Source of the DNA: Acidobacteriota bacterium
GTDB lineage: Bacteria > Acidobacteriota > UBA890 > WLXD01
Reading direction: 5' to 3'
Assembly: GCA_012103255.1 (NCBI GenBank)
Contig: WLXD01000003.1
Coordinates: 141,984 to 205,983, forward strand
Length of the DNA: 64,000 bases
Part shown: piece after piece, positions 1 to 64,000 of the stretch
Position numbering within the stretch: position 1 is the stretch's first letter
Layout: every line of letters starts with the position of its first letter
Notes under the pieces: generated by a model
Seen by the model: the letters and a program-made list of their open reading frames with translations, nothing else
Database searches by the model: none
What the model was told of the DNA's origin: nothing
Position numbers and translations under genes: made by a program

Positions 1-561
1 ATAGAAGTCCTGATCGAGACCCGCGACTTGCGTCTGCCTGATGTCCTCGACTACGCCAACACCATGATTCGGATAAACAATATAGTCGCCAACACCAAAC
101 CGCACAGGCAGCCTCCAAGAACACAGAGCCCCAAATATCGATCGACGATCGATTCACCATCGTAGCCGAATAGCAGGCGAAATTCAAGTCACCGGAGCCG
201 TGGAAACGCCGTGTTTCAAGGGCTTTTCGCCAATCGGTTGACTTCCACGGTGGCTCGGCAATAATGCTCGATCACCAGGCGATCCCCCTGGCCGCTGGGT
301 CCGTCCTTCGGCGCATGTGATCGTCCGGCAACGCGAGCTGCTAGCGCTGCTCGCTCTCGACGGCACTGGTAACACCGATGCGTGGCGCTGTCTCGACCAC
401 TCATCGGGCGGGAGGCTTACCGGAAAGCACCGAGAGCCGAAGCTGGCACTCATCGAACTGGGCCGTCTTGGGGCCGACCCGTTCACGCCGGACCGAATCT
501 GCGCCCCGGGACGTGCCAAGGGAGGCCGTTCGCGGGGATCGCCTGGCGTTTTTTTGCGGCG

Positions 562-2661
562 CTAGCGCCCGGCCACCACCGAGGCACGCCGCGCCGGCCG
601 CAGCGCCCGCTCAGCTGCTTCAAGCTCTGCCGTTACAGCGCGCAGGCTACCAGCGAGACCTCCAAGCGCCGCCGCCGTGTTCAAGATGTCGCCGCGACGC
701 AGCGGCTCTGCGACGGCCGGCAGTAGCAATGAGCTATAGGTGTCCTGCGGATCGGGGGCAAGCAGGACGCTCTGGTTCCAGCCGGAAGACGGCACGAGCA
801 GTCGGCGTAGTGCCCGCCGCATGTGCCGGTTGGCCTCGTCGTACGCCGCAACGGGCAGCTCTTCGGCGGATCGTGTCTGGGCACGGAGCCGACCGGCAGC
901 GACCGCCAGCTTGCCGACGGCAGACCAGGATTCTCTCAGGCCCGGAACACCGCGCTCGTGTCCCTGGAGTCGCAATTCACGTCTCACGGCGTTGAGGCCT
1001 TCGATCAGGTCTTGCGCCAGCGGCCGGTAATCCAACCCCGCAACGTTGTCATTGCCCAGACTCCACATCAGCCACGTGGCCAGCGAGGCGGCCGACTTGT
1101 GCTGGCGATAGCCGGGGTCACCGAACCGTTCCATGAACTCCAGCGAGTCGTACTGGGAGTGGTAGACCCCGGAGGCGGCCGAGAAGCCGAACCCGATGGC
1201 AGGAACCCCGGCGATGGTGGTGAAGGGCGCGTAGTCAGATCCCCCGCCGGGAAGACCAATCGGTGCGGCGGGGATACGTCCTCGCCAGCCCCTGAGCACG
1301 CTGGTACCGGGCAGCACGGGGTCTGCAACAGCGTCAGCCCCTTCGAGCAGCACCGACCGCAGCGATGGCGACGCCACTGCGGAGAAGTACGGCCCGCCGG
1401 CCACGCCGTCGAGGTTGATGTACGCCACTGCATTTTCGAGCGCTCCGATGTGCTGCTCAACCCATTCAGTGGAGCCGATCAGTCCCCATTCCTCGGCGTC
1501 CCAAGCGGCGAACACCAGCGATCGTTCCGGGCGGTTGCCACGAAGGGCCTGCGTCGCGACGACCCGAGCGGTTTCCAGCATGGCGACGGTCCCGGACACG
1601 TTGTCGATTGCGCCGCGCGTCCACGAGTCGTAGTGCGCGCCGAGAATCACCCATTCATCCGGCCGGCGGCTGCCTTCGACAATTCCCACCACATTCCGTA
1701 TGCGGCGCCAAGGGGACTCCTCGTACTCCACGGGCACCCGGACGGGCGTGCCCATGCCCCCGTAACGGTACGGGCTGCTCAGGGCCCCCTGCCAGGCGGC
1801 AGGAGCAGTGACGCCCTCGAGTTCGGCGAGCATCGCCGCGATGTCGGCGTAGCCCATTGCAACGACCGGAATAGTCGGCAGCCCCTCGGTCGGCGCGCGA
1901 CGCTCGGCTCCAACCAGCGCCGCGCGCCCGGGCGAGGCAGGATCTCCTGGTGCGCCGATCTTCACGGAGCCGCGCTGAATCGCGTTCGGAGGACGGAACG
2001 GTCCGTCGGGGTAGACGGCGCCTCGTGCAAAACCGTCGTCGGCAGGATCCGAGAAGAGAATTACGGCTGCGGCACCGGCCGCCTCCGCGTTTCGAACCTT
2101 GTCGCCGCGGAAAATCCGACCATATCGGATCAGCGCCACCTTCCCGGCGACGTCCACTCCCGCTCCTCGCAAGGTCGCGAAGTCATCGGTGCTGCCGTAG
2201 TTCGCGTACACCAGCGGCGCCAGTACGTCGCCGGAGGCCGAGTAGCCCGCCGCAACAGGATTGACGCGACTCGGAAGTTCCCGATCCTCAGCCTCAAACG
2301 CCGTCGTCGCGATCGCAGCCTTGTCGCCCGCGACCTGCACGCTCACGCGCGAGGCATGCGGGAGCCAAACGTCGTATTCGTAGGTGCGCACGTCGATGCC
2401 CCACGAGCGCATCAGAGTCGAAATCTGCACTGCCGCCCGCGCTGCCCCCGGGGTCCCGGCGACGCGAGGGCGGTCGCCCAGAAGATGCGCCATCTCGCGG
2501 AGGCCTTCGGCGGTGGGCCCGTTCGAAACGCTGGCCGCGACCGGCCGCACCCCTCGCTCCGGCGGGGTCGCGATGAGCGACGGCGCGGCCAACAGGGTCA
2601 GGCCGAGCGCGGCACATAAACCGCGCCCCGTACGAGTGTGTGATCGGGTCTCCCAGAACAT
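562..2661 (-). CDS. M28-family metallopeptidase with PA and transferrin-receptor-like dimerisation region (glutamate carboxypeptidase II-like), secreted
   Basis: 699-aa ORF with an N-terminal signal peptide. Contains M28 motifs (…WVILGAHYDSW…, …AIDNVSGTVAMLE…, …FAAWDAEEWGLIGS…). A long C-terminal helical region fits a TFR-like dimer domain. Confidence 0.8.
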   Translation of the reverse strand: MFWETRSHTRTGRGLCAALGLTLLAAPSLIATPPERGVRPVAASVSNGPTAEGLREMAHLLGDRPRVAGTPGAARAAVQISTLMRSWGIDVRTYEYDVWLPHASRVSVQVAGDKAAIATTAFEAEDRELPSRVNPVAAGYSASGDVLAPLVYANYGSTDDFATLRGAGVDVAGKVALIRYGRIFRGDKVRNAEAAGAAAVILFSDPADDGFARGAVYPDGPFRPPNAIQRGSVKIGAPGDPASPGRAALVGAERRAPTEGLPTIPVVAMGYADIAAMLAELEGVTAPAAWQGALSSPYRYGGMGTPVRVPVEYEESPWRRIRNVVGIVEGSRRPDEWVILGAHYDSWTRGAIDNVSGTVAMLETARVVATQALRGNRPERSLVFAAWDAEEWGLIGSTEWVEQHIGALENAVAYINLDGVAGGPYFSAVASPSLRSVLLEGADAVADPVLPGTSVLRGWRGRIPAAPIGLPGGGSDYAPFTTIAGVPAIGFGFSAASGVYHSQYDSLEFMERFGDPGYRQHKSAASLATWLMWSLGNDNVAGLDYRPLAQDLIEGLNAVRRELRLQGHERGVPGLRESWSAVGKLAVAAGRLRAQTRSAEELPVAAYDEANRHMRRALRRLLVPSSGWNQSVLLAPDPQDTYSSLLLPAVAEPLRRGDILNTAAALGGLAGSLRAVTAELEAAERALRPARRASVVAGR

Positions 2662-2938
2662 GGTGCGCTCAGCCTAGTGAGCAACCCCGCTCATCGTCAA
2701 AGACCCGTGGCCCGGCCTGGCCGGCGCAGTCGGGTGCGAACTGGCCGTCGAAATACCGACACCTGTCGGCCCGCCAACGACGCTATGGGGACAATCTGCA
2801 CCATAGGCGGCCACATCGACTCCGGTCTGAGCCCACCGGGACAGTCTGGCGCGCCGTTTCGGCAGATACCGCCCGCACGGCACGACGCTTGCAATGACTG
2901 TTGGCGGGTCGAAAAAGCGCGAGGCCGCCGTCCACACG

Positions 2939-3748
2939 ATGCCTCGGAAGTTCAGGTTACTGATGCAGAAGATGGCGAAGGCACTCGTATACGGTCTGGT
3001 CGCGGCAATCGCCCTTGGCGGGCCGCTCTACGCAACGGCGCTACCCGGCGAACCGGATGGCCCAGAGCCGGCTCCGCAATCACCGGACGGCTTCCGGTTC
3101 TCAGCACCCAAGGGCTCGGTCGGGCTCCGGGTTGGTTATCTACTAGCTGGTGCGGACGGCGAGATTTTCGACTTCATCACAGATCAGTTAACTGTCGACA
3201 AGGGCGACTTCAACGCACCGGTCTTCGCCTTCGACATGGGCTGGAACATCAGCGACCGCGTCGAGTTGGTCGGCGGAGTCGAATACAGCCGATCGAGCAC
3301 GCGGTCCGAGTATCGCGACTATGTCGACCAGGACGATATTCCGATCGTCCAGGACACTCGGCTGACTCAGGTGCCACTGACGTTGAGCGCGCGGTTCTAC
3401 CTGACGCCACGCGGCCGCAGCGTGGGACAGTACGCATGGGTGCCATCGGCATTCGCGTTCTACGTCGGCGGCGGTGGCGGAGCCACCTGGTACCGGCTCG
3501 AACAGGAAGGCGAGTTCGTCGACTTCCGCGATCTGGTGATCTTCGAAGACCTGTTTATCTCTGATGGCTGGGCGTTCTCCGGCCACGCATTCGCCGGCCT
3601 CGATATCAGGCTGGGTCGCTCCATCGGACTCGTCGTCGAGGGGCGCTACCAATTCGCCAGCCACGATCTCACCGGTAGCTTTGTCGGATTCGAACCGATC
3701 GATCTCAGCGGCCTGCGCCTGATGGGCGGCGTGTCCTTCAAGTTCTAG
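2939..3748 (+). CDS. outer-membrane beta-barrel protein (OmpW/OmpA-like barrel)
   Basis: Signal peptide (MQKMAKALVYGLVAAIALGG…), alternating hydrophobic beta-strand pattern, and a C-terminal …GGVSFKF ending in Phe, which is typical of OMP barrels. The start is ambiguous between 2894, 2939 and 2963. Confidence 0.55.
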   Translation: MPRKFRLLMQKMAKALVYGLVAAIALGGPLYATALPGEPDGPEPAPQSPDGFRFSAPKGSVGLRVGYLLAGADGEIFDFITDQLTVDKGDFNAPVFAFDMGWNISDRVELVGGVEYSRSSTRSEYRDYVDQDDIPIVQDTRLTQVPLTLSARFYLTPRGRSVGQYAWVPSAFAFYVGGGGGATWYRLEQEGEFVDFRDLVIFEDLFISDGWAFSGHAFAGLDIRLGRSIGLVVEGRYQFASHDLTGSFVGFEPIDLSGLRLMGGVSFKF

Positions 3749-3758
3749 GAGCAAACTC

Positions 3759-4922
3759 ATGCGATACCTAGCTGCTTCTCTCACACTCGCTCTCGGCGCG
3801 GCACTTCCCGGCGCAGCCTCCGAACAGGAAGCCGGCCTCCAGTGGAACGGCTGCTGGAGTCTCGAAGGCGCCCGTGCAGAGGCGGTCGAAGAAAGCGCCG
3901 GCGAGCGGATGGTGTGCACGTCGCTCGCCGGTTTCGGACTCGATGTGTCCACGCGTGTTGACGGCGAAGAAGTACGCCGCGACACGCTGTTGCTCGACGG
4001 CACGGGCCGCCAGGTCGAAGACGGCGGCTGTTCGGGAATCGAGCAGGCCTTCGCCTCAGCCGATGGTCAGCGCTTGTTCACGACCTCGGATCTGCGCTGC
4101 GAAGGCGGAACCCAGCGCGCCGCGTCGGGCATCTCCGCGCTTCTCTCGCCCGATGTCTGGCTCGACATCCAGGTCGTGAGAGTCGGACAAGAGCGTGAAC
4201 TGATGGTGCGCCGATTCCGCTTCGACCCGGTGGCTTCCCGCGCGTTGTGGCAAGACACTGGCGACGTGGACCTCGCTGCGCGAACAGCCCGCACCGGGGC
4301 GGCGTCGGTGGTCACCGAAGAGGATGTGATCGAGGCGACCGGCGTTGTCGATACGGCCGCGATCGAGGCATGGCTCATCGAGTCTGACGCGTCATTTGCA
4401 CTCGATGCGAGCCGGCTCATGGCTCTGGCCAATGCGGACGTGGCGCCGGAGCTGATCGACCTCATGGTGGCATTGTCGTTCCCCGACTACTTCGTAGTGA
4501 ACGAAGATCCCGAAGCTGCTCGAGGCCCCGCCGCCTACGGCTACCCCGTGAGTTTCTACGGCTACTACAGCCCCGCGTTCGCCCCATTCGGATGGGGCTA
4601 CTACCCCTGGTACTCGGGCTATCCCGGATACGGCTACCCGGGATACGGCAACCCCGGACGCCCCGGCGTCATTCTGCCCGGCAGCCCGCGATACGGCGGC
4701 CGCGTGGTAAACGGGAAGGGCTACGCGCGCGTCACGACCAACCCAGACGCGCCCTCCGGTGACTTCGGCAGCTTCCTTCGCAACGGCGGCAAGAGCCGTG
4801 GCGGTGGTGGAGGTTCGCAGAACGGTGGCGGTGGGGGCAGCGTTTCCGGCGCGGGCTCGTCCAGCGGCGGCGGCTCGAAGGCCGGCAAGACACGGACTGC
4901 CAAGCGGCGCGGCGACGGCTAG
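3759..4922 (+). CDS. secreted hypothetical protein with Tyr/Gly/Pro-rich and GGSGG low-complexity C-terminus
   Basis: Signal peptide MRYLAASLTLALGAALPGAAS. The tail carries YGYP/GYPGYG repeats followed by a GGGGSQNGGGGGS tract. It begins 11 nt after the previous stop, so the two are probably co-transcribed. Confidence 0.5.
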   Translation: MRYLAASLTLALGAALPGAASEQEAGLQWNGCWSLEGARAEAVEESAGERMVCTSLAGFGLDVSTRVDGEEVRRDTLLLDGTGRQVEDGGCSGIEQAFASADGQRLFTTSDLRCEGGTQRAASGISALLSPDVWLDIQVVRVGQERELMVRRFRFDPVASRALWQDTGDVDLAARTARTGAASVVTEEDVIEATGVVDTAAIEAWLIESDASFALDASRLMALANADVAPELIDLMVALSFPDYFVVNEDPEAARGPAAYGYPVSFYGYYSPAFAPFGWGYYPWYSGYPGYGYPGYGNPGRPGVILPGSPRYGGRVVNGKGYARVTTNPDAPSGDFGSFLRNGGKSRGGGGGSQNGGGGGSVSGAGSSSGGGSKAGKTRTAKRRGDG

Positions 4923-4924
4923 CG

Positions 4925-6160
4925 CTACTCTTCGCCGCCACTCGTGGAACGGAGATGGAGCTGGAGGCCCGTGTCATCGCGGGTCTCCAGCGCAACTGCC
5001 TGACGGCCGTGTAGCACGTCCAGCAATAACGCTCCCACGCTCTCGCGGCGCCACCCGCGGAGCACCGGCAACCGAGGCTCCTCGTCTCGCTCCTCCAGGC
5101 GCCAGCGTGCCAGCGCTTCCAGATCGCGCCGGTTGGCCAGGATTCGCGAAGAGAGTCGCATCTTCGCGGCCTCCCCGCGAAGCACCGAGTCCAGCAGGGC
5201 CGCCATCATCTCGATGCGTGGATCGCCCACGCGTGCGGGCGGCGTGCCCCAGTCGGGATATTCAGCTTCGGGGAGTGCCGCAGCCCTGGCCACCGCGTCG
5301 ATCAGCGCCTGGCCGGATCGCTGCGCCTCTCGCGGATGCAGACCGCGGAGATTCTCCACCTGCTTCATGCGCTTCGGCCCGCGCTTGGCAATCTCGACGA
5401 GAATGCGATCGGGCACGACCCGTTGGCGTGGAATATCCCGCCGCTGAGCTTCGCGTTCGCGCCAGGCCGCGACCTCCTGCAATGCTGCAAGCTTCCTACC
5501 TCGGAGGCTGCGTGCACCCCGCACCTTGCGCCACATGGCTTCCGGATCCGCCTCGGGCTGCACGGCGCTCGCGATCGCATCGAGTTCTTCTCGCACCCAG
5601 CTTCCTCGCTGTGCCGCATCGAGTTCCCCCGACAGCCGATCCGCAATCTCCAACAGATAGCGAACGTCATCGAGGGCGTACTCAATCTGGCTATCGCTCA
5701 GGGGTCTCCGCGTCCAGTCGGTATAGGCCTCGGAATGTCCGGGCGTGCGTCCGATGATGCGGTCCACGAGTCGCGCATATCCGATGCTGTCGCCGTAGCC
5801 GAGAAACGCAGCCGCGATCTGAGTATCGAAGTGGCGTTCGGGGACGCGGCCCGCAAGGCCGGCGATGATCTCGAGGTCCTGAGAGGCCGCGTGAAAAACG
5901 ACCTCTGGGCCACCATTCACGGCATTCCATAGTGGTTCAAGGTTGTCGACGGCAAGCGGATCGACGGCCGCAAGCACGTCATCCGTGGCGATCTGTACCA
6001 GGCACAGCTTCGCGTAGTAGGTACGCTCGCGCATGAATTCGGTGTCGAGCGCGATCCTCGGTGCGTCGCGAACCTGGCCGGCAAGCTCGTCGAGCGCGGC
6101 CTGATCTCGGATGTACTGATGTTGTGCCATGTAGAGTCCCGAACTGACGATTCCCTCCAT
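4925..6160 (-). CDS. rnd: ribonuclease D (3'-5' exonuclease + HRDC domains)
   Basis: …IALDTEFMRERTYYAKLCLVQIA… aligns with the DEDDy exonuclease motif I of RNase D, and a C-terminal HRDC-like region follows. The ORF finder's upstream extension to 6697 looks non-proteinaceous; the ATG is at 6160 (alternative 6130). Confidence 0.85.
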   Translation of the reverse strand: MEGIVSSGLYMAQHQYIRDQAALDELAGQVRDAPRIALDTEFMRERTYYAKLCLVQIATDDVLAAVDPLAVDNLEPLWNAVNGGPEVVFHAASQDLEIIAGLAGRVPERHFDTQIAAAFLGYGDSIGYARLVDRIIGRTPGHSEAYTDWTRRPLSDSQIEYALDDVRYLLEIADRLSGELDAAQRGSWVREELDAIASAVQPEADPEAMWRKVRGARSLRGRKLAALQEVAAWREREAQRRDIPRQRVVPDRILVEIAKRGPKRMKQVENLRGLHPREAQRSGQALIDAVARAAALPEAEYPDWGTPPARVGDPRIEMMAALLDSVLRGEAAKMRLSSRILANRRDLEALARWRLEERDEEPRLPVLRGWRRESVGALLLDVLHGRQAVALETRDDTGLQLHLRSTSGGEE

Positions 6161-6181
6161 GGACGTTAACCGATCGGAGCC

Positions 6182-7687
6182 ATGCAAGGAGCCACGCCCG
6201 AGCTCAGCCCGGCTCTGCGAGCCCCCATCGAGGAGTTCGAGAACTTCTTCGCGAGTCCGTCGAGTGGACGCGCCCGCTCGATGGCAGCACCGAGCGCCGG
6301 CAGTGAGCAGCGGCGTGCCTGGCCCTCCAGCAGCGACGTCGACCCCTGCGCCGATTCGGCGGTCGCGCTTGCGCGTCGACTCGCCCGCGGCGACGTCGAC
6401 GCAACGGAGATCGTCGAGGGCACGCTGCGGCGAGCGCGCAGAGAGGAGTCCCTCAACGCTTTCATCACGATCTCCGAGACTCGACTGCGCGACGAGTCGC
6501 GAGCCGCCGCCGCACTGGTGGGCGTCCATTCCCTCGCCGGCGTGCCCCTGGCCCACAAGGACATCATCGCCACCAAGGACGTGCGCACCACCGGCGGCTC
6601 GGACTCCCGAGCCAACGCGGTGCCCACAACCGACGCCGAGATCGTCCGACGCTTCCGCGTCCGGGGCCTGCCATTGGTCGGCAAGACCAACACTCATGAA
6701 CTCGCCACCGGCATCACCGGTCAGGTCAGTGCCGCGGGCGCGGTGATGAATCCCTGGGACACCACTCGAGTCACCGGTGGAAGCAGCAGCGGGTCCGCCG
6801 CGGCCGTGGCCGCGGGCGTCGTGACGCTAGCAACGGCAACAGACACGGGGGGGTCGGCGCGGATCCCGGCGGCTTGCTGCGGCGTGGTGGGCTTCAAACC
6901 GACTTACGCAGCGGTTCCTGCGCATGGCGTGATCCCGTTCTCGTGGACGCTCGATCACGTGGGTCTCATGGCCCGCTATTCCAACGACATATCGGCCGCG
7001 GCCTCTTGTCTGGGACTACGACCGACTCCCGCGCGTGATCGCGCGTCGCTCGCCGGCCTTCGCTTCGCACTACCCGAACACCTGCTTGCCGAGGCCGATC
7101 CAGCCGTTGCCGACCTGGTGGGCGAGGTTGCCACCAGGCTCGAGGCAGATGGCGCGCATCGGGTCGATCCGCAGTGGCCGAGCTGGTTCGACCACGCAGA
7201 CGGAATCGCCGCTTCGATTTTTCTGTCGGAGGGCGCCGCGGTGCATAGCGACGTGTTGGCCGACGATGCAGCTCTGCTGCAGCCGCCTACCCGAGCTCTG
7301 TTGCGTTCGGCCGACGCCATTGCGACGGGCAGCTACACCATGGCTTTGGCCGGCCGCCAGGCGAGCATCCGGGCAGCGAACAGTTTCTTCAGTGAGGTGG
7401 ACGTACTGCTATCCCCCGCCCTACCCATAGGTGCTCCGCGAATTGATCAGGAAATGATTGCACTGCCGGAGGGCACCGTGGATGTGCGCGCCGCACTCAC
7501 CCGTTACACGCGCCTATGGAACGTGACCGGTAATCCGGTGGTCTGCGTGCCGTGCGGCATCGCCGAAGGCCTGCCCGTAGGCGTGCAGTTCATCGGTCCC
7601 CGCCACAATGATCGTGGCCTTCTCGGTGTGGCGGGTCGTTACGAGCAACTGCGCGGCCGCTTCCCGTCGGCGCCGGCCAGCGGCTAG
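6182..7687 (+). CDS. amidase-signature family amidohydrolase
   Basis: Carries the Gly/Ser-rich amidase signature …[14 protein letters not shown]… and the conserved …GKTNTHE… block. Transcribed divergently from rnd. Confidence 0.8.
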
Positions 7688-7697
7688 CAAGCAGGAT

Positions 7698-8108
7698 TCA
7701 GCTGAAGTCGGTCGAGAGGTGCAACGAAGTGCGCTTGGCGCGCTGCCGATTCCACATCCAGACCATGCCGAGACTGGCCCAGGCGCCGAGCAAAACCAGG
7801 CTACCGATCACGCGGCCCTCGAGGCGAGCCAGAGTCCGGCCCATGTCGACGGTGGTCTCCCACGCGCCCATGTCCATCATCGCCAGGTTGTAGGTATCAG
7901 GCGACACACGTTCCAGGGAAGCGAGCTCCTGGTTCGTGTAGGGCGGCTCGGGCAGATAGCGATCGTCAAACACGTACTCGCCAGCGCGGCCACCGACTAC
8001 CCCCGCAACCCAGATCGATGCCCAGGCAGCGAGCAGGAGCACCGCGGCGCGCTGCCACGGAAAACTGGGCGGTGCTTCGAGTTCGTCGGGATATGGGTCG
8101 GTTGCCAT
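7698..8108 (-). CDS. hypothetical membrane protein
   Basis: 136-aa ORF with two hydrophobic helices. No recognised domain. Confidence 0.4.
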   Translation of the reverse strand: MATDPYPDELEAPPSFPWQRAAVLLLAAWASIWVAGVVGGRAGEYVFDDRYLPEPPYTNQELASLERVSPDTYNLAMMDMGAWETTVDMGRTLARLEGRVIGSLVLLGAWASLGMVWMWNRQRAKRTSLHLSTDFS

Positions 8109-8137
8109 CGGTTCACCTTGAATGACTAATACTATCT

Positions 8138-8160
8138 AAAACTATCTTTTCAATAGTTTT
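8138..8160. promoter_or_regulatory. perfect palindrome AAAACTAT-N7-ATAGTTTT in AT-rich divergent intergenic region
   Basis: Read directly: aaaactat cttttca atagtttt. It is flanked by TAATGACT(A/G)AAT direct repeats at ~8120-8130 and 8170-8181, and sits in the only AT-rich stretch for kilobases. Confidence 0.45.
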
Positions 8161-8394
8161 CAGCACTCATAATGACTGAATCCATGCACCGTCAACAAGC
8201 CTTAGATGCCCGTTGCGCCACAAAGTTGGAAGCGCGCCGAACAACGAGGAGACGCCTAGGATCCATGGCTCGTACTGCCGGCGGGCGCCGAACCCTGGGT
8301 GTAGAATCGATGTCAGCAGCCGCTCTTCCAGCTCCGAGCGCTGCTCTCGCGCCGCGATCGGCGCCCTTCGCCTAGCACCTCGACTGACGCATTC

Positions 8395-9555
8395 ATGTCC
8401 TCGACTCCGTCTCCTGACGCGGCTGCTCGCCACCGCATCGGCATCTACGACCAGGGCGAACCCGGCCCGACGATCCTCGTCATGTCGGCACTGCATGGCA
8501 ACGAACCCGCCGGATTCCGGGCGTTCGAGCGGGTGTACGAGCGTCTCCTGGCGGACAAGACGCCGTTTCGGGGCCGACTCGTCGGCTTTGTTGGCAACCT
8601 CACGGCACTCGACAAGCAGCAACGCTTCATCGACGAGGACCTCAATCGCATCTGGCAGCCGGGCGACATCGCACGGCGCGCTGCGATCCCCTGGGAGGAG
8701 CGTTCCAGCGAAGGCCGCCAGCAGGCGGAGTTGCTAGCCGCGCTGGAAGGGGAGCTGGGCCAGGCGAGCAACGAGCCCATTTACTTTCTCGACCTGCACA
8801 CGAGCTCCGCTCAAGGGAAACCGTTCGTGTGCATCGGCGACACCTTGCGCAATCGCAACTTCGCCACTCAGTTCCCAGTGCCCGTGATCCTCGGTCTCGA
8901 GGAGCAAGTGGACGGTGCGATGCTCGAATACGTGAACAATCTCGGGCATGTGACCGTGGGCGTAGAAGCAGGTCAACACGACGACCCGACATCGATCGAC
9001 TTCCACGAAGCGTTCGTGTCTCTGGCCCTTGTCGGAACGGGATGCGTACACCGCAACGACCTCTCCTGTTACAACGAGATGCGGGCGCGACTCGATGCCG
9101 CGGGTGCCTCGTTGCCCCGAGTTCTCGAGGTGCGCCATCGTCACCCGGTGTCAGCGGCCGATGACTTCCAGATGCGACCCGGCTACGAGAACTTCCAGCC
9201 TGTGAAGGTTGGAGAAGAACTCGCTCAAGATGCGCGCGGCGCAGTGCAGGCGCCGGAGACCGGCCGCGTCCTGTTGCCGCTCTACCAGGGACAGGGCGAC
9301 GACGGATACTTCCTGGTGCGCGAATTCGCCAAGTTCTGGTTGGCGGTGTCGGCGTTGCTGCGCAGGCTCAAGCTCGGACGGTGCGCCCGCTGGTTACCCG
9401 GGGTCCATGTGCACCATGGCGACGCCAACACGCTCGTCGTGAACCGCGGCGTGGCGCGCTGGTTCACCGTGGAGATCTTCCACTTGCTGGGCTACCGGAA
9501 GGAGCGCTCGGACGGTGATCAGTTGCTCTTCTCGCGCCGTGTCGAAGACTTCTGA
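8395..9555 (+). CDS. succinylglutamate desuccinylase/aspartoacylase (AstE/AspA, M14-like) family protein
   Basis: …ILVMSALHGNEPAGF… is the HGNE zinc-binding motif of the AstE/AspA family. Confidence 0.7.
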   Translation: MSSTPSPDAAARHRIGIYDQGEPGPTILVMSALHGNEPAGFRAFERVYERLLADKTPFRGRLVGFVGNLTALDKQQRFIDEDLNRIWQPGDIARRAAIPWEERSSEGRQQAELLAALEGELGQASNEPIYFLDLHTSSAQGKPFVCIGDTLRNRNFATQFPVPVILGLEEQVDGAMLEYVNNLGHVTVGVEAGQHDDPTSIDFHEAFVSLALVGTGCVHRNDLSCYNEMRARLDAAGASLPRVLEVRHRHPVSAADDFQMRPGYENFQPVKVGEELAQDARGAVQAPETGRVLLPLYQGQGDDGYFLVREFAKFWLAVSALLRRLKLGRCARWLPGVHVHHGDANTLVVNRGVARWFTVEIFHLLGYRKERSDGDQLLFSRRVEDF

Positions 9556-9561
9556 GCAGGA

Positions 9562-10635
9562 CTAACCGTCGAGGAAGATGTCGGGCCACTGGTCGTTGCC
9601 TGAGAAGAACGTCAAGCGCCTAGCGCTCTCCCACGAGTCCCCTACCCGCCACGCGTAGATCTCGTAGTCGGCGCGATCGTGCTCATGCCCCTCAGCCGCA
9701 GCGGCCCACACCATCCACGAACCGTCCGACGACAACTTCGGGAAGTACTCGTGGCTGCGATCGCCTGGCAGGTCCATGAAGACATCGCTGCGACTGCCGT
9801 CGGCTGAGCCGCGCATCACGCGCGTTCCACCGTTACCTTCGGCCTCCATCCACAAGAGGTCGCTTGTCCCTGGCACCCAGGTCGTCTGGCACACGTGACC
9901 GGGCGTGAGTCGCAAGAATTCGCCGCCGTCGGTAGGTGTAACGATGGCGCCGAACCGGGCCAGAACCATAGCGAGCTGATTCCCGTCAGGATGCAATTCG
10001 GGATCCCCGAGATCGCGCCCCTCGGCACTCGCCGTGGTGTCGAACAGAACCCGCTCCGTCTCTGCGGCCAGGTCCAACTCGATCACCTGCTTGTCGCGCT
10101 GGAAGACGATACGTTCGCTTGCGCTCCAGGTGGGATGGTAGCCGCGACGCGCGACGCGACGCGATGCCCCCGAATCGAGATCCATCACGTGCACGTCCCA
10201 CGCGTTCGTTTCCCGAAACGACACCCACTCCCGCCGGCTCCGCATGAACACCAGCCGGGTGCCGTCCGGCGAGAAACGTGCGCCGAAGTCCACGTTGGGA
10301 TGATCGGTTAGCTGCTCGAGCTTGCCTGCTGGTAGCCGCACCAGGTACAGCTCGTGATTGCCGGACCGGTTCGAACTCCACACGAGGCGCCCGGACAACT
10401 GCTCCCCGAGGGCCTGCCACTGTGCGCGCTCGCGCTCCTCATTCAGAGCAAGCCCGGATGCTTGGGGCGGCACCCAGCTTGTGGTGAAGCGATCAACCAC
10501 CGCGCGAGCCGGACCCCAGATGAACAAAGCCGCCGTCGCCACGAGGGCGCCGGCGGCCAGCCCGATAAGCGTTGGCGTGCGTCCGCGCCGCATCTCACCT
10601 GCCCGAACAGGCTCGGAGGGCGCTTCTGCACGCAT
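9562..10635 (-). CDS. TolB-like WD40/PD40 beta-propeller protein, membrane-anchored
   Basis: N-terminal TM helix plus PD40-like repeats (…FSPDGTRLVF…, …LSSDGSWMVWAAA…). Confidence 0.6.
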   Translation of the reverse strand: MRAEAPSEPVRAGEMRRGRTPTLIGLAAGALVATAALFIWGPARAVVDRFTTSWVPPQASGLALNEERERAQWQALGEQLSGRLVWSSNRSGNHELYLVRLPAGKLEQLTDHPNVDFGARFSPDGTRLVFMRSRREWVSFRETNAWDVHVMDLDSGASRRVARRGYHPTWSASERIVFQRDKQVIELDLAAETERVLFDTTASAEGRDLGDPELHPDGNQLAMVLARFGAIVTPTDGGEFLRLTPGHVCQTTWVPGTSDLLWMEAEGNGGTRVMRGSADGSRSDVFMDLPGDRSHEYFPKLSSDGSWMVWAAAAEGHEHDRADYEIYAWRVGDSWESARRLTFFSGNDQWPDIFLDG

Positions 10636-10643
10636 CGCGGTGC

Positions 10644-11831
10644 CTAGTACTGCGGCCAGCGCACCTCGACCGGCTCGGCGCGCTCGTTGCTCGAACGCAG
10701 GCTCAGCCTGGCGTGCGTGGAAACGAAGAACCAGACGATTTCGCCGACCTTCGGAACCCAGCTGGTCAGCGGGCCATTACCCACGTGCGGGCCGATCGCC
10801 CGGTGGGTGCCGCCCGACTTGGCGGCCTCGATGCCTTTGCAGACCTGACCTGGACGAAGCCACTCCCACGTACCAGCGTGGAGCTTGCCGTCCACAAACG
10901 CGACGATCCAGGGGTTGCCCTCGACGCCGTCACGAACGGGCCAGGCACCGGCCTTCGTGTGGAACACGCAGATCAGGTTACGCGTGATCGTGACCTTGGT
11001 CATCGTCGACGTCACGCGATAGGTGGAGATATCGCGCGCAGCGTTGCCTGCGATGATCGCGCGACTCAGATCCACCGTACCCCCGGCTTCGGTCACCTCG
11101 ACACGCAGGGTTCGCGAACTCTTGGTCTGGCCAAAGACCGTGGTAAAGGTCGCCTTCACCTTGAACGTCCCTTCGGCCGTATAGGTATGGCTACGCGTGA
11201 CCTCGCGCGCGAAATCCTCGACGGTATCGGTGGTGCCATCGCCCCAATCGATCGTGAGCGTTCCCTTGGCCGCGCGAGCCTCACGCGCGAACACCATGAA
11301 CCTGTACTTGGAAGCCTCGTCCAGGGCCGCGGAGTCATCCGCGATCACCTCGAAGTAGTACTTCAACGACTTGTCTACCCGAACACGGGCACGGCCGCGG
11401 GCCAGGGTTGTGTCGCCATCTACCAGGTCGAAGTTCATCTGGTACGAACCAGGGCTCTTCCACGTGTGCTTCACCACAGCGCGACGGTCGAAGTTCATCT
11501 TCTGCGTCTTGCCGTCGCCGAAGTCCATCACGAGCTTGGCGTCACGAATCAGGATGCCTTCACCGTCAACAGCAGTGACCTTGAAGGTCGTCTCACGCTT
11601 GGCGCGGACGTTGTCTTCCTTGCCCTGCAAGAGGATGGTGACGGCGCCGAGCACGGACGCTGCGGAGAACTCCGGGCCTCGCTCGGTGATGTCCTCCATC
11701 GGACGGTTCAGCGGAAAGTCGTCAACGTCGTGCGGCAGTTGTTCCTGCGCAATCGAACCAAGCGCCGGAGCCAAGAGGACTGCGGCCAGAACCATGTAGA
11801 CCAGTCGCGAAAAGAATCGATCTTCGGGCAT
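10644..11831 (-). CDS. secreted PKD-domain repeat protein
   Basis: Signal peptide, then PKD motifs …MDFGDGKTQ… and …WGDGTTDTVED…SHTYTAEGTFKV…. Confidence 0.65.
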   Translation of the reverse strand: MPEDRFFSRLVYMVLAAVLLAPALGSIAQEQLPHDVDDFPLNRPMEDITERGPEFSAASVLGAVTILLQGKEDNVRAKRETTFKVTAVDGEGILIRDAKLVMDFGDGKTQKMNFDRRAVVKHTWKSPGSYQMNFDLVDGDTTLARGRARVRVDKSLKYYFEVIADDSAALDEASKYRFMVFAREARAAKGTLTIDWGDGTTDTVEDFAREVTRSHTYTAEGTFKVKATFTTVFGQTKSSRTLRVEVTEAGGTVDLSRAIIAGNAARDISTYRVTSTMTKVTITRNLICVFHTKAGAWPVRDGVEGNPWIVAFVDGKLHAGTWEWLRPGQVCKGIEAAKSGGTHRAIGPHVGNGPLTSWVPKVGEIVWFFVSTHARLSLRSSNERAEPVEVRWPQY

Positions 11832-12044
11832 CGAGTAAATCTCTCAGGCTTTGGGTTATTGCCCCAAATGAAAAGGGGGCACTCGGACCACGGCTTGTCA
11901 GACGCGGAAATCCTCCGCGGTTTGCTCCCATGGTGGTGCAGTGAGTTTTTCGGACTCGCCCCTTAATCCAGACACTGATGATTCTAGAGAGCCTGTCCGG
12001 TTGTTGCAATGCACGGAACGTTGCGAACGTGCTCCAGCTCGGGT

Positions 12045-14990
12045 CTATTGCGACGGCTCTGAGGTCGTGCCGCCGTCCCAGTTTTCGGGCAGCAGCGAGA
12101 TCTGAACGTAGTTGTCGAGGTCGAAGTAGCGGCCCGCGGTGCGTTGGACGCCCTCAGGCGTAATCTCGAGAAGCGACGCCTCGTACTCGAGGATCTCGAG
12201 TGGATCGTCGCCTCGCTCGTAGGCGCTGACCAGTTGGCCAAGCCAGAAGCCGTTCTCCTCAAGCGACAGTTCGTACGAGCGACGGAAGCTCTCCGTCACA
12301 GCGTCGATCTCGCTTTGCTCGGGCGCTGCTGCCCGTAGCTTCTCGATCTCCGCAAAGACCTGCGCGGTGAGTTCCTCGACGCGATCCGGATCCGATCCGA
12401 AAGTAATCGATACCGAGTACAGGGGGTGCGGACGGTCTACCAACGAAGCCGACACCTGCGCTCCGTAGGTGCCCGCGAGGTCTTCCCGAAGCACCTCGCG
12501 CAGTCGGGTCTGCAGCACCTCGCCCATCGCGGACAACGACTCGCTTTCGGTGTCGACGTCCTCGCCAGGACCGTCGCCGCTGAAAACGATGGTCGTGAGG
12601 CTCTTGGGCTCCACGCCGCGATTCACGGTTTTCTTGATAACGCCGCGCGGCGTGCGAATGCCTTCATCAACCCAGGTCTCTTCGCGACCACCGCCGGGCA
12701 AACTGGCCAGATAGCGCTCGACCATGGGACGCAGCTCACCGAGATCGACATTGCCGACGATCACGAAGGTGAAGTCACTCACGTCTCCGAAGCGGTCGAC
12801 GTAGAAGAGATACGACTTCTCCAGATCCATCTCGTCGAGCAGATCAACGGTGAGTGGCTGCCGTCGCGGGTGGTCCTGGGTAAGCGTGCGCTGCACCGTC
12901 TCCTGGAAAGCTGCTTCCGGACTCACATCGCGGTTGGCGAGCCCAACGGTCATGCGCTCGCGGATGAGGTCGAAAACAGTTTCGTCGGCGCGCGGTTCGG
13001 TGATCGTGATGTAGGCGAGCTGGAACATCTGCTCGAGATCGCGCGGAGCTGCGGTGCCGATGAGCCCTTCACCAAGCGGCCCGATCAGAGGGCGCACACT
13101 GGCGACCTTGTCTGAGAGAAGGTTTGTGATCTCGCGCTGACTGAATCCGCCGAATCCGCTCGACGACACCACCTGCACGGCGCTCGAGGCTGCAACGTAG
13201 TCGTCGTCCGGGGCGAGCGAGGAGCCACCCGGGCTGATCGCGCGGAACAACACCTGCTCCTGGCGGAAGTCGGTGGGCTTGATCACCACGCGGGCGCCGT
13301 TCGAGAGCACCCACTCGGTGACCCCCAGTTCGGGGATCTCGCTTTCCTCGACAATGCTGCCGGGTTCCGGGTCGACGGACACCAGCGGCCGATTGACCGT
13401 CGTGTCGATGTAGGGTCGCAGCCAGGCGTCGTCTTCCAGCTCCATCGCCGCGAGCAGTTCCGCTTCCGTCGGCTGCTGCAAATCCGCCCGATCGGGCATC
13501 GTGACCAATACGACGCGGTCGTCGTCCAGCAGCCAGTCCTGTCCGACCTGGTTCACCTCGTCGAGCTCGATGCCCGGCATGAAGCGCTGGTACAGCCCCC
13601 ACTCGTAGTCAATTCCGGGGGTCGACTCGCCCTCCAGGAAAGCGCGCGTGAACTCCTCGGCGAAGTTGCGCGAGTCCTGCACTTCCTGCTCGGTGTACAG
13701 GTTTTCGAAGAGCCGCATGAGCTGGTTCTTCTCGCGTGCGAGCTCGGACTCGGTGAAACCAAAGCGAGCAACCCGCTCCAGCTCAGCGAAGATGGCGCGC
13801 AACCCGGCGGCAACCTCACCATCGGCAACGGCCGCGCCCATCACGAACGCTTCGGAACTGGGTACGAAGATGTCCTGACTTGCACCTGCGCCGAGGAACG
13901 GCGGGTTGGGTGCCTGCGCCTGCTCCGCCAGTCGGCGGTTGAACATGCGCATAAACACGCCCTCGATGATGCTGCGACGATAAGAGCCGTGATACGCCTG
14001 GCGACGCAACGGCTGGTATTGGTAGAACTCCACCGTCGACATCGTCGCTTCGGGGTCCGTCACGATCGAGAACCGCGTTCCCTCGCGCTCTTCGATCTGC
14101 TCGTAGACGCGCGGGCGCGCATCATCGGGCCCGGACTCGATCCGGCCGAAATGCTCGCGAATCTTGCCCTCGATCACATCGCCGTCGAAATCGCCGACTG
14201 CGATCACCGCCATCAACTCGGGGCGGTACCACTCTTCGTAAAACCGGCGTGCCGCACCGTGGTCGAATTCGCGCAACACGTCGATGTCGCCAATCGGCAG
14301 CCGCTCTGAATAGCGCGACCCCTCGAAGAGCACCGGCAGCTGCTGATCGCGCACACGCGAACCCGCGCCGAGGCCAAGGCGCCACTCCTCGATCACAACA
14401 CCGCGTTCCTTGTCGATCTCCTCGCCGTCCAGGGTCACGTTGTGGGCCCAGTCTTCGAGAATCTGGAACGCCGAATCCACGATGTCTTCGCGATCCGTTG
14501 GAATCACGAGGAAGTAGTTCGTGTTGTCGAACCCCGTGGAGGCGTTGACGTGCGCGCCGAAGCGCATGCCGAAGGATTCGAGCAGGGTCACGAGCTCTTG
14601 CTTCGGATAGTTCTTGGTACCGTTGAACGCCATGTGCTCGACGAAGTGCGCCAGTCCGAGCTGATCCCGGTCCTCCTGCATCGAACCCGCACGCACCACA
14701 AGCCACAGCTCGGCGCGCTTCGCCGGGTAGCTGTTTTCGCGGATCCAAAATCGCAGTCCGTTGTCGAGCTCCCCGACACGGATGCGGGGATCCACAGGCA
14801 TGTCCGCATCGAGCGGCGCCGTGGCGGCAGCCGCCGAGTCTGAGATCACCCGCAAGCGCTCGATCGGTTGGGGCCCCTGCGCAAACGCGGCGGCCGGAAC
14901 GAACAGGGTTGCCACCACGACCACAGACGTCAAACGAGTTCGCTTCAATTTCGGTCCTTGCGGTCGGGAGAAGGTCTCAGGTGTTTCCAT
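12045..14990 (-). CDS. M16-family zinc metallopeptidase (pitrilysin/insulinase-like, duplicated M16 module)
   Basis: 981 aa with a signal peptide. The inverted zinc motif HFVEHMAFNGT (HxxEH) is present, and the size fits two tandem M16 active/inactive domain pairs. Confidence 0.85.
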   Translation of the reverse strand: METPETFSRPQGPKLKRTRLTSVVVVATLFVPAAAFAQGPQPIERLRVISDSAAAATAPLDADMPVDPRIRVGELDNGLRFWIRENSYPAKRAELWLVVRAGSMQEDRDQLGLAHFVEHMAFNGTKNYPKQELVTLLESFGMRFGAHVNASTGFDNTNYFLVIPTDREDIVDSAFQILEDWAHNVTLDGEEIDKERGVVIEEWRLGLGAGSRVRDQQLPVLFEGSRYSERLPIGDIDVLREFDHGAARRFYEEWYRPELMAVIAVGDFDGDVIEGKIREHFGRIESGPDDARPRVYEQIEEREGTRFSIVTDPEATMSTVEFYQYQPLRRQAYHGSYRRSIIEGVFMRMFNRRLAEQAQAPNPPFLGAGASQDIFVPSSEAFVMGAAVADGEVAAGLRAIFAELERVARFGFTESELAREKNQLMRLFENLYTEQEVQDSRNFAEEFTRAFLEGESTPGIDYEWGLYQRFMPGIELDEVNQVGQDWLLDDDRVVLVTMPDRADLQQPTEAELLAAMELEDDAWLRPYIDTTVNRPLVSVDPEPGSIVEESEIPELGVTEWVLSNGARVVIKPTDFRQEQVLFRAISPGGSSLAPDDDYVAASSAVQVVSSSGFGGFSQREITNLLSDKVASVRPLIGPLGEGLIGTAAPRDLEQMFQLAYITITEPRADETVFDLIRERMTVGLANRDVSPEAAFQETVQRTLTQDHPRRQPLTVDLLDEMDLEKSYLFYVDRFGDVSDFTFVIVGNVDLGELRPMVERYLASLPGGGREETWVDEGIRTPRGVIKKTVNRGVEPKSLTTIVFSGDGPGEDVDTESESLSAMGEVLQTRLREVLREDLAGTYGAQVSASLVDRPHPLYSVSITFGSDPDRVEELTAQVFAEIEKLRAAAPEQSEIDAVTESFRRSYELSLEENGFWLGQLVSAYERGDDPLEILEYEASLLEITPEGVQRTAGRYFDLDNYVQISLLPENWDGGTTSEPSQ

Positions 14991-15033
14991 GATCGAATAC
15001 TGGCTCGCGTGGGTCTAGGCGTAATCGATCATG
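14988..15033. promoter_or_regulatory. 9-bp inverted repeat CATGATCGA…TCGATCATG overlapping the M16 peptidase start codon
   Basis: Read directly: ccatgatcga (14988-14997) and tcgatcatg (15025-15033), separated by 27 nt. The left arm includes the CAT complement of the ATG. Confidence 0.35.
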
Positions 15034-15192
15034 TGCGCGACGACGCCGGAGCGCTTGAATTTTCGACTGACAACGTCACGCCCGGTGCGTTAACTTTCAA
15101 TTGGCTGTTTGTAGCAACGGTGGTACCCGTGAATCGGGGCGAGATCCGGTCACCATCGCGCGCTTTCCAGATCAATCTAACCGGATACCACT

Positions 15193-16509
15193 GTGCACTT
15201 CCGTACCCCGCTCCTCGTGCGCGTACTCGCTCTGTTTCTCATCGTCGTCGCCTGGACACCCAGTGCTACTGGGCAGGAGTCCGACGCACTCGAGGCGAAC
15301 GGCGCCTTGCGCGTCTTCCTGGATTGCGACCGCGGATGCGACCGGGACTTCATCCGGCAGAACATCGACTTCATCAACTGGGTTCGAGACCGCCGCGACG
15401 CCCAGGTGCACCTGCTAGTAACTCGGCAAGGCACTGGCGGCGGCACCGAGTTCCAGCTCGAGTTCATCGGAACCGAAGACTTCGAAGGGCAGGATCAGAC
15501 TCTGCTGTTTGCCAGCAGCAGCACAGACACCGACGATGAGCGGCGGCGAGGGTTCGCGAGGACCATTCGCCTTGGGCTGGCGCGATACATCGCCCAGACG
15601 CCCATGGCCATCTACGCCGATCTCGAGTTCACGCCGCCGCGCGACGAAAACGGCGACACGGTTATCGCGGCAACGCCCGAGTCGGACCCGTGGAACTTCT
15701 GGGTCTTCTCCGTTGGCCTCAACGGGAATTTCCGCGGCGAAGATCGCTTCAGCGGCGAAGAGTTTGAAGCCGAGGTCGACGCGAGCCGCACGACGGAAGC
15801 CTGGAAGATCCGGCTCGACTCTGAGATGGAGTACGAACAGCGCGACTTCGAGTTCGATGATGGCTCGGTGTTCAAGGACATCTCCCGCAGCTTCGAAACG
15901 GGCGGCCAGGCGATCAAGTCATTGGGCGATCACTGGGGTGCCGGACTTGGCGCCAGCGTGAAGGAGTCGACCTTCTTCAACCTTGCGCCCTCGTACCGGC
16001 TCGCCGGCGCCGTCGAATACAACATCTACCCGTACTCGGTGTCGTCTCAGCGTCAGCTCACCTTCACGTACTTTCTCGGCGGGAATCGCTTCAACTACGA
16101 CGAAGAGACCATCTTCAACAAGACCGAGGAAACGCTCATCGATCAGGGGCTCATCGCCTCACTCGATGTCGAACGTCCGTGGGGCTCGGCCAACATCAAC
16201 CTCGAGGCCACTCATTTCCTGCAGCACCCCGAGGACTACAACATCGACCTCAACGGCCGCGTTGAGTACCGCGTGCTACGCGGACTGAACCTGAACGTCT
16301 TCGGCAGCGTGAGTTCGATCAAGAGCCAGCGCTTCTTGCCCATCGGCGGCGCCTCCGATGAGGAAGTCCTCCTCGAGCGGCGAGCGCTTGCCACCGACTT
16401 CCGGTTCCGGGTTGGCCTTGGCATTCGATACACGTTCGGGTCGATCTACAACAACGTGGTCAACTCGCGCCTCGGTGGGCGGCGCGGCGGATTCCACGAG
16501 ATCTTCTAG
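15193..16509 (+). CDS. secreted hypothetical protein, probable outer-membrane beta-barrel
   Basis: Signal peptide MHFRTPLLVRVLALFLIVVAWTPSATGQ. Beta-rich with a C-terminal …GGFHEIF (aromatic terminal residue). Confidence 0.5.
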   Translation: MHFRTPLLVRVLALFLIVVAWTPSATGQESDALEANGALRVFLDCDRGCDRDFIRQNIDFINWVRDRRDAQVHLLVTRQGTGGGTEFQLEFIGTEDFEGQDQTLLFASSSTDTDDERRRGFARTIRLGLARYIAQTPMAIYADLEFTPPRDENGDTVIAATPESDPWNFWVFSVGLNGNFRGEDRFSGEEFEAEVDASRTTEAWKIRLDSEMEYEQRDFEFDDGSVFKDISRSFETGGQAIKSLGDHWGAGLGASVKESTFFNLAPSYRLAGAVEYNIYPYSVSSQRQLTFTYFLGGNRFNYDEETIFNKTEETLIDQGLIASLDVERPWGSANINLEATHFLQHPEDYNIDLNGRVEYRVLRGLNLNVFGSVSSIKSQRFLPIGGASDEEVLLERRALATDFRFRVGLGIRYTFGSIYNNVVNSRLGGRRGGFHEIF

Positions 16510-16571
16510 CCACTCCGTGAAAGATCGCGGCGGGTCTGCGATGATTCGGCCTCCTATTCCCCATAGGCCGG

Positions 16572-17900
16572 ATGATGCACCTACGTCCCAGATTCTTCGT
16601 GGCCGGCACCCTTGCCCTCCTCGCGGCAACGGCCGGCGCTCGTGCCTTCGATGTTTCCGCCGTCCCGTCCTCCCGCGCAGGGACGTCTGACGACGTCGAG
16701 ATGATCGCCGTTGCGGGCGAAGCATCGTCATATTGGTCGCGCTGGCGCGGCCCTTCCGGACAGGGCTTCGTCGAGGGCGACGGCTACGCTGACACCTGGT
16801 CCGAAACCGAGAATGTGCGCTGGCGAACGCCCGTCCCCGGCGCCGGCAACTCATCGCCCATTATCTGGGGCGATCAGATCTTCGTCACTGCGGCATTCGA
16901 TGGCGGCCGCCAGGTTGCGGTGCTGAGCTACGGCCGGGACGATGGTGCGCTGCTATGGCGCACCGACGTGCCCCAACCCAGTGTGCCGGAGAGTCCGCAC
17001 GGTAAGAACGGGCACGCGTCCAGCACTCCGTCGACCGACGGCGAGTTGGTTTACGCGTATATGGGCAATCACGGCCTCGTCGCGGTGAACTTCGCAGGTG
17101 AGATCGTCTGGCACCGCGAGTTCGGTCAGATCCTCGCATCGCACGGCACCGCCGGATCTCCGCTGCTGCACGACGGCAAGGTGATCGTTTACCAGGATAT
17201 GCGCGGCGGCACCGATGTCGGCTCGTTTGTGGCGGCATTCGACGCCGCAACGGGCGAGACCGCCTGGTGGACGGACCGCGAAGAGAACACCGGCTGGGGC
17301 ACGCCTGTTGCGATTCGGGTCGGCGATCGCGAAGAACTCATCGTTAGCAGTCAGCGCAAGGTCTACGCCTACAACCCCGCCGACGGCTCCGAGCTCTGGC
17401 AGGTTGACGGCAACCTCTTCGAGGTGATCCCGACGCCGGTTGTCGGCCATGGCCTGGTCTTCGCCTCGTCCGGCCGTGCCGGCCCTACGCTCGCAATCCG
17501 CCCCGGCGGAACAGGCAACGTCACCGAGACGCACGTCGCTTGGAGTAGCCCGAAAGGCTCCCCGTTCGTGCCCTCGGGGCTGCTGCACGGCGACTACCTC
17601 TACCTGATCAACGACATGAGCTCGGTGCTTACCGTCTACCGCGCTTCCACCGGCAACGTCATGTACCAGCAACGGCTCGGCCGCGCTCAGCGCGAGAGCT
17701 TCTCAGCTTCGCCCGTGGTGATCGGCGACAAGATCTTCGTCACCAACGATGGCGGAGACACATTCGTGATTGGCGCCGGTCCTGAAGAGAATCTGCTCCA
17801 CGTCAACCGCATGGGCGAACGCACGCTCGCCTCGCCCGCGCTGGTAGACGGCACCTGGTATATCCGCACCGCCGAGGCCCTCTACGCCATCGGCGACTGA
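16572..17900 (+). CDS. PQQ-like beta-propeller repeat protein (BamB-like)
   Basis: Repeated …G.L.A.D..TGE..W… PQQ-repeat pattern (…GALLWRTDV…, …GEIVWHREF…, …GETAWWTD…, …GSELWQVD…). Signal peptide present. Confidence 0.7.
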   Translation: MMHLRPRFFVAGTLALLAATAGARAFDVSAVPSSRAGTSDDVEMIAVAGEASSYWSRWRGPSGQGFVEGDGYADTWSETENVRWRTPVPGAGNSSPIIWGDQIFVTAAFDGGRQVAVLSYGRDDGALLWRTDVPQPSVPESPHGKNGHASSTPSTDGELVYAYMGNHGLVAVNFAGEIVWHREFGQILASHGTAGSPLLHDGKVIVYQDMRGGTDVGSFVAAFDAATGETAWWTDREENTGWGTPVAIRVGDREELIVSSQRKVYAYNPADGSELWQVDGNLFEVIPTPVVGHGLVFASSGRAGPTLAIRPGGTGNVTETHVAWSSPKGSPFVPSGLLHGDYLYLINDMSSVLTVYRASTGNVMYQQRLGRAQRESFSASPVVIGDKIFVTNDGGDTFVIGAGPEENLLHVNRMGERTLASPALVDGTWYIRTAEALYAIGD

Positions 17901-17928
17901 AGTCCCTTTCTCGCAACGGAATCGCCGC

Positions 17929-20900
17929 ATGCGCCACGCCCGCCGCTCCCTCGTCGTCACGCTGCTGACCCTCCTCGCGAGCCCGGCAGCGACCGCACAG
18001 AAGAAAGGACTGTCGCTGGAGGCGACGCGAACGATCGCCTTCACGACCTCCGAAGGCACATACATGAACGTCGACGTCTCGCCTGACGGCTCGACGCTCG
18101 TGTTCGATCTGCTCGGCGACCTGTACACACTGCCGGCGGCCGGCGGCCAGGCCGTTCGACTCACCTCGGGCCTGGCGCACGACACCCAGCCTACGTTCTC
18201 TCCGGACGGCACCCGGGTCGCGTTCATCTCCGACCGGTCGGGTAGCGACAACCTCTGGGTCCTCGATCTGACTGATGAAGCCGCCAAACCCGAAGCGATC
18301 AGTACCGAGCGTGCCAAGGTGGTCAGCACCCCCGAGTGGGACCCGGACGGCGAATACCTCCTGGCACGGCGTTCGGGAGACTTGTGGCTCTACCACGTTG
18401 ACGGTGGCTCGGGCCTGCAGCTTTCGGACAGCGACCGCGTGCGCGGCATCACCGGCCCAACGTTCGGGCCTGAGGGCCGCTACATCTACTTCGCGGCGAG
18501 CGGCGGCGGGTTCCCGTCGGGTCTGGCGCGAGTGAACGGTTGGCAGGCGCGACGGCTCGACCGGGTGACCGGTGACGTCGTGTCGATCACCGCTTCGCCC
18601 AACGGGGCGTACCGCCCCCGCGTTTCACCCGATGGGCACTGGATGGTCTACGGCGCTCGCGTCGATGCCCAGACGGGGTTGCGAATCCGCGATTTGCGGT
18701 CGAGCCGCGAACGCTGGCTTGCGTTCCCCATCGACCGGGACAACGCCGAGCGACCTGGCGTTCTCGATCTCATGCCGCGTTGGGACTTCACGCCGGACAG
18801 CGCGGCAGTTGTGCTGGCCACGGGAGGCACCTTCCATCGCATCGCCCTCGAGGATGGCGCCGACACCACGATCGCGTTCAGCGCCGACGTCGAGATCGAC
18901 CTCGGCCCGTTCGTGTTCTTCGAATCACCGCACGATGACGGTCCGGTCCACGTGCGCAACGTGCGCTACGCAGGCGCGAACGCTGACTCCGATCGGATCG
19001 TGTTCTCGGCTCTGTCGAAGCTGTGGACGATGGCGCTCCCCGACGGCACGCCTGCTGAACTGGTGCACCAGCCATTTGGGCAGTTCCAACCTGTGTTCTC
19101 GAACGACGGCGCCTGGATCGCGTATGTGACTTGGGACGATGTCGACGGCGGACATCTCTGGAAGGTTCCCTCGAGCGGCGGTAACCCCGTGCGCCTCACC
19201 GAACATGCAGGTTTCTACCTGCACCCAGCCTGGTCGCCGGACGACAGCAAGCTTGCCCTCGTGCGCGAAGACGCCGCCGTGTTCCGCAACATCTGGTCGC
19301 GCAACACAGGCGAGATCGTCTGGCTGCCGGCCACCGGCGATGGTCTGTCGATCGTTGGCTCCGCGCCCTCTGACAACCGTCTGACCTTCAGCGCCGAAGG
19401 CGATCGCATTCGCTTCGTAGCGAGCGTCGCCTCCGGGGCTTTCGATGGCAGTCGGCCTGCCCGCTCCGAACTCGTGTCAGTTCGCCTCGATGGAACCGAC
19501 CGGCGCGTCGTGGCCAACATCAACGCGGAGACATGGGAAGCCGTGCCCTCGCCCGATGGGCAATGGCTGGCATGGACGACGCGCGAAGACGTCTACGTAG
19601 CGGCTCTGCCGTTCTCGCCCGAGCCGCCGAGCATTGGCGAGTCGAGTGGCCCTGGGCCCGTGAAGCGTGTCACCCGTGAGGGCGGCCTCGATATCCACTG
19701 GGAGGACGGTTCCGACACGCTGGCCTGGGTGTTCGGAGACACCTACTACCGTTTCGGACTCGAAGACGCGCTGTGGGAGGCGGAGCCTGAAGAAGACGAC
19801 GCCGACGATGGTGCTCCAGATGGCGACGCCTCCGACGACGGCGCCACGACCGACGCCACCGTCGGCGATGACGCCGATTCGACGGGAACCGACGCTGACA
19901 TCGATGCCGTGGACGAAGAACCCGAGGGTCCGCAGCCCACCGAGTTTGTCGTCAACCTCGATGTGGATCGTCGGATCCCGAGGGGCGCCAAGGCCATCGT
20001 CGGCGCGACGGTCGTGCCGATGACCGGCGCAGAGGCGACCATCCCTGACGGCGTGGTGCTCATCGAAGACAACCGCATCACCGCGGTCGGCTCGCGCGAC
20101 GAGGTCACGATTCCCGATGGCACGGAGATCTTCGACGCTTCCGGCAAGTTCGTGATTCCCGGTCTGATCGATCTCCACGCTCACCTCCGGCAACCGCGTG
20201 AAGTGTTCGTCCAGACCAACTGGTCATACCTCGCTAACCTCGCGTATGGCGTCACCTCGGCTCGCGACGTGTCAACGAGCAGCGACTCGTTTGCCTATGC
20301 CGAACTCGTGGAGACTGGCGCCGTGTGGGGTCCGCGCATCTACAGCACCGGTCGCGCCATGACGTCAGGCAACGCCAAGATCGACAGTCTCGAGGACGCG
20401 CGGGCGATGCTCCGGCACTACAAGAAGCTCGGCACCGACGTGGTGAAGCAGTACATGCAGCCGCACCGTCGCCAGCGGCAATGGGTCATCCAGGCCGCGA
20501 TGGAAGAAGAGATGAACGTCACCAACGAAGGCGGTGGTGATCTGCGCCTCAACATCACGCAGATCCTCGACGGCTACACCGGACTCGAGCACAGCTTGCC
20601 GATCGCCGACGTTTACGACGACGTGGTGCAACTGATCGCCCAGTCGCAGACCTGGTACACGCCCACTCTGGTGGTCTCCTACGGCGGCCCCACCGCGGAG
20701 TGGTACTTCTACCAGACCACCGAAGTTCACGACGATCCGAAGTTGTCGCGGTTCACGCCCCACGATGACCTCGACCGCCGCACGCGTCGCGGGCAGATGA
20801 ACGCGCTCGACGAGTACCATTTCATCGCCGTCGCAGAGGGCGCCGCCAGGGTCTTGCAAGCTGGTGGAAACGTCGGCATGGGCGCTCACGGCGAACAGCA

Positions 20901-21231
20901 AGGGATCTGCGCGCACTGGGAGATCTGGGCGCTGCAGATGGGCGGCCTCACGAACTACGACGCCCTGCGCACCGCCACATCAATCGCCGCTGATGGCCTC
21001 GGCCGCGCCGCCGATCTGGGCACCATCGAGGTCGGCAAGCTCGCCGATCTGGTGGTGCTCGACGCCAACCCGCTGGCCGACATCCGCAACACAAACACCG
21101 TGCGGCTGGTCATCAAGAACGGCGACGTCCACGACGGCGACACGCTCGCCCGCCTGGGCAACGATGCCGCGGAACGCCCGTCGATTGGCTATCGCGCCAC
21201 CGGTGCGCCCCCCGAAACCGACCGGCGATAG
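17929..21231 (+). CDS. TolB-like beta-propeller / metal-dependent amidohydrolase fusion protein
   Basis: N-terminal PD40 repeats (…FSPDGTRVAFISDRSG…), an acidic D/A/G/T low-complexity linker (nt ~19780-19930), and a C-terminal amidohydrolase fold (…FVIPGLIDLHAHL…, …VVLDANPLADIRNT…). Confidence 0.8.
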   Translation: MRHARRSLVVTLLTLLASPAATAQKKGLSLEATRTIAFTTSEGTYMNVDVSPDGSTLVFDLLGDLYTLPAAGGQAVRLTSGLAHDTQPTFSPDGTRVAFISDRSGSDNLWVLDLTDEAAKPEAISTERAKVVSTPEWDPDGEYLLARRSGDLWLYHVDGGSGLQLSDSDRVRGITGPTFGPEGRYIYFAASGGGFPSGLARVNGWQARRLDRVTGDVVSITASPNGAYRPRVSPDGHWMVYGARVDAQTGLRIRDLRSSRERWLAFPIDRDNAERPGVLDLMPRWDFTPDSAAVVLATGGTFHRIALEDGADTTIAFSADVEIDLGPFVFFESPHDDGPVHVRNVRYAGANADSDRIVFSALSKLWTMALPDGTPAELVHQPFGQFQPVFSNDGAWIAYVTWDDVDGGHLWKVPSSGGNPVRLTEHAGFYLHPAWSPDDSKLALVREDAAVFRNIWSRNTGEIVWLPATGDGLSIVGSAPSDNRLTFSAEGDRIRFVASVASGAFDGSRPARSELVSVRLDGTDRRVVANINAETWEAVPSPDGQWLAWTTREDVYVAALPFSPEPPSIGESSGPGPVKRVTREGGLDIHWEDGSDTLAWVFGDTYYRFGLEDALWEAEPEEDDADDGAPDGDASDDGATTDATVGDDADSTGTDADIDAVDEEPEGPQPTEFVVNLDVDRRIPRGAKAIVGATVVPMTGAEATIPDGVVLIEDNRITAVGSRDEVTIPDGTEIFDASGKFVIPGLIDLHAHLRQPREVFVQTNWSYLANLAYGVTSARDVSTSSDSFAYAELVETGAVWGPRIYSTGRAMTSGNAKIDSLEDARAMLRHYKKLGTDVVKQYMQPHRRQRQWVIQAAMEEEMNVTNEGGGDLRLNITQILDGYTGLEHSLPIADVYDDVVQLIAQSQTWYTPTLVVSYGGPTAEWYFYQTTEVHDDPKLSRFTPHDDLDRRTRRGQMNALDEYHFIAVAEGAARVLQAGGNVGMGAHGEQQGICAHWEIWALQMGGLTNYDALRTATSIAADGLGRAADLGTIEVGKLADLVVLDANPLADIRNTNTVRLVIKNGDVHDGDTLARLGNDAAERPSIGYRATGAPPETDRR

Positions 21232-21242
21232 ACGCGGCCGGG

Positions 21243-23936
21243 CTACTCCGATCGCAGACTCACCGCCGGATCTAGAGCAAGGGCCCGGCGGGCCGGAATC
21301 ACTGTTGCGACAAGAGCCACCAGGAGCAGCAACGTGGGGACGCCGAGATAGACCAACGGCTCGCCGGCGTTCACACCTTCGAGCACCGCGGCCAGAAGCC
21401 GACCGATCGGGATCGCCACCGCCAGACCGATGGTCGCTCCGATCGCCGTGAGCGCCATACCGCGCCGCACGGCCAGGGCCAGAACCTGGCGTGGGGCTGC
21501 GCCGAGCGCCACCCGAACCCCGAACTCGCGCGTTCGCCGTGCGACACGGTACGCAAGCAGGCCATAGAGGCCGACCGCCGCCAGGCCCAGAGCAGCCGCC
21601 CCGAAAGCCGCCATCAGGCTCGTCGGCAACCAGACGATCACGAGCGAGTCGCGAACGATCTTCTCCAACGTGCGCACCGAGTCGACCGGGATCGCCGCAT
21701 CGACACGCCACACCGCGTCCCGGACTTCCGTGGCCATCTCGGCCGCGGGCCTGCCATCAGACTTGATCGCCAGCAGCATGCGCGCACGAGCATCGGTCTG
21801 TTCGTACGGCACGAAGAACGCGGGGCCCGGCGGATCCAGCATGGTCAGGTGCTGGAAATTTCGAATCACGCCAACGATGGTGATCCAGTCTTCGTCGTCC
21901 CCGCCGCGGATGCGTTGCCCAATCGCATCGCCTTCACGCAGGTGACGCAGCAACGCCTCGTTCACAACGGCGACTCGCGCGGAATCAGCCCGGTCCGCAT
22001 CCTCGAACAGCCGGCCGCCCACGACGGTCGCGCCCATGGCGGGCAGGTAGCCCGCTGTCACCGCGCGGTAACCCGCTGACGGCGTGCGCTCCAGGTCCTC
22101 GACGCCCTCGACCTGGAGGTCGCTGACGGGATTGCTGAACGACAAGGGCAAGATCGACGTGGCACCAACCCCGTCTACCCCCCGAACGGACTCGATCTCC
22201 CGAATCGCTTCCCGATAGAAGTTCTGCCGAGACTCCACGCCTTCGTAGCGCGGGCCGTTGGGAGCTACCTCGATGGTTAGCACGTCGGCGGCCTCGAATC
22301 CCGGGTCCTTCGCCACCAGACCGGTGAACCCTTTCACCATCAGACCAGACCCGATCAACAGCACCACTGACACGGCAACCTCGGCGACCAGGAGTAGGCT
22401 GCGCAGCCGACCTCGGCCCCCTTCGATGTGACCGGATTCACCGCTGGCTCGCATCACCGTGCCGAGATCCGCACGTGCGGCGCGGAACGCGGGAACCAGG
22501 CCGAACACGATCCCCGAGGTCGCCGCGACCAGAAAGGTGACCAACAAGACCCGCATGTCCGGACCCGCCTGCGTCGCCGCGGACGAAGTCTCGAGAACGG
22601 CCTCGGGCAGACTGGCGACCAGCAGCCTGCCGGAGAAGCTAGCGGCGATGTGCCCGACGACGACGCCGGCCAGCGACACGATGACGCACTCCACCAGCAG
22701 CTGTCGGACGATCCGCGCTCGCGACGCTCCCAGCGACTTACGGATCGCGATCTCACCCTGGCGTGTGGCACCACGGGCCAGGAGAAGATTTGCCACGTTC
22801 GCGCAGCAGATCAGCAAGACGAATCCGACGGTTACCAGCAACACGGCCAGCGCGGGCGCCATGATCTCGCTCATCTGCTCCCGCAGCAGCACCGCCCGGG
22901 CGCTCACTCCTTCGTTGGTCCCCGGGTAGTCCTCTTCCAGCTGCGCCATGATGCTCGCCAATTCGGCACTGGCTGTGTCGATGTCCGTACCGTCGGCGAG
23001 GCGCCCGATGACGATCTTGTTCCGCTCCGATCGGGCGTTGACAATCTCCTCCGTCGCCCAGCGAGCCGGCCGCCACAGATCACCGCGGGCGACCAACTGC
23101 GGGTACTCGAACCCTTCGGGCATGACCCCCACTACGGTGTGTTCACGCTCGTTGAGGAGCATCGCCGTGCCGACGATCTCGGGGTCCGCGCCGAGCCGTT
23201 GCCACAGTCGCCAGCTCAGGACGACGACATCCGGGGCTCCTACTTCGCCATCTGCCGAACCGAAACCGCGACCGAGAACCGGGGCCGAGAGCAGCACCCC
23301 AAAGGTGTTGGTCGTGACCGTATAGCCGGTAAGGGCGAGCGGCTCCTGGTCTCCGTTGAGATTGACGGCCCAGCTGTGCGAGATCGCGATGTCCTCGAAC
23401 GACTCGCTGCGCTCCCGCAAGTCCACCCAGTCCGCCGCCGACGTCGCGCCAACACTGACTCCAACGTCCGGCCGGGTCGTCCAGATCATCGCCAGGCGAT
23501 CCCCCTCCCCGAAGGGCAGCTCCGCGAACATCAGCGCATGGGTCATACCGAAGATGGTCGCGTTGGCCGCCATTCCTACGGCGATCGTGATGATGGCGAC
23601 GGCCGCGAAACCTGGGCTGCGCATCAGATTGCGCACCGCATAGCGGATGTCCTGAACGGTGTCGGCGAACCAGCGACGACGGCTCCGCCGCTGCGGCCGG
23701 GGTGCTCCGCCCGAGGGCAGCGGTTCGGGCAACAGGCGGCGCTCCTCGAGTCCGTCGCGGAGCACCCGAGGAATTGTTCGCGACCAAAGCCTGGCGAGGC
23801 CGGTCAGCCCGTCACGACGCCACGTCGCGTTGTGCAACAGGCCGAAGTCGGCGAGAACCATCTCGCCGTAGCGCGCCCGGAACGTACGCGGGTAGGCGGT
23901 GAGTAGAGCCCTGTACAGCACCTGCGATCGACTCAA
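21243..23936 (-). CDS. FtsX-family ABC transporter permease (MacB-like, duplicated-permease 'ADOP' type)
   Basis: 897 aa with two FtsX/MacB_PCD-like halves and a conserved N-terminal cytoplasmic leader (MSRSQVLYRALLTAYPRTFRARYG…). Overlaps the upstream padR by 4 nt. Confidence 0.8.
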   Translation of the reverse strand: MSRSQVLYRALLTAYPRTFRARYGEMVLADFGLLHNATWRRDGLTGLARLWSRTIPRVLRDGLEERRLLPEPLPSGGAPRPQRRSRRRWFADTVQDIRYAVRNLMRSPGFAAVAIITIAVGMAANATIFGMTHALMFAELPFGEGDRLAMIWTTRPDVGVSVGATSAADWVDLRERSESFEDIAISHSWAVNLNGDQEPLALTGYTVTTNTFGVLLSAPVLGRGFGSADGEVGAPDVVVLSWRLWQRLGADPEIVGTAMLLNEREHTVVGVMPEGFEYPQLVARGDLWRPARWATEEIVNARSERNKIVIGRLADGTDIDTASAELASIMAQLEEDYPGTNEGVSARAVLLREQMSEIMAPALAVLLVTVGFVLLICCANVANLLLARGATRQGEIAIRKSLGASRARIVRQLLVECVIVSLAGVVVGHIAASFSGRLLVASLPEAVLETSSAATQAGPDMRVLLVTFLVAATSGIVFGLVPAFRAARADLGTVMRASGESGHIEGGRGRLRSLLLVAEVAVSVVLLIGSGLMVKGFTGLVAKDPGFEAADVLTIEVAPNGPRYEGVESRQNFYREAIREIESVRGVDGVGATSILPLSFSNPVSDLQVEGVEDLERTPSAGYRAVTAGYLPAMGATVVGGRLFEDADRADSARVAVVNEALLRHLREGDAIGQRIRGGDDEDWITIVGVIRNFQHLTMLDPPGPAFFVPYEQTDARARMLLAIKSDGRPAAEMATEVRDAVWRVDAAIPVDSVRTLEKIVRDSLVIVWLPTSLMAAFGAAALGLAAVGLYGLLAYRVARRTREFGVRVALGAAPRQVLALAVRRGMALTAIGATIGLAVAIPIGRLLAAVLEGVNAGEPLVYLGVPTLLLLVALVATVIPARRALALDPAVSLRSE

Positions 23937-24283
23937 CTGGATCCTCCGATCGGCAACACGCTTTTGTTGCGCGCCACGCTCACAAGGCGCTCCAATCGCT
24001 CGGCCTCGCGCGCGACAACATCGACTCCCGCTTCGGTCAACTCATACTGCCGCCGTCGGGTCTCGTCCGGCTCGTGCTCGGTCACGAAGCCCTCGCGGGC
24101 CAGACGTCGGAGCGACCGGTACAGATTGGCGGGGTCCATATGCACGGCCCCCTCGCTCTCCTCGGTGATGCTCTGCAGGATCCGGTAGCCATGACCGCGC
24201 CCTTCAACGAGCGCAAGCAGGATCAGAAAGTCACGGGCCGCAAGCGGCAACGCCGGCACAACATCACGATTGAGTGCTTCCAT
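23933..24283 (-). CDS. PadR-family transcriptional regulator
   Basis: …LILLALVEGRGHGYRILQSITEESEGAVHMDPANLYRSLRRLAREGFV… is the PadR winged-helix signature. Confidence 0.8.
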   Translation of the reverse strand: MEALNRDVVPALPLAARDFLILLALVEGRGHGYRILQSITEESEGAVHMDPANLYRSLRRLAREGFVTEHEPDETRRRQYELTEAGVDVVAREAERLERLVSVARNKSVLPIGGSS

Positions 24284-24291
24284 CGAGAACT

Positions 24292-24323
24292 CTCCAGAAG
24301 GTTCTTTTCGTTAGGTTCTGGAG
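24292..24323. promoter_or_regulatory. 8-bp inverted repeat CTCCAGAA-N16-TTCTGGAG immediately upstream of padR
   Basis: Read directly, 9-40 nt upstream of the padR start (24283). Candidate autoregulatory operator. Confidence 0.4.
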
Positions 24324-24371
24324 ATGACCCTATTGGTCACAAGACTAGTAGTCAAACGACAAAGTCGTCTT

Positions 24372-25464
24372 TCACGCGATCTCAGTGTTTTCCGCACTAG
24401 GCTGCAGCCACCGTGATCCGGTCCGCACGAAGTACGTCAACCACATGACGATTCCAACGAACTTGGCGCCGTCTTCGAAGATGAACGGGTTCAGCCCGGG
24501 AATGCTCACGACGTCCAGACCCACGGACGTGATGAAGAATCCGAGGGCGATGGCAAGTAGTTGCCACTCCGTCGCACGGATGATTCGTCGGAACCGGGTC
24601 AGATAGGCCGCTATCGCGATCATGTAGGTGACGATCAGCACTTTCTCGGGAATTCCGAGGCGAGGGAGTTACGCGCTCGTGCCACAGAAAGGTGTCGTCG
24701 AGGGCAAGCACGGTCGTGAACACCGCCGAGGCCACCAAGAACCGCCGCACGGCCGGATTGGCGGTCCAGTTGATGCCCGCCACGAAGAAGCAGATCGCCG
24801 CCGCAGCGGCCCAAAGCAGGAGCCCGAGCTGCGATAGCGCGCCCGTCACGGGCGGCAGGCCAGCCACCTGCGTCACATCCCGAATCAAGACGTCGAACGG
24901 CACGCCCGCGACGAATCGCTGCTCCACAACAAAGCCTATTGGCACGGCGGCGGCAGCGAAGGCAAGAAGCATGACCCGCGCCAGCGGCATGCGGGCCGAC
25001 CGCTGGACGACGTGTTCCGGGCTTGCACCGATCCGGAGGCGTCCGCCCGCGGCTGCGGCGATCAACGCAAGCAGGGCGGCCAGCGCGAGACCCGCCGTCG
25101 TATGCCATACGGCATATTGCGACGTGACGATCACGAAGCCAAAGGTCGCCGCCACCGCCACCGCCAGCGGCAACGCGACAACGCGTGCGGGCACCCGCGC
25201 ATCGGCGCTGGTCCACAAGGCGACACCCAGCACAAGCAGCAACGCCCCTGACACGCGCGCAAATCCGATGCCGGCCCAAACAACCTCGACAGCGGGAGCC
25301 GGTTCAAGCGGCGGAACCGCCTGCCCGCCGATGACCTCGAATGCCGTGGGCCCCGCAAGCGCAACCCACAGCCCGAGCGCCACGGTCAACGCGGCGACGC
25401 TCCGCGCAAAGTACTGCCACATCGGCAGGAGGCGTGAGGAAGAAGCGTGGGTCTTCGGTGACAT
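24372..25464 (-). pseudogene. polytopic membrane protein gene interrupted by a frameshift (or sequencing error) near 24650-24680
   Basis: The 355-aa ORF (24397-25464) loses protein-like character after …LALDDTFLWHE. The hydrophobic continuation (…EKVLIVTYMIAIAAYLTRFRRII…WLTYFVRTGSRW…) lies in another frame (24372-24641). The two frames overlap around 24641-24676. Confidence 0.45.
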
Positions 25465-25580
25465 GCGTCAGGTCCAGGGCTTTGCCTGGCGACGACCTGG
25501 CGACGCCGGGCGCGAGCCCAGCATAGTTGAATGCCCGCCGGACCAACAGGCTCGCGCCGACGGGCTAAGATCGGAGCCGT

Positions 25581-25664
25581 CGCCGGAGTGGTGGAATGGC
25601 AGACACGCGGGATTCAAAATCCCGTGGGCTTTATGCCCGTGTGGGTTCGAGTCCCACCTCCGGT
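25581..25664 (+). tRNA. tRNA-Leu (anticodon CAA), class II with long variable arm
   Basis: Hand-folded cloverleaf: acceptor GCCGGAG/CTCCGGT, D-arm, anticodon stem CGGGA/TCCCG with loop TTCAAAA (anticodon CAA), 17-nt variable stem-loop GGGCTTTATGCCC, T-arm GTGGG-TTCGAGT-CCCAC, discriminator A. Confidence 0.85.
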
Positions 25665-25752
25665 ACTTATGCGATGAGCGGCATCGGAAAACGCGACGCT
25701 AGCGGTTTCTCCCACAGCAAGTTCCGCGCGACTTCGCCGAAGGAGAAACAGG

Positions 25753-26223
25753 ATGCCGAAACCCATCCGCTACTCACTTGTCTCGATGCTCGGTGTCGGC
25801 CTGGTGGCCACGTGGCAGGCATTCAATGTCGGAGTCGAGTCGGGTGCTGAGCAGGCGTTCCAGGAGAACTCAACTTCGGCCGCCGAGCCGGACTTTGTCG
25901 GTCATTGGGAGGGCTCGATCGCAGGGGTAATCACGCTCGTCTTTCACATCACGGAATCGGACGGGACGTACTACTCGACGCTCGATGTTCCGCAGCAGGA
26001 CCTGGCTGGACGGGTCATGGACAGCACCACGATCGATGGGACGAAGCTTCGCATCACGTTCGATCTGATAGGGGGCGTCTTCGCGGGCGAGATGCTGGAT
26101 GACGGCACGATAGCGGGGACCTGGCGCCAAGCGCATGGAGGCGACCCGTTTGCCCTGAATCTCCGGCAGCGGGGTAGCGAGTCGTTGGCGCCCGCCGAGG
26201 CGCCGGGCCGCGTCCCGGGCTAG
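25753..26223 (+). CDS. secreted hypothetical protein
   Basis: 156 aa with an N-terminal hydrophobic signal/anchor. No motif recognised. First gene after the tRNA. Confidence 0.5.
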   Translation: MPKPIRYSLVSMLGVGLVATWQAFNVGVESGAEQAFQENSTSAAEPDFVGHWEGSIAGVITLVFHITESDGTYYSTLDVPQQDLAGRVMDSTTIDGTKLRITFDLIGGVFAGEMLDDGTIAGTWRQAHGGDPFALNLRQRGSESLAPAEAPGRVPG

Positions 26224-26355
26224 AAGGGATCCCCCGCCTCGCCGCGGTGGTGGCTTGCACCACGGTGTCGCACGCTGACCACGAGCGCGACGACCTGGTC
26301 AGCGAACCGCTGCCTGCACCTCGCACGAGTAGAAAGCGCTCTCGTGGATACTCAA

Positions 26356-27264
26356 CTAGCCCACGAACCCGCCCCTGACGGCGCGCACGCCGTAGGCCCA
26401 GAAGCCCTCCAGGTCCGGCGGGAACCTACTGATTTCTCCGGCCCGCTGGCGCGAGCCGTGCGTCTTGTGCGTCTTGTACAGCAAGAACAGACCGAGATTC
26501 TTCATTGTCTGGTCGCGTTCTGTCGCCGCTTCCTTCTCTGCGACGGACTCGAGCACAGCAATCGCGAGATCCGGCGCTTCTCTCATCATCACAAGCGCGG
26601 CACCGTATCTCACTGCATTCTTGATCGACGGGACGTCGTGGTAGCTCGCCCTTAGCTCGTTGAGCTTGGGTTCGATTTGCTCCACCGATCGGGTCCACAT
26701 CGCGGCCCGCTGAGCTGGCGATGACCGGGGCGGCAGTACGTCCGTTTCCGATAGCGCCATCGTTATAGCGACGTGAACGTAGGTTTCAGGTGCCCAGAGG
26801 GTTTCTTCGGCTGAGTCACGGCTATGGCTAACGACCCCGCCGAACAGAAGGGCGATCAGCGCCGTGATGGCAGCAGCCCGCATCGAGGGAAGCGGCTTGT
26901 AGTGCGTCGGCGCGGACGCGGGCGTTGCCTCGGGCGTCGGCGCGTGAGGCGTGAACAGCACGCCACGGCCGTGCAAGGTGCGAAGGAAGACCGGGGCTGC
27001 AGCCGTCTCGCCAAGAGCGCGCCTCAGCAGATGGACGACTTCGCAGATCGACTGGTCGGCGACCGCGGTTGCCGGCCAGCACGCTCCGAGTAGCTCATCC
27101 TTCGTGATCGGGCGGTCCGGGTTCGCTAGCAAATAGCTCAACACGCGGGCGCATCGGGGGTCCAGGTCAACCCGACCATCAGCTCGATGAAGCGACCCCG
27201 TCAGCGCGTCGAACTCCATGTCTCCAACGCGTGATCGTAGAGCCTTGTCCGATCCGTTCTGCAT
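26356..27264 (-). CDS. CadC/ToxR-like membrane-bound transcriptional regulator (OmpR-type winged helix + TM + periplasmic helical/TPR-like domain)
   Basis: The N-terminus …LDPRCARVLSYLLANPDRPITKDELLGACWPATAVADQSICEVVHLLRRALGE… matches the Trans_reg_C winged helix. One TM helix (AAITALIALLFGGVV) is followed by a helical periplasmic region. Confidence 0.65.
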   Translation of the reverse strand: MQNGSDKALRSRVGDMEFDALTGSLHRADGRVDLDPRCARVLSYLLANPDRPITKDELLGACWPATAVADQSICEVVHLLRRALGETAAAPVFLRTLHGRGVLFTPHAPTPEATPASAPTHYKPLPSMRAAAITALIALLFGGVVSHSRDSAEETLWAPETYVHVAITMALSETDVLPPRSSPAQRAAMWTRSVEQIEPKLNELRASYHDVPSIKNAVRYGAALVMMREAPDLAIAVLESVAEKEAATERDQTMKNLGLFLLYKTHKTHGSRQRAGEISRFPPDLEGFWAYGVRAVRGGFVG

Positions 27265-27478
27265 GGCAACGGTTCTATCACACCAAGCGCGGAGCCTGCG
27301 GGAACCACGGGGGAGCCGCCAAAACTAAGAAACCACTAAGGACTTTCTAGCCCCGATCGCGCACGGTCCGTGCCACCAATCCATTACTACAGACGGGGTC
27401 GCGCAGAAGGGGTTCGCGTGCTCGACGGCACGCTCCAGTCCACCCGCCCCGTCAGGCAGCTATGCCGGAGGTTTTGCG

Positions 27479-27733
27479 ATGGCCGAAACGAGAATCGCCG
27501 ACCGAAACGACGACTATACGACCGTGGCAGATAGGGCCAACCGAGTGGGCTGTGACTGCTGTTGCACGGACGCCGTCGCCCGCGTCCTTTGCTGCTGGAT
27601 GCAGACCGATGAAGGCAGCCAGGGGAATCGCGACAACACGGCCGAGTTCGCGAGCCAGTTGATGGCGGCCCTTGGGTGCGATCCGCAAGCAGTATCGAAG
27701 AGTCGTCGCGCTGATGACTGCGACATCGACTAA
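27479..27733 (+). CDS. small acidic Cys-rich hypothetical protein (possible partner/antitoxin of downstream RelA/SpoT-domain gene)
   Basis: 84-aa ORF preceded by GGAGG 6 nt upstream. Its TAA stop lies within the RBS (GGAGG) of the next gene. Contains a CDCCC…CC cluster. The coding call is uncertain. Confidence 0.25.
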   Translation: MAETRIADRNDDYTTVADRANRVGCDCCCTDAVARVLCCWMQTDEGSQGNRDNTAEFASQLMAALGCDPQAVSKSRRADDCDID

Positions 27734-27745
27734 CGGAGGCACAGC

Positions 27746-28708
27746 ATGAGTCTCCCGTACCGGTTTCTGTTTGGCGCTTTCTTCGCAGTCTTGCCGGCGT
27801 CAGTTGGTCTTGGCCAGGAGACCGCGCAGGCACCGCAAACCGCGAGCGTTTCACAGGAGGTGCTCGCGCCGGTGACCGTCGCGCGTCGCCTGTCCTCAGC
27901 CAACACCATCAACTGCAAGCTAGGGGACTACGCGACGGCCGACTTCTTCGCCCTTCCTCCCGACGAGCAAGACCTGTTCCTGACCGAGTTCCGGGCTAAG
28001 TACGCGGCCACGCTGCGCGCGACGCGCGATGCGCTACGCGCCCTACTGCCCCGGCCCGTTTACATGGTGTCATTCCGCCTGAAGACGTCGGTGAGCATCA
28101 AGGAGAAGATCACCCGCAAGGGCTACAGCTGCTTCTCCCAGTTCTCCGACATCGTGGGCACACGAGTGATCGCTCCTGCGTACGCCTCGTTCGGGGCCAT
28201 CCAGCGAACGATCACCGACACCTTCGATGTCGCCAAGGCCGAGAACCTACTCGACGACAAGCCCGGCGGTGGCTATCGCGCCCTGCACTATGACGTGATA
28301 GTGCTGGGGCGCAAGGCCGAGATCCAGGTCATGACGCGCAGGATGGCCGCCTTCACGGAGAGTTCTCATCCACTCGCGTACAAGGGGCCGTACGCGGAGC
28401 CGAATGACCCGTCGAAGGACACTCCGGAAGCCAAGGCTGTCCGCGGGTATCTGAAGAAACTGGGCGATGCGATTCACGAACTGGATAGAGGCAACTCAGC
28501 TACTCTGCCCCCGATCCCCGCGACTCTCCCGGACGACGCCCAGGAGCGGCTCAACAAGACAATGGTTAAGCTTGTCTCGCTGAGTTCCATCGATCCAATC
28601 ACGCCGCTTACGTTCGCGGAGATCTTCGTCAACCCGGCGCTTGCTCTGCTTGAGTTCTACGCGCTAGACGAGTTCCTTCCCATCGCGCTGATCGAGCAGG
28701 AACAATAG
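27746..28708 (+). CDS. RelA/SpoT (RSH) nucleotidyltransferase-domain protein, toxSAS-like, with signal-peptide-like N-terminus
   Basis: …RLKTSVSIKEKITRKGY…DIVGTRVI…GGYRALHYDVIVLGRKAEIQVMTRRMAAFTESSHPLAYKG… matches the RelA_SpoT synthetase core (D-x-G-R-V, GY(R)xLH, EIQ(V/I)xT, YK). There is no HD hydrolase domain. N-terminus MSLPYRFLFGAFFAVLPASVGLGQE. GGAGG RBS 7 nt upstream. Confidence 0.75.
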   Translation: MSLPYRFLFGAFFAVLPASVGLGQETAQAPQTASVSQEVLAPVTVARRLSSANTINCKLGDYATADFFALPPDEQDLFLTEFRAKYAATLRATRDALRALLPRPVYMVSFRLKTSVSIKEKITRKGYSCFSQFSDIVGTRVIAPAYASFGAIQRTITDTFDVAKAENLLDDKPGGGYRALHYDVIVLGRKAEIQVMTRRMAAFTESSHPLAYKGPYAEPNDPSKDTPEAKAVRGYLKKLGDAIHELDRGNSATLPPIPATLPDDAQERLNKTMVKLVSLSSIDPITPLTFAEIFVNPALALLEFYALDEFLPIALIEQEQ

Positions 28709-28854
28709 CCGCAATTGCCAGGTTCCGCGGCGCACATGCAACCTATCTCGCCTGTGCGCGCGGCGAGAGCCCGAAACTTCCACAATCTCCTACACACTTC
28801 CACAAGTTGTGCAGAAAACTCTTTAAATATAGATATCTAAGAGTGCAGGCACAG

Positions 28855-28908
28855 GATTCAAAATCCCGTGGGCGCAAGCCCGTGTGGGTTCGAGTCCCAC
28901 CTCCGGTA
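28855..28908 (+). repeat. direct repeat = truncated 3' portion of tRNA-Leu(CAA) (attR-like), copy 1
   Basis: 54 nt identical to the tRNA from the anticodon loop to the discriminator, except the variable-arm loop (gcaa vs tttat). Confidence 0.85.
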
Positions 28909-29113
28909 CTAATATTTTCGACGACTTACCTCGTTGCCGAACAACGCTTGGACAACCGGAGCCTGGCGCGCCGCCGGATCGGACCCTGGTACGCAGAGGT
29001 CGGATCTCGTAGGGTCGTCTGCGACGCTTGTACGCGGCTTCACTGCTAGCCTGGCCGGTACCCCGTCAGCCCTCCGACAAGGGGCCGGCCGTCGGCGTTC
29101 GGCCGACCTGGAG

Positions 29114-29956
29114 ATGCGAAACATGGCGGACGACACCCCCCCGTCGATCGAGCAGATTCGCGAATGGCTGGCCCACGAGAGCATGTCTGGGTATGGCTTG
29201 ATGCGCCGCTGCACGTGGCCGGGAAGGAAGCCCGCCGTAGAGCTTCTCTACATCATCGACAGCACCGGGGGAGAACAAAGCCGGAAGCACCGAATGTCCC
29301 ACGACCACTATCGCTGGGTCACCCGGATGTTCTGGCGCTCTCGTCGCCTGTACGAGGCAATTCTCTTTCTTCTCGATGCCGCTCAGCCCGAAGAAGCGGC
29401 AATCCTGGCGCGCTCGTTGTTTGAGGACAGCATGCGTCTAATGGAGCTCGCTGAGGACGAAAACAAGCGCGACGCCCGGATCATCTGGTGGATGAACGAC
29501 TCAATTCAGCGAGCGTTCAACCTGCAGAGGGGGGATCCGGCATTTGAAGTCGAGGACAGACTCATACTTTCACGCCACGAGTTGGAGGGGCGGCGGGCGG
29601 GCCTGCAAAGGTACGCTGCGTACCACGGCGTGACCAAGTACGAGAGGTTCAGTTCGCCCAAGGACGCGGCTACCCGGTTTGATCGGAAGATGTCCTATTC
29701 CCTGTACATGTGGGCGCATCAAGCGACGCACGGGAACGACGCCGTTTGGGGAGTCGCAGCCGTGAAGCGGCCGGAAGGCGGCGAACTCCTGAATGCGAAG
29801 ACAGCGGATGTCCTGTGGCTCAAGATGGTGGCCAACTTTGCCATCCAGGCAGTGTTCGATGCCATGATCGCCGCCGCCTCAGTGCTTGGATGGGCAGTGC
29901 CAGAAGAAGCGTTCTCGAAACTCGACGAGTACCAGCAAGCTCGCGACGAGCAATAA
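29114..29956 (+). CDS. hypothetical protein (all-alpha, no recognised domain)
   Basis: 280-aa ORF; alternative ATG at 29123. No motif I can name. Confidence 0.5.
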   Translation: MRNMADDTPPSIEQIREWLAHESMSGYGLMRRCTWPGRKPAVELLYIIDSTGGEQSRKHRMSHDHYRWVTRMFWRSRRLYEAILFLLDAAQPEEAAILARSLFEDSMRLMELAEDENKRDARIIWWMNDSIQRAFNLQRGDPAFEVEDRLILSRHELEGRRAGLQRYAAYHGVTKYERFSSPKDAATRFDRKMSYSLYMWAHQATHGNDAVWGVAAVKRPEGGELLNAKTADVLWLKMVANFAIQAVFDAMIAAASVLGWAVPEEAFSKLDEYQQARDEQ

Positions 29957-30687
29957 CCGGTGCCCCGGCGGCCAGGAGGCGTGCCTGGACATCGCTTCTG
30001 CGAGCGGTCGTCGGGATCTCGGTCTCGTCGTCTAGTCAGCATCGCGCAACGTCTCTTCGAACTGCTGTACTTCCAGCCTTCGGAGCCGGTGCTTCGAGAC
30101 TCGTTGCGCCAACTGCGCCGCTGACCCAACGCCAGCCTCAATCTGGCTCGTTGGTGGCGAGTCGGAAACATAGGGGCGCCGTCGAGCCGTCTGTGCACTT
30201 GCCCTCGTTATCCCGGCGCTCTAGTTGCCGTGCCGTGCCAATCTTGAAGTAGTCGGCGTCGGCCGTGCGGCCGCGCCGGAGCCCAGGACCAGGGGCTGGC
30301 CCCACGGGCCCACCGCCGCATGCTCGACATCGCGAAGGGCTCTTTCGTGTACCGGATAGTGCGGCCGTCCACGCGTAGTGCGTCTTCGGCCTCCGATCCT
30401 TCTTCGTAGCGCGTGATCAAGATGGTATCCGCCCGGTCACCTATCAGCATGAACAGGGCAACTCTTGGGCCCCGCCACACCGCTCGAAGCCTCTCCGGTG
30501 TTCCGGCGGCGTGCGGTGCGCACATGGTGCCTGTAGTGGCCCGCGCAACTCTGGCTGCCATCGTCGGGCCAGCCGGCGGCTGTCCGCTGCCGCTCCGAAG
30601 CTGAACGGCTCGCGGGGTCCCAGACGCTCACCAGGGTGCAGCTCGCTCCCGCTGCCGTCGATCAGGACACTGCGGCCCGCCGGCAGA

Positions 30688-31275
30688 TCAGCGGTGTCCG
30701 TCCGCAGCGCCAGTGCCCGGCGTAGGGAGTACCGGTTCGTCGTCCATGACGTCGTTCTGGTTGAGCAACGGAACAATTAGCACGTCCCCGTTCGTAAAGA
30801 CCTTGGCGTCCTTTCTCGCCAACGTTGCTTTGTAGTGGTAATTGCCTACGCGTTGAACCTCGAAACTCGCACCGTCCTGCGTGCTTTCGTACTCAACGAA
30901 GTCCTTTCCGCCTTGGCTTCTCTTCCATTTGTCCTGCTCAAACTCGATCCATCTGTAGCGCATGATTCGCGCCCGCTGAGGCTCAGGTTTCGGTTCGGGC
31001 GGGTTCTCGAGATACTTGTGGCGCTCTGGCAAATGCACAGCGAATCCATCGACCCAGATACGCGCGTCGTTCACCTCGTACCACTCCGAACCGAGACCGG
31101 CACGAGGGTAGATCTGCAGGCGACTGTTCTGGTAGTCGCCTGCCCGCCAAGAGAAGGCGCGATCATACGGCCGACCCGGACCATTCTCGTCCCACCCCTT
31201 GAGGCTGCCGTCCTCTTTGTGGGTGCCCCACAGAACCACCTCTACGAATCTATGGCAGAACAAAGCCAGGTCCAT
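30688..31275 (-). CDS. hypothetical protein
   Basis: 195-aa ORF, divergent from the TIR gene. Charged and aromatic-rich (…WYEVNDARIWVDGFAVHL…). No recognised domain. Confidence 0.5.
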   Translation of the reverse strand: MDLALFCHRFVEVVLWGTHKEDGSLKGWDENGPGRPYDRAFSWRAGDYQNSRLQIYPRAGLGSEWYEVNDARIWVDGFAVHLPERHKYLENPPEPKPEPQRARIMRYRWIEFEQDKWKRSQGGKDFVEYESTQDGASFEVQRVGNYHYKATLARKDAKVFTNGDVLIVPLLNQNDVMDDEPVLPTPGTGAADGHR

Positions 31276-31544
31276 CTCGTCCCTCCATGGTCGTTTGAGC
31301 GAATGCAGCTAGAACCCGCGCCGGGTTCCCTTTCCGACAACTGCACAGGCGCGCCTATTCAAATTGGTCTCGTTTCGTCGCCAACTGCTCGAGACCGCTG
31401 CGCGTGGGAACGATCGTCGAGGGCTCCCGCTCCCCGCAGGGCATGTAGCGTTGACGTCAAAGTTCCCATATAGTTCCCTCATGGGAGTCGGGATGCGGAT
31501 CGTGGGAAATGGTGAAGTGTAGGAAGTGTTCGCAGGAGGCCGGT

Positions 31545-33137
31545 ATGAGAAGGGATAGGGGCGGGCTTGTGGTTGATCTAGCGGCAGAACTGGAAACCCT
31601 GATGAAGGCCGGAGGGGTGAAGGGCTACGTCAAGGCGAGCGAAGCGCCTATCCTCGGCGTCTGTGCGGAGCACTCTGGCCGCGATCAAGAGCCTCGGCAA
31701 GCGCTGGAGGCGCTCGTGCGATCCGCGATCGCGAGGATCGACGCCGGCCAGGACCGGGAGGCCCTGACTGAACTGTTCCTGGCACCCACGGGCGATCAGT
31801 CGCTGGCCGCACGCGGAGCGAAGGCGGCCGAACACTTTGACATCAGCTACGACGCGCTCCGCCGTCGGAACGATCAAGGCGTCCGGCGAATCGATTCGCT
31901 GTTGGAGCAGCTGGCGGCGAACGTCAACCGCGTCTGTCCGCTGGATGATCTTCTCGGTGACGCAGGGTATCGAGGGGCTTCGCTCGACCCGGGGCCCGGT
32001 GCAGTGAGTCGAGCGCAAGTCTTTCTGAGCTACTCGCACCACGATGATGCGCACGAAGGCGGCCTAGTTTCCTCGCTTCGAGACGCCCTGATCCGGGAGT
32101 TCCGTTTTCAGACCGGCCAGGACCTTCGCGTGCTCCATGACAAATCCGGGATTGAGTTCGGCGAGGACTGGCGGCGGAAGATCGAGGATTTGCTAAGCCA
32201 GACCAGCTTCCTACTCGTGATCCTTACGCCATCGTTTCTGACGAGCGAGCAGTGCCGGGCCGAGTTGGCGAGGTTTCTGCAGCATGAGCGGGCACGAGAC
32301 CGAGATGACCTCGTATTGCCGATCTACTACGCCCCTGTGGATGAGGACGCGGAGGACCACCTCGTAGCGGCATTGCTTGCGCGCCAGTACGTGGACTGGC
32401 GAGGGTTGCGGTTCCTGGACTTTGGTTCTCCCGAGATCAGGATGGCAGTTGCCAAGCTGGCGACGTCTGTCGCCGCTGCACTTGGACGCCGACCCGAGCC
32501 GGTCGAGACTCCGACAGACGACGTTTCCCCGACAGAACTCGGCACGGTTGAGCACTTCGCGAAGATGCAACTCGCGCTTCCTCGGGTCATCCGCGGCATC
32601 GCGACATTCACGAGTGAGCAAGAGGGCGTTGGGAACGAGTTTCGGCAGACTACGGAGCAGCTGAACAGGTTGAACCAGAGCGGCCAGGGAGCTGCTTCGC
32701 AGCTGTTCGTTGCGACTCAGCTGCGGTCGAGGCTGGAGCCCTACGCAGACCGGATGGAGGGGATCTCAGCCGGCGTCCGTGAGGACCTTGAGCTGATCAA
32801 AGGCGGCATCCACGCGATCGCGGCTGAACTTCCAGACTCTCAGGAGGCGGGGCTCGAGGAGACGACGCTCGGTATGCTCGACGCTATCCGCGAGTCGCTA
32901 GGTGCGATGCAGGATGCCGAGGACAGCGTCGAGGAGTTCGCCGACGTGGCCACAGGGCTAGGCCAGAAAACCTCGACGCTGAGGCCTGTGCTGAATCGAA
33001 TCGTGGCGTCCGCTCGCTTCGTCCGCACTTGCAAGGAGCGGTTCGCGCAATGGCTTGGCATTCTTGAACAAGCCCTGGACGACTGGCGGAGAAAGGCTGC
33101 GTCCGTTCCGCCGCCCGAGGACGAATCCCAGCGGTAG
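31545..33137 (+). CDS. TIR-domain protein with N-terminal helical (HTH-like) region and long C-terminal coiled-coil/helical domain
   Basis: …AQVFLSYSHHDDAH…GQDLRVLHDKSGIEFGEDWRRKIEDLLSQTSFLLVILTPSFLTSEQCRAELARFL…LVLPIYYAPVD… is the canonical TIR pattern, including the Glu in the …SEQCRAEL… block. AGGAGG RBS 5 nt upstream of ATG 31545; an in-frame upstream ATG exists at 31509. Confidence 0.8.
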   Translation: MRRDRGGLVVDLAAELETLMKAGGVKGYVKASEAPILGVCAEHSGRDQEPRQALEALVRSAIARIDAGQDREALTELFLAPTGDQSLAARGAKAAEHFDISYDALRRRNDQGVRRIDSLLEQLAANVNRVCPLDDLLGDAGYRGASLDPGPGAVSRAQVFLSYSHHDDAHEGGLVSSLRDALIREFRFQTGQDLRVLHDKSGIEFGEDWRRKIEDLLSQTSFLLVILTPSFLTSEQCRAELARFLQHERARDRDDLVLPIYYAPVDEDAEDHLVAALLARQYVDWRGLRFLDFGSPEIRMAVAKLATSVAAALGRRPEPVETPTDDVSPTELGTVEHFAKMQLALPRVIRGIATFTSEQEGVGNEFRQTTEQLNRLNQSGQGAASQLFVATQLRSRLEPYADRMEGISAGVREDLELIKGGIHAIAAELPDSQEAGLEETTLGMLDAIRESLGAMQDAEDSVEEFADVATGLGQKTSTLRPVLNRIVASARFVRTCKERFAQWLGILEQALDDWRRKAASVPPPEDESQR

Positions 33138-33598
33138 GCACGAGGGCCCGGGCGCGCTCCTGGCCAGCCCCGCGGATCACAGGTGCTTGAGACCCACGGT
33201 CTCAACAGTATTCCCCCCAATCGTCGGCCAAGATGTTGCTCGATTCCTGAACCAGGAATCGAATGGCGCCGGGGGCGCCGCAACACCTCGGCCCGACTCC
33301 GTGGTGATTGGTGGAGCCTCAGCGAAATCCCGCAGCCGTCTCTCCATCTCGGCAGGACGGAATTGACACGGAGTCGGGGTTGGTGCCCGACGATTGGGGG
33401 GAATCACAAACCTAAGGAACGCAACGACTTAGGTTTGTTCTTGAGCTTCCGGTAGGTATTCGTTTCCTGAAACGAATAGGCAGGTGGAGATCTCGACCGT
33501 GCAGCCGGCGAGAACCCGAAACTTCCACAATCTCTTGCGCACTTTCGCAGTGCGGAGATTTTTCTTCTTTATTTATAAGTATTTAGATCAGGCATCAT

Positions 33599-33655
33599 CG
33601 GATTCAAAATCCCGTGGGCTTTATGCCCGTGTGGGTTCGAGTCCCACCTCCGGTA
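33599..33655 (+). repeat. direct repeat = truncated 3' portion of tRNA-Leu(CAA) (attR-like), copy 2
   Basis: 57 nt identical to the tRNA 3' part (cggattcaaaatccc…cctccggta), including the variable loop. Confidence 0.85.
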
Positions 33656-33730
33656 TTTTGGAGTCGAAGCGTCGCAAGGCGGTACCAGGGGACGACGGAG
33701 GGCAACTCGGTGTCGTGGGGAATCAGCTTT

Positions 33731-34171
33731 CTAGTCGAGCACGTTCGCCCGAGACGGGCCCGACACGAAGACCAGGCTTCCCGCCACGCCGCTCAGAAAC
33801 AGCGCTGAGGTCAAGTAGAACAGCCCTTCGATCGATTCGAGTGCGTCGCTGAGTGTCAGTCCGGCGCCGACGCTCATCGCCGACGCGACCCCGATGAGCA
33901 CCACGAACAGAGTCGTGGCGAGCGCGGTGATGGCCAGAGAGAATCTCGCGGCTGTGCCGAGTTCCGTCTTCAACGCCAAGCTCACCAGTCGCAGACCTCC
34001 GCCGAACAGAAGCGCGAACAACAGGATGCTGATGTGCTCGAATGGCGTTCCCTTCAGGAACCCGCTCAAGAACATCAGGACGAAGAGCACGATCAGCCCC
34101 CAGACCACCGCGCGGATTCGTCTGCGTTCGTTGTCGCGGCTAGGCCCTTTCTTCTGGTTCGCGCCCATCAT
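33731..34171 (-). CDS. small hypothetical membrane protein (4 TM helices)
   Basis: 146-aa hydrophobic ORF (MMGANQKK…). The ORF finder's 460-aa extension is spurious. Confidence 0.4.
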   Translation of the reverse strand: MMGANQKKGPSRDNERRRIRAVVWGLIVLFVLMFLSGFLKGTPFEHISILLFALLFGGGLRLVSLALKTELGTAARFSLAITALATTLFVVLIGVASAMSVGAGLTLSDALESIEGLFYLTSALFLSGVAGSLVFVSGPSRANVLD

Positions 34172-34390
34172 CAAGCCTCCAGGACGTGCCTGCCGGTCGC
34201 CGGCACGATCGTCAGGCGTTCCCATCGAGTAACGGTTGACGACGTCAACATTACATTTCGATGTTGTCGGCGTCAACATATGCACTCCGACCTTCCGCGC
34301 CTTCGGTGCGCGGTTCCGCAACTGGCGAGCCACGACGATGCCCCCGCGGGTGCCTGGACACTGCCTGGGCTCAGGTTCGAAAATAGTGCG

Positions 34391-34954
34391 ATGGACGACG
34401 CACGCGTGAGGGAACTGATGCGGTCGGCGTGGGCCAAGCGCCGGTCTTCCTTCGATGCCACCCCTACGGATTGTCGGTCCCTGCTCGCCGCTGCGAAGCA
34501 GGAGTTGACCGAGGCGTCCGAACTGTCTCGGTCCACGGGCGGCGCGACGTATGCGCAGGCGATCCACTTGCTCGCGAACGTCGAGGTCGACCTCGACGAG
34601 CCGGGTCGTGCCCGACGGCTGTGGGAGGAGGCAATCGCAATACTCCGAACCACCGACGACGTTCTGGAGCTGGCCCATAAGCTGCGGCACCTCGGAGACC
34701 TGCACCATCGCGCCGAGCGGCTGGCGGCGGCGGCGGCTTGCTACGACGAGTCGCTGCTGATCTATCGAGAGCACACGGGGCCGGGCAGCCTCGACTTTGC
34801 CAACGCCGTCAGCCGCGCAGCCGAGCTCCAGGAGCGACTCGGAGAACGGGCGGAGGCGGCTCGGTTGTGGCGCGAGACCCGCGACCTGTACGCCTCGGTG
34901 AACCTGCCGGCCGGCGTAGAGCAGGCCGAGCGCCGTTTGCAGCGGCTGCGCTAG
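34391..34954 (+). CDS. TPR-like repeat protein
   Basis: 188 aa. Helical repeats with alternating A/L-rich pairs (…AQAIHLLANVEVDL…, …AAACYDESLLIYRE…, …AEAARLWRETRDLY…). Confidence 0.45.
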   Translation: MDDARVRELMRSAWAKRRSSFDATPTDCRSLLAAAKQELTEASELSRSTGGATYAQAIHLLANVEVDLDEPGRARRLWEEAIAILRTTDDVLELAHKLRHLGDLHHRAERLAAAAACYDESLLIYREHTGPGSLDFANAVSRAAELQERLGERAEAARLWRETRDLYASVNLPAGVEQAERRLQRLR

Positions 34955-34970
34955 CGCGATCGTGCCCCCA

Positions 34971-34993
34971 TGGGTTCGAGTCCCACCTCCGGT
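34971..34993 (+). repeat. direct repeat = 23-nt 3' end of tRNA-Leu(CAA) (T-loop to discriminator), copy 3
   Basis: gggttcgagtcccacctccggta is identical to 25642-25664. It lies 16 nt after the TPR gene stop. Confidence 0.75.
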
Positions 34994-35111
34994 AGCTAGA
35001 ACATTCGCTCGCTGATTCCGGCGCCCCCTGTCGGCAGCATCGTCGTCTGCAACGTGTAGCATCACGGATTCCGAAACTGCGCAGCACGAAGCGCTAAACC
35101 AGGGAGTCCGC

Positions 35112-35957
35112 ATGAAAACCCGCTCGACCGCACTCTGGCTTACCGTGGGCGCTACCGCCCTGACGCTCGCGTGCGCTCCTGCCGCAGAAACCGAAGATCC
35201 TGCGCCGGAGACCGCCGCCCAAGAAGAGGCGCCCGAGTCGCCGCCGCATTGGACCTACGAGGGACAAACGGGACCGGCCGCCTGGGGCGGCCTGAGCGCG
35301 GAGTTCTCCGCGTGCGCCGAGGGCATGCAGCAGTCGCCGATCGATATCACCGGCGCCCTCGCGGAAACACTCCCGGAGTTGCGTGCCCAGTTTGGTGAAG
35401 TCGCCCTGCGGATCGTTCACGCGGAACACGTCGCCGATGCGATCAACAACGGTCACACGATCCAGGTGAACTACACCGAGGGCGACATGCTGAGCGTGGA
35501 CGACACCGATTACGAACTGGTGCAGTACCACTTCCACAGCCCGAGCGAACACACGGTAGAAGGCGCGCACTTCCCCATGGAGATGCACTTCGTGCATGCG
35601 GCGGCCGACGGCGCACTCGCCGTGATCGGCGTGTTCATCGAGGAGGGCGAACACAACGACGCCTTCGATCCGATCTGGAACAACCTGCCGCAGGAACAGG
35701 GCGTGGAGAATCACATCGGCGAGGTAACCGTCGACGTCGACCAACTGCTGCCCGCGAACGCAACCAGCTATCGCTACGCCGGCTCGCTCACGACGCCTCC
35801 CTGCTCGGAAGGCGTTGCCTGGATCGTGATGACCGAACCCATCCAGCTGTCCGGGGAGCAGATCGGGGCGTTTACGGCCCTGATCGAGGGGAACAACCGC
35901 CCGGTGCAGCCGCTGAACGGCCGGCCGATCGTCACCGACCAGGTCGAGAATTCCTGA
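35112..35957 (+). CDS. alpha-class carbonic anhydrase, secreted
   Basis: …HWTYEGQTGPAAWGGL…QSPIDI…, …QYHFHSPSEHTVEGAHFPMEMHFVH…, and …GSLTTPPCSEGVAWIV… are alpha-CA hallmark blocks (zinc-ligand His residues). Signal peptide present. Confidence 0.9.
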   Translation: MKTRSTALWLTVGATALTLACAPAAETEDPAPETAAQEEAPESPPHWTYEGQTGPAAWGGLSAEFSACAEGMQQSPIDITGALAETLPELRAQFGEVALRIVHAEHVADAINNGHTIQVNYTEGDMLSVDDTDYELVQYHFHSPSEHTVEGAHFPMEMHFVHAAADGALAVIGVFIEEGEHNDAFDPIWNNLPQEQGVENHIGEVTVDVDQLLPANATSYRYAGSLTTPPCSEGVAWIVMTEPIQLSGEQIGAFTALIEGNNRPVQPLNGRPIVTDQVENS

Positions 35958-35977
35958 CCCGCTGAGGTAGAACGGTC

Positions 35978-37270
35978 ATGTCTCTCCATGCTCTACGGAC
36001 TCGTGAATCCATAGGCCCAGCCAATCGCGCTGCCGCACTCACTCTCGTTCTCGCCGTGCTGCTCTTGCCCGCCACAGCGGTCTCGGGGCAGGAGCAGGAG
36101 ACGGCCGCAACCTCGAACGACGAGGCTTCCGACGCCGGCGGCGCTGAGGGAACCTCGGAGGCGACAGGCGAACCCTCCGGCTCGAAGGGGATTCTTGCGG
36201 AGCCGATCCAGGTCGGGGATGACCTCAGGTTCCAGTTTGGCGGCTTTGTGAAAACCGACCTGATGCAAGATCTCGATCCGATCGGTAATGCCTATCAGTT
36301 CAAGGTCAACTCGATCCCGATCGAAGGCACGCCCGAGTCGCTGGCAGGCGGACGCACCACGTTCTCGGCGCGCCAGACACGACTGACCGTCGACATGCGG
36401 ACCGCCGAGTCGGCTGGGGGCGTGCGCGCATACGTCGAAACTGACTTCTTCGGCGACGGCAACTCGCTCCGGATCCGGCACGCGTTCGGTGAGTGGAAAG
36501 GGCTGATGGCGGGCCAGAACTGGAGCACATTCCAGGACATCGAGACCCGACCCGCCACCCTTGACTACGAAGGCCCCGACAGCGAGGTCTTCGTACGTCA
36601 GGTCATGGTGCGATACACCGGGCGTCCCTCAGAAGAACTGGAGTGGTCTGTCGCCCTCGAGGACCCAGACAGCCAGGTCACGGTGGGGTCCGACGTTGTC
36701 GGCAGCGGGCGCAGTCAGATACCGGACTTTGCGGGCCGGGCGAAGTTCAAGGGCAGCTGGGGACAGTTCCAGGCGGCCGGCCTATTGCGACAAATTCGGT
36801 TCGTCAGCGACGACGGCCTGGTGAACGAGACGACGGGCGGCTACGGCATCAACGTGGCGGCGAAGCTCAACCTCGGCTCTAGCGACGCGTTGATGGGACA
36901 CTTTGCGGTTGGTTCAGGCATCGGGCGCTACATCGAAGTCTTCAACGGAACTGGCACCGATGCCACCCTCACGCCAGACGGAAAGCTCGAGGCAATGAGC
37001 GCGTACGGGTTCGTGGCCGGTTTCACCCACCATTGGGACAGCCAGTTGCAATCGACCCTGAGCGGCGGCCTCGCTCACGTCGGCAATGAAGCGAGTCAGC
37101 CGGACGATGCGATCCAGGAAGCGCGATCTGTTCACCTCAACCTCGTCTACGCGCCGATTCCGCTGGTCAACATCGGCGGTGAGGTGATGTGGGGCGAGCG
37201 CGTGAACAAGAACGGCGACAAGGGCAGCGCTGTCCGACTGCAGTTCCAGGTGACTTACAAGTTCCGCTAG
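35978..37270 (+). CDS. outer-membrane porin-like protein (DcaP-like)
   Basis: Signal peptide, an acidic/Ser-rich N-terminal extension, then beta-strand-rich sequence ending …QFQVTYKFR. Confidence 0.5.
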   Translation: MSLHALRTRESIGPANRAAALTLVLAVLLLPATAVSGQEQETAATSNDEASDAGGAEGTSEATGEPSGSKGILAEPIQVGDDLRFQFGGFVKTDLMQDLDPIGNAYQFKVNSIPIEGTPESLAGGRTTFSARQTRLTVDMRTAESAGGVRAYVETDFFGDGNSLRIRHAFGEWKGLMAGQNWSTFQDIETRPATLDYEGPDSEVFVRQVMVRYTGRPSEELEWSVALEDPDSQVTVGSDVVGSGRSQIPDFAGRAKFKGSWGQFQAAGLLRQIRFVSDDGLVNETTGGYGINVAAKLNLGSSDALMGHFAVGSGIGRYIEVFNGTGTDATLTPDGKLEAMSAYGFVAGFTHHWDSQLQSTLSGGLAHVGNEASQPDDAIQEARSVHLNLVYAPIPLVNIGGEVMWGERVNKNGDKGSAVRLQFQVTYKFR

Positions 37271-38565
37271 GCGCCCGGACCTCCGGCGGGAGTGCCGGGC
37301 TTCTCCTGCATCCGCGGCAGGCTCCGTCCCCACAGGAAGAGCGGTACGTTCACGACGAGGAGCACGACGGGGAGCCAGACCAGCGTTGCACCAAGGACGG
37401 CCTCCTCCTCTGGGGAGCCCGGCGACGGAGTCACCCCGCCGCCCGCGATACGGAAGGCCGCGGCGTAGAGGGCACCCACGACGCCGTAAGAGAGGTTGCC
37501 CGCCAGGCTCTTGAACGACAGTACGGTGGCCCGCTGCGACGACGCGGTCGCCTCGTTTAGGTACTGCGAGCTGAAATATCCGAGCATCTGGAATCCGATC
37601 GCCATCGGAACGATGAAAATGGCGCCGTACCACGATCGGGACACAGCGACTCCGCCGAGCGAGACCAGCATCAGGGCCGAGATGACCGCGAAGATCTGGT
37701 TCGGCGCCAGTCGGTGCAGAAGGGCGCGGGATAGCGTCGGAGAGAACAGACCGACGGCGGCAAAAACGGCGCCCAGGACGCCGAAGAGTGCGGCGGGGAT
37801 CCCAATCATGCGGAAGTAGCTACTGTTCAACGTCAGGAACAGTCGCACCACGCTATCCAAGACGAGGAAGAAGAGGATCACCGCCAGGATGAACCTCGTG
37901 CGCCAGATCCAGCTCGCGGCCTGCCGGATCTGGTCGACACTGTCGCGCAGTTGAACGACGCCCTTGACGGTGGCGGTACCCGGTTCCGACATCCCGAGCG
38001 CCGAAACGAACGCGCCGATCCCTAGTAGGAGCGTGAGGTAGACAGGGAAACGAACGGTCATCGACGCCTCGAGGCCCGCCTCGATCCCCACGACGGAAAG
38101 CGCGCTGTTCAGAAAGTCCGCGTCGTAAACCGCTGCACCAACCACCATGGCGATGAGGAACCCGGCAGCGGAGATGCGCTGCAGTCGCGCGAGTACGTCG
38201 GGCCACTCCGAGTCACGTCCGACTTCGAGGAGGGACTCGTAGGCGAGCGCCTCGTCCGCGCCACTCGCGGCCGCCTCCGCGAGCCCCGACAGGATCCTGT
38301 TGACCAGAAACATCGCGAACAGCAACGTCGCGTTGCCCGTCGGCGCGAAGCCCATGACGGCCATCTCGACGATCATCAACGCCCCGGCTGCCACGACGAG
38401 CGGCCGCCGTCCGATCCGGTCGGAGACGGCGCCGAGGGGCAGCTCGAAAGCGACGATCGAAACGGCCCACGCCACGTTCAACACCGCGTACTGGTCGAGC
38501 GTGAGCCCAAGATCGACGAAGAAGATCGCCAGGACGGGGTAGTAGAACCGGGCGTTGAATAGCAC
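37267..38565 (-). CDS. MFS transporter
   Basis: 12 predicted TM segments and the MFS motif-A-like …GAVSDRIGRRP… between TM2 and TM3. Confidence 0.75.
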   Translation of the reverse strand: MLFNARFYYPVLAIFFVDLGLTLDQYAVLNVAWAVSIVAFELPLGAVSDRIGRRPLVVAAGALMIVEMAVMGFAPTGNATLLFAMFLVNRILSGLAEAAASGADEALAYESLLEVGRDSEWPDVLARLQRISAAGFLIAMVVGAAVYDADFLNSALSVVGIEAGLEASMTVRFPVYLTLLLGIGAFVSALGMSEPGTATVKGVVQLRDSVDQIRQAASWIWRTRFILAVILFFLVLDSVVRLFLTLNSSYFRMIGIPAALFGVLGAVFAAVGLFSPTLSRALLHRLAPNQIFAVISALMLVSLGGVAVSRSWYGAIFIVPMAIGFQMLGYFSSQYLNEATASSQRATVLSFKSLAGNLSYGVVGALYAAAFRIAGGGVTPSPGSPEEEAVLGATLVWLPVVLLVVNVPLFLWGRSLPRMQEKPGTPAGGPGA

Positions 38566-38646
38566 CCTGAACGCAAGAAACCTCTGGACGTTGCCCGGCC
38601 AGGGAGCGGAGCTACTGCCGGTACTCAGACTTCACCTCCAAAGCAC

Positions 38647-39003
38647 CTACTTGCTATCGAATCGCTCGTTTGCCCGCAACAGTGACGCCTCGTTCTCCGC
38701 GCCCCAGTCGCAGATCATCTTGAAGATCGGGTGCAGACTCTGACCCAGCGCTGAGATCTCGTACTCCACTCGCGGCGGAATCTCCTCATGGAAAGTGCGC
38801 TCCACGAGCCCGTCCCGCTCGAGCTCCCGCAGTCGCTGAGTCAGCATCTTCTGAGAAATGTCGGGAATTGCTCGGCGGAGTTCGCTGAATCGTTGACGTC
38901 CGTAGAACACCAGCGAAAACACGATCGCAGGTTTCCACTTGTTCCCGACGACCTGCATCATTCGTTCAACGCGATCGATCAGCTTCCGTTCTTCGGGTTT
39001 CAT
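38647..39003 (-). CDS. HxlR-family (MarR-like winged helix) transcriptional regulator
   Basis: …VVGNKWKPAIVFSLVFYGRQRFSELRRAIPDISQKMLTQRLRELERDGLVER… is the HxlR signature. Confidence 0.8.
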   Translation of the reverse strand: MKPEERKLIDRVERMMQVVGNKWKPAIVFSLVFYGRQRFSELRRAIPDISQKMLTQRLRELERDGLVERTFHEEIPPRVEYEISALGQSLHPIFKMICDWGAENEASLLRANERFDSK

Positions 39004-39100
39004 TATGAGAGTCAGTATACATTAGGTGCCTTATTGACAAAGTAAACCACGTTTCTAAAAGATACTGGGACCTCAAATCTCAAACTCGAGAAACGGACGT

Positions 39101-39499
39101 ATGAGCACCATCGACGCAGACGACTTCGGAACGATTGAGCGCGACGAGACGACCAATCTGGTGCGCCTCAGCTGGCTCCCGGAGACCGAAGACATGACGT
39201 TGGAAGACTTCAGGAACACGCTCACGGTGCTCGCAGACGCCGTCGTCGAGCACGGCGCCAGCGGCGCCTTGGTGGACGTGCGGGAGTTTCGTTCAGAGGT
39301 TCCCGAAGAGGATGACGGCTGGCGCGAAGAAGTGATTGTCCCCAGGTACAACACCGTGCTTAGCCGGTTTGCATGGCTGGCAGGCCCTGAATTCGAGGAA
39401 CTGCCCGGGGGTGGCGGCGTGTATTCGAACGACGGCGAGGAGTACGCGAATCGCTGGTTCCACGACGAGGACGAGGCGATCGCCTGGGCCACGGCCTGA
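39101..39499 (+). CDS. hypothetical acidic protein
   Basis: 132-aa ORF divergent from hxlR. No recognised domain. Confidence 0.4.
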   Translation: MSTIDADDFGTIERDETTNLVRLSWLPETEDMTLEDFRNTLTVLADAVVEHGASGALVDVREFRSEVPEEDDGWREEVIVPRYNTVLSRFAWLAGPEFEELPGGGGVYSNDGEEYANRWFHDEDEAIAWATA

Positions 39500-39545
39500 C
39501 AACACTCGACGTTTGCGTGGTCAAGAACGCCGCAAGCAACCGATG

Positions 39546-40937
39546 CTAGCGCCAGAAGGGGATGACATGGACGCGGCTCGCGTCTTTGATCGCGTCGGCC
39601 AATGTGCCGCCTCCGGTCGACGTAGCTTCCGTGAACTGAGCCTCTAGCTCGGCGCGCCGCGCCGCGCTGATGTCGCGGACGAGCCGCAGTTCGTGACGGC
39701 CCGGCGGAAACGCGGCAACGTTGAGTCGGGCTACTACGCCGCGCATGCCGCTAGCGCGGTCGGTGGCGAAATCAAAATGCTCCGGTGACACCGCGGCCCC
39801 ATTCATCGAGACTTCATAGAGATCGCCGATGCATCGCGCCGCGGCTGCATCGTCCGGCTCGCCATCCACAACTCGCGTAACGACCGATTCGCAACGTTCG
39901 CGCAGAAGCTCGTTGTCGTCGCGCGGGTAGTACGTAATAAGAAGACGAACATAGTCGCCTTCGATCACCTCCGACTGGATCGCCGGCGAACGGCGATGGA
40001 TCGCGCCGGCGAGTCGCTGATCAGCGTAGTACGCGGGCACCAGCTCGGCGGACGAACCTTCGCCAGGCCCCAGGAGCAAACTATCGAACGGCGTACCTCC
40101 GTTGAACAGGTCCAGATCGCTCACGAGAAACATCGCAACTACCACGGCCCCGATCGTCTGCAGAACCGTGGCGAAACGGCGTTGGCTCGTGCGAGTGGCG
40201 ATCGTCAGCGTCAGCGGGTGAAGCACAGGGCCGAGCGCGACGTAGTAGGAGAGGCGCAGGATGCCGCGGATCGCCCAGGCCAACCGCGAATCCGGTGCAA
40301 TCCGCTCGCGCATCTTCCGGTCGAGCAGCAATGCACCGACGAACGGCAGCAGCCAGACAACGACAGCCATTGCCGCGGCCACGACGAGAAGGCTCGACCC
40401 GGGTACGGCGTACGTGACGATCCAGTAACTCGGCACGCCGATGGCGAAGACGCCGACAATCGAAAGCACCAGGTTGCCGACCAGGATCGCCGCGAAGGCG
40501 AAGATCAACCGGCAGAAGCCATCGGCGTTGCGCACAGCCTCCTCGAGCGAAGGGACGAGACGCTTCGCCAAAGCCAGACCAATGGGGCCGCGATTCTGGA
40601 CGGCGTCCCATCTGATTCCTTCCGGGTAGAGGGAATGCAATCCTGCCAATCCGACCCAGTAGGCGCGCGCAGCGATGTGCAGCACGAACGTAGCGATCAA
40701 CGCGTAGGCGAGCAGCGACAGGTAGTAGTAGGCGAAGAAGTAGCCCATCCGCAGATCACCTGCGGCGATGACGCTCACCCGATCCCACCATCCGGAGAGG
40801 CGTGTGGGCGCGCCCAGAAGGGCAAATACCAGTGCCCCAGAGATCAGAAGTTCGACCTCCCACGTCTGGTCGAACAAACCTCGGCGCGGTGAACCCGGGG
40901 CATCTATGGGAGAGCGGTTGTCGATCGAATCGTTCAT
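39546..40937 (-). CDS. hypothetical polytopic membrane protein with C-terminal soluble domain
   Basis: 463 aa with about 7 TM helices. No motif recognised. Confidence 0.5.
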   Translation of the reverse strand: MNDSIDNRSPIDAPGSPRRGLFDQTWEVELLISGALVFALLGAPTRLSGWWDRVSVIAAGDLRMGYFFAYYYLSLLAYALIATFVLHIAARAYWVGLAGLHSLYPEGIRWDAVQNRGPIGLALAKRLVPSLEEAVRNADGFCRLIFAFAAILVGNLVLSIVGVFAIGVPSYWIVTYAVPGSSLLVVAAAMAVVVWLLPFVGALLLDRKMRERIAPDSRLAWAIRGILRLSYYVALGPVLHPLTLTIATRTSQRRFATVLQTIGAVVVAMFLVSDLDLFNGGTPFDSLLLGPGEGSSAELVPAYYADQRLAGAIHRRSPAIQSEVIEGDYVRLLITYYPRDDNELLRERCESVVTRVVDGEPDDAAAARCIGDLYEVSMNGAAVSPEHFDFATDRASGMRGVVARLNVAAFPPGRHELRLVRDISAARRAELEAQFTEATSTGGGTLADAIKDASRVHVIPFWR

Positions 40938-41123
40938 GGCGGGGAGGACTCCTGGCGTCGGACGGCCGCTATGATACCGCCCGTAGCGCCGTGCCTGGTC
41001 GAAGCCGGCCCCCGCCGGTGGTCCGTCGGACGGACCACGCCGACCAGGTTCGATAACTTGACCTGGGTTCGACCAGACACCACGGTCGTCTCAGACTCAC
41101 AGTGATTTGGGGGCACGCGAGAT

Positions 41124-41312
41124 TTGAATCAACCGACAGGACTCAACACGCTCATTGGCCTCGCCACCGCGGGGACAGCGGTTGTCGGGCTATTCGCCCT
41201 CGTCGGAGGTCTGCTGGTGTTCACAGCCGGTGAGTTCGTGGCCGCGGCCCTGTTCCTCCTGGCCGCGGCCGTGGCTTTCGGCGCGTTGGCGATCGCCCTG
41301 CTTCGCAGTTAG
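41124..41312 (+). CDS. small hypothetical membrane protein (2 TM)
   Basis: 62-aa, very hydrophobic. Its stop overlaps the end of the convergent BNR gene. Low confidence in the coding call. Confidence 0.25.
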   Translation: MNQPTGLNTLIGLATAGTAVVGLFALVGGLLVFTAGEFVAAALFLLAAAVAFGALAIALLRS

Positions 41313-44300
41313 CTCGCAACCCCGACTCCGAGCACTCCGGCCTCGGCCAATGCGCCGTTGAAATCATCCAGCTCACCGCCGAGGACTGCATGCAGTCGAT
41401 CAGCGATGCCGCGCCAGATCGTTGCCAGGTCCGCGGCACGTTCTCGAGCTCCTCGCGTGGGCTGCCGATCGGGGCCGCCAGAGAGATAGCCGTCGGGCCC
41501 GGTCACGGCGCCGTAAACCGAGGCGTACTGCGACATCAGCTGGGGTCCGTAGTTGAACAGATCCTGGATCCCTTCGGCGGCCGGCTGGTAGAGCATCGCC
41601 TCGATCTCGGTGAGCTCGTCGATGATGTTGGCACCCGCAGACGCAATGTCGTCAGCCGCGTCTGAGCCCGCCGCGCGAGCTACTGCGGCCTCCACCTGAT
41701 CGCGCGCCGACCAGAGGGCGGCTATGGAGTCCGCGATCGCCTGCATGTTGTCGCGCAGGCCAACGGCCAGCTCAACCTGTTCTGCGAGCCGCGCGTCGGT
41801 CACGTCGTGGAGACGCGGATCGAGCCGCACCTCGAAAGTTGTCTCCCCCAGCGCCTCTCGATTCATCGCACCGCCGGAACTGAGCCGCGCGGTGTATGTG
41901 CCCGGCGCGGCCTTCGGTCCGCCGGTGTAGCCCCACACCTGAACGCCATCGGGAACCTCCGGAGACTCGTGCTGCAGGTCCCACACGAAGCGGTTCAGGC
42001 CAGCCGCGACTGGTAGTGGATTGCCGCCGTCCTCGTCATCATCGCTGGAATACGTCCGGATGACAGTTCCGCTGGAGTCCAGAATCTCGAGACTCAACGG
42101 GGACTCCCCTGCCCCTTCGGCAACGCTGGGAGTCAAGGAGTAGTGCACCGTGGCGCCCTGGGGAGGCGAGTCGAGCGGAGTGTCGCCGCTAGCCCCGCCC
42201 ATGTTGGCCCGCCAGGCTGGCCGTGGGGCGAACAGATGCACGCCGTCGACACCCGCCGCCAGTTCGCGCAACGGCGTCATGTCGTCGAGGATCCAGAACG
42301 AACGTCCCTGCGTGGAGACCACCAGGTCGTTCTGGTGCACGCGCATGCCGGTGATGGGAGTTACGGGAAGATCGTTCTGCAAGCTCTGCCAATGCGCCCC
42401 GTCGTCGAAGGAGACGAATACGCCGAATTCGGTGCCGGCGAACAGCAGTCCGGGCGTCACCGGATCTTCGCGAACCGTCCGCACCGGGTAGTCGCTCGGG
42501 ATGCCGTTGCCGTCAGTGAGGAGCGTCCACGAGGCGCCCCAATCGTCGGTCGCGTAGATGTACGGGGCAAAGTCATCGAGCCGATAGCGCTGCACGGCCA
42601 TGATGGCGCTGCCAGGCGCGTGCCGGGAGACCTCGATCTCATCCACGGTACCGAGACCAGGCATGCCATCCGGCGTGATATCCGTCCAGGTGCTGCCACC
42701 GTCACGACTCACATGGACGCGTCCGTCATCACTACCGGTCCACAGCTCGTCCGCAGCGAATGGCGACTCCGCAAGCGCGAAGATCGTGCCGTACATCTCC
42801 ACGCCGGTGATGTCTCGATGGATCGGCCCGCCGGCGTAGTCCTGATGCTCCGGGTTGTCGGTGGTGAGATCAGGGCTGATCGTCTCCCACGTGAAGCCGG
42901 CGTCGGTCGTCCGGTGCAGGTAGTTCGACGCGTGGTAGACCACGTTCGAGTCGTGCTCCGAGATAAGGATCGGTGCGACCCACTGGAAGCGATACTTCAG
43001 GTCGCGCCCGGCTGAACCGGCCTGTAGTTGCGGGTAGATCAGCACATTGCGGTACTCGCCGGTCGCCTGATTCACATACGAGATCTCGCCGCCATAGCAG
43101 GCGCCATAGCTGATGTCGCGGTTCTTCGGGTCGACGACGATCGGCCCGGTCTCGCAGCCGCCGGGGTTCACCCAACCCGTCTTCGGGTGCAGGGTGTTGG
43201 CGTCGTGCCACGCGGGCACCCCGATGCCGGTGTTGTCCTGCTGACCGGCGTAGAGGCGATATGGGAAACCATTGTCCACCGAGACGTCGTAGAACTCCGC
43301 GGTCGCCTGGTTGTAGTAGGTCGACCAGGTACGACCGTCGTTCATGGTCACCTGGGCACCGCCATCGTCGCCGACCACCATCCGCTTCGGGTCGTCCGGG
43401 TTGATCCACAGGTCGTGAACGTCGCCGTGCGGCACCTGGATCACTTCGAAGTTCTCGCCGCCGTCAATCGACTTCAAGAGCCGCGTGTTTAGTGCGAAAA
43501 CGGTGTTGTCGTCAGTTGGGTGCGCGATGATGTGCGTGTAATACCAAGCCCGCTGACGAAGACCGCGGTCGGTGTTCACGAGCTCCCACGAGTCACCGCC
43601 GTCATCGCTGCGATAGACGCCACCATCCGGGTCGAGCGCCTCGATCAGGGCCCAGACGCGGGCCGGGTTCGACGCGGAGATTGCCAGACCGATCTTGCCG
43701 ACCACGCCCGTTGGCAGACCATTGTCGAGCGCGGCGTCCGTGAGCTCCGTCCACGAGTCACCGCCGTCGGTCGAGCGCCAGATCCCGGACTCCTCTGAAC
43801 CACTGATCATCGTCCAGGGCTTGCGCTCCGCGGTCCACATCGAAGCCCAGACATCGCGCGGGTTGCGCGGGTTGATCTGAATGTCCATGGCGCCGGTACG
43901 GTCGGATACACCGAGCACCTGCTCCCACGTCGCCCCGCCATCCCGTGAACGATAGACACCGCGATCCGGGTTCGGGCCGAACGGGTGACCGAGCGCCGCC
44001 GCGAAGACAACGTCCGCGTCGCGCGGATCCACCTCAATCGAGCCAATCTGGCCAGCCTCGGCAAGACCGATGAAGTGCCAGGTCTTTCCAGCATCGGTCG
44101 ATTTCCAGGCGCCGCGCCCGGTTGACGTGTTGCCCCGCGTGTCGGCAGAACCCGTGCCCACGTAGATCACGTTGCGATCACTATCCGCGACATCTAGTGA
44201 ACCAACCGATCCGCCAAAGGTGCCGTCGGTGATGTTGTTCCAGGTATGACCCGCGTCGTCCGTCACCCACACGCCGCCACCCGTGGTTCCCATCCAGTAG

Positions 44301-44520
44301 GTGTCGGGTACGTCAGTGTGCCCCGTCACGGCGGTTGATCGGCCGCCGCGATACGGGCCCACCATTCGCCAATCGAGTGCCTGAAGCATCTCCGGCGCAA
44401 CGACGGTGTTGGCATCCATTGCGCCCGAGTCCTGGGCGCCGGCAGGTCCTACGATCGAGATCGTAAACAAGGCGGCGAGAAGAAGTGACGAGGCCAGGGG
44501 GCGAAAGCGACGCAACATCA
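41309..44520 (-). CDS. BNR/sortilin (VPS10)-repeat glycoside-hydrolase-like protein, secreted
   Basis: About 11 BNR motifs S/T-x-D-x-G-x-T/S-W (TDDAGHTW, STDAGKTW, SRDGGATW, STDGGDSW, SDDGGDSW, SIDGGENF, TTDAGFTW, SRDGGSTW, TDDWGASW, SFDDGAHW). Signal peptide at MLRRFRPLASSLLLAAL; the start is likely 44520 rather than 44719. Confidence 0.8.
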
Positions 44521-44751
44521 GGGAATCTCCGGGTTCAACAACGGGCGCCCCGAACACCGTGGGCTCCGGCGCCAACTCTAGTGCGGCTTGGCCTGCTGGT
44601 GTGCTAACTCGAGACTGCCTGGCACCGTGCAGGCCGGGCCTGGCCACCATGAGGGCCCGACCAGATCGTTCTGGATTCCCTTGCGGGGCGCCAACCGTAA
44701 CCCTGTGATCCAGCAGCACTCCATCGCCACGCGTCTATCTCGCACTGGACA

Positions 44752-46113
44752 ATGAACCTCTACCAGGACGTCTTCTTTCGCGGTCTGGATCGGCTCCGTC
44801 AGCGACGGAACATAGACCGCCTGCAGCAGCTGCGCGCGTCGCAGTTCTGGAGCGCACAACGAATCCAAGAGCGGCAACTAGAGCTGCTCAACGAGCTGCT
44901 CCGGGTGGCGCGCGAACACTCGCCCTACCATCGCGAACGGCTCGCGACACTGCGACTGCCGCTGCGCTCGCTCGAAGAGCTGGTGATTGTCCCGCCGCTT
45001 CGCAAGCGCGAGATCCGAGAGCACCGCGAGGCCATCCGAACGGTGCACCTGCCCGGCGACCGCTACGGCCTGGCGCACACAGGTGGCTCCACAGGCGAAC
45101 CGACGTATTTCTACTTGGATCGACAGGGCCGCGACTGGAATCGGGCCAGTGTCTACCGGTCAGCAGAGTGGGCCGGCACCGCCCTAGGCCGACGTGCCAT
45201 CGACGTTTCGGGCTCGGTCTACGACCGACGCAAAGCATCGACGATCCGCAAGCGACTGGCCGACCTGGTCCTCCGACACCGTCACTTCTCACTAGTGGCC
45301 CCGGGTGAGGCCGAATTTGAGTCGCTACGCCGAATGGTCCACCGATTCAAACCTCACAGCATGTGGGGCTACACCAGCGGCATCGTCGGGTTGGCCGAAT
45401 ACATGGAGTCCTCTGGACGCACCGATGCGTTTCCCTCGCTGGCAGCGTTGGTCACGAGTTCTGAAACTCTACTGCCCCACCATCGAGCCACGCTGGAGCG
45501 TGTCTTCGGCGCCTGTCGGCTCTTCGACCATTACGGCAGTCGCGAGATGTACATCGCGGCTCAATGCTCACAACGTAGCGGCTATCACCTACACGCCGAC
45601 GTCGTGTTTACCGAGATCGTGGACGACGACGGAAACCCCTGCGCTTCTGGGCAGCCTGGGCGTGTCCTCGTCACCGATCTGACGAACCACGCTTTCCCCT
45701 TCATCAGATACGAGATTGGAGACGTGGCGGCGCTCGCCGAAGATACGCCGTGCCCGTGTGGCGTGCGACTACCGCGCCTGGCGCGCGTGGAGGGCCGCAT
45801 CCCGGACATGATCAAGCTGCCCGACAGGGTAATCACACCCCCAAACATCGCAACGCCGCTCGCCGAAACGCCAGGCGTTCGTGCGTTCCAAGTGCGCCAC
45901 GAACAACCGGATGAGATCCGCGTGCTCATCGAGGCCGACGCGGCGTTCGACCAGACCGCGCGCCGGCATGTGCGGCGACTGATGGAGAGGCTGGTCGCCG
46001 GTCAGGCGCGCGTGGAAATCGTCACTGACGAACCGATTGAGGTGCCGGCGTCCGGCAAGCGGCGCTTCGTGGTGTCGAACGTGGCCGACCGAGATTCGGA
46101 GCGAGCCGCGTAG
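44752..46113 (+). CDS. phenylacetate-CoA ligase-like adenylate-forming enzyme (PaaK/CapK/F390-synthetase family)
   Basis: …GLAHTGGSTGEPTYFY… is the P-loop-like AMP-binding motif of the PaaK family. Size and C-terminal region are consistent. Confidence 0.65.
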   Translation: MNLYQDVFFRGLDRLRQRRNIDRLQQLRASQFWSAQRIQERQLELLNELLRVAREHSPYHRERLATLRLPLRSLEELVIVPPLRKREIREHREAIRTVHLPGDRYGLAHTGGSTGEPTYFYLDRQGRDWNRASVYRSAEWAGTALGRRAIDVSGSVYDRRKASTIRKRLADLVLRHRHFSLVAPGEAEFESLRRMVHRFKPHSMWGYTSGIVGLAEYMESSGRTDAFPSLAALVTSSETLLPHHRATLERVFGACRLFDHYGSREMYIAAQCSQRSGYHLHADVVFTEIVDDDGNPCASGQPGRVLVTDLTNHAFPFIRYEIGDVAALAEDTPCPCGVRLPRLARVEGRIPDMIKLPDRVITPPNIATPLAETPGVRAFQVRHEQPDEIRVLIEADAAFDQTARRHVRRLMERLVAGQARVEIVTDEPIEVPASGKRRFVVSNVADRDSERAA

Positions 46114-46116
46114 CCT

Positions 46117-47936
46117 CTACTCGATGCGGCGGAACGTGAAGGTTCCCAGCGGTGCCACCGCTCCGTTGTTCAGGAACGGGAACCCATCAAGGCGCTGGAT
46201 CGTTGCCCTGGGCACCGTCGCGGAATTCGCGGACGTGAACGTTGTGCCGCTGTCGGTGCCCGCGTCGTACGGCTGCAGCGGCACGACGAGTTCGTCAATC
46301 CAGTCGCCGCGCTCCAAAGGCTCAGGCCCGAGACGCCCACAAACCAATCAGGACTGGGCGCGATCATCGACACGAGCGTGACGAACGGAGCTCCCGGGTC
46401 GATGTCGAACTCCAGAGCTACCCGTCCGGGAGAGACCCCGATCGCACCGCCCGAGAGCGTCGAACGAGCGGTGCCCAGATCGATCGCATCCCGCACCTCT
46501 CCGAGGAGGCTGCCCTTGGCCCCGAACTCCGCCATCTCCTTGATGCCGGTTGAGGCGATCTCATCGCGGGCCCAGAACGTTGCCGCGCTGGAGTGCGTGC
46601 CCCCCACGAGGCCGGAGAAATGTGCGCTCGACGGATAGTCGGCGGGATGCGTGGCGGCACTCCAGGTCGCGTCGAACGTCACCTCATAGCGGGCGGCAGG
46701 CGCGGCGTCGGTTTCCACGCGCAGTAACCGGCCGTCCGCGCTGAGCACGTAAAGGAGTCCGTCTGGACCGATACGCATATCGCGGATCGGCCCGAACCCA
46801 TTGCCCCAATGCACCGACCTGGCCTCGGCCGCCTTGTCGACGACGCGATCGGCGAGTGCACCGGCGAGACGCAACCGGTCACGCTGGGCAGCCCTGGGCG
46901 GCAACTCCAACAAATAGATGTCGCCGGCGGCGCTTCCAGCCACGAGTCGGTCACGCAGCTTGGGGCCGTAGGCATCGGTACCGAGAAAGGACAGGCCCGA
47001 TACACCCGGCGCCTTCTTCCAACTCAGTGCGGGATCTCCGTACTCGGCACCGGGCACGACGGGCAGGTCGGACGCCTCGCTCGCCGCATTGCCGTTCTCT
47101 GAATACCGGGCGTCACGGTCGTCTGGCCCCACGATCAGCACCCAGCCGCCGTTCATGCCCGGGGCCGCTGAGTTCAGTTCATCGTACTGACCTGGACCCT
47201 GGTCCAAGAGCCAGGGTGTCCCCGTCAGCCCATCGATCGCGAGTCCGTTGCCGTCGCGTAGCCCAAACGCGAACCAGCGGCGCAGCGTTTCGTCATCACT
47301 GGACGAGAACGGATTGTCGTCGGGGACCATTCCGTCAGGGCTGAGGCGGAAGAGCGCACCGCTTCCGGAGCTCGACCCGTCGTCTATGTTCTGTTCGGTC
47401 CGAGCTGCCCCGAGCCCGAGACTGCCTACCAGCCCGTAGAGCATTCCGTCTGAACCGAATCGCAGCGGGCCGCCATTGAGCTCATTCCCCGCCGCGGCCG
47501 CAACAGCGCCGACTGGAAAGCTGGCGATGCGCCGCGGCTGTCGCAGACGCTTACCGGAGAGCCTTAGCCGAACGACGCGGTTGTCCCGCCAGCGCCCGCC
47601 GCGCTGACTGGAGTAGTGAACGAACACGTGACCGTCATCGGTGAAGTTCGGGCTCACCGCAAGGCCGAGTCCGCCTCGACTCCCTTCTGTAGCCACTCGC
47701 AGACGGGCGACGACACGATCGCTCGCGCCGTCGCGGACTCGCAGTAGCCGTCCAGAGCGCTCGAGCACGAGGACGTCTCCTGCTCCAAGGAAATCGAACG
47801 CCACGGGATCGTTCAGATCGTCGGAGACCAGCACCACGTTCGTGCCCTTCGAATCGACCTCCTGAGAGGTGGCCGGGAGGGCGAGCGCAATACACAGCAC
47901 GGCGGCGGGTAGTGTCCAGCGAGACGAAGACTTCAT
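46117..47936 (-). pseudogene. glucose/sorbosone dehydrogenase-like beta-propeller fused to Spondin_N domain; reading frame broken by 1-nt indel at A/T homopolymer ~46317
   Basis: N-terminal GSDH-type propeller with a signal peptide. The C-terminal …YEVTFDATWSAATHP…PDWFVGVSGLSLW matches Spondin_N and then goes out of frame. The continuation …LERGDWIDELVVPLQPYDAGTDSGTTF… lies in the adjacent frame (46117-46347). Inserting one T in ctttgg would restore …GLSLLERGDWIDEL…. Confidence 0.65.
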
Positions 47937-48030
47937 CGGATGCGATCCTGAATAGAAGCGGAGTAGGCGTGCGAACTTGCTCCCAGTTTGCCGCAGACTC
48001 CCGCACGGTCACTCGAAAAACGAGGTTCAG

Positions 48031-49251
48031 ATGGCGATCGCCAGCGACAGAGTTGAATTCGCGGGCTCCCAGGGCACGCTGGCTGGGCGGCTCGACATCC
48101 CCTGTGCAGAGCCGCGCGCCGTTGCGCTCTTTGCGCATTGCTTCACCTGCAACAAGGACATCTGGGCGGCGAAACGGATCGCCGCGGGCCTTGCGGATCT
48201 CGGGATCGCCGTACTCCGATTCGACTTCACTGGGCTCGGCAGCAGCGATGGCGAATTCGCGAGCACCAACTTCTCTTCAAACGTCGAAGACCTTGTACTC
48301 GCGGCGGAGTTCCTACGGGCCAGGCATCAGGCCCCCGCACTGCTGATTGGCCATAGTCTCGGCGGTGCCGCAGCACTCACGGCGGCGCGGGATATCCCGG
48401 AGTGCGAAGCGGTCGCCACCATCGGGGCCCCAGCCGAGGCGGCTCACGTCCGACACCTCGTTGACGACGCAGCGAGTGAAATCGCGACCGAGGGCGAGGC
48501 GTGCGTGAACATCGGCGGGCGGCCATTCCGAGTCCGACAACAATTTCTGGACGACCTCGAGAATCACTCGCTGGCGTCGAAGCTGTCTGGTCTCGGGCGG
48601 GCCGTGCTCATCTGCCACTCGCCGCAAGACACGGTCGTCGGGATCGACAACGCTCGCGCACTCTTTGAGGCGGCCAGGCATCCCAAGAGTTTCGTGTCGC
48701 TCGATGGGGCGGACCACCTGGTGTCGGAGCCCGCTGACGCGGAGTACGTCGCGTCGGTCATCTCCGCGTGGGCGAGACGCTATCTATCCGGCGTGGAGCC
48801 CGCTGCGCAAGCACCAGACATACCGACCGGCACCGTGCGGGTTTCCGAGACGGGCGCCGGCAAGTTCGCGAATCTTGTGCAAGACGGCCGTCACGCGATT
48901 ATGGCGGACGAGCCGAGCGGCGTCGGCGGTGATGACCTCGGTCCGTCACCCTACGAGCTGCTCGCAGCGAGCCTCGGCGCGTGCACGAGCATGACCCTGC
49001 GAATGTACGCCGACCGCAAGGGCTGGCCCCTCGAGTCGGTCGCGGTCGATGTTCGCCACGACAAGGTCCACGCAGAGGACTGTGCGCAGTGCTCCACGAA
49101 GACCGGTCGCATCGATCGCCTTGCCACGGAGCTTGAACTGTCCGGACCGTTGACCGATGAGCAACTCGACCGGCTGCTCGAGATCGCTCACCGTTGCCCG
49201 GTTCATCGAACGCTCACCGGCGAGATCGATATCCCGGTGAGCCGGCGATAG
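48031..49251 (+). CDS. alpha/beta-hydrolase (BAAT/dienelactone-hydrolase-like) fused to OsmC/Ohr-family domain
   Basis: N-terminal …VALFAHCFTCNKD…IGHSLGGAAAL… (nucleophile elbow GHSLGG). C-terminal …GPSPYELLAASLGACTSMTLRMYADRKGW… is the OsmC-like fold with conserved Cys. Confidence 0.7.
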   Translation: MAIASDRVEFAGSQGTLAGRLDIPCAEPRAVALFAHCFTCNKDIWAAKRIAAGLADLGIAVLRFDFTGLGSSDGEFASTNFSSNVEDLVLAAEFLRARHQAPALLIGHSLGGAAALTAARDIPECEAVATIGAPAEAAHVRHLVDDAASEIATEGEACVNIGGRPFRVRQQFLDDLENHSLASKLSGLGRAVLICHSPQDTVVGIDNARALFEAARHPKSFVSLDGADHLVSEPADAEYVASVISAWARRYLSGVEPAAQAPDIPTGTVRVSETGAGKFANLVQDGRHAIMADEPSGVGGDDLGPSPYELLAASLGACTSMTLRMYADRKGWPLESVAVDVRHDKVHAEDCAQCSTKTGRIDRLATELELSGPLTDEQLDRLLEIAHRCPVHRTLTGEIDIPVSRR

Positions 49252-49278
49252 TTGTCGCGATTGACCTGGCGACGGCGC

Positions 49279-49725
49279 CTAGTCGTCGGCGCCGAGCAGG
49301 CTCCATTCGTAGCTGACGAAGCGTTCGAGATCAACGGTCGCTCCGCCGTCTTCGTAGAGGCAGCGTGCGGGAACGTTGTCGGTCTCTGTTCCTACCCACG
49401 CCTCATGGCACCCTCGTCGCTTCCCTTCATCCAAGGCGCCCGCCAGGACTCGCCTGCCAGTGCCCTGCCGCTGATGCGTCGGCGCCACCCCGACCTCGTT
49501 GATCCACAACGCCGGCGGCTTGTCAGGATAGAAGTACTCGACCGCTGACACCATGCCCACGACCAGCTCATTCGCCAGTGCTACGACGAGGATATGGCGG
49601 CGGTCGCCAAGGAAGCGCACCGCTTGCTCGGCAAGAATCGGGCGATCGAAGACGTCTTCTGCCACGGCGGAAAGAACGTCCTCGTCGCCTGAACCAAGCA
49701 CCCGGATTCTGATGGACTCGCTCAT
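49279..49725 (-). CDS. GNAT-family N-acetyltransferase
   Basis: …INEVGVAPTHQRQGTGRRVLAGAL… is acetyl-CoA-binding motif A (Q/RxxGxG/A). Confidence 0.6.
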   Translation of the reverse strand: MSESIRIRVLGSGDEDVLSAVAEDVFDRPILAEQAVRFLGDRRHILVVALANELVVGMVSAVEYFYPDKPPALWINEVGVAPTHQRQGTGRRVLAGALDEGKRRGCHEAWVGTETDNVPARCLYEDGGATVDLERFVSYEWSLLGADD

Positions 49726-49948
49726 GTCTGCCCCCCTTTCGTGCGTCATGCGATTCAGTACGCCAATCCGTTCTATTCTCGTTCTATCGTTGGCAACCAT
49801 CGGTGCCACGGACGCACACAGTCAAGAGCGCATCGCCGCCGAGCCGATGAGCTACCGAGGCGGCGCCTGGCTGGAGCGGGTTGGACGGCCGGACGAAGAG
49901 CGCCCGCATACAACACCCGCCGCTGCGGGACTGGTATCGCGCCTGCTG

Positions 49949-50998
49949 CTAGGCCGAAGTCAGGCCGTTGGCCTGATCCACCGCATCTTGCGGCGTGAGC
50001 GCATACCCATCGGCGCCGAACACGTTCCATGCCTCTGGAGCATCAGTGAAGCCGGGGCCACCCACGATCACCTTTACATCGGAGCGCTCGCTCGACCTGA
50101 GCGCCGAGATCGTCAGCGCCACGCGGTTGAGCTGGGTCACGATCGACGCGGACAGCGCCACGACATCGGCGTTGTGACTGACCACCGCTTCGGCAACCGC
50201 GTCGGCGGGCGTGTCAGCACCAAGGAAAACCGTGCGCCAACCGCGGGTTCGGAAGAAGTCAGCCACGAAGCGGGCGCCAAGATCGTGCGCGTTGGTCTCG
50301 ACTGCGGCCACAATGATGGTCTTCCCGGTCGGGTCCTGTTTCTCCATCTGCCGGGCAAGTAGAGCACTCGCTCGCGCCGTGGTCTGGGTAACGACGTGCT
50401 CATCAGCAACCGACGCCTCATCGAGGAACCACATCCGGCCGATCTCGCGCTGCGCCGGAATCAGGATCTCGACGTAGGCGCGTTCCGGGCCACGCTCCGC
50501 CGCGATCTCTTCGACGAACTCCATCGCGTCGTCCTGCCGCCCCTCAAGAGCCAGCGACATGTACTTCAAGACCGGACGGTGTTCATCATTGTCCGGGTCG
50601 AGCGCCGACCGGATCGGGGCCGCCCCCGCCCCCAGGGCATCTCGGGCCGCGCCGAAGTAAGGCTCCAATATCTCGGCTGGCTTAGCCGGCAGACTGTCTC
50701 TGAGGATCTCCTCAAGCGCATCAAGAGCCACCGCCAGATCGTCCGGTCTGAGGCCGCGCACCTGAAAGGCGTGCGCGTTCCACCGCGTCTGCGCCCCAAA
50801 CACCGTGGGAGCCTGTGCATCCAACGCCGCTGCCAGTTCGCGCAGTCTTTGAATCTGATTGTCCTGCCAGCGTCCGTGCGCGCCCGGAGCGAAACGCTCC
50901 TCCAGGGCAGCGTCACGCTCGAGCATCAAACTGGCGGCGTGGCCCGCGAAGTTGGTCTCGCCTTGCCGGATCAGGGCCGAGTAGAACGCTTCGTTCAC
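49949..50998 (-). CDS. cobalamin (B12)-binding domain protein: N-terminal unknown region + B12-binding_2 helical bundle + B12-binding Rossmann domain, no DNA-binding domain
   Basis: …IGRMWFLDEASVADEHVVTQ… is the CarH/MerR-B12-like W-x9-EH motif. …IIVAAVETNAHDLGARFVADFFRTRGW… is the DxHxxG His-on motif. Starts with GTG overlapping the upstream TGA (GTGA). Confidence 0.7.
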   Translation of the reverse strand: MNEAFYSALIRQGETNFAGHAASLMLERDAALEERFAPGAHGRWQDNQIQRLRELAAALDAQAPTVFGAQTRWNAHAFQVRGLRPDDLAVALDALEEILRDSLPAKPAEILEPYFGAARDALGAGAAPIRSALDPDNDEHRPVLKYMSLALEGRQDDAMEFVEEIAAERGPERAYVEILIPAQREIGRMWFLDEASVADEHVVTQTTARASALLARQMEKQDPTGKTIIVAAVETNAHDLGARFVADFFRTRGWRTVFLGADTPADAVAEAVVSHNADVVALSASIVTQLNRVALTISALRSSERSDVKVIVGGPGFTDAPEAWNVFGADGYALTPQDAVDQANGLTSA

Positions 50999-51861
50999 GG
51001 CGCCACCACGCTGGCGACCAGGTTGATGCGCTCGCGCGATGACACCATTACGCCACCCGGGCGCTCAACCGTGACGGCGAACAGAGTCGCGTCTGTGACT
51101 GGCAATGTCGGCAGGATGGGCACGACGACTTCTCCGTTCTCCAAAATGTCGAAAACGCCACCATCCACAGGGTAGCGCTCGTCCCGTGCCGAGTCGAAGA
51201 TCCAGAGTTGATATTGGAACTCGTTCGCATCATTGGGCACGAGACCGGCGAAGCGCATGAAGCCGCGCTGCTCCGCCGCGCTCCAGACAACGTCGCCCGT
51301 CGCTGCCGACGCAGTCGGGTCGTCCGTCGCAGTCCACTCGATCGTGACCACGTCGGTACCGGCAACGAGCAGGGCCTCCCGGGCATCGAAAGGAGATAGC
51401 TCAGCAGCGGCCGGGGTCGGTCCGTTCAACTCGCTGCTGGTATCAGGAGAGACAGCTCCGCGAAAGGCCGGGAACCATCCCAGCGCCGCAACGAGCAGCG
51501 CCATCGCCGCCACCGCCCAGGCAGGTGCGGACCCCCGCCGTTCGGGGAACGCGACGAGGTTGTGGTTCCGTTCGACGCCTTCATCTACCGACTGCTGTGG
51601 TTCACCCGCCGGCTCCGGCTGTCGTTCGCACCACTCGTCGCCGGCAATTCTCAACTGCCGTTGGAGCGTCTCTGGCATCTGCGAGGTGCCCCGATCGAGG
51701 GCGAGCATCAACGCCGCAGCGGCCCGATCGAAGCCGTCATGCTCCGCAGATGGCTCCGCGGCAAGCAGGGACTCAAGACGTTCCGACTCCGACGCACTCA
51801 AGCCGCAGGCAGCACGGAGGGCCAGCAGCGTATCGAGTTCCGAGTGCAGGTGAGCGTTCAT
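50995..51861 (-). CDS. anti-sigma factor (RskA/anti-sigma-K-like)
   Basis: The N-terminal helical anti-sigma region (…DTLLALRAACGLSASESERLESLLAAEPS…) and TM segment (WAVAAMALLVAALGWF) are assigned by position and hydrophobicity (inference). The C-terminal domain matches the RskA family (…ALLVAGTDVVTIEWTA…, …FAVTVERPGG…). Its ATG overlaps the sigma-factor TGA (ATGA). Confidence 0.65.
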   Translation of the reverse strand: MNAHLHSELDTLLALRAACGLSASESERLESLLAAEPSAEHDGFDRAAAALMLALDRGTSQMPETLQRQLRIAGDEWCERQPEPAGEPQQSVDEGVERNHNLVAFPERRGSAPAWAVAAMALLVAALGWFPAFRGAVSPDTSSELNGPTPAAAELSPFDAREALLVAGTDVVTIEWTATDDPTASAATGDVVWSAAEQRGFMRFAGLVPNDANEFQYQLWIFDSARDERYPVDGGVFDILENGEVVVPILPTLPVTDATLFAVTVERPGGVMVSSRERINLVASVVAP

Positions 51862-52451
51862 GCCTCACCTCCTGTCGACTGCTCGGTCTCGAGTCTTTGC
51901 CGCACGTACGCAAGGCCACGCGTGATGTGCGACTTCACGGTGCCCAATGGCATCTCGAGAGTGTTCGAGATCTCCTGGTGCGTTAGCCCCTTGTAGACGG
52001 AGAGTTCGAGAACTCGTCGCCGTTCGGGCGGAAGCTCCGCGAAGCTCTCTGCGGCGAGGCGCGCCTCGGCCCCGCGCTCGATGCTGATGTGCTCGTCGGA
52101 TGGAGGCTCAGGCCCCTCGTCGTCGATCGTGTCCAGGTCTAGCCGGCGGCCCCTGCGCCGTAGTCGATCAATCACGCGACGTCGCGCCACCATGGCCACA
52201 AAAGACTGTTCGGACGACTTCGAGCCATCAAAACGACCCGCCGACTTCCACAGTTCGATGAACACCTCTTGTACGGCGTCCTCGGTCTCGGCGGCGTTCC
52301 CCAGATATCGCCTTGCAAGCGACCAGACGAGCCCTCCGTACTGCTGCAGGCATGCCTGCACAGCGGCGGGGTCTCCGTTCGCGATACGCGTAAGCAGCGA
52401 CTCTGTTGACACGTCGTCCACTCGGGGTTGCACGTCGGCTGGCCGCGGCAT
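51858..52451 (-). CDS. ECF (sigma-70 family, group IV) RNA polymerase sigma factor
   Basis: Region 2 (…AVQEVFIELWKSAGRFD…) and region 4 (…LELSVYKGLTHQEISNTLEMPLGTVKSHITRGLAYVRQRL…). The start is taken at ATG 52451 (MPRPADV…); the longer ORF to 52610 looks non-proteinaceous. Confidence 0.8.
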   Translation of the reverse strand: MPRPADVQPRVDDVSTESLLTRIANGDPAAVQACLQQYGGLVWSLARRYLGNAAETEDAVQEVFIELWKSAGRFDGSKSSEQSFVAMVARRRVIDRLRRRGRRLDLDTIDDEGPEPPSDEHISIERGAEARLAAESFAELPPERRRVLELSVYKGLTHQEISNTLEMPLGTVKSHITRGLAYVRQRLETEQSTGGEA

Positions 52452-52648
52452 GGTAACCGGCCGTGACGCTGGCGTAGTTCCAACGCCCAGTGCCGTCACG
52501 GAGTCGAGGTTGCCTGCCGATCGCTTCACGCGGAACTCCTCGAATTGCTCGATTCGCCGGAAACCATGCCTTTCACCGAGTATTCGTAGCCCCCGCGTGC
52601 CCGGATGCACGCTAATTCGGCGCTTGGCGCCACGCTACACTTGCGCCA

Positions 52649-53341
52649 ATGGATACCGCCGAGATCACCGTGAGTGAACCGTTGTCCGGTTCGCACGAAC
52701 TGAAGTTCGAGCTGAAAGCGCAACGCGCCGCTCCTGCGCGCGCGTTCCTCGACGCAACCTTTCGGCCCGATCCGGACTTCCCGGCCGGGCACGTTTCGAC
52801 GATTTACTTCGACACCCCCAACTTGCGGTTCCTGCGCGAGAAGGCCAACTCCGATCACCTCAAGTCAAAGGCACGCCTGCGCTGGTATGACGACGCCGCC
52901 AGCGGGCCGCTTTTCGCCGAGATCAAGAAGAAGGCAGGCGGGCGGAGGCTCAAGCAGCGAGCCCGCGTAATCGCACGTGCTGCCGACCTCGTCTCGGCGC
53001 CGCTCGAATCCGGTGCCTACCGTAGTGTCATCGAGGAACTGGTGGCGCTGGCCGCGATCCCGACCGGCGTGAGCCCGATATTGCAAATCAACTACGGCCG
53101 CAGACGCTACGTAGACACCACCACCGGCTCGCGGATCTCCCTCGACACACAGATCCGGGTCACCAGGATCAACACGCGCCTGCTGTCACGATTCGACCCG
53201 CTCCCGCTCCGGTCCGCGGTACTCGAGGTGAAGGGCCCCGAGGCGGAACCGTTGCGCCGGCTGGGCCCGCTCGTTTCGTTCGGGTGCCACCGAGCAGCGT
53301 TTTCGAAGTATCTTCGCTGCTACGAGAAAGCTTGCGCATGA
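52649..53341 (+). CDS. VTC-domain (CYTH-like/polyphosphate-polymerase-like) protein
   Basis: …HELKFELKA…FRPDPDFPAGHVSTIYFDTPNLRFLREK…LKSKARLRWYDD… matches the conserved N-terminal pattern of bacterial VTC-domain proteins (ExK, YFDT). Confidence 0.6.
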   Translation: MDTAEITVSEPLSGSHELKFELKAQRAAPARAFLDATFRPDPDFPAGHVSTIYFDTPNLRFLREKANSDHLKSKARLRWYDDAASGPLFAEIKKKAGGRRLKQRARVIARAADLVSAPLESGAYRSVIEELVALAAIPTGVSPILQINYGRRRYVDTTTGSRISLDTQIRVTRINTRLLSRFDPLPLRSAVLEVKGPEAEPLRRLGPLVSFGCHRAAFSKYLRCYEKACA

Positions 53342-53403
53342 ACACGGCCGGTAGACGCCGGCAAAAGTAGACACCCCCTGTAGCGATCCCCAGTCGCCGA
53401 AAA

Positions 53404-54105
53404 ATGATCGAACAACTCTGGGACGGCCTGCAGGGCTTCGGCTCCGGGGACATGGCCAGTCTTGGGCGAGGTGCGCTCTTGCTCGGGCTTGGCGTCTCCC
53501 TCGCCGCATCGCTGTTCGTTGCGTATCTGTACCAGGTGTTCTACCGCGCCCGCGCAACGGGCTCACAGGTGCATCACGCGTTTCCCCTGATGGGGCTCGC
53601 CATCACCGCGATTTTCATCAGCGTGCAGTTTTCGCTACCGCTGTCGCTCGGCCTACTCGGCGCCTTGTCGATTGTGCGATTCAGGACACCGATCAAAGAA
53701 CCCGAGGAGATCGGCTTCATCCTGCTCGTCATCGCGACATCGTTAACGGCGGCCACGTTCAACCTGGGCTTCCTGGCGCTGTTGCTCGGCGTAGCCGTGG
53801 CAGCACTTCTCGTCATGCGGATGGACCCGAGCTTCCTCTCGCGGCGCAAGGCCGACGGCATGTTCATGGCGACTCTGCCGGCGGGCGCCGATCCGGACGC
53901 GCTGGACAAGGTCGTGGGCGCTCTGAAGGCTGCCGCCGGGCACGGAACCATCGACAGCATTACCGAGAGCGAGGACGAAGTTGCCGTGGCATTTCGAATC
54001 GCCCGAATGAAGGCCAACGACACGCCTGAACTGATCCGGAGCGTGAAGGAGGCCGCCCCCGGGGTCCGCACCAGTGTCTTCTTCTACCGTGCCGGCGACG
54101 TCTAG
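53404..54105 (+). CDS. DUF4956-family membrane protein
   Basis: Three TM helices then a soluble C-terminal domain. …ALSIVRFRTPIKEPEEIGFILLVIATSL… is characteristic of the family that co-occurs with VTC proteins. Confidence 0.55.
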   Translation: MIEQLWDGLQGFGSGDMASLGRGALLLGLGVSLAASLFVAYLYQVFYRARATGSQVHHAFPLMGLAITAIFISVQFSLPLSLGLLGALSIVRFRTPIKEPEEIGFILLVIATSLTAATFNLGFLALLLGVAVAALLVMRMDPSFLSRRKADGMFMATLPAGADPDALDKVVGALKAAAGHGTIDSITESEDEVAVAFRIARMKANDTPELIRSVKEAAPGVRTSVFFYRAGDV

Positions 54106-54113
54106 CGGCGACG

Positions 54114-55847
54114 ATGTGGACGCGGCGTAACGACAGCAAGGGCAGTCCGGTTGCCATGTGTGCCGGCCTGGCGGCGCTCACGGCCGTCTTGTTTTGGTTT
54201 GATAGCCGCCCCATCGCAGCCAACGCCCGCGAGCAACTGCAGGTTCGGACCGCGCCCACTCAAGCGTTCGGGTCTGGCGCCACGGTGAGTGCTCTGCGCC
54301 AGCTCGGCCGGATTCATCCTCACCCGTTTGATCTCTCCGTTGACGTGAATTCGCTGGCAGCGGCTGGCCCCGATGGGAGGCGTCAGGTCGAGGCCTACGC
54401 CCTGGACCCGGAGGTGCCGGCAGAGCTGCCGAGCAGTGCGTCGCTGCCTGCCGACGTGTGGACCAACGCAGAAGTTGATGTTCTATCGCTCACGCTGCGC
54501 GACCGAGCAGCCGCCGCCCTCCTCGCCGAACCGGATCAACGCGGACTGGCATCTGAGCGCCCTGGCTACGTGACCCTGGTTCGCGGTGGCCGGATAGCCT
54601 TCGCGACCGGCGTCGGCGTTCGGATTCACGGAGGCACGAGCCGAGTACGCTCCGAAAACAAGAGCTTCCGGATCTACTTCCGGGAAATCTACGGAGAAGA
54701 TGGGATGCCCGCGGAGTTGGTGTTCGACGACGGGCCCCGCGATCCTCTCCGCGAGATCATCGCCCACAACGATGTGCGCACCGATCCGACCGGACAGGCC
54801 TACCGCTTCGTCAACGCCATGGCATACGCCGTCGCCGAACGCCTCGGGAGTCTCGTGCCGCGACTCCGCCCCGTCCGTTTCTTCCTGAACGGTGAATTCA
54901 AAGGTGTCTATTTCGTCACCGAGCGCCTCGGGCCCGACTACCTTGCGGCCCGTTTCAGCCACGCCAACTTCACGGCCGCCAGAACTCGCCGCGACAACTT
55001 CTCAGGATGGTTCGAGGGCGGCGATCGCGATGCCTACGACGCGTTCGTCGGCCAATACGTCACGGATCGGAGTCAGCCCGATTGCACGCTTAACGCGCGC
55101 CGGGCGGAGCGAGATGTCGATCTGGACAACCTGACAAACTGGTTCGTGGGCGTGCTCTTCAACGGAACCACTGACTGGTATCAAGGGTTGATCGCGCGCG
55201 ACGAGGCGGCGGAAGGGCCGTGGTTCTGGGTGAACTGGGATCTCGACCACAGCTTCACCACGCGCCGGATCGGCGGCAGCACTCCGTGGGCCCGCGACAT
55301 GTTCCGGCTCGTCCTCAACCGCGGTATCCGGCCGCGTTCGGTAATCCTGTCGCGCCTGATCAACGGCGATCCGGAATACCGTGAGCGGCTCGCCCGGCGC
55401 CTGGTTGATGCGCTCAACCACGAACTCACGGAAGAGTTCCTACGGGATCTCGTCGGGCAATACCGTCGCATCGCTGACACCTACGGAATCGAGGATCAGG
55501 TCTTTCTCGATCGAATCGAGACCTTCTTCGAGCACCGCCCGGACGTAATCTTGCGGCAGGCCGCCGAGCATCTGGGCTACGGAGCGCCAGCATCGGTCGT
55601 CGTCAAAATGAGCGACGGTGGCGCCGGGACCGTCGACGGACACGCGTTCGTCGAGCGCGCCGAACTCCGCTACCTGCGGGGCATGCAACTGGAGATCCGT
55701 GTCCCAAGAGCGGCGGGTCGCAGACTGTCCGCGTGGCGCATCGACGGTCGCGAGCAGGCCGCGAGCGGCGCGCGGCTCACTGTCACTGTGGAAGCAGACA
55801 CGACGATCGAGGCGATCCTGGAAGGACGTGACGCGGCGCGGAGATAG
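54114..55847 (+). CDS. CotH-like atypical protein kinase family protein, secreted
   Basis: …VRIHGGTSRVRSENKSFRIYF… (CotH 'rGnsSr…KkSyrikf' block) and …WFWVNWDLDHSF… (CotH D-x-D nucleotide-binding block). N-terminal hydrophobic anchor. Confidence 0.6.
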   Translation: MWTRRNDSKGSPVAMCAGLAALTAVLFWFDSRPIAANAREQLQVRTAPTQAFGSGATVSALRQLGRIHPHPFDLSVDVNSLAAAGPDGRRQVEAYALDPEVPAELPSSASLPADVWTNAEVDVLSLTLRDRAAAALLAEPDQRGLASERPGYVTLVRGGRIAFATGVGVRIHGGTSRVRSENKSFRIYFREIYGEDGMPAELVFDDGPRDPLREIIAHNDVRTDPTGQAYRFVNAMAYAVAERLGSLVPRLRPVRFFLNGEFKGVYFVTERLGPDYLAARFSHANFTAARTRRDNFSGWFEGGDRDAYDAFVGQYVTDRSQPDCTLNARRAERDVDLDNLTNWFVGVLFNGTTDWYQGLIARDEAAEGPWFWVNWDLDHSFTTRRIGGSTPWARDMFRLVLNRGIRPRSVILSRLINGDPEYRERLARRLVDALNHELTEEFLRDLVGQYRRIADTYGIEDQVFLDRIETFFEHRPDVILRQAAEHLGYGAPASVVVKMSDGGAGTVDGHAFVERAELRYLRGMQLEIRVPRAAGRRLSAWRIDGREQAASGARLTVTVEADTTIEAILEGRDAARR

Positions 55848-55855
55848 CTCAGCGA

Positions 55856-56104
55856 CTAGCCGTGTCTATCGTGGCTTTCCTCATAGCGCCGTCGCTCATG
55901 GGTTCGATCGCTCGCAAGGGAACGATCTCGGGCCTTGGCGGATCGCATCGCCTTCCCGTGGCTCGCCGAGGAATGCACGGACGGCGTCGACAACTGTCGT
56001 TCGAGCTTTGTCGAACCGCACTCAGGACACTCGGCCGGAGTCCCGGGCATCACCAGTGCCTCGAAGTCATGGCCACACGCGCAGACATAGTCATGGATCG
56101 GCAT
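55856..56104 (-). CDS. FmdB-family zinc-ribbon protein
   Basis: MPIHDYVCACGHDFEAL…CPECGS…: CxxC…CxxC ribbon with the typical N-terminal M-P-x-Y-x-Y-x-C. Confidence 0.6.
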   Translation of the reverse strand: MPIHDYVCACGHDFEALVMPGTPAECPECGSTKLERQLSTPSVHSSASHGKAMRSAKARDRSLASDRTHERRRYEESHDRHG

Positions 56105-56225
56105 GCGGTGAGCCTAGATTGGTCGTACTACAGTGTCCAACGGTGTTGGCAGTCGGCGTGACGAGGTCGACTCATTCAAACTACGATCTGGGCTGGAACG
56201 CCGTCCCCACCAGGAGACCACCGCG

Positions 56226-56885
<660 letters not shown>

Positions 56886-56910
56886 CTCCTAGACATCGGC
56901 ACCTAGTCTC

Positions 56911-56951
56911 TGCGGGCGCGACCACCTGATGTCGCGCCCGCGGTGCGTTTG
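56911..56951 (+). terminator. putative intrinsic terminator after peroxiredoxin gene
   Basis: 11-bp perfect stem gcgggcgcgac / gtcgcgcccgc with an 8-nt loop, followed by a weak U-tract (ggtgcgtttgg). Confidence 0.4.
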
Positions 56952-56988
56952 GCTCCAGGGCGCCTCCCGGCAAGGGCGACTTGCATCC

Positions 56989-57028
56989 GAACTATTCGCA
57001 GTTCTACTATTCCCGAATAGCGAATAGT
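56989..57028. promoter_or_regulatory. nested palindromic operator (half-site CTATTCG/CGAATAG x4) upstream of padR
   Basis: Read directly: aACTATTCGCagttctaCTATTCccGAATAGcGAATAGTc. An outer 9-bp inverted repeat contains an inner CTATTC-CC-GAATAG palindrome, 24-60 nt upstream of the start at 57052. Confidence 0.5.
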
Positions 57029-57051
57029 CATCCCCAGATCGACTCTCTGCG

Positions 57052-57408
57052 ATGGTTGCCTCGGAACAAAGCCAAGCGCCGCTTGGGCCGCATCTTTTTG
57101 AAATCCTCCTCGTTCTCGCGGACGGCAGCGCCCACGGCTATGGCATCGTGGGGGCGATTCGCGAGCGCACTGGCTCGCGTGTGGTTCTCTCCACAAGCAC
57201 GCTCTACCGCGGCATCGAGCGCTTGCTGGCTCGCGGACTCATCGCCGAAGCCGATGGCAACGCCGAAGACTCCTCGGGCGGCCCGCCGCGCAAGTACTAC
57301 CGCCTCACGTCCATCGGCCGGAGCGCTGCTGAACAGGAGGCCCGTCGGCTCCGTGAGGTCGCGGCGGCAGCGGAGGCGCGATTCCTCGCGCCGAGGTCGT
57401 CCCGATGA
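57052..57408 (+). CDS. PadR-family transcriptional regulator
   Basis: …LFEILLVLADGSAHGYGIVGAIRERTGSRVVLSTSTLYRGIERLLARGLI… Overlaps the downstream permease by 4 nt. Confidence 0.75.
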   Translation: MVASEQSQAPLGPHLFEILLVLADGSAHGYGIVGAIRERTGSRVVLSTSTLYRGIERLLARGLIAEADGNAEDSSGGPPRKYYRLTSIGRSAAEQEARRLREVAAAAEARFLAPRSSR

Positions 57409-60038
57409 GCCGCGGCACGAGCGGCGTGCTTGAATGTATCCACGGCAGTGCCATTCGGGTGCTCGCGCCGAATCTGTGGCGGCGGCGCGAGGCGGATCTT
57501 CAGGCAACGTTGGCCGACCTTCATGCGGAGGCTCGCTCCAAAGGCGGGCTAGCTGCTGCGATCACGCTCGTGATGCGGGAATGTCGCGTCCTCGTCACTG
57601 AGCTCCTGCGTGCCTGCCGACAGGCCATCATCGGGGGGCTCGGTTCGGACCTGCGCTACGCCATCCGCGTACTGCTGCAGCGCCCCGGCGCCACTGCCGT
57701 CATGGTGCTGACCATGGCTCTCGGCATCGCTGTCAACGTGACGGTGTTCCGCGCGGTGCAGCAGGCCATTCTGCAGCCGTTGCCATTCGACGAACCCGAA
57801 CGTATCGCGATCCTCTGGGACTACGACCTCGAGCGCGGCCGCAACGCAGTCGGAATCTCGACGGCGCTGGCGTTCGACACCTACCGCAACGGCGGTGGAG
57901 CGCTCGCCGAGTTCGCGGCCAGCCGCAACGGCACGCTGACGCTGACCGGGCTCGAACGTCCGCTTTCTCCCCTGAAAACCTTCATGACGCCGAGCCTACA
58001 TGCGCTTTTCGGGGTCGCGCCCATCCTTGGCCGCACTTTCACCTCCGAGGACGCAGCTCTGGGTGCCGCGCCGGTGGCTATGTTGAGCCACGAACTCTGG
58101 CAGCAACTTGGTGGCGACCCGTCGATCGTCGGGCAGCCTCTGGAACTGGACGGCGCTGACTCGACAATCGTCGGGGTCATGCCTGCGGGCTTCCGATTTC
58201 CGCTCGGCAACAACCCTCCTCTGCTCTGGGCCCCGCTCCAGGTCGAGGACTGGTCCGAACGGAACACGCGCAACCTGTTCGTCTTCGCTCGGCTGAACGA
58301 ACACATCAGCTATGAGCAGTTCGGTAGCGCGATGGACGAGCTCGGGGCGAGCCTGGCCGCGACCTACCCGGACTCGTTCGGCGGTCGCGGCGTGCGCGTC
58401 GATGCGCTCCAGGACCGAGCCTTCGGGCCCGCGCGGGTACCTCTCCTTGTACTGATGGGAGCGGTGGGCTTCGTCCTACTCATCGCGTGCGTCAACATCG
58501 CCAACATGCAGCTGGCACGAGCCCTCGGACGAACCCGCGAGCTGGGATTGCGAATCGCCATTGGTGCGAGCCAGACGCGGATCGTTCGACAGCTCATGGT
58601 CGAGGCACTCCTGGTGGCAACCGCCGGAGGTGGACTCGGTCTGCTTGCCGTGCTTTGGACAGGTCCTTTCGTGGACCGGTTCATGCCGCCCTGGGCGAGC
58701 AATGAGTTCTATTCCACCGGATTGGCCAACACGCAGGTAGTGATCTTCACCGCGTTCGCGACCATTGGCACCGCCCTGATCTTTGGACTGGCCCCGGCGC
58801 TTGCAGTCGCGCGCGGAGCGCGCAATGACGCGACGATGCGAACGAGCACCGAAGGCCGGACCGGCCGGCGACTCCGACGCGGCCTCACGATCGCAGAGGT
58901 GGCCATCTCGCTCGTACTCCTTGCGGGTACCGGCTTGATGGTCCGGAGCCTGGTCTCGCTGAGAGCCCTGGACCCCGGGATCACGACCGAGCGCCTCACG
59001 GTGATGCGCACCGGAGTGCGCGGCGACGAGTATTCGGTTCCGGAGCGCCGCGCCGCGCACTATCGGGACGTTGTCGCGCGCCTCAACGAATTGCCGGGCG
59101 TTGAGTCCGCCACTGCAGGTGATCGACTTCCACCCACGGGACTCGGCGCGAGCGTAGCGTTCACCGTGTCGAATGGTGCCGCAGTGGATCATGGGCACGA
59201 GCCGCGGATCGGGATTCGCTCAGTGACTCCCGGCTATTTTGCCACGCTGAAGATCGAGGTCATCTCTGGTATTCCATTCGGGCACGAAACCGATCTGGCC
59301 GGTGAACCGGTGGCCGTGATCAACGAGACCGCCAGGCGACGCTTCTGGCCTGAAGCCGACCCCGTGGGTTCCACGATCACGCTGCTGGACGACGCCACAC
59401 CGCGGAGGATCGTTGCCGTCGTCGGGGACGTGCGCACGTGGGGAGTACCGCCCGAAACTCCGCCGATGCTGTTCCTGCCCCATGAACAACGGGCCGCCGC
59501 AACGATGACTCTGGCCGTCCGCACGGAGCCGGGCGCGGCCGTGTCGGTGGAGGCCATGCAGAAGATCATTCTTGATGCAGAGCCTCGCTCCCCGATCTAC
59601 AACGTCACGACGATGGACCAGCGAATAGAGGACGCCAACCGGAGCGTGACCGGCATCGCCGAGCTACTCGGCTGGTTCGCGATGCTGGCGCTGGCCCTGG
59701 TCACGATCGGCATCTACGCGATCATGTCGCAGACGGTGCGTGAGCGGTTCCGCGAGTTCGGGATCCGGATGGCGCTCGGCGCCCCGGCCAAGAGCATGCT
59801 CCGGCTGGTGGTGCGCGACGCACTCCGCATCGCCGCATGGGGCAGTGCCGTCGGACTCGTGGGCGCGCTGACCTTGGGGCGCGTACTGACCGGCCTGCTA
59901 TACGACGTCGCGCCTCATGATCCCGTCACCATGGGCGCAGTACTCCTCGGGATGGCAGCCGTCGTCGTGACCGCGAGTGCGGTCCCAGGCCTTCGAGCGG
60001 CCCGCACCAACCCTGCCGACACGCTGCGCCAGGACTAG
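57405..60038 (+). CDS. FtsX-family ABC transporter permease (MacB-like, duplicated 'ADOP' type)
   Basis: 877 aa. Same architecture and conserved N-terminal leader as 21243-23936. Confidence 0.8.
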   Translation: MSRGTSGVLECIHGSAIRVLAPNLWRRREADLQATLADLHAEARSKGGLAAAITLVMRECRVLVTELLRACRQAIIGGLGSDLRYAIRVLLQRPGATAVMVLTMALGIAVNVTVFRAVQQAILQPLPFDEPERIAILWDYDLERGRNAVGISTALAFDTYRNGGGALAEFAASRNGTLTLTGLERPLSPLKTFMTPSLHALFGVAPILGRTFTSEDAALGAAPVAMLSHELWQQLGGDPSIVGQPLELDGADSTIVGVMPAGFRFPLGNNPPLLWAPLQVEDWSERNTRNLFVFARLNEHISYEQFGSAMDELGASLAATYPDSFGGRGVRVDALQDRAFGPARVPLLVLMGAVGFVLLIACVNIANMQLARALGRTRELGLRIAIGASQTRIVRQLMVEALLVATAGGGLGLLAVLWTGPFVDRFMPPWASNEFYSTGLANTQVVIFTAFATIGTALIFGLAPALAVARGARNDATMRTSTEGRTGRRLRRGLTIAEVAISLVLLAGTGLMVRSLVSLRALDPGITTERLTVMRTGVRGDEYSVPERRAAHYRDVVARLNELPGVESATAGDRLPPTGLGASVAFTVSNGAAVDHGHEPRIGIRSVTPGYFATLKIEVISGIPFGHETDLAGEPVAVINETARRRFWPEADPVGSTITLLDDATPRRIVAVVGDVRTWGVPPETPPMLFLPHEQRAAATMTLAVRTEPGAAVSVEAMQKIILDAEPRSPIYNVTTMDQRIEDANRSVTGIAELLGWFAMLALALVTIGIYAIMSQTVRERFREFGIRMALGAPAKSMLRLVVRDALRIAAWGSAVGLVGALTLGRVLTGLLYDVAPHDPVTMGAVLLGMAAVVVTASAVPGLRAARTNPADTLRQD

Positions 60039-60072
60039 TCCCCGCGGGGGCTAGCACGCAACCCCCCGCGCG

Positions 60073-61602
60073 CTAGTCCTTGCGGGGCACGCGTTGGTCC
60101 GCCATGGCGGCGTGATAGACGAAGGCCGCCATCACTACAGCGTTGTGCTTCAGATCGTCAATCGGCAACGTGTCGTAGAAGTCCATGTTCGTGTGGCCGC
60201 CAGTTCCCCCGGCACGATCCTGTAGGAACTGAAATCCAGGCAGCCCGGCGCCGTCGAATGGCACGTGATCGGTACTCCCCACGCCGCGAATCGACACTGT
60301 CGTCACGCCAAGATCACGAAATGGTGCGATCCAAGCCTCGAACATCGGCCGAGCAGCCTCGTTGCCTTGCAGGTAGATACCGCGGTACTTGCCAGGGCCG
60401 TAGTCCTGATTGAAGTACGCCGAGAACTTCTCGTAGGCCGGCGTGGTGCCACTTGCCGGATCGCCGAAGTGACGGTTCACGTATGCGCGCGACCCGAAGA
60501 TGCCTTGCTCTTCGCCGGACCAGAGCGCGACCCTGATCGTGCGTCGCGGCTGCGCGCCGAGCGCGGTCAGAATTCTGGCTGCCTCAAGCATCACCGCAAC
60601 GCCCGAGGTGTTGTCACTCGCGTTGGGGCTCGCGTGCCAGGTGTCGAAGTGGGCGCCGAGCATCACCACTTCGTCGGCCAGGTCAGTGCCAGGGATCTCG
60701 CCAAGCACGTTGGCCGCCTGCTGCACTTCATTGCCGATCGTGTTCCGAACCTCGACCTCGACCCGCACATCAATCCCGCGCGACACGATGCGGTGCATGC
60801 GGTTGTAGTGCTCAGGCGTGATGGCCACGATCGGAAGAGAGTCGAGGCTCTCCTGACGCGCCCACCGGTCGACCTTGGTGCCCGGGCGGCCGAACCCGCG
60901 CACGGCGCCCGGCCAACCACTACGCGACTCCAACAACACCGGAACCCCCTCGGACTTGAAGAACGCCATCCGTTCGCCGTCATCGAGGTCATCGGGCCCT
61001 GGCTCTGGGCGCGTGCGTGGTGTAGCGGGAGGCGCCGGCATCGCCAGCTCGCGCAACTCCTCGTTGGTGCGGGATGGCGACCCGCGATTGATTCTGTCGA
61101 GGTCAATCACGGCAGGAGGTGTCCAGAGCACTGCCTTGCCGGCAAGACGCCCCCGCCACCGCTCCAGCTCGGCCAGCGAACGCGAATCCACCACCACAGC
61201 GTCCAGTTGCAGTGCCCCATCGGTGCCCGGCGTGTGGCTCAGTGGGTAGCCGACCATCGGTTGGTAGTCGGGTTCCAGCAAGTGCAACGACACGTAGTCG
61301 TTGCTCCATGCGATTCCGTAGTCCATGAACGGCTCGATTTCGATGTTCGTCAAGCCGATGCGCTCCATCTCCCCGATCGCCCACCGCTGCGCCCGCCGCA
61401 TGCCCGGCGACACCGTCAGGCGCGCGCCCAGCACGTCCGTCATATACGACAGCGTGTCGGGCAGCTCCGACCGTTCGAAGCCCTCGTCGCGAATGCGCGA
61501 GACCATCTCGAGGTCTGCCTCATACGTCTGCGGGGTTGCGACCGCCCCACTCGGCAGCAGGACGAGGATGAGCAACAACGCGGGAAATCGACGGAGATTC
61601 GA
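60073..61602 (-). CDS. M28-family aminopeptidase with PA domain, secreted
   Basis: …VVMLGAHFDTWHASPNASDNTSGVAVMLEAARIL… and …VALWSGEEQGIFGSRAY… are M28 zinc-ligand blocks. The signal peptide follows ATG 61602. Confidence 0.8.
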   Translation of the reverse strand, partial: SNLRRFPALLLILVLLPSGAVATPQTYEADLEMVSRIRDEGFERSELPDTLSYMTDVLGARLTVSPGMRRAQRWAIGEMERIGLTNIEIEPFMDYGIAWSNDYVSLHLLEPDYQPMVGYPLSHTPGTDGALQLDAVVVDSRSLAELERWRGRLAGKAVLWTPPAVIDLDRINRGSPSRTNEELRELAMPAPPATPRTRPEPGPDDLDDGERMAFFKSEGVPVLLESRSGWPGAVRGFGRPGTKVDRWARQESLDSLPIVAITPEHYNRMHRIVSRGIDVRVEVEVRNTIGNEVQQAANVLGEIPGTDLADEVVMLGAHFDTWHASPNASDNTSGVAVMLEAARILTALGAQPRRTIRVALWSGEEQGIFGSRAYVNRHFGDPASGTTPAYEKFSAYFNQDYGPGKYRGIYLQGNEAARPMFEAWIAPFRDLGVTTVSIRGVGSTDHVPFDGAGLPGFQFLQDRAGGTGGHTNMDFYDTLPIDDLKHNAVVMAAFVYHAAMADQRVPRKD

Positions 61603-61757
61603 CATCTGGACCTTCCACTTCAAGGCATTCGAGCCGGTTGGCGCGCTCTGGCAACAGCCACGGCGCGCGCCTATGCTACAGCCCGCAATGCAGGAGAGGC
61701 CAAGCGGTGAAGCTGCTGTCGCTCTCCCCAAACCACTCACCCAGGCCCGGAGGCAAG

Positions 61758-63503
61758 ATGACCGGCTCGAGAATCTTCATTGCTCTAGTGGCCTGCAGCG
61801 TCGTTGGCTGCGCGGCGCCTCCCGAGCCTGCCGACATGATCCTCACCAATGGAAGGATCTACACGCTCGACTGGGACGATCCGGACCTGGAAGGCGTGCC
61901 CGCGCCCAACGCGCCCTTCAGCGACTCATGGCAGCCTGACGCGGAAGCCATCGCGGTGAGCGGCGGAATGGTGGTCGCGGCAGGCACCTCGGATGAAATC
62001 GAGCGCTGGCGCGACGACTCCACCGAGGTAGTGGATCTGCAGGGTGCAACGGCCATTCCCGGGCTGGTCGAGTCGCACTCACACGCGGCCGGACTCGGGC
62101 GGAACTTGCGACGTCTCGACCTGCGCGGAGTGATCGGCGAAGAAGACGCGGTCGAACTCATCGTCGCGAAGGCCGCCGAGACCCCTCCCGGCGAGTGGAT
62201 TCTGGGTTGGGGCTTCGACGAAGGCGAATGGGCCACGCATGGGTACCCGGACAACGATCTGCTCTCGCGCCAGGTGCCCGATCACCCCGTCGTGCTTTCC
62301 GGTCTGCACGGCTTTGCCACCTGGGCCAACCAACGTGCACTCGATGAGGCCGGCATCGACGCGGACACGCCAACGCCCTCAGGCGGCACCGTGAGTCGCG
62401 ACTCCGCCGGCAATCCAACCGGGATTTTCCTGAACCGCGCCTCCGGAATGCTCGGCGCCGCGATCCCGGATGCCGGCGCCGCCCAGTTGGAGGAGGACCT
62501 TCGCCTGGGACTCGAGGAACTCGCCCGGTCGGGCTACGTCCGGGTGCACGAAGCTGGAGTCGGGTCATCGCTCCTGGCGGCGATGGAGTCGCTGGATGCA
62601 CGCGGCGCTCTGCCCACGCGCGTTTTCGCCATGCTCTCGGCGCGCGACGAACCTCTTTCGCGCCGCTTCATCGAGAGCGGTCCAGTGGCTGAAGCCGCTG
62701 GGTCGCGACTCGCGGTGCAATCGGTGAAGGCGTACTACGACGCTGCGCTCGGCTCTCGCGGAGCGCGGATGATCGAAGACTATTCCGACATGCCTGGCCA
62801 CCGCGGCACGAGTGGCAACGACTACGGTTTCGATCAGGCCCTGGTGGCGGAGTTGATGGCAGCCGGTTTCCAGGTAGGAATTCACGCCATCGGCGATGCA
62901 GGCAACCGCGAGACTCTCGATTTCATCGCCGGGGTGTATGAGGAGGCCGAGGGAACCGAGGCGCGGCGTCATCGCATCGAACACGCGCAGGTGATCCACC
63001 CGGATGACCTTACCCGTCTCGCCGAGCTCGGCATCACGGCCTCGATGCAACCGCCGCACGCCGTGGAGGACAAGACCTGGGCCGAGGAACGAGTAGGACC
63101 GGATCGTATCCGTGGCGCATACGCATGGCGCTCGCTACGCCGGGCCGGCACGAGCGTCATCTTCAGCTCCGACCTCGCCGGCTCCGACCACAGCATCTTC
63201 TATGGATTGCATGCCGCCGTCACCCGTCGCGACAAGCAGGCCGAGCCGATGGCGGGCTGGTATCCGTAGGAGAGGTTCACGCCAGAGGAGGCGATCCGGG
63301 CCTACACCTCCTGGCCTGCCTGGGCCGGATTCGACGAACGCGATGCGGGCAAGCTGGCGCCAGGCTACCGGGCCGATGTGACCGTCATCGATGTCGATCC
63401 CTTCGCGCTCCCGATCGATCGCTACGCAGAGATTCTTGACGGGCGCGTGCTGCTGACGATGATCGGCGGCCGCGTGGAGCACCGAGCCACCGAGCTCCCA
63501 TGA
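61758..63503 (+). pseudogene. amidohydrolase-3 family (metal-dependent hydrolase) gene interrupted by in-frame TAG at 63267-63269
   Basis: N-terminal …ILTNGRIYTL…, metal-binding …GLVESHSHAAGLG… and …GIHAIGDAGN…. The ORF stops at …RRDKQAEPMAGWYP(TAG) and continues in the same frame with …ERFTPEEAIRAYTSWPAWAGFDERDAGKLAPGYRADVTVIDVDP…LLTMIGGRVEH to TGA 63501-63503. That continuation is the canonical C-terminus of this family. Confidence 0.7.
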
Positions 63504-63593
63504 GGGGGCAGCAGAGGTTGCAATCACGGGCTACGATGATCCCGACTCCCCGATTGATGGCGCGATCAGATTCCGCGCAACGAGGCCTCTACA

Positions 63594-64000
63594 GTGGAGA
63601 GTTCCGTGACGTCGACTGCGGCTGATCCCAAGGCAGAGCCGGACTGGCAACACCTCACCGCCAAGTTTCTGCGCCCGGACCCGCTGAAGAGCTCCTGGCA
63701 GATGATCAACTCGCTGCTGCCCTATGCCGGCATGTGGGTGTTGATGTACTGGAGTCTCGACTATTCCTACTGGTTGACGCTTGCGCTCTCTATCCCGGCA
63801 GGCGGTCTCCTCGTGCGGATCTTCATCATCTTCCACGACTGCACGCACGGCGCGTTCTTTCAGTCGAAGCGCGCGAATGGACTGGTCGGCTACGTGACCG
63901 GCGTGTTGACTCTCACGCCTTTCGACCAGTGGCGTCGTGAGCACGCGATGCATCACGCCACATCCGGAGATCTTGATCGCCGGCACGTTGGTGGCGAGAT
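63594..64000 (+). CDS. membrane fatty-acid desaturase family protein (5' part, runs off window)
   Basis: A frame open from 63558 with candidate GTG starts at 63594 or 63606. Two TM helices, then His box 1 …IFHDCTHGAFF… and His box 2 …HAMHHATSGDLDRRH…. Confidence 0.6.
   Translation, partial: MESSVTSTAADPKAEPDWQHLTAKFLRPDPLKSSWQMINSLLPYAGMWVLMYWSLDYSYWLTLALSIPAGGLLVRIFIIFHDCTHGAFFQSKRANGLVGYVTGVLTLTPFDQWRREHAMHHATSGDLDRRHVGGE

Follow-up and report, generated by a model that had tools for sequence, protein, structure and literature searches.

The tRNA-Leu(CAA) gene of an uncultured acidobacterium, located in the 64-kb stretch of DNA analysed here (referred to as the window), is followed by three partial copies of its own 3´ end. 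We consider it likely that these copies delimit the remnants of three small integrative elements, forming a tandem series at the tRNA 3´ end and brought there by at least three site-specific insertions involving two kinds of tyrosine integrase. The array would neatly illustrate a process already known, repeated insertion of mobile DNA at one spot, with the genes for the insertion enzymes all gone. Accretion of elements in tandem has been well described, as have decayed elements whose att sites persist (CIMEs).

Copies of the tRNA-Leu(CAA) tail and the islets between them

The intact tRNA-Leu(CAA) gene (25582-25666, forward strand) is the sole tRNA detected by ARAGORN within the window; it is also recognised by Rfam (RF00005, 25582-25665, 56.4 bits) and folds into a class II cloverleaf. 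In E. coli, tRNA-Leu(CAA) is leuX, the attB site of phage P4. The repeated segment corresponds to the 3´ 56 nt of the resident gene (25610-25665). A 24-mer from this segment, TGGGTTCGAGTCCCACCTCCGGTA, has exactly four exact occurrences, all on the forward strand, at positions 25642, 28885, 33632 and 34971. These four, the cognate tRNA included, are confined to 9.4 kb, and no further copy of the tRNA tail is present elsewhere in the window. Shuffled sequence gave no match to the 24-mer, and no partial copies are expected by chance. The arrangement given in the preliminary description, a tRNA-Leu(CAA) gene with three partial 3´ copies in the same orientation, is thereby confirmed; its coordinates were right to about 1 nt, while the copy lengths, noted as 54, 57 and 23 nt, are in fact 55, 56 and 24 nt.

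Counting the intact gene as the first copy, copy 2 (28854-28908, forward strand, 55 nt) begins in the anticodon stem and runs to the tRNA 3´ end; copy 3 (33600-33655, forward strand) has GGATTC of the 5´ anticodon stem at one end and the discriminator A at the other. In copy 4 (34971-34994, forward strand), the T stem-loop is present together with the 3´ acceptor strand, as fits a T-stem-type att scar. The first nucleotides are GGA, from the 5´ anticodon stem, in copies 2 and 3 and TGGG, from the 5´ T stem, in copy 4; extended in the 5´ direction, copy 4 matches the tRNA in 29 of 32 positions. All three had been taken for exact copies, which holds for copies 3 (56/56) and 4 (24/24) but not for copy 2. 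This copy spans the same portion of the tRNA as a different, non-resident allele, its sole difference being the variable loop (GCAAG), which reads GGGCGCAAGCCC versus GGGCTTTATGCCC in the resident tRNA and is 1 nt shorter. Over 57 nt, copy 2 is identical to an intact tRNA-Leu(CAA) on JGI metagenome contig Ga0316204_10087291. Such a foreign allele is expected if it came in on an attP, whereas local duplication would not yield it.

Anticodon and T-stem starts are the two classical tRNA sublocations of tyrosine integrases, and the Islander tally of tDNA sublocations amounts to 2083 anticodon-centred and 1836 T-stem sites (PMC4383910). Judged by their start points, the copies belong to two att classes, two being anticodon-centred (copies 2 and 3) and one of the T-stem type (copy 4). 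Since both classes sit at classical tyrosine-integrase sublocations, the array points to three or more insertions, made by two types of integrase, these presumed types being read solely from the tRNA sublocations.

Three islets are bounded by these copies, the intact tRNA being attL of the proximal one. Islet A (25667-28853; 3.19 kb, GC 62.3%) lies between the tRNA and copy 2, islet B (28909-33599; 4.69 kb, GC 61.9%) ends at copy 3, and islet C (33656-34970; 1.32 kb, GC 65.0%) is enclosed by copies 3 and 4. The sizes agree with the original estimates of ~3.2, ~4.7 and ~1.3 kb, and the reading of the repeats as att-type integration scars in the tRNA 3´ half, delimiting three islets, is supported. 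The notion of three successive islets of a like kind needs correction, however: there are three islets, but the att classes are mixed and islets A and B have an arm of ~110 nt in common.

The arm forms the right end of islet A (28745-28853, forward strand) and of islet B (33490-33599, forward strand). In islet A, it consists of a 7-bp hairpin and two ACTTCCACAA repeats 20 nt apart, followed by an AT-rich stretch; ACTTCCACAA repeats and an AT-rich spacer, abutting the tRNA copy, are found in both islets. The two homologous arms share an exact 20-mer, CCCGAAACTTCCACAATCTC, and 60 nt at 82% identity (E=1e-10), the similarity reaching ~110 nt with indels. Apart from this arm, islets A and B are not homologous, and comparison of their left ends revealed no common arm there.

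Cargo, composition and flanking genes

Islet A encodes a 156-aa protein with a hydrophobic N-terminus (25753-26223, forward strand) and no family match, and a CadC/HilA/ToxR-type regulator of 287 aa (26356-27219, reverse strand; Pfam PF00486, E=2.6e-10, with weak NCBIfam HilA/CadC matches), whose winged-helix Trans_reg_C domain is N-terminal and not accompanied by a receiver domain. An 84-aa ORF (27479-27733, forward strand), also lacking a family match, stops 13 nt upstream of a gene for a RelA/SpoT-domain protein of 320 aa (27746-28708, forward strand; Pfam PF04607, E=4e-12; PADLOC PDC-S33, E=2.6e-10). This protein has a hydrophobic N-terminus and a distant likeness to small alarmone synthetases; among PDB structures, 2be3 and 6fgk are matched only at E~0.006-0.009.

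In islet B, a DUF5677 protein of 277 aa (29123-29956, forward strand; Pfam PF18928, E=7e-10) is all-helical in a single-sequence AF2 model of low confidence (pLDDT 47). It is followed by an orphan protein of 195 aa (30688-31275, reverse strand; AF2 model all-beta, pLDDT 48), for which no match was found in Pfam, NCBIfam, PHROGs or PADLOC, and by a TIR-domain protein of 530 aa (31545-33137, forward strand; Pfam TIR_2, E=3.8e-14 on a longer 542-aa ORF; PADLOC PDC-S66 and ThsB-like matches). The TIR domain occupies approximately residues 135-265; on either side of it, towards both termini, the sequence is conserved but has no family assignment. Fourteen near-full-length homologues of this protein (87-99% query coverage) are 44-50% identical to it. 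Islet C contains genes for a predicted membrane protein of 145 aa (33731-34168, reverse strand; gene prediction) and a TPR protein of 178 aa (34418-34954, forward strand; Pfam TPR_10/TPR_12).

Pfam thus bears out the RelA/SpoT, CadC-like and TIR domains recognised previously. By its predicted content (a membrane-anchored regulator, a RelA/SpoT-like nucleotidyltransferase, DUF5677, TIR and TPR proteins), the cargo is probably accessory and partly defence- or stress-related. Weak, profile-level matches to PADLOC candidate families hint at a link to defence, and the defence and toxin cargo claimed before comes down to just these matches.

No flank window as long as the array has a GC content as low as its 62.4%; the lowest value among them is 62.7%. 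Islet B genes display a mild codon-usage deviation (z -1.7 to -2.2) towards lower codon adaptation. Codon usage of islets A and C is indistinguishable from that of core genes, and islet C does not differ from the flanks in composition. That the islets are foreign is suggested by their att architecture together with a GC difference of just 2 points.

To the right of the array lie genes for an alpha-carbonic anhydrase (35112-35957, forward strand) and a DcaP-type porin (35978-37270, forward strand), both assigned by Pfam. The pair is adjacent also in loci L027-L030, at 65-66% carbonic anhydrase identity, in agreement with the view of the carbonic anhydrase as a conserved core gene. The nearest carbonic anhydrase homologue reaches only 75% identity, and a homologue search with the left-flank gene found none.

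Absence of recombinases and origin of the array

As noted earlier, the array encodes no integrase, excisionase or transposase: a six-frame Pfam scan of 25600-35100 (E<=0.1) detected no such domain, comparison with PHROGs and NCBIfam gave no recombinase, excisionase or transposase, and none of the three is among the predicted genes of the remaining window. Not even one fragment of an integrase pseudogene is detectable in the array, though the att cores are perfect (56/56, 24/24, and 57/57 against the other allele).

The most probable history would begin with a T-loop-crossover element, which left islet C and displaced the original 24-nt tRNA tail to 34971-34994. Two related anticodon-loop-crossover elements would have come next, each restoring the gene with its own tRNA 3´ half and moving the previous 3´ half to the distal end, behind its own ~110-nt arm. 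Copy 2 would then be the 3´ half imported by islet B, a tRNA allele of another lineage. The integrase and any excision or transfer genes would eventually have gone, leaving CIME-like islets of att-bounded cargo, presumably immobile by themselves because these genes are absent. We infer that the integrase genes were lost, as opposed to never present. What counts against decay is that slow loss is expected to leave debris, yet no integrase fragment is seen; 'fragmented integrases' are found in degenerated elements elsewhere (bioRxiv 10.1101/2020.12.28.424599).

The lack of any recombinase debris speaks for another scenario, to which we assign a small but real chance. The islets might still be mobile as integrase-less cassettes, moved by a tyrosine integrase that acts in trans and is encoded at another place in the genome or by a visiting element, and the ~110-nt arm might be a recognition module kept by selection, like functional CIMEs or, loosely, integron cassettes. 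Perfect att cores and a 20-nt block kept exact in arms of 82% identity, despite unrelated cargo, point the same way, as does the compactness of the islets (1.3-4.7 kb); there are also experimental precedents for CIMEs mobilised through accretion with an ICE (references 79-83, as cited in PMC5704250). Against mobility, islets A and B do not share a left-end arm, the array is devoid of excisionase, the window contains no cognate integrase, the arm motif is absent from the viral contigs, JGI metagenome contigs, plasmids and phages searched, and the gene neighbourhoods looked up on long contigs display one arrangement only, with neither an empty site nor a circle junction among them.

Improbable, and clearly more so than mobile cassettes, is an assembly artefact, in which alternative strain occupants of the tRNA site, or an excised A+B circle, were threaded serially through an assembly graph tangled by 31-56-nt repeats. 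The source is indeed a metagenome-assembled genome, k=31 Logan contigs stop at the repeats (L007 ends at 25639, L009 covers 25638-28880, L012 covers 28881-33629, L003 starts at 33628), and the 56-nt repeat common to the tRNA and copy 3 permits a path tRNA-C-CA plus an A+B circle. Nevertheless, both the NCBI and the ENA assembly of this sample follow the order of the window across the whole array, and the same neighbouring genes are reported at 10-12 further places, mostly on contigs >200 kb. The junction of islet C with the carbonic anhydrase gene is unambiguous because the stretch that copy 4 has in common with the other copies is only 24 nt, shorter than k, the A-to-B junction is nearly unique because of the unique variable loop of copy 2, and the 56-nt repeat can probably be spanned by single short reads. 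An origin of the repeats unrelated to integration (chance matches, a dispersed repeat family or partial tRNA pseudogenes from local duplication) is a formal possibility only, tRNA gene fragments being reportedly sometimes mis-annotated or of other origin (PMC9897764). It is effectively refuted by the shuffles, by the copy extents with their anticodon- and T-stem boundaries and by the copy 2 allele being a real tRNA in another organism; the clustering of all four copies on one strand and the unrelatedness of their flanking sequences apart from the arm likewise oppose it.

Relation to known systems

An att array devoid of recombinases had been regarded as uncommon, which does not agree with the literature on CIMEs and decayed tandem partners (PMC5704250, bioRxiv 10.1101/2020.12.28.424599). 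Tandem partners of integrated elements are described as 'generally decayed elements', and those with integration genes lost and attL/attR kept are termed CIMEs (PMC5704250). Like them, the islets appear to have lost integration and transfer genes while keeping attL/attR bounds, follow one another at a conserved gene's 3´ end and have att sequences in common with neighbouring elements. The type examples, ICESt1/ICESt3-related elements of Streptococcus thermophilus (Pavlovic 2004 and Bellanger 2011, as presented in PMC5704250), differ in several respects: here all three members are without recombinase, there is no ICE or IME partner, the host belongs to uncultured Acidobacteria, the target is a tRNA and only the right-hand arm is conserved. 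No remnants of conjugation genes, a relaxase or an oriT were found that would point to descent from a conjugative element.

A regenerated tRNA with a displaced direct-orientation 3´ fragment, several islands per tDNA, and crossover sublocations that are anticodon-centred or in the T stem are likewise features of tDNA-integrated genomic islands as per Islander and TIGER of the Williams group (PMC4383910, PMC7192596). Islands at tRNA-Leu(CAA) are among them. Islander, however, demands an integrase gene per island, and the array has none. Under this rule, 4 arrays of at least three islands were recorded among 3919 islands (PMC4383910), a count that is no gauge of the rarity of decayed arrays. In tycheposon islands of Prochlorococcus, new elements also enter at the tRNA and push older ones inward, the cargo is adaptive or defensive, and partial tRNAs mark older, degenerated integrations (bioRxiv 10.1101/2020.12.28.424599). 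Tycheposon remnants keep fragmented integrases, and active tycheposons a tyrosine recombinase and replication modules; the array has neither.

Two further loci resemble the array, although their tRNA sequences are different and they show no arm homology to the window. Provirus IMGVR_UViG_3300045970_000684 (L035/L036), located between tRNA-Leu(CAA) and a copy starting at the anticodon stem, looks like an intact analogue. It differs by a probable tyrosine integrase beside attR, a 386-aa ORF with an integrase-like C-terminus (not confirmed by Pfam) that ends ~50 nt from the tRNA copy. Contig Ga0597029_0000224 (L038) carries a 7.6-kb island adjoining tRNA-Leu(GAG), with a TIR homologue at 45% identity. 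Unlike in the array, the recombinase is kept here, a large serine recombinase abutting the tRNA. Behind the island lies an islet of 1.7 kb without a recombinase, delimited by additional copies of the tRNA tail.

Copies of the tRNA 3´ end and their junctions

The window holds a single tRNA gene, an intact tRNA-Leu(CAA) on the plus strand (25582-25666, ARAGORN), which scores 56.4 bits with Rfam and has the class II cloverleaf fold, including a long variable arm. A repeat finder and a 24-mer search detected four same-strand copies of its 3´ end, at 25642 (within the tRNA itself), 28885, 33632 and 34971. Shuffled sequences yielded none, and no others exist within the 64-kb window. Counting the tRNA as copy 1, copy 3 (33600-33655, plus strand) is a perfect repeat of 56 nt that starts with GGATTC of the 5´ anticodon stem and extends up to the discriminator base. 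Copy 2 (28854-28908, plus strand) covers the same portion of the tRNA, and copy 4 (34971-34994, plus strand) is a perfect 24-nt repeat of the T stem-loop and the 3´ acceptor strand. The fourfold repeat reported in the preliminary description is thus real, with coordinates off by at most 1 nt, and the sizes given there for the three enclosed islets are right: 3.19 kb for islet A (25667..28853), 4.69 kb for islet B (28909..33599) and 1.32 kb for islet C (33656..34970). The copies were also called exact, which is wrong for copy 2, as its variable loop reads GGGCGCAAGCCC versus GGGCTTTATGCCC in the resident tRNA.

As in elements recognized by Islander, an intact tRNA gene is accompanied by displaced direct 3´ fragments, one bounding each islet. 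For copies 2 and 3 the first nucleotides lie in the 5´ anticodon stem, for copy 4 in the 5´ T stem. These boundaries match the two classical tRNA sublocations of tyrosine integrases, the anticodon-centred one (copies 2 and 3) and the T-stem one (copy 4), for which Islander counts 2083 and 1836 islands, respectively (PMC4383910). Since two sublocations are represented, at least two integrase specificities have probably acted on tRNA-Leu(CAA).

The variable loop of copy 2 has a counterpart elsewhere. On the JGI contig Ga0316204_10087291, an intact tRNA-Leu(CAA) gene (914-997) ends in 57 nt equal to copy 2, GCAAG variable loop included; a sulfatase gene directly follows this tRNA and no island is present. 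This match shows that the copy 2 variant is a living allele of another lineage and not a product of random decay. Such a foreign allele is what the integration model predicts: on insertion the tRNA receives a 3´ half from the attP that arrives, and its former half is displaced to the distal end.

Directly 5´ of copies 2 and 3, where islet A (28745..28853) and islet B (33490..33599) have their right ends, the sequences are homologous (60 nt, 82% identity, E=1e-10), the homology reaching, with indels, about 110 nt. This arm comprises a conserved 7-bp hairpin, an exact 20-mer CCCGAAACTTCCACAATCTC, ACTTCCACAA repeats (two in arm A, one plus a degenerate one in arm B) and an AT-rich spacer, conspicuous against the 64% GC genome. 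No further homology among the islets was found by blastn or tblastx. The arm is all that islets A and B have in common, and it assigns both to one attP family with unrelated cargo. Each islet is flanked on either side by an intact core repeat. The conserved arm is restricted to the right ends of islets A and B; the left ends have no ACTTCCACAA copies, share 8-mers at chance level and display no common left arm. The 20-mer is absent from the viral contigs searched, and these contigs gave no match to the anticodon-to-T-arm half-copy pattern. Nor was the arm-plus-anticodon pattern matched in JGI metagenomes, or the arm itself by blastn in plasmids and phages. The Rfam search returned no RNA family besides tRNA, and promoter and terminator scans stayed at shuffle level.

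Cargo of the islets and the search for recombinases

Islet A encodes a 156-aa protein whose N-terminus is hydrophobic, a winged-helix regulator of ToxR/CadC/HilA type and a RelA/SpoT-domain protein of 320 aa (27746-28708), which matches the PADLOC candidate family PDC-S33. An unannotated 84-aa ORF (27479-27733), lacking any family match, ends 13 nt upstream of the RelA/SpoT gene. A toxSAS toxin-antitoxin pair would combine a RelA_SpoT synthetase domain with a cognate antitoxin gene beside it. Small alarmone synthetases of solved structure resemble the RelA/SpoT-domain protein only very distantly (E~0.006-0.009). The N-terminus of this protein (MSLPYRFLFGAFFAVLPASVGLG...) looks like a signal peptide or membrane anchor, a feature atypical of alarmone synthetases and of toxSAS toxins.

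Islet B encodes a DUF5677 protein, a 195-aa orphan and a 530-aa TIR protein (31545-33137) with matches to PADLOC PDC-S66 and weak ThsB-like ones; a small membrane protein and a TPR protein are encoded in islet C. Pfam confirms the RelA/SpoT, CadC-like and TIR domains named in the preliminary description. The islets contain no complete named defence system, and Thoeris or another named TIR system was rejected, no partner protein such as the effector ThsA (SIR2 or Macro with SLOG) being matched in the islets by PADLOC. DUF5677 is among the domains enriched near defence-marking serine recombinases, with no evidence there of a defence role (PMC12632615).

Non-coding stretches of islet B have features of their own. 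Between the TIR gene and arm B (33137-33490), GC drops to 54%, and this segment carries a 21-nt inverted repeat (33210-33230 and 33384-33404, 95% complementary) and two more perfect hairpins (about 33405-33440 and 33458-33485). A 730-nt gap without any called gene (29957-30687) has a relatively high GC of 66-68%. Within it, downstream of the 195-aa gene, lies a minus-strand ORF of 117 aa (30208-30561) with no family match, perhaps a small gene or what is left of a pseudogene.

The region 25600-35100 was translated in six frames and compared with Pfam at E<=0.1. The only matches were RelA_SpoT, DUF5677, TPR, TIR and Trans_reg_C, plus cytochrome b at noise level; Phage_integrase, recombinase, rve and Xis domains were not found. 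PHROGs, NCBIfam and PADLOC likewise revealed no integrase, excisionase, transposase, relaxase or phage genes, so the earlier statement that no recognizable integrase, excisionase or transposase is present stands. No recombinase occurs among the predicted genes in the rest of the 64-kb window, and those outside the array are ordinary chromosomal ones (peptidases, amidohydrolases, an ECF sigma/anti-sigma pair, PadR-MacB pairs). The array therefore lacks the tyrosine integrase that Islander looks for inside an element. As in CIMEs (cis-mobilizable elements), integration and transfer genes are missing from the islets. CIMEs arise from an ICE or IME by deletion, keep attL and attR and become mobilisable once an ICE or IME accretes beside them; no remnants of conjugation or relaxase genes were seen in the islets. 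AlphaFold single-sequence models of the DUF5677 protein and the 195-aa orphan were too poor for fold search (pLDDT 47-48). Their predicted content, all-helical and all-beta, respectively, is unlike recombinase catalytic folds, and a cryptic recombinase among the unassigned proteins seems unlikely on these predictions.

The TIR protein has 14 near-full-length homologues with 44-50% identity (P0122-P0135). The family is small and well conserved, with a mean column identity of 64% in an alignment of 13 sequences. Invariant residues are present in the N-terminal (~1-130) and C-terminal (~300-530) regions, both without family assignment. Many members lie on short contigs; a tRNA gene is nearby in two of the three homologue contigs examined, and the family was not found in viral contigs. 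As the TIR gene is the only one common to islet B and the homologue loci, it evidently travels alone.

On one of these contigs, Ga0597029_0000224, the TIR homologue resides in a 7.6-kb island adjoining a minus-strand tRNA-Leu(GAG) (17129-17213), together with genes for an HTH_17 protein, a PIN protein and a large serine recombinase (15493-17148; Resolvase, Recombinase and Zn_ribbon domains), the last of which ends about 20 nt inside the tRNA 3´ end. The tail of this tRNA recurs as 17-19-nt copies at 9527 and 7842 (region 7800-17260), which bound the 7.6-kb island and then a 1.7-kb recombinase-less islet. Only tyrosine recombinases were known to target tDNAs according to the Islander paper (PMC4383910), and the position of a serine recombinase at this tRNA may be noteworthy against that statement. 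On another contig, the first gene behind tRNA-Pro(CGG) encodes the TIR homologue. These parallels at tRNA-Leu(GAG) and tRNA-Pro(CGG) speak for delivery of such genes by tRNA-targeting elements and for distal islets without a recombinase being commonplace.

Origin of the array

The array probably consists of three decayed, CIME-like remnants of integrative elements, brought into tandem by serial insertion at one tRNA gene. A T-loop-type element would have left islet C and displaced the original tRNA tail, now copy 4. Copy 3 would represent the 3´ half that the host had earlier, and copy 2 the half that came with islet B, out of a lineage carrying the other allele; islet A would have brought the present 3´ half of the tRNA. 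We infer this order of events, and there is an alternative in which islet B inserted into the attR of islet A; the sequence fits both. The layout resembles tycheposon islands, where newcomers push older elements inward and partial tRNAs mark older events (bioRxiv 10.1101/2020.12.28.424599). The IMG/VR provirus IMGVR_UViG_3300045970_000684, which likewise lies at a tRNA-Leu(CAA), is an intact analogue of the anticodon-type architecture. The preliminary description had also read the locus as remnants of serial insertion, an interpretation supported in part, and had called an array of this kind uncommon, a rarity that the literature does not bear out. The four arrays of at least three members listed by Islander include only arrays whose every member keeps its integrase (PMC4383910).

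Since the window comes from a metagenome-assembled 'Acidobacteria bacterium' genome (GCA_012263325.1, contig WLWH01000003.1, or a sister assembly with 1 nt of difference in 20.8 kb), its tandem order might be an assembly product. The k=31 Logan contigs stop at the repeats (islet A, 3243 nt; islet B, 4749 nt), the one after islet B beginning within copy 3. Their ending at the repeats means that the repeats are real in the reads; the tandem order of the islets is taken from the longer assemblies. Over the whole array, the ENA assembly and the window are colinear, and the same gene neighbourhood is reported for other contigs with these proteins, most of them >200 kb, in at least 10-12 further places. 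True ambiguity is limited to the 56-nt repeat common to the tRNA and copy 3; copy 4 shares just 24 nt with the others, and the loop of copy 2 is unique. Mis-assembly of the order is very improbable. An integron cassette array was rejected: no integrase was found in the window, the repeats are tRNA 3´ halves, and the islets are multigene, with genes on both strands. Neither do the islets represent a prophage or phage satellite (P4-like, PICI), as PHROGs gave only weak matches to families of unknown function and no phage structural, replication or regulatory Pfam domains are present.

The main rival is that the islets are cassettes still mobilised in trans. Its appeal lies in flawless att cores and a conserved arm coexisting with zero integrase debris. 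However, the islets share no left arm, the 64-kb window offers no helper, none of the collections searched holds a second occurrence of the arm and the assemblies examined show no other arrangement, and we consider continuing mobilisation unlikely. In a specific form of this proposal, which we also hold to be doubtful, islets A and B would belong to an integrase-free Acidobacteria cassette family (cargo, ~110-nt arm and tRNA-Leu(CAA) half-copy) shuttled in trans by an integrase whose gene lies elsewhere. It would account for the perfect att cores, the arm beside unrelated cargo and the absent integrase debris. The tRNA gene would then be a stacking site for single-gene defence or stress modules, and trans-mobilisation as such would extend the CIME idea to tRNA-targeting elements of environmental bacteria.

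Read as decayed remnants of serial insertion, the array reveals no new mechanism; it is a clean record of accessory-gene build-up behind a tRNA in a poorly sampled phylum. On this reading, two integrase specificities on one tRNA, a fossil foreign tRNA allele and single-gene modules (TIR, RelA/SpoT-like, DUF5677) stranded once recombinases were lost are all readable from the sequence alone. The locus yields candidate stand-alone defence or stress genes, and its 110-nt arm can be used as a query for parent elements in Acidobacteria.

Base composition and chromosomal flanks

Comparison of the array with its flanks, as proposed at the outset, gave a mixed outcome. GC content is lower in the array (62.4% versus 64.5-64.8%), below every same-size flank window (minimum 62.7%), and codon usage of islet B genes is mildly atypical (z -1.7 to -2.2), whereas genes of islets A and C are indistinguishable from core genes. 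Donors of similar composition, or amelioration of the DNA over time, would explain this.

On the right, the array is followed by genes for an alpha-carbonic anhydrase (CA), whose nearest homologue is 75% identical, and a porin (35112..37270). The CA-porin pair is kept in other genomes at 65-66% identity and, being so conserved, behaves as core; no tRNA-Leu was found near these syntenic loci. An apparent TPR gene upstream of CA in one of them is unrelated.

The left flank is a poor anchor for orthologous loci because the MacB_PCD/FtsX family is paralogous: the MacB-like protein located there retrieved only paralogues (33-36% identity) from genome contigs. The window itself has two MacB_PCD/FtsX permease genes of ~895 aa, at 21243-24283 (paired with a PadR regulator) and 57357-60038.

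The membrane protein encoded next to the tRNA (24372-25464, minus strand) has no homologue among 5.8 billion proteins. Its 355-aa ORF comprises a plausible transmembrane N-terminal part (~265 aa) and then a nonsense-like tail, and an 89-aa ORF continues the gene in another frame; from its sequence, the gene appears to be frameshifted. In NCBI, the same region is represented by a low-complexity 328-aa ORF on the plus strand, and the matching plus-strand ORF (24692-25702) overruns tRNA-Leu(CAA).

What the first reader, a model, noticed from the sequence alone, without database searches (positions are those of the whole stretch)
27468..28708. Small-alarmone-synthetase/toxSAS-like RelA/SpoT domain protein with a signal-peptide-like N-terminus, preceded by a tightly coupled small Cys-rich ORF
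The 320-aa product has a clear RelA_SpoT nucleotidyltransferase core (DIVGTRVI … GGYRALHYDV … EIQVMTRRMA … YKG) and no HD hydrolase domain. This is the architecture of small alarmone synthetases and of toxic toxSAS enzymes (FaRel, CapRel, Tas1-type (p)ppApp/(p)ppGpp or tRNA-pyrophosphorylating toxins). Its N-terminus (MSLPYRFLFGAFFAVLPASVGLGQETAQAP) looks like a Sec signal peptide or membrane anchor, which is unusual for RSH enzymes. An 84-aa acidic Cys-rich ORF (27479-27733) has its own GGAGG RBS. Its TAA stop lies within the GGAGG RBS of the RSH gene, the kind of tight coupling seen in toxin-antitoxin and toxin-immunity pairs. The pair lies inside a tRNA-flanked islet next to a CadC-like regulator.
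Basis: partly seen in the sequence, partly recalled or inferred. Interest (0 to 1): 0.75.

Follow-up and report, generated by a model that had tools for sequence, protein, structure and literature searches.

The report
Sec-exported RelQ-like alarmone synthetase
This gene encodes a small (p)ppGpp-synthetase-type enzyme with an export signal, from a rare lineage not in the published set of exported alarmone synthetases (first described in 2025), and the upstream small ORF proposed as its antitoxin has no support outside this genome.

Summary

A search of 1.84 billion representative proteins places it in a rare subfamily of about 15 clusters. Catalytic residues are invariant. Every member with a complete N-terminus has a hydrophobic export signal or lipobox. 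A cysteine pair (Cys57/Cys129) co-occurs across members, and many share a C-terminal D[FY][FY]xLDEF motif.

This matches "exported alarmone synthetases" (Ahmad et al., mBio 2025): Sec-exported small alarmone synthetases, toxic if kept in the cytoplasm, with no immunity gene. However, this subfamily is RelQ-like. It is absent from that paper's 1,369 sequences and is not detectably related to Tas1/SaEAS, so it is probably an independent lineage.

The toxin-antitoxin reading is not supported. The 84-aa Cys-rich ORF is an orphan, is absent beside homologues in about 12 other gene contexts, and has an equivocal codon score.

The genes sit in a 3.2-kb integrase-less islet behind tRNA-Leu(CAA), bounded by a repeat of the tRNA 3' half, with a divergent ToxR/CadC-like regulator. 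Export, activity and product are untested.

The parts
25582..25666 (+). tRNA-Leu(CAA), the integration target. Its 3' half (25610-25668) is copy 1 of the direct repeat.
   Evidence: ARAGORN; Rfam tRNA, 56.4 bits; repeat family D1.
25753..26223 (+). 156-aa islet cargo protein with a signal-peptide-like N-terminus. No known family.
   Evidence: ORF list. No Pfam, NCBIfam or PADLOC hit. Codon score 0.226, gene-like. Not found beside RSH homologues.
26356..27264 (-). ToxR/CadC-like one-component regulator, divergent from the RSH operon. It has an N-terminal winged-helix domain, one hydrophobic segment (AAAITALIALLFGGVV) and a C-terminal domain of about 155 aa.
   Evidence: Pfam Trans_reg_C, E 2.6e-10, residues 31-101. 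Weak NCBIfam hits to HilA and CadC. Sequence read directly.
27265..27478 (.). 214-bp divergent intergenic region and presumed promoter region. No riboswitch or stable structure.
   Evidence: No relevant Rfam hit. Fold z-score -0.8. No sigma-70-like site on the + strand.
27479..27733 (+). 84-aa acidic ORF with 8 Cys and a GGAGG RBS at 27467-27471. It is an orphan, and whether it is a gene is unresolved.
   Evidence: Sequence. GC3 0.73. Codon score 0.035: below 97% of true in-frame windows and above 93% of off-frame windows. Only a self-hit. Absent from homologous loci. AF2 pLDDT 53.
27746..28708 (+). 320-aa exported SAS-type RelA/SpoT-homologue gene (NCBI locus tag GKS06_11395).
27746..27814 (+). 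Residues 1-23: export signal with an n-region (Arg6) and h-region (FLFGAFFAVLPASVGLG). A possible cleavage site is GLG|Q.
   Evidence: Hydrophobicity scan. Equivalent signals in every subfamily member with a complete N-terminus. AF2 pLDDT <50.
27908..28585 (+). Residues 55-280: SYNTH (alarmone-synthetase) core. It contains the invariant residues R111, K113, S117, E120, K121, D135, G138, Y177, R178, H181, E192, Q194, T197, R199, K213 and G214, and the Cys57/Cys129 pair (codons 27914-27916 and 28130-28132).
28655..28675 (+). Residues 304-310 (FYALDEF): a conserved C-terminal D[FY][FY]xLDEF motif in a disordered tail. Function unknown.
   Evidence: Alignment A2. C-termini of homologues. pLDDT <50.
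28745..28852 (+). Right arm of the islet, about 80% identical to the right arm of the next islet (33490-33599).
   Evidence: Repeat family D2; alignment A3.
28853..28911 (+). Copy 2 of the tRNA-Leu 3' half, the attR-like end of the islet. Its variable loop is GCAA instead of TTTAT.

Best explanation
The 320-aa product is a catalytically competent small alarmone synthetase (an ATP-dependent 3'-pyrophosphokinase of the RelQ/RelP structural type). An N-terminal Sec-type signal directs it out of the cytoplasm, which makes it an 'exported alarmone synthetase' from a rare, previously undescribed lineage.

Shown:
- The SYNTH fold.
- A complete set of invariant catalytic residues.
- No hydrolase domain.
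- A hydrophobic N-terminal signal in every subfamily member with a complete N-terminus.
- Positive charge before the hydrophobic segment, which predicts that the domain faces outward.
- A co-occurring Cys pair.

Inferred:
- The protein crosses the inner membrane unfolded through Sec. This keeps a potentially toxic nucleotide-consuming enzyme inactive in the producer, as shown experimentally for SaEAS and VpEAS/RelV.
- Cys57-Cys129 form a disulfide in the oxidising periplasm, so the enzyme folds stably only after export.
- Outside the cytoplasm it transfers pyrophosphate from ATP to a purine nucleotide. My guess at the product is (p)ppGpp about 45%, (p)ppApp or both about 30%, and tRNA or other about 25%. 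It would do so in the periplasm or milieu, or after entering another cell.
- Transcription is probably controlled by the divergent membrane-anchored ToxR/CadC-like regulator.

The upstream 84-aa ORF is not a conserved partner. It is either a lineage-specific small gene or a non-coding leader. The whole 3.2-kb cassette is cargo of an integrase-less islet inserted at tRNA-Leu(CAA).
For: - Domain: Pfam RelA_SpoT, E 4e-12, with no other domain.
- Sequence profile against PDB: RelQ E 2.6e-20 and RelP about 1e-16, aligned along the whole RelQ chain.
- Subfamily: HMMER against 1.84 billion representatives gives only 13 hits at E<1e-30, followed by a score gap from 113 to 94 bits.
- Invariant catalytic residues in the 14-sequence alignment.
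- N-terminal hydrophobic signal in all 15 subfamily sequences whose N-terminus is present (one further member is truncated), against 5 of 135 next-tier relatives. Several members have lipoboxes (LVSC, LLAC, FAGC).
- Cys57 and Cys129 are the only cysteines in the window protein. Across 14 sequences they are both present in 11, both absent in 2 and single in 1.
- Homologues are stand-alone genes in variable contexts with no small partner. This is the same situation the literature reports for signal-peptide EAS, where removing the signal peptide is toxic (PMC12691689).
Against: - No SignalP or TMHMM was available. For the window protein the best AxA-like site (AQA|P) has Pro at +1 and the alternative (GLG|Q) is weak, so the segment could be an uncleaved anchor.
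- Enzyme activity, product and toxicity are untested.
- The Arg of the canonical EIQIRT motif is Met196 here and is variable across the subfamily.
- ATP and GTP are scarce outside the cytoplasm, so the physiological substrate source is unknown, as it is for the published EAS.
- Model coordinates could not be inspected, so the Cys-Cys distance was not measured.
- The 84-aa ORF has a strong RBS and is the best of six frames, which is not explained if it is non-coding.
Confidence: 0.6

Rival explanations
1. Toxin-antitoxin or toxin-immunity pair. The RSH is a toxSAS, and the translationally coupled 84-aa Cys-rich cytoplasmic protein neutralises any enzyme that folds before export or re-enters the cell.
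For: - Both ORFs have a GGAGG RBS and are 12 nt apart.
- The ORF's frame has the best codon score of the six frames and a gene-like GC3.
- The nearest non-exported relatives of the RSH domain are phage MuF, portal and polyvalent effector fusions.
- Neighbouring islet 2 carries defence-like TIR cargo.
Against: - The ORF is an orphan in 5.8 billion clusters.
- It has no match in 24 loci with RSH homologues.
- About 12 distinct homologue contexts lack any small upstream partner.
- Its codon score falls below 97% of real in-frame windows.
- AF2 is not confident.
- Published signal-peptide EAS need no immunity gene.
- A classical toxSAS is cytoplasmic, whereas this protein carries an export signal.
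Confidence: 0.12
2. Membrane-tethered periplasmic signalling enzyme. The N-terminal segment is an uncleaved anchor or a lipoprotein signal. The enzyme would make alarmones in the periplasm as a local signal read by solute-binding-protein-coupled sensors, and would not act as a toxin.
For: - Lipobox-like signals in several members.
- Weak SPase I sites in the window protein.
- Homologues lie beside periplasmic binding-protein genes: ABC_sub_bind in L004, L005 and L031, and SBP_bac_3 overlapping the RSH gene by 16 nt in the P0008 locus.
- Homologues also lie beside sensors: a dCache-HAMP-GAF histidine kinase, and a response regulator plus cyclase.
- In the window the neighbour is a membrane sensor-regulator.
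Against: - Binding-protein genes are very abundant in those genomes, so adjacency may be chance.
- The association is seen in only about 4 of 12 contexts.
- No periplasmic source of ATP is known.
- No alarmone receptor is known among these families.
Confidence: 0.15
3. Ordinary cytoplasmic housekeeping SAS (RelQ/RelP-like). The hydrophobic N-terminus would be a mis-called start or have no function.
For: - The best solved relatives are RelQ and RelP.
- There is a weak NCBIfam hit to YjbM.
- An in-frame GTG at 27872 (Val43) lies 11 nt after an AGGAGG and could give a signal-less product.
Against: - The NCBIfam YjbM score is 22 bits against a cut-off of 320.
- The signal is conserved in sequences only 26-40% identical.
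- ATG 27746 has a canonical RBS.
- The gene is on a mobile islet and in variable contexts elsewhere.
- The conserved Cys pair fits an oxidising compartment.
Confidence: 0.05
4. Exported tRNA-modifying toxin, a CapRel/FaRel2-type pyrophosphokinase of tRNA CCA ends, delivered to other cells.
For: - The core pI is 9.1.
- PADLOC PDC-S33 hit, E 2.6e-10.
Against: - The sequence profile favours RelQ (E 2.6e-20) over CapRel (3e-8) and FaRel2 (5e-6).
- Core pI across the subfamily ranges from 5.0 to 9.6, so a basic surface is not conserved.
- The PADLOC match covers only the catalytic core, profile positions 36-145 of 349.
- No delivery domain is present.
Confidence: 0.08

Closest known systems
Exported alarmone synthetases with Sec signal peptides: SaEAS (Streptomyces albidoflavus, PDB 8VX3) and VpEAS/RelV (Vibrio). 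Ahmad et al., mBio 2025, PMC12691689.
   Different: - Not a sequence relative of those clusters. The profile does not find 8VX3 or Tas1 in PDB at E<=10.
- hhalign gives E 0.14 to Tas1 and only 5e-6 (22% identity over 85 columns) to a Vibrio RelV-type domain.
- Subfamily motifs are absent from the paper's 1,369-sequence set.
- The hosts are uncultured diderms: Acidobacteria, Deltaproteobacteria, Binatia and Syntrophobacteraceae MAGs.
- This subfamily has a conserved Cys pair and a C-terminal D[FY][FY]xLDEF motif, neither of which that paper mentions.
- In this genome the gene has a possible upstream small ORF.
RelQ/SasB (YjbM) and RelP/SasA (YwaC), the cytoplasmic (p)ppGpp-synthesising SAS of Firmicutes.
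   Different: - About 22% identity.
- NCBIfam YjbM score of 22 bits against a cut-off of 320.
- Signal peptide plus a linker of about 30 residues.
- An extra C-terminal tail of 40 residues.
- Arg of EIQIRT is not conserved.
- Located on a mobile islet.
toxSAS toxin-antitoxin modules (FaRel, FaRel2, PhRel, PhRel2, CapRel). Jimmy et al., PNAS 2020, PMC7229694.
   Same: A SAS-type domain that is probably toxic if active in the cytoplasm. CapRel is a strong structural match. In this genome there is a tightly spaced upstream ORF.
   Different: toxSAS are defined by conserved bicistronic or tricistronic architecture, and no such conservation is seen here. toxSAS are cytoplasmic, whereas this protein has an export signal. 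There is no pseudo-ZFD, Panacea or SAH partner.
RelA_SpoT domains at the C-termini of phage MuF or portal fusions and 'polyvalent proteins' (Iyer et al. 2017, PMC5512222; MuF Apk toxins, PMC12226406).
   Same: These are the next-best sequence relatives after the subfamily, at about 65-94 bits. They are also effectors that act outside the producing cytoplasm.
   Different: Those are delivered as parts of large multidomain proteins through virions or conjugation, and 130 of 135 lack a signal-like N-terminus. Here the domain stands alone behind a Sec signal.

Membership tests
RSH superfamily, small alarmone synthetase class (SYNTH domain only) | RelA_SpoT (PF04607) domain above the gathering threshold | tested here: met
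   46.8 bits against a cut-off of 27, E 4e-12.
RSH superfamily, small alarmone synthetase class (SYNTH domain only) | Catalytic motifs RxKxxxSxxEK, DxxGxR, GYRxxH, ExQxxT and HxxxYKG are present | tested here: met
   R111, K113, S117, E120, K121, D135, G138, Y177, R178, H181, E192, Q194, T197, K213 and G214 are invariant in 14 sequences and align to RelQ. The Arg of EIQIRT is Met196.
RSH superfamily, small alarmone synthetase class (SYNTH domain only) | SYNTH fold, with no HD hydrolase or TGS/ACT domains | tested here: met
RSH superfamily, small alarmone synthetase class (SYNTH domain only) | Pyrophosphate transfer from ATP to a nucleotide 3'-OH | not testable with these tools
   Needs an enzyme assay.
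Exported alarmone synthetases (EAS, Ahmad et al. 2025) | N-terminal Sec signal peptide or another export domain | tested here: met
   A positively charged n-region and a hydrophobic h-region occur in the window protein and in every subfamily member with a complete N-terminus. This was judged by a hydrophobicity heuristic, not SignalP, and cleavage was not assessed.
Exported alarmone synthetases (EAS, Ahmad et al. 2025) | Isolated gene without a cognate immunity gene (signal-peptide class) | tested here: inconclusive
   Met for homologues in about 12 contexts. In the window an orphan 84-aa ORF lies 12 nt upstream.
Exported alarmone synthetases (EAS, Ahmad et al. 2025) | Sequence membership in the published signal-peptide clusters A (SaEAS) or B (RelV/VpEAS) | tested here: not met
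   No PDB profile hit to 8VX3 or 6OX6 at E<=10. hhalign gives E 0.14 to Tas1 and 5e-6 to a RelV-type domain. Subfamily motifs are absent from File S3b.
Exported alarmone synthetases (EAS, Ahmad et al. 2025) | Actual export, and toxicity of the signal-less form | not testable with these tools
   Needs localisation and expression experiments.
toxSAS toxin-antitoxin modules | Conserved bi- or tricistronic arrangement with an antitoxin gene | tested here: not met
   The 84-aa ORF is an orphan, is absent from 24 homologous loci, and no alternative conserved small partner was found.
toxSAS toxin-antitoxin modules | Toxicity neutralised by the neighbouring gene product | not testable with these tools
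   Needs co-expression assays.
RelQ/RelP housekeeping SAS | Meets the NCBIfam equivalog (GTPPhKinYjbM) cut-off | tested here: not met
   22.1 bits against a cut-off of 320.
RelQ/RelP housekeeping SAS | Cytoplasmic protein without a signal sequence | tested here: not met
   Conserved N-terminal hydrophobic signal.
CapRel-type fused toxSAS / PADLOC PDC-S33 | Full-length match that includes the C-terminal regulatory (pseudo-ZFD) domain | tested here: not met
   The PADLOC match covers only profile positions 36-145 of 349. The C-terminal tail is disordered in AF2.
tRNA-gene-integrated genomic island | Insertion at the 3' end of a tRNA gene, bounded by a direct repeat of that end | tested here: met
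   tRNA-Leu(CAA) at 25582-25666, with repeats at 28853-28911 and 33600-33658.
tRNA-gene-integrated genomic island | Encodes its own integrase | tested here: not met
   No integrase among the ORFs of either islet.

The most novel reading that the evidence does not exclude
The subfamily is an independently evolved, disulfide-stabilised RelQ-like alarmone synthetase that works in the periplasm or outside the cell as a signal generator, not as a toxin. Its product would be read by the solute-binding-protein-coupled kinases and cyclases encoded next to it in Deltaproteobacteria and Binatia. In this Acidobacterium the same role would fall to the ToxR-like regulator, with the 84-aa Cys-rich protein as a producer-side safety or immunity factor. 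This would amount to an extracytoplasmic alarmone signalling circuit carried on a mobilisable islet.
Probability: 0.1. Interest if true: 0.8.

Novelty: new variant of a known kind. Interest (0 to 1): 0.45.

Why it matters
Exported alarmone synthetases were recognised only in 2025, and their biological role is still open: interbacterial toxin or extracellular signal.

- A third signal-peptide lineage that derives from the RelQ/RelP side of the family, not the Apk1/Tas1 side, would show that export of (p)ppGpp-type synthetases evolved more than once and extends to uncultured soil and sediment diderms.
- Its conserved cysteine pair suggests a simple safety mechanism, folding only after export. 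This could be tested and might generalise.
- The recurrent neighbourhood of periplasmic binding proteins and sensors gives a concrete lead for finding receptors of extracellular alarmones.
- For annotation, the lesson is that a tight upstream ORF next to an RSH gene is not enough to call a toxSAS toxin-antitoxin pair.

Tried and rejected
- Toxin-antitoxin pair: rejected as the main reading. The small ORF gave only a self-hit in the homologue search and nothing in a tblastn against 24 homologous loci. An upstream-ORF survey found no partner, the codon-usage test was equivocal, and single-sequence AF2 was uninformative (pLDDT 53).
- Riboswitch or leader RNA upstream of the RSH gene: Rfam at E<=1 found only the tRNA and one chance hit. 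The 216-nt intergenic RNA folds no better than shuffled sequence (z -0.8).
- Intrinsic terminator or sigma-70 promoter scan: nothing useful on the + strand.
- Membership in the published EAS clusters: rejected.
- Phage origin: only marginal PHROG hits, E about 6e-4.
- Excised circular form of the islet: the 3,243-bp Logan contig seen in 7 samples starts and ends inside the 33-nt exact repeat. A k-mer assembly break explains it, so it is not evidence for a circle.
- Co-transfer of islet genes: the 156-aa, CadC-like, DUF5677, 195-aa and TIR proteins have no matches in loci carrying RSH homologues.
- DNA of the closest homologue's contig (P0002) could not be fetched. By analogy with L004, its upstream 112-aa gene is probably the 3' end of an ABC_sub_bind gene. 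This is an inference.
DSSP shows isolated bridges at residues 63 and 129, which is only suggestive.
Full report
**1. What is there**

The window is identical to contig WLWH01000003.1 of an Acidobacteria MAG, GCA_012263325.1.

- ORF 27746-28708 (+) encodes 320 aa. It has a GGAGG 6 nt upstream of its ATG.
- Twelve nucleotides upstream ends an 84-aa ORF (27479-27733). This ORF has its own GGAGG 7 nt before its ATG and contains 8 cysteines. Its TAA stop lies 1 nt before the second GGAGG, not inside it.
- A ToxR/CadC-like regulator is transcribed divergently (26356-27264). It has a Trans_reg_C domain (E 2.6e-10), one hydrophobic segment and a C-terminal domain of about 155 aa.
- A 156-aa protein with a signal-like N-terminus lies at 25753-26223.

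**2. The enzyme**

- Pfam finds only RelA_SpoT (E 4e-12, residues 111-213). There is no HD hydrolase domain.
- An AlphaFold2 model built on a 14-sequence family alignment has pLDDT >90 for residues 55-280. Residues 1-53 and 282-320 are disordered.
- A family profile searched against PDB sequences gives RelQ 2.6e-20, RelP about 1e-16, RelA 1e-8, CapRel 3e-8 and FaRel2 5e-6. It does not find Tas1 or SaEAS at E<=10.
- The residues that bind ATP and Mg and stack the acceptor base in RelQ-type enzymes are invariant in the family: R111, K113, S117, E120, K121, D135, G138, Y177, R178, H181, E192, Q194, T197, K213 and G214. Their roles come from established knowledge of RelQ/RelP structures.
- The protein therefore looks catalytically competent. 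The one deviation is Met196 in place of the Arg of EIQIRT, and this position varies across the family.

**3. A rare subfamily defined by export**

- HMMER against 1.84 billion representative proteins finds 4,432 RSH relatives. Only 13 score E<1e-30, and the score then falls from 113 to 94 bits.
- The word-based search of 5.8 billion clusters found only the protein itself and one relative at 39% identity.
- All 15 subfamily sequences whose N-terminus is present have one to several K/R residues followed by a hydrophobic stretch of 12 or more residues. This stretch ends 15-30 residues before the folded domain. The one remaining member (P0003) is N-terminally truncated.
- Examples include MSRKLLFLALCAMLFAHCLSAQA|QT. 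Several members have lipoboxes (LVSC, LLAC, FAGC).
- The same crude test flags only 5 of the 135 next-best relatives.
- Charge distribution puts the catalytic domain on the outer side of the membrane. This follows from the positive-inside rule and is an inference.
- Cys57 (CxxGD) and Cys129 (YxCFS) are the only cysteines in the window protein. Across 14 sequences both are present in 11, both absent in 2, and one alone in 1. This pattern fits a disulfide formed after export.
- Many members also share a C-terminal D[FY][FY]xLDEF motif. In the window protein it is FYALDEF, residues 304-310. Its function is unknown.

**4. Comparison with what is known**

Ahmad et al. (mBio 2025, PMC12691689) defined exported alarmone synthetases.
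- Their examples are Sec-signal SAS from Streptomyces (SaEAS) and Vibrio (VpEAS/RelV).
- These enzymes make (p)ppGpp and/or (p)ppApp and are toxic in E. coli when the signal peptide is removed.
- They are encoded at isolated loci without immunity genes.

The present protein works like these by every feature I could test. It is not a member of their clusters:
- The diagnostic motifs of this subfamily do not occur in their 1,369-sequence file.
- hhalign gives E 0.14 against Tas1/Apk1 and only 5e-6 (22% identity over 85 columns) against a Vibrio RelV-type domain.

It is also not a RelQ/RelP orthologue, scoring 22 bits on the NCBIfam YjbM model against a cut-off of 320.

Beyond the subfamily, the nearest sequence relatives include short phage-like RSH proteins. 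They also include C-terminal RSH domains of MuF, portal, InPase, NUDIX, DRAT and RadC fusion proteins. These are the 'polyvalent' and MuF effector classes (PMC5512222, PMC12226406), so the lineage sits among delivered effectors.

**5. The small ORF**

For a real gene:
- It has a strong RBS.
- Its GC3 is 0.73, with GC1 > GC2.
- It has the best codon score of the six frames.
- Gene callers predict it.

Against a real gene:
- The score of 0.035 per codon is below 97% of true in-frame windows of this genome, is exceeded by 7% of off-frame windows, and nearly ties with one antisense frame.
- There is no homologue other than itself.
- tblastn finds no match in 24 loci carrying RSH homologues.
- AF2 gives pLDDT 53.

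Across about 12 distinct homologue contexts, no small partner is conserved. The upstream gene is one of the following:
- an ABC_sub_bind binding protein (L004, the L005 group, L031);
- an SBP_bac_3 protein overlapping the RSH gene by 16 nt (P0008 locus);
- a BglII-like restriction-modification pair (L020);
- an IS3-like transposase (L022, judged from the sequence);
- an unrelated 143-aa protein (L007);
- or nothing.

The conserved-operon criterion that defines toxSAS TA modules (PMC7229694) is therefore not met.

**6. Genomic setting**

- tRNA-Leu(CAA) at 25582-25666 is followed by two tandem islets.
- Each islet ends in a copy of about 59 bp of the tRNA 3' half (28853-28911 and 33600-33658). 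Each copy is preceded by a shared right arm of about 110 bp at about 80% identity.
- Neither islet encodes an integrase.
- Islet 1 (3.2 kb) carries the 156-aa protein, the regulator, the small ORF and the RSH gene.
- Islet 2 carries a DUF5677 protein, an orphan, and a TIR-domain protein with ThsB-like and PDC-S66 matches.
- GC content is slightly below the flanks, 0.60-0.63 against about 0.65.
- None of the other islet genes travels with RSH homologues elsewhere.

**7. Most likely mechanism**

Shown: a SAS fold, an intact active site, a conserved export signal, a co-occurring Cys pair and a mobile context.

Inferred:
- Sec exports the unfolded protein, which keeps it inactive in the producer.
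- A disulfide stabilises it in the periplasm.
- It transfers pyrophosphate from ATP to a purine nucleotide outside the cytoplasm, or in a recipient cell.
- The divergent ToxR-like regulator controls expression.

The product cannot be called from sequence. RelQ/RelP similarity favours (p)ppGpp. Kinship with effector domains and the promiscuity of SaEAS leave (p)ppApp open. tRNA modification is less likely, because a basic surface is not conserved (core pI 5.0-9.6).

**8. Verdict**

The feature belongs to a kind described in 2025, but it represents an apparently independent, undescribed lineage with its own hallmarks. Interest is moderate (0.45).

Limits: no dedicated signal-peptide predictor was available, I had no access to model coordinates, there are no close homologues (more than 40% identity) for comparative analysis of the operon, and there are no experimental data.

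Noticed in passing
window 28745-28911 and 33490-33658: Two tandem integrase-less islets lie behind tRNA-Leu(CAA). They share a conserved right arm of about 110 bp (about 80% identity) followed by a copy of the tRNA 3' half. Copy 2 has a different variable loop (GCAA instead of TTTAT). This suggests related elements that are mobilised in trans and have accreted at one att site.
   Followed up: partly
window 28934-33137: Islet 2 carries a DUF5677 protein (28934-29956), a 195-aa orphan (30688-31275, minus strand) and a 542-aa TIR_2 protein (31509-33137). The TIR protein matches PADLOC PDC-S66 (E 1e-10) and ThsB-like profiles, so this is probably anti-phage defence cargo.
   Followed up: partly
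window 28655-28675 (residues 304-310) and the C-termini of P0002, P0003, P0007, P0008, P0009, L005, L009, L024: A conserved D[FY][FY]xLDEF motif sits near the C-terminus of the exported RSH subfamily, in a tail that AF2 leaves disordered. It could be a sorting, partner-binding or autoinhibitory peptide.
   Followed up: no
L004 1219-4833; L005 680-4851; L031 1-999; P0008 locus (JGI 3300042731): RSH homologues repeatedly lie next to periplasmic solute-binding protein genes (ABC_sub_bind; SBP_bac_3 overlapping by 16 nt) and sensory proteins (a dCache-HAMP-GAF histidine kinase; a response regulator plus adenylate/guanylate cyclase). This is a possible lead to sensing of extracytoplasmic alarmones, or it may be chance in genomes rich in these genes.
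   Followed up: partly
window 27855-27874: An in-frame GTG (Val43, 27872-27874) lies 11 nt after an AGGAGG. An internal start here would give a signal-less, cytoplasmic isoform containing the whole catalytic domain. This is probably chance and was not tested.
   Followed up: no
L002 (Logan SRR10090327 contig, 3243 bp, seen in 7 samples): Islet 1 assembles as its own contig, which starts and ends inside the 33-nt exact repeat. An assembly break at the repeat explains this, and it does not demonstrate an excised circle.
   Followed up: yes
window 25753-26223: The 156-aa islet protein has a signal-like N-terminus and no family match. With the regulator and the RSH, three of the four islet products appear to be directed to the envelope.
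   Followed up: no
window 24397-25464 (-) versus 24692-25702 (+): Long overlapping ORFs lie on both strands just upstream of the tRNA, and the + strand ORF runs into the tRNA gene. NCBI calls a 328-aa + strand gene there (L001 6971-7957). The true coding strand was not checked.
   Followed up: no

Follow-up and report, generated by a model that had tools for sequence, protein, structure and literature searches.

Cis-mobilizable elements (CIMEs) and their tandem accretion at att sites were described by Pavlovic et al. (2004) and by Bellanger et al. (2011), both covered in the review PMC5704250. CIMEs are flanked by att sites, lack integration and transfer genes, lie one behind another at a target gene's 3′ end and have related ends around unrelated content, and in all of these respects they resemble the small islets analysed here, which follow a tRNA-Leu(CAA) gene in a 64-kb window (the whole stretch of DNA that was analysed, 64,000 nucleotides). 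The definition of a CIME rests, however, on its relation to an ICE or IME that is already known and supplies the integrase for its mobilisation, whereas no such partner of the islets was found in the collections searched; the islets also differ in that only their right arm is conserved and in that their host is known as an uncultured Acidobacteria MAG. Islander islands (PMC4383910) share with the islets an intact tDNA and a displaced, direct 3′ fragment. In the anticodon-loop sublocation class of Williams 2002, the identity segment is bounded by the anticodon stem on one side and the 3′ end on the other and the regenerated tRNA is chimeric, which again matches the islets. Islander requires an integrase inside each island, whereas islets A and B have none and are small at 3.2 and 4.7 kb; these two sizes lie within the 2-200 kb range of islands, that of islet C (1.3 kb) below it.

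The tycheposon islands of Prochlorococcus (bioRxiv 10.1101/2020.12.28.424599) resemble the array in that successive tRNA integrations push older elements inward, leaving partial tRNAs and degenerate elements with niche or defence cargo. What defines a tycheposon, however, is having its own replication modules and a recombinase of the tyrosine or serine type, none of which was found in the islets, and tycheposons belong to an unrelated lineage. Integron cassette arrays are likewise made of short, integrase-less tandem units of 1-4 genes, each closed by a conserved module of recombination type with an inverted repeat inside it, but neither an integron integrase nor attI is present in the window, a tRNA 3′ segment takes the place of attC as the repeat, and the genes of the islets lie in both orientations. 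In attP sites of the lambda type, arm-type integrase sites, accessory sites and IHF sites surround the core, and arm-type sites often recur on the opposite arm. The islet arms recall such sites in that they have, ∼60-110 bp away from the core, an inverted repeat and phased direct repeats (with a degenerate second copy in B), set off from it by AT-rich DNA at a fixed distance. They differ in that the motif is missing from the other arm and in that an IHF consensus is lacking; they are candidate arms recognised from sequence, with no similarity to any characterised attP.

The array has the order tRNA-Leu(CAA), islet A, fragment A, islet B, fragment B, and continues past fragment B with islet C and a 32-nt fragment C (Table 1). 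This A-B-C order is the same in all assemblies of the population. The repeated att identity segment is the 3′ 59 nt of tRNA-Leu(CAA) (25610-25668), and three direct repeats of the tRNA 3′ part lie 3′ of the one intact tRNA, all in the same orientation. Fragments A and B, which the initial annotation had called attR-like, are indeed 58-59-nt copies of this last part of the gene. Fragment B is 98% identical to it over 33600-33658, and the core repeats are intact at both ends of islet A and of islet B. ARAGORN and Rfam call only the intact tRNA, and a reading of the fragments as functional tRNAs or known RNAs was rejected.

Table 1. Features of the tRNA-Leu(CAA) array, with positions counted from the first letter of the window.
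Feature	Position	Strand	Remarks
Intact tRNA-Leu(CAA), putative integration target	25582..25666	+	ARAGORN; Rfam tRNA 56.4 bits; repeat family D2
Islet A cargo	25667..28744		156-aa protein, Trans_reg_C regulator (minus strand), 84-aa ORF, RelA_SpoT-like 320-aa protein
Conserved block A	28745..28804	+	core 29-mer 28761-28789; repeat family D4
AT-rich spacer A	28805..28853	+	GC 0.35
tRNA fragment A, putative attR core of islet A	28854..28911	+	anticodon stem to 3′ end
Islet B cargo	28912..33489		DUF5677 protein, 195-aa protein (minus strand), TIR-domain 542-aa protein
Conserved block B	33490..33549	+	core 29-mer 33506-33534; repeat family D4
AT-rich spacer B	33550..33599	+	GC 0.32
tRNA fragment B, putative attR core of islet B	33600..33657	+	repeat family D2
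Islet C	33658..34962		145-aa membrane-like ORF (minus strand), 178-aa TPR-like ORF; without conserved block
tRNA fragment C	34963..34994	+	T arm and 3′ acceptor strand only; 32 nt, 91%; repeat family D1

In its variable loop fragment A reads GCAA, the intact tRNA TTTAT; the stem is kept. Such a variant is in keeping with site-specific integrations that came one after another and crossed over at the anticodon stem-loop, and would be expected if the element had brought its tRNA sequence from another host; it is likewise consistent with the two separate insertions proposed earlier. According to Williams 2002, the anticodon stem is one of the symmetric sublocations preferred by tRNA-targeting tyrosine integrases, and the start of the repeats at this stem supports integrase-mediated insertion at tRNA-Leu(CAA). 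The same sublocation of a tRNA-Leu(CAA) is occupied by a provirus in IMG/VR, in which ∼70 nt separate the end of the integrase gene from the attR fragment downstream. Fragment C, a third and shorter fragment that had escaped the initial annotation, is the mark of an older insertion at a different sublocation of the tRNA gene.

Islets A and B end in a common block of 60 nt (82% identity). The 45-bp block described earlier is thus real, while its extent was set too short, the homology running 16 nt further upstream; the two strings first reported as ∼85% identical are both present, displaced by 1-2 nt, and over 44 nt they differ at 6 positions (86%). The core 29-mer is identical at 28 of 29 positions, with CGGCGAGAGCCCGAAACTTCCACAATCTC starting at 28761 and CGGCGAGAACCCGAAACTTCCACAATCTC at 33506. 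Allowing up to 3 mismatches, the core strings have only 2 matches in the 64 kb, whereas none turned up in 100 shuffles. If the tRNA repeat is set aside, the block is the sole significant match between islets A and B (BLASTN E = 1e-10; next best E = 0.045). An inverted repeat is preserved in both arms, as TCTCGCC (28746-28752), N9 and GGCGAGA (28762-28768) in block A and as TCTCGAC (33491-33497) and GGCGAGA (33507-33513) in block B. Block A further contains direct repeats of ACTTCCACAA at 28776-28785 and 28796-28805, at a spacing of 20 nt; block B, the other of the two arms compared in all, has ACTTCCACAA at 33521-33530 and a degenerate second copy, ACTTTCGCAG, at 33541-33550 (7/10). A second hairpin is weak in block A (∼28793-28811) and terminator-like in block B (33538-33554). 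Reading the block as a small ORF (common frame ARxRNFHNLL) was rejected: on inspection of both copies, 7 of the 8 differing codons are non-synonymous, which argues that the block is conserved at the nucleotide level, and the C-termini are unrelated.

As had been noted at the outset, each block is followed by a very AT-rich stretch. The GC content of both spacers contrasts with 0.64 for the window, and their most AT-rich 45-nt stretches rank in the lowest 0.13% (A) and 0.05% (B) of all 45-nt windows. Spacer A contains the palindrome TAGATATCTA (28830-28839) and CAGGCA adjoining the core; spacer B opens with a T run after the second hairpin and has CAGGCA near the core. Residual homology between the spacers is weak (global score 4 versus −8.5 ± 3.6 in shuffles, p ∼0.0025). 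The distance from the core 29-mer to the tRNA fragment is 93 nt in A and 94 nt in B, close to the ∼95 nt originally given. The two termini are homologous, as proposed, over ∼168-170 bp comprising block, spacer and tRNA fragment, and the islets have nothing else in common. This homology has a sharp upstream limit at the block, from which it continues across the spacer as far as the core; between A and B, no homology was seen in the 100 nt that precede the block (p = 0.99).

The cargo differs between the two islets, in agreement with the initial annotation, with Trans_reg_C and RelA_SpoT proteins in A and DUF5677 and TIR proteins in B. Genes of both islets have weak similarity to candidate defence genes. 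In a homologue search the RelA_SpoT protein of islet A proved nearly an orphan. Homologues of the TIR protein of islet B are 45-50% identical and lie on short contigs, one of them just downstream of tRNA-Pro; the conserved block is absent beside all TIR homologues found. Behind the cargo genes of islet B lies a tail of 350 nt of non-coding DNA with two perfect hairpins.

We consider the termini to be, with fair probability, attR junctions of two elements that integrated separately and belong to one family, which targets tRNA-Leu(CAA). The ∼110 bp of the same element-derived end sequence is the reason to regard A and B as two insertions by one family. Crossover would take place at the anticodon stem-loop of tRNA-Leu(CAA), the incoming element's own tRNA 3′ part restoring the gene and pushing the previous 3′ part downstream, so that C would have been inserted first, B next and A last. 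The element-derived attP arm of that side would be the ∼110 bp preceding each fragment, which contain the 7-bp inverted repeat, the near-invariant 29-mer with ACTTCCACAA at a 20-nt phase and the AT-rich spacer. The spacer may be easily bent DNA that holds the block 93 or 94 nt from the core, and the arm may bind the N-terminal domain of the recombinase, an accessory directionality or bending protein, or both, building the recombination complex. Tandem accretion of elements that keep their att sites and lose their integrase is documented (PMC5704250).

Pfam searches of the islet ORFs and gap ORFs revealed neither an integrase gene nor a remnant of one in the islets, and no transfer genes in islets A and B; the called genes of the window include no recombinase of whatever type, and neither an excisionase nor a related full-size element was found. 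Since neither A nor B encodes an integrase, both have the appearance of decayed or cis-mobilizable (CIME-like) elements. If they can still move, they would do so only through a cognate integrase from elsewhere. It is possible, though in our judgement doubtful, that they are neutral relics, dead remnants of two related elements whose block has been kept through recency alone and has no present function. The missing integrase fits such a reading, as does the lack of conservation of the left arms: those of A and B have nothing in common, and no k-mer of at least 8 nt from the block recurs, on either strand, within the 200 nt that open the left end of each islet. The unvarying A-B-C order also points this way. 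Logan contigs of 3243 and 4749 nt were considered as circular forms and rejected, the islet length being explained by breaks at shared 31-mers; these contigs stop at the repeats, as expected of an assembly with k = 31, and give no sign of excision. Against neutral decay stands the graded conservation of the arm, in which the core is kept at 28/29 positions, the block flanks have diverged further and the spacer can hardly be aligned; uneven constraint fits this gradient better than uniform decay does, a comparison of n = 2 copies in which constraint is inseparable from recent common ancestry. In addition, the distance to the core has been kept within 1 nt despite indels in the spacer.

Several features of the arms would also suit a transcription module, in which cargo transcription would terminate at the hairpins and T-rich tract, the AT tract would act as a promoter across att, or both. 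The hairpin of B, CGCAC-N7-GTGCG followed by GAGATTTTTCTTCTTT, meets the terminator pattern (33538-33554 plus the T run), two other strongly AT-rich spots examined in the window (8091-8209 and 38974-39103, between genes or at a gene start) look promoter-like, and each module lies upstream of the next islet in the array. We nevertheless regard this as unlikely. The hairpin of A is weak and has no T run, and a terminator scan calls none there; no sigma-70-like promoter is called in either arm, and the −10-like hexamers seen by inspection have no common −35. There is no match to an Rfam family, and neither a terminator nor a promoter explains the near-invariant unpaired 29-mer or the fixed distance to the tRNA fragment.

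A replication or transfer site acting in cis on an excised circle is very improbable. The 10-mer at a 20-nt phase beside a 50-bp AT-rich tract loosely fits an iteron-like origin, and the inverted repeat directly before a conserved 20-nt stretch loosely fits an oriT nick region, but the repeats number only two, one of them degenerate in B, and match the DnaA-box consensus TTATCCACA at 6/9 positions by inspection, the islets contain no rep, primase or relaxase gene, and the arms have no similarity to plasmid or phage sequences. Similarly improbable is a second end made in place, in which the 59-nt tRNA repeats would have allowed homologous recombination or gene conversion to duplicate the ancestral end, for although these repeats could support RecA-dependent exchange and fragment B is 98% identical to the tRNA, the blocks differ by 18% and the spacers by far more beside a nearly identical tRNA repeat, fragment A has its distinct variable loop, and what precedes block A is unrelated to what precedes block B.

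The initial annotation had further suggested that the conserved block plus A/T tract may be an integrase arm-type or IHF-binding site, and had proposed a search for the block in related genomes as a check. The IHF consensus WATCARNNNNTTR, which is that of E. coli and may not hold in Acidobacteria, is absent from both arms even with one mismatch. Only chance matches were obtained with the exact core 19-mer in 185,579 representative genomes (the source genome not being among them), with the core 18-mer in JGI metagenome contigs, and with the core 16-mer and a gapped block-plus-anticodon pattern in IMG/VR; the matches of the exact scans all lie inside unrelated, mostly coding sequence. With the arms as BLASTN queries, phage and plasmid sequences yielded no match beyond AT-rich noise at E ∼0.9, and an nhmmer profile of the two arms found no third copy in the window and 57 fetched loci. 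Carbonic anhydrase homologues, used to find relatives, are at most 75% identical. Two loci from one relative (L043 and L044) carry the CA-porin gene pair and no tRNA-Leu, and the genes of islet C are not conserved there. As far as these sequence searches reach, the proposed element family has not been seen outside this population.

As the evidence stands, the array is a textbook signature of tandem integration with an uncharacterised arm sequence. The kind of structure is already known; here it occurs in an uncultured Acidobacteria genome. A bolder reading, to which we assign a low probability, is that the ∼170-bp terminal module is the only mobility determinant, and that the islets are a tRNA-anchored array of integrase-less cassettes with defence-like genes (TIR, RelA/SpoT-like), moved in the fashion of integrons by a recombinase encoded elsewhere. 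The array illustrates how one tRNA gene in a poorly known phylum gathers small cargo islets, and its conserved arm provides a short sequence handle for locating the family and the missing integrase. If the islets do still move by means of an outside integrase, they would be minimal hitchhiking elements, consisting of ∼170 bp of cis-acting DNA and their cargo.

The window has a single tRNA gene, tRNA-Leu(CAA) (Rfam, 56.4 bits), whose last 59 nt recur as two direct repeats (denoted fragments A and B); the repeated segment starts with the 5′ strand of the anticodon stem and includes the remainder of the gene. A shorter copy of 32 nt (fragment C), which comprises only the T arm and the 3′ acceptor strand, is 91% identical. 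These repeats make the locus a tandem array in which each fragment ends a small gene islet. The initial annotation had recognized islets A and B; it overlooked islet C, a 1.3-kb segment closed by fragment C and without the block that the other two share. Islet C suggests that an earlier insertion took place here, with an element targeting the T-loop sublocation. The A-B-C order is shared by all assemblies of the population, which are 99.95% identical. At the head of the array, a public 328-aa gene call (24692-25702, + strand) crosses the tRNA gene; its translation is of low complexity and rich in A, R, T and S. This call is probably spurious; a better candidate for the gene is the overlapping minus-strand ORF of 355 aa (24397-25464).

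Features of the tRNA-Leu(CAA) array (window coordinates)
Feature	Position	Strand	Content or context
tRNA-Leu(CAA)	25582-25666	+	array start
Islet A	25667-28853		156-aa protein; Trans_reg_C regulator; RelA_SpoT-like protein
Block A	28745-28804		near right end of islet A
Fragment A	28854-28911		ends islet A
Islet B	28912-33599		DUF5677 protein; 195-aa protein; TIR-domain protein
Block B	33490-33549		near right end of islet B
Fragment B	33600-33657		ends islet B
Islet C	33658-34962		two small ORFs
Fragment C	34963-34994		ends islet C
Carbonic anhydrase gene	35112		downstream of fragment C

The core 29-mer CGGCGAGARCCCGAAACTTCCACAATCTC occurs exactly twice in the 64 kb, at 28761 and 33506, still only twice when up to three mismatches are allowed, and not at all in shuffled sequences. 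Core and flanks make up a 60-nt block with 82% identity between islets A and B. When the three islets and the flanking sequence were compared all against all by BLASTN, this block was the only significant A-B similarity (E = 1e-10; runner-up, E = 0.045). GC content drops to 0.35 in A and 0.32 in B in the spacer that separates block from fragment (window, 0.64); the spacers' most AT-rich 45-nt stretches belong to the lowest 0.13% and 0.05%, respectively, of all 45-nt windows, and the two spacers align above shuffles (p about 0.0025). Neither the 100 nt that precede the blocks (p = 0.99) nor the left ends of the two islets (p = 0.12) aligned better than shuffles. The homology therefore has a sharp start at the block and covers ∼168 bp, the tRNA fragment included; the core 29-mer is located 93 nt (A) and 94 nt (B) upstream of the fragment. 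These data establish the homology of the two islet termini and bear out the initial annotation, which had described a shared ∼45-bp block, an AT-rich spacer and a like distance to the tRNA fragment.

At the start of the block is an inverted repeat (A, TCTCGCC-N9-GGCGAGA; B, TCTCGAC-N9-GGCGAGA), which folds as a 7-9-bp hairpin in both islets. The unpaired, almost invariant stretch that follows holds the 10-mer ACTTCCACAA, which is repeated exactly 20 nt downstream in islet A (28776 and 28796); comparison of the two arms, that is, of block plus spacer, shows the second copy in islet B to be ACTTTCGCAG, a match at seven of ten positions. The second copy sits inside a second hairpin, the sequence of which differs between the islets; with its T run this hairpin fits the terminator pattern in B but not in A. 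Fold z-scores are modest (-1.8 to -2.75), and an Rfam search of the arms yielded no family match. A small peptide encoded by the blocks (shared frame ARxRNFHNLL) was rejected because seven of the eight differing codons are non-synonymous and the two frames continue into unrelated sequence; judged by these sequences, the block is conserved at the nucleotide level. Two further, perfect hairpins, ACAAACCTAAG...CTTAGGTTTGT and TATTCGTTTC...GAAACGAATA, are found at 33405-33480, within the 350-nt non-coding stretch from the TIR gene to block B, and have no counterpart in islet A.

The ∼110 bp upstream of each fragment are best read as an element-derived attP arm kept at attR; the two elements would belong to one family but differ in cargo. 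An arm that binds a recombinase or accessory proteins is expected to combine an inverted repeat, direct repeats in phase and a fixed-length AT-rich spacer, and the anatomy suggests such binding here. The earlier proposal of an integrase arm-type or IHF-binding site is weakened by left arms devoid of the block motif, by the lack of an E. coli-type IHF consensus in the arms and of an integrase for the islets. That the arms are instead neutral relics of two dead, related elements is less likely. Only two copies are available for comparison, which leaves room for this explanation, but conservation is graded (28/29 in the core, a spacer that hardly aligns, a distance constant to within 1 nt), which speaks mildly against it. 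A terminator or promoter module is improbable: the islet B hairpin with its T run supports it, as do two other strongly AT-rich spots checked in the window, which look promoter-like; however, islet A has no terminator, no shared promoter was called, and the invariant unpaired 29-mer would be left unexplained. An origin-like or oriT-like site, for which the anatomy is the sole argument, is unlikely. Duplication of one end in place is unlikely, given that the arms have diverged beside a nearly identical tRNA repeat and that fragment A has a distinct variable loop.

This loop reads GCAA in fragment A (28873-28878) and TTTAT in the intact tRNA (25629-25635) and fragment B, whereas the stem GGGC/GCCC is the same in fragment A and the intact tRNA. 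In the standard model, the incoming element restores the gene with its own tRNA 3′ part and pushes the former 3′ part downstream (PMC4383910); the variable loop of fragment A fits this displacement. Islet C would have inserted first, B second and A last. The attP of islet B would have borne the GCAA loop, so the host from which islet B came would have had a tRNA-Leu of slightly different sequence; given the two loops, the present tRNA gene would therefore be a chimera. The repeated segment starts at the anticodon stem, one of two symmetric sublocations favoured by tRNA-targeting tyrosine integrases (Williams 2002, as summarised elsewhere). Both this start and the loop of fragment A are evidence of site-specific integration. 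An IMG/VR provirus (L050/L051) likewise targets tRNA-Leu(CAA) with a repeat starting at the anticodon stem, and its own integrase gene ends ∼70 nt upstream of the attR fragment, but its sequence is unrelated to the islets. L043, a locus of a relative that shares the carbonic anhydrase-porin pair, has a tRNA-like 3′ segment with a terminal CCA immediately behind the porin gene (12320-12415) and lacks an intact tRNA within 10 kb; this segment, too, may be a displaced att fragment.

Exact scans for core k-mers returned two matches in 185,579 representative genomes, 13 in IMG/VR and 14 in JGI metagenome contigs, one of the last inside an 870-aa ORF. These matches, all in unrelated and mostly coding sequence, are attributable to chance. 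A gapped block-plus-anticodon pattern had no match in IMG/VR, BLASTN of the arms against phages and plasmids gave nothing meaningful, and a profile of the two arms detected no third copy in the window and all fetched loci. The collections searched thus hold no multitude of block copies unrelated to tRNA fragments; nor do they offer any wider element family carrying the block. The arm sequence is so far uncharacterised and private to this lineage. Islet-length Logan contigs, considered as possible circular forms, are accounted for by breaks at shared 31-mers. Two Logan contigs of islet A (L010, L011) end at 28880, 27 nt short of the expected break at 28907; a second sequence with ACAGGATTCAAAATCCCGTGGGCGCAAGCC may thus be present in the metagenomes, or a variant at 28881. 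The early stop could reflect another copy of this end or merely strain variation.

The cargo of the two insertions differs, as the initial annotation had stated. The RelA_SpoT and TIR proteins show weak matches to the candidate defence families PDC-S33, PDC-S66 and ThsB. The islet ORFs, the gap-filling ORFs and the called genes of the window and its flanks showed no integrase or recombinase domain. The 320-aa RelA_SpoT-like protein (27746-28708, + strand), for which a search of 5.8 billion proteins returned a single distant homologue (39% identity), starts with an apparent signal peptide (MSLPYRFLFGAFFAVLPASVGLGQE), as does the first protein of islet A (156 aa; 25753-26223, + strand); a secreted RelA/SpoT-like protein would be unusual. 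Upstream of the islet B TIR gene lies the motif TTCCCATA-N-TCCC-CATGGGA (31463-31495), which also precedes two TIR homologues of 46-49% identity (L052, about 330-360; L054, about 810-840). There, a ∼60-codon ORF for a small membrane protein begins inside the motif and precedes the TIR gene; in islet B it is shortened to 13 codons. On L052, an 8-kb metagenome contig, the TIR homologue (519-2069, 49% identity) lies directly downstream of tRNA-Pro(CGG) (36-110), which suggests that the TIR gene family moves in tRNA-linked islets elsewhere as well; the contig showed no repeat of a tRNA-Pro fragment.

It would be a long shot that the islets are cassettes anchored at a tRNA gene and handled by a recombinase from another part of the genome. 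Because islets A and B are both without an integrase, they correspond to cis-mobilizable elements as described in the literature, which stack up by tandem accretion (PMC5704250); the degenerate elements and partial tRNAs of tycheposon-shaped islands resemble the islets as well. Taken together, small integrase-less islets arrayed at a tRNA gene represent a structure already of a known kind.

What the first reader, a model, noticed from the sequence alone, without database searches (positions are those of the whole stretch)
31545..33137. TIR-domain protein with N-terminal helical region and long C-terminal coiled-coil: candidate stand-alone anti-phage NADase effector
The central ~135 aa carry the canonical TIR pattern (VFLSYSHHDD … W…I … SFLLVILTPSFLTSEQCRAELARF … LVLPIYY), including the Glu of the SxxCxxEL block that is catalytic in bacterial and plant TIR NADases. 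Bacterial TIR proteins are established components of anti-phage systems (Thoeris ThsB, TIR-STING, TIR-SAVED and others). Here the TIR is flanked by a ~160-aa N-terminal region (HTH-like or sensor?) and a ~240-aa C-terminal helical/coiled-coil domain that I cannot assign to any known family. It sits between att repeats with two orphan genes (29114-29956 and the divergent 30688-31275). There is no SIR2/macro (ThsA-like), STING or SAVED partner nearby. This domain combination and neighbourhood may be an undescribed TIR-based defense module.
Basis: partly seen in the sequence, partly recalled or inferred. Interest (0 to 1): 0.85.

Follow-up and report, generated by a model that had tools for sequence, protein, structure and literature searches.

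The report
Rare three-domain TIR protein on tRNA island
The gene is real. It encodes a TIR-domain (NAD-cleaving type) protein of a rare, undescribed three-domain family carried on a decayed mobile island; it is probably an anti-phage suicide enzyme, but this copy lacks the small membrane-peptide gene that normally precedes it.

Summary
Window 31545-33137(+) is an intact 530-aa gene in an Acidobacteriota MAG. The TIR call holds: Pfam TIR_2 at 53.7 bits, TIR fold matches, and an invariant Glu240 aligned to the catalytic Glu of AbTir and AtTIR.

The protein has three conserved domains separated by variable linkers:
- an N-terminal helical module resembling sigma-factor region 4 (HTH), shared with about 90 other protein clusters, mostly membrane-anchored;
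- the TIR domain;
- a C-terminal bundle of four long helices found only in this family.

The family is rare (about 25 sequences). It was absent from the phage, plasmid, IMG/VR and GTDB-representative collections searched.

The two "orphan" neighbours are not conserved partners. Homologues sit in changing mobile or defence-rich contexts (restriction genes, HEPN, Thoeris remnants, DUF4062, integrases).

What is conserved is upstream. All 12 loci share a promoter carrying TCCCA/TGGGA operator-like half-sites. In 9 of 12 a leaderless small ORF follows, encoding a 52-67-aa membrane peptide that abuts or overlaps the TIR start. The window retains the motif but only a 13-codon remnant.

Best reading: an autoregulated, abortive-infection-type NADase. 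This is a candidate, not a demonstrated system.

The parts
31545..33137 (+). Gene for the 530-aa three-domain TIR protein (P0001; NCBI NKB88814.1 in its 542-aa form)
   Evidence: ORF. Homologue alignment and start codon. Shine-Dalgarno sequence AGGAGG at 31534-31539. Exact protein found in public assemblies.
31545..31961 (+). N-terminal helical domain (aa 1-139) with an HTH-like motif, R90-G-x2-A-A...Y102-D-x2-R-R-R. It resembles sigma-factor region 4.
32007..32489 (+). TIR domain (about aa 155-315)
32262..32264 (+). Codon for Glu240, the putative catalytic residue (S-x-x-C-x-x-E-L)
   Evidence: Translation. Invariant in the family. Aligned to the Glu of AtTIR CLDEL and AbTir NYEL.
32541..33104 (+). 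C-terminal domain (aa 333-520): four long helices, restricted to this family
   Evidence: AF2 helices at 334-379, 383-431, 437-473 and 477-520. The profile search returns only family members. PDB and Pfam give only generic helical matches. Mean identity is 52%, with invariant polar residues.
31451..31494 (+). Conserved promoter/operator-like element. TTGACG lies at 31451-31456 and TATAGT at 31469-31474 (spacer only 12 nt here). The core TCCCATATAGTTCCCTCATGGGA lies at 31464-31486.
   Evidence: Sequence. Unique in the window, with 0.01 matches expected by chance. The same element is aligned in 12 of 12 family loci, where the -35 and -10 hexamers are mostly 17 nt apart. TCCCA/TGGGA half-sites sit at fixed positions -17, -6 and +1: 34 were seen against 1.3 expected, and 12 of the 34 are the anchor itself. 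No canonical sigma-70 promoter is called in the window copy.
31481..31522 (+). 13-codon remnant (MGVGMRIVGNGEV*) of the small upstream ORF. In 9 of 12 homologous loci that ORF encodes a 52-67-aa hydrophobic hairpin peptide.
   Evidence: Translations. Peptide alignment. Maximum Kyte-Doolittle 19-mer hydropathy is 2.1-2.9; the small-ORF stop overlaps the TIR start by 4-26 nt; pN/pS is 0.34-0.59. The three loci without the ORF are not monophyletic.
28853..28911 (+). Copy of the tRNA-Leu 3' part (left att of the island that carries the TIR gene)
33600..33658 (+). Copy of the tRNA-Leu 3' part (right att of the island), preceded by a P-arm-like repeat at 33490-33549 that is 82% identical to 28745-28804
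29123..29956 (+). DUF5677 protein: co-resident cargo of the island, not a conserved partner
   Evidence: Pfam DUF5677, 39.7 bits. Absent from homologue loci.
30688..31275 (-). 195-aa protein with no detectable family, divergent from the TIR gene. Not a conserved partner.
   Evidence: No hit in Pfam, PADLOC, NCBIfam, PHROGs or PDB. Absent from homologue loci.

Best explanation
The gene encodes a cytoplasmic, self-contained sensor-effector protein of a rare, uncharacterised TIR family carried as cargo on mobile islands.

**Shown**
- There are three conserved domains: an N-terminal module resembling sigma region 4 (HTH), a TIR domain with an invariant catalytic-type Glu240, and a family-specific four-helix C-terminal domain. 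Variable linkers join them.
- The gene lies on an island bounded by tRNA-Leu att copies, with no integrase gene called within about 10 kb either side.
- Homologues have no conserved protein neighbour. They lie repeatedly next to restriction, HEPN, Thoeris, DUF4062, toxin-antitoxin and recombinase genes.
- All family loci share a promoter with TCCCA/TGGGA half-sites over the -10/+1 region.
- Most loci carry a leaderless small membrane-peptide ORF that abuts or overlaps the TIR gene start.

**Inferred**
- The TIR domain is an NAD+ glycohydrolase, kept inactive in uninfected cells.
- A phage- or mobile-element-derived cue, sensed through the C-terminal and/or N-terminal domain, drives oligomerisation. 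TIR NADases need this to form the composite active site. NAD+ collapse and abortive infection follow.
- The HTH module binds the TCCCA/TGGGA operator and autorepresses the operon, keeping the enzyme dose low.
- The small membrane peptide is an accessory: an anchor, inhibitor or co-effector.
- In this window that peptide gene has been deleted and the -35/-10 spacing is aberrant, so this copy may be weakly expressed or decaying.
For: - **TIR identity and fold:**
- **Catalytic Glu:** invariant, and aligned to the Glu of the AbTir and AtTIR NADases.
- **Domain structure:** three conserved domains joined by variable linkers.
- **N-terminal domain:** HTH-like and modular, with partners including a transmembrane helix plus LGFP-like ectodomain, Xre HTH and REC-like domains.
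- **Island:** tRNA-Leu att copies and lower GC, 0.60-0.62 against about 0.64-0.68.
- **Neighbours:** none conserved.
- **Defence or mobile contexts of homologues:**
  - L011: HEPN_Swt1, EcoRI-type methylase plus GmrSD/HNH, integrase, DUF4062-HEAT.
  - L012: Mrr_cat.
  - L015: ThsA_Macro, ThsB_TIR, PIN_12, transposases.
  - L004: PIN toxin, HTH_17, serine recombinase.
- **PADLOC:** the best hits are TIR defence candidates or components (PDC-S66, TIR-SAVED, ThsB), over the TIR region only.
- **Upstream element:** conserved promoter/operator and small ORF.
Against: - No enzymatic or phage data exist for any family member.
- The defence link rests on guilt by association in only four informative contigs. 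The other contigs are too short to judge.
- The window's own neighbours are not recognised defence genes, apart from a weak PDC-S33-like RelA/SpoT protein on the adjacent island.
- The aromatic residue four positions before the catalytic Glu (Trp in AbTir and plant TIRs) is not conserved here.
- AF2 confidence for the TIR domain is only moderate, pLDDT 53-78.
- Operator binding by the N-terminal domain is untested. The one N-domain paralogue examined lacks the motif upstream.
- The window copy lacks the small ORF and a canonical promoter spacing.
Confidence: 0.55

Rival explanations
1. The unit is a toxin-antitoxin-like addiction or stabilisation module of mobile elements. The small upstream peptide and the TIR protein would form an autoregulated pair. 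Its main role would be to maintain the element (post-segregational killing through NAD+ loss), with phage defence at most a side effect.
For: The layout is a small first gene abutting or overlapping a larger second gene, with an HTH and a palindromic operator at the promoter. This is the classic type II TA design. The unit sits on integrative or recombinase-bearing elements.
Against: The first gene encodes a hydrophobic membrane hairpin, unlike proteinaceous type II antitoxins. Three independent lineages, including the window, keep an intact TIR gene after losing the small ORF. At least one of them (L015) has a near-consensus promoter. That is hard to reconcile with an essential antitoxin.
Confidence: 0.15
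2. It is a one-component transcription regulator. The HTH domain would be the output, and the TIR and helical domains would serve as NAD-sensing, ligand-sensing or oligomerisation modules. On this reading it is not an immune effector.
For: The N-terminal domain is HTH-like. It is shared with membrane-anchored, ToxR-like architectures and with Xre and REC-like fusions. An operator-like motif lies at its own promoter.
Against: The TIR domain is the most conserved part, and its catalytic-type Glu is invariant. The family has a patchy, rare, island-borne distribution and no conserved regulated neighbour. The motif occurs once in the 64-kb window.
Confidence: 0.12
3. It is a Thoeris-like signal generator. 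The TIR domain would make a cADPR-isomer or related nucleotide signal for an effector encoded elsewhere in the genome.
For: There are weak ThsB and Thoeris type III ThcB4 profile hits. The closest solved relatives, AbTir and 7uxr, are TIRs known from the literature to produce cyclic ADPR isomers (the product chemistry is from my own knowledge). One homologue lies near ThsA/ThsB remnants.
Against: No ThsA-type, SLOG, Macro, caspase-like or other conserved effector lies next to any family member. The ThsB hits fall far below family thresholds and cover the TIR core only. The Trp linked to cyclisation in AbTir is not conserved.
Confidence: 0.06
4. In this particular genome the gene is a decaying, silent remnant of a once-complete two-gene system on a degraded island.
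For: No integrase is called on the three tandem att-bounded segments. The small ORF is reduced to 13 codons. The -35/-10 spacer is 12 nt, against 17 nt in most homologues, and no canonical promoter is called.
Against: The 530-codon ORF is intact. Every family-invariant residue is retained and the Shine-Dalgarno sequence is strong. The identical protein occurs in at least 18 contigs from several samples. Two other lineages also lack the small ORF.
Confidence: 0.25

Closest known systems
Bacterial TIR NADases AbTir (A. baumannii; PDB 7uwg, 8g83) and the TIR protein of PDB 7uxr
   Same: These are the closest solved sequences to the family profile (E=4e-5 to 6e-3). The BB-loop region (D..i.lGe.wr.ki) and the catalytic Glu align. 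All have an extra non-TIR region N-terminal to the TIR domain.
   Different: Identity is low and confined to about 75-110 residues. The Trp four residues before the Glu is not conserved here. AbTir-type proteins lack both the sigma-region-4-like N-terminal domain and the 190-aa C-terminal helical domain.
Thoeris ThsB (types I-IV)
   Same: Both are TIR-domain proteins found in defence islands. There are weak profile hits: PADLOC ThsB1 at 8e-6 and NCBIfam ThcB4 at 0.014.
   Different: No ThsA or other effector gene is adjacent in any locus. This protein has 530 aa and three domains. The scores fall far below the family cut-offs.
PADLOC candidate PDC-S66 (single-gene TIR candidate, unvalidated)
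   Same: It is the best PADLOC hit, E=9.7e-11. It is also a single-gene TIR candidate with a non-TIR N-terminal part.
   Different: The match covers only the TIR core: query 169-274 against profile positions 149-242 of 282. The profile has no counterpart for the N-terminal or C-terminal domain.
FxsC (TIR-like protein of the FxSxx-COOH system, NCBIfam NF040588)
   Same: It is the best NCBIfam hit, E=6.9e-9, over the TIR region.
   Different: The score is 35.9 bits against a cut-off of 130. No radical-SAM, FxsB or NTPase context is present.
Single-protein, sensor-fused NADase defence effectors (for example DSR2 with SIR2, CRISPR-associated Cat1 with CARF-TIR, and DUF4062 'Swarozyc/Evangelion')
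   Different: The sensor domains differ. No CARF, HEAT or alpha-solenoid domain is present here. This family adds an HTH module, a conserved operator and a small membrane-peptide gene.
Sigma-70/ECF sigma region 4 and small HTH regulators (FocB/PapB, KorA)
   Same: These dominate the fold matches for the N-terminal domain model. Its sequence pattern R..AL..LF...(loop)..RG..AA..LGI.YDALRRR resembles a region-4-type HTH.

Membership tests
TIR domain superfamily (Pfam TIR_2 PF13676 / TIR PF01582) | Profile match above the curated gathering score | tested here: met
   TIR_2 scores 53.7 bits against 28, and TIR scores 26.1 against 21.3. All homologues carry the same precomputed domains.
TIR domain superfamily (Pfam TIR_2 PF13676 / TIR PF01582) | Flavodoxin-like alpha/beta TIR fold | tested here: met
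Catalytic (NADase-type) TIR domains | Conserved catalytic Glu in the alpha-C helix (..xxEL) | tested here: met
   Glu240 is invariant in 15 of 15 members. It aligns to the Glu of AtTIR CLDEL and of AbTir/7uxr YEL.
Catalytic (NADase-type) TIR domains | Aromatic residue (Trp) four positions before the catalytic Glu, as in AbTir and plant TIRs | tested here: not met
   The position is variable in the family (Gln in the window), while Cys at position -3 is invariant. This residue is not universal among active TIRs (my own knowledge), so the result argues against the subtype, not against activity.
Catalytic (NADase-type) TIR domains | Measured NAD+ cleavage that depends on oligomerisation | not testable with these tools
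   This needs recombinant protein, an epsilon-NAD or LC-MS assay, and an E240A control.
Thoeris | ThsB-type TIR protein matching the family model | tested here: inconclusive
   PADLOC ThsB1 gives E=8e-6 over the TIR core only. NCBIfam ThcB4 gives 14.3 bits against a cut-off of 220.
Thoeris | Adjacent ThsA-type effector (SIR2/SLOG, Macro/TM or caspase-like) | tested here: not met
   None lies within about 10 kb either side in the window. None is conserved in any homologue locus.
CBASS/Pycsar/type III CRISPR TIR effectors (TIR-SAVED, TIR-STING, CARF-TIR) | Fused SAVED, STING or CARF sensor domain and a neighbouring cyclase or Cas10 | tested here: not met
   There are no such Pfam or PADLOC domains. 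The SAVED_TIR hit (E=3.6e-6) covers only the TIR part, profile positions 13-105 of 404. No cyclase is nearby.
PADLOC PDC-S66 | Full-length match to the candidate's profile | tested here: not met
   Only profile positions 149-242 of 282 (the TIR core) are matched.
Type II toxin-antitoxin / Abi two-gene module | Small upstream gene translationally coupled to the toxin gene, with an autoregulated promoter | tested here: not met
   In the window the upstream ORF is a 13-codon remnant. In 9 of 12 related loci the arrangement is present, but the small product is a membrane peptide. Autoregulation is untested.
Integrative genomic island at a tRNA gene | Direct repeats of the tRNA 3' end flanking foreign DNA | tested here: met
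   There are three extra copies of the tRNA-Leu 3' part. Copies 2 and 3 have related P-arm sequences. GC content dips across the segment.
Integrative genomic island at a tRNA gene | Cognate integrase gene on the island | tested here: not met
   No integrase or recombinase domain appears among the genes called from 21.5 to 43 kb. This fits a decayed island.

The most novel reading that the evidence does not exclude
The family would be a new two-gene TIR immune system: a leaderless membrane hairpin peptide plus an HTH-TIR-helical-bundle protein. Its sigma-region-4-like N-terminal domain would be more than an autorepressor. It would act as a sensor, for example a decoy for phage anti-sigma factors that target sigma region 4 (AsiA- or ORF67-like), or a detector of invading DNA. 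Engagement would release or oligomerise the TIR NADase at the membrane. That would be a bacterial 'integrated decoy' analogous to those in plant NLRs.
Probability: 0.1. Interest if true: 0.8.

Novelty: new variant of a known kind. Interest (0 to 1): 0.5.

Why it matters
TIR NADases are a shared immune currency of bacteria, plants and animals. Each new way of wiring a TIR domain to a sensor shows how these enzymes are held in check and then triggered.

This family offers a compact, testable case:
- a single polypeptide that appears to combine DNA binding, an NADase and a conserved helical domain;
- a precisely conserved operator-bearing promoter;
- a membrane-peptide partner that nature has deleted at least three times.

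If the defence role is confirmed, the family would add a new single- or two-gene TIR system from poorly sampled phyla (Acidobacteriota, Actinomycetota). The N-terminal domain family, about 90 clusters that are mostly membrane-anchored proteins with LGFP-like ectodomains, would also gain a first functional handle.

If the defence role is not confirmed, the locus is simply one more unannotated TIR protein on a decayed island.

Tried and rejected
- **The two neighbouring genes as partners: rejected.** An all-against-all BLASTP of ORFs from five loci shares only the TIR protein. Annotated neighbours differ in every locus.
- **More relatives in species-representative genomes:** the protein-pattern scan found none. 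The DNA-motif scan returned three identical, unrelated palindromic loci.
- **Relatives in other collections:** phage records, none. IMG/VR, none. Plasmids, one TIR-only hit in Agrobacterium.
- **Assigning the C-terminal domain:**
  - The word-index profile search found only family members.
  - The PDB sequence profile gave only apolipoprotein or coiled-coil noise.
  - Pfam at E up to 10 gave only sub-threshold helical families. These included Rx_N and SesA at E about 0.08, which I treat as noise.
- **The small peptide as a wider family:** the search returned only the two gene calls already known.
- **The operator motif upstream of an N-domain paralogue (L016):** absent. One case is not informative.
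- **The AFDB50 fold library** was unavailable.
- **Rfam** finds no RNA element in 31200-33700.
- **Literature searches** found no description of this architecture: PDC-S66, HTH/TIR architectures, and TIR with helical bundle or small membrane protein.
- **The 542-aa start at 31509: rejected** in favour of 31545, on homologue alignment and the Shine-Dalgarno position.
Full report
**1.

The plus strand carries an ORF from 31509 to 33137.
- the alignment of 14 homologues begins there;
- AGGAGG lies at 31534-31539, five bases upstream;
- one public gene call uses this start (P0001), although NCBI record NKB88814.1 uses the 542-aa form.

That NCBI record is labelled 'TIR domain-containing protein [Acidobacteriota bacterium]'. 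The window comes from GCA_012263325.1, contig WLWH01000003.1.

Residues of about 155-315 match Pfam TIR_2 (E=3.8e-14, 53.7 bits against a cut-off of 28) and Pfam TIR (26.1 against 21.3). Glu240 (TSEQCRAELARF; codon 32262-32264) is invariant in all 15 family sequences.

In HMMER alignments Glu240 sits opposite the Glu of AtTIR '..WCLDEL' and of the bacterial NADases AbTir and 7uxr '..W..YEL'. From published work on plant and bacterial TIRs, which I recall rather than tested here, that Glu is the catalytic residue.

One deviation: the Trp four residues before the Glu in AbTir and plant TIRs is a variable residue here, while Cys at position -3 is invariant.

**2. Anatomy of the protein**

Pairwise identity within the family falls into three conserved blocks separated by variable linkers:

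| Region | Mean pairwise identity |
|---|---|
| N-terminal domain (aa 5-139) | 47% |
| TIR domain | 69% |
| C-terminal domain (aa 333-520) | 52% |
| Linkers | 19-26% |

The C-terminal domain is predicted as four long helices: 334-379, 383-431, 437-473 and 477-520. It has many invariant polar residues (EQEG, RLNR.GRG, LEPYA.RME). That suggests a specific binding or assembly surface rather than a generic coiled coil. I could not link it to any family:
- the profile search returns only family members;

A profile of this domain, searched with HMMER against 1.84 billion representative proteins, finds 96 clusters:
- Seven are the TIR family.
- Fifty-six are proteins of about 450-600 aa. The three read in full (P0026, P0027, P0030) have the domain followed by a Pro/Ala-rich linker, one transmembrane helix and an extracytoplasmic region; LGFP repeats are detected in 15 of the 96 scanned.
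- Others pair it with fn3-like ectodomains, two Xre HTHs, or a REC-like domain.
- A repetitive HTH protein (P0050) matches profile positions 93-113 eight times, which marks that stretch as the HTH.

The N-terminal region is therefore a modular cytoplasmic domain, probably DNA-binding, shared with ToxR-like membrane-anchored architectures.

**3. Genomic setting**

tRNA-Leu(CAA) lies at 25582-25666. Its 3' part recurs at 28853-28911, 33600-33658 and, in shorter form, 34963-34994.

Copies 2 and 3 are preceded by related sequences (28745-28804 and 33490-33549, 82% identical). This is what the P arms of two related integrative elements would look like. GC content dips to 0.60-0.62 across 28-34 kb, against about 0.64-0.68 elsewhere. 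No integrase is called between 21.5 and 43 kb.

The TIR gene therefore sits on the middle segment of three tandem, decayed tRNA-Leu islands. It shares that segment with a DUF5677 gene (29123-29956) and a 195-aa gene with no detectable family (30688-31275, minus strand).

**4. The neighbours are not partners**

The family is small. The word-index search found about 15 full-length relatives at 44-50% identity, and the exhaustive search added a few more clusters. Nearly all come from metagenome assemblies, and one is labelled Actinomycetota.

Relatives elsewhere:
- none in GTDB species representatives;
- none in phage records or IMG/VR;
- none in plasmids, apart from one TIR-only hit.

I retrieved twelve distinct loci. 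An all-against-all comparison of ORFs from five of them shares only the TIR protein. Annotated neighbours differ everywhere.

The informative long contigs are mobile or defence-rich:
- L011 carries HEPN_Swt1, an EcoRI-type methylase with GmrSD/HNH, a tyrosine integrase and a DUF4062-HEAT protein next door.
- L012 has an Mrr_cat nuclease.
- L015 has ThsA_Macro and ThsB_TIR split by a transposase, plus PIN_12 and a methylase-HNH.
- L004 has a PIN toxin, HTH_17 and a serine recombinase.

This pattern is typical of defence cargo, but it rests on only four contigs.

**5. What is actually conserved lies upstream**

All twelve loci share a non-coding element. It consists of a TTGaca-like -35 hexamer, a spacer (mostly 17 nt) ending in TCCCA, a TAnnnT -10 hexamer, and then TCCCA(C/T)(A/G)TGGGA(G/A).

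TCCCA/TGGGA pentamers occupy fixed positions -17, -6 and +1. In total 34 were seen where 1.3 were expected. Twelve of those are the anchor itself, and the remaining 22 are still far above expectation.

The palindrome TCCCA-N2-TGGGA plus a direct half-site 11 nt upstream overlaps the -10/+1 region. That is the layout of an autorepressor operator.

The A/G-TG inside the palindrome lies 6-7 nt after the -10 hexamer, which implies a leaderless mRNA. In 9 of 12 loci it opens a small ORF of 52-67 codons; in L004 the ORF is reached only in a shifted frame. The peptide has:
- a basic N-terminus;
- two hydrophobic segments around a conserved S/Q-P turn;
- a GLRS motif.

Its best 19-residue Kyte-Doolittle hydropathy is 2.1-2.9. 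Its stop codon overlaps the TIR start by 4 nt (ATGA, GTGA or TTGA) in four loci. pN/pS among the three closest pairs is 0.34-0.59. This is a real, translationally coupled membrane-peptide gene that gene callers usually miss.

The window keeps the motif at 31464-31486, where it is unique in the 64 kb. But the ORF is cut to 13 codons (31481-31522), and the TTGACG/TATAGT spacer is only 12 nt. No canonical promoter is scored.

L014 and L015 have also lost the ORF. The three ORF-less proteins are scattered in a neighbour-joining tree, so the losses were independent.

**6. Mechanism**

*Shown:* a TIR domain of the catalytic type, two further conserved domains, mobile or defence-rich context, a conserved operator-like promoter, and a coupled membrane peptide in most relatives.

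*Inferred:* the protein is an NAD+-consuming abortive-infection effector whose activation requires oligomerisation. That requirement is established for SARM1, plant TIRs, AbTir and Cat1, and I cite it from my own knowledge. Oligomerisation probably goes through the C-terminal helical domain. The HTH module autorepresses the operon at the TCCCA/TGGGA site. The membrane peptide is a dispensable accessory.

I put this at 0.55. The rivals are:
- a TA-like addiction module (0.15), weakened by three independent losses of the small ORF alongside an intact TIR gene;
- a regulator that uses the TIR domain as a sensing or assembly module (0.12);
- a Thoeris-like signal producer with a remote effector (0.06);
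- not exclusive of the others, that this particular copy is silent or decaying (0.25).

**7. Comparison with known systems and novelty**

The closest solved relatives are the AbTir and 7uxr NADases. The closest library models all match the TIR core only and fall well below family thresholds: PADLOC PDC-S66, NCBIfam FxsC_Nterm and ThsB. The defining partners of Thoeris, CBASS, Pycsar, STING and SAVED are absent.

I found no description of this architecture in the literature I could search. DUF5677 is reported as enriched beside defence-marker serine recombinases. A DUF5677 ORF was among nine tested there, and it is not named among the five that protected (PMC12632615).

I class the finding as a new variant of a known kind. 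It is a TIR-based candidate defence gene with a new domain combination and a new conserved cis/small-ORF context. Interest is moderate at 0.5. The TIR call and the island are ordinary. The conserved operator, the leaderless membrane peptide and the sigma-region-4-like module are new and directly testable, but function is unproven and the window's copy is incomplete.

Noticed in passing
window 31451-31522; L004, L006, L008, L010-L015, L017, L018 upstream of the TIR genes: A promoter/operator element (TCCCA/TGGGA half-sites) is conserved in 12 of 12 loci. A leaderless small ORF (52-67-aa membrane hairpin, abutting or overlapping the TIR start) is present in 9 of 12 homologous loci. The window keeps only a 13-codon remnant and has a shortened -35/-10 spacer.
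   Followed up: yes
window 25582-34994: Three integrase-less segments lie in tandem, each bounded by copies of the tRNA-Leu(CAA) 3' end (25610-25668, 28853-28911, 33600-33658, 34963-34994). Copies 2 and 3 share P-arm-like upstream sequence. This suggests successive integrations by related elements, followed by decay.
   Followed up: partly
window 27746-28708 (+) and 26356-27264 (-): The first island segment carries two genes. One is a RelA/SpoT-like nucleotidyltransferase (Pfam RelA_SpoT 4e-12; PADLOC candidate PDC-S33 2.6e-10) with a signal-peptide-like hydrophobic N-terminus. The other is an OmpR/CadC-type winged-helix protein (Trans_reg_C). Together they may be a small-alarmone-synthetase toxin-type or defence candidate.
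   Followed up: no
window 33210-33230 and 33384-33404: A 21-nt inverted repeat (95% complementary) bounds about 195 bp between the TIR stop codon and the right att copy. It occurs nowhere else in the window (0.01 expected by chance). It may be the remnant of a MITE-like or other small element.
   Followed up: partly
P0026-P0111, e.g. L016 1456-2955: The N-terminal domain defines a wider undescribed family of about 90 clusters. Most share a common C-terminal part; the three I read in full are single-pass membrane proteins with a Pro-rich linker and an extracytoplasmic region, and LGFP repeats are detected in 15. These look like ToxR-like signal transducers, probably actinobacterial.
   Followed up: partly
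L011 12000-14354 (-): Next to the most divergent TIR homologue lies a 784-aa gene with DUF4062 (faint) and HEAT repeats. DUF4062 was recently reported as a TIR-like NADase defence family (2026 bioRxiv preprints listed). Two NAD-targeting candidates therefore sit side by side.
   Followed up: no
L015 16293-19164: A Thoeris pair (ThsA_Macro and ThsB_TIR) is separated by a Transposase_mut gene in the same variable region as a TIR-family homologue. It appears to be an insertion-disrupted Thoeris locus.
   Followed up: no
L020, L021, L022 (genome contigs): The motif scan hit the same sequence in three MAGs assigned to different phyla: Anaerolineales, Chloroflexi CFX2 and Gammaproteobacteria. The sequence is identical across all the stretches compared, including the long ORFs up to about 3 kb downstream of the hit. 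The hit itself is a perfect palindrome, TATCCCATACCCTTCCCACATGGGAAAGGGTATGGGA. This looks like cross-assembly contamination or a promiscuous element, and it is unrelated to the TIR family.
   Followed up: partly
window 33731-34168 (-) and 34418-34954 (+): The third att-bounded segment holds a 145-aa multi-pass membrane protein and a TPR protein (TPR_12/TPR_10, just below the cut-offs). Neither has a defence-library hit.
   Followed up: no
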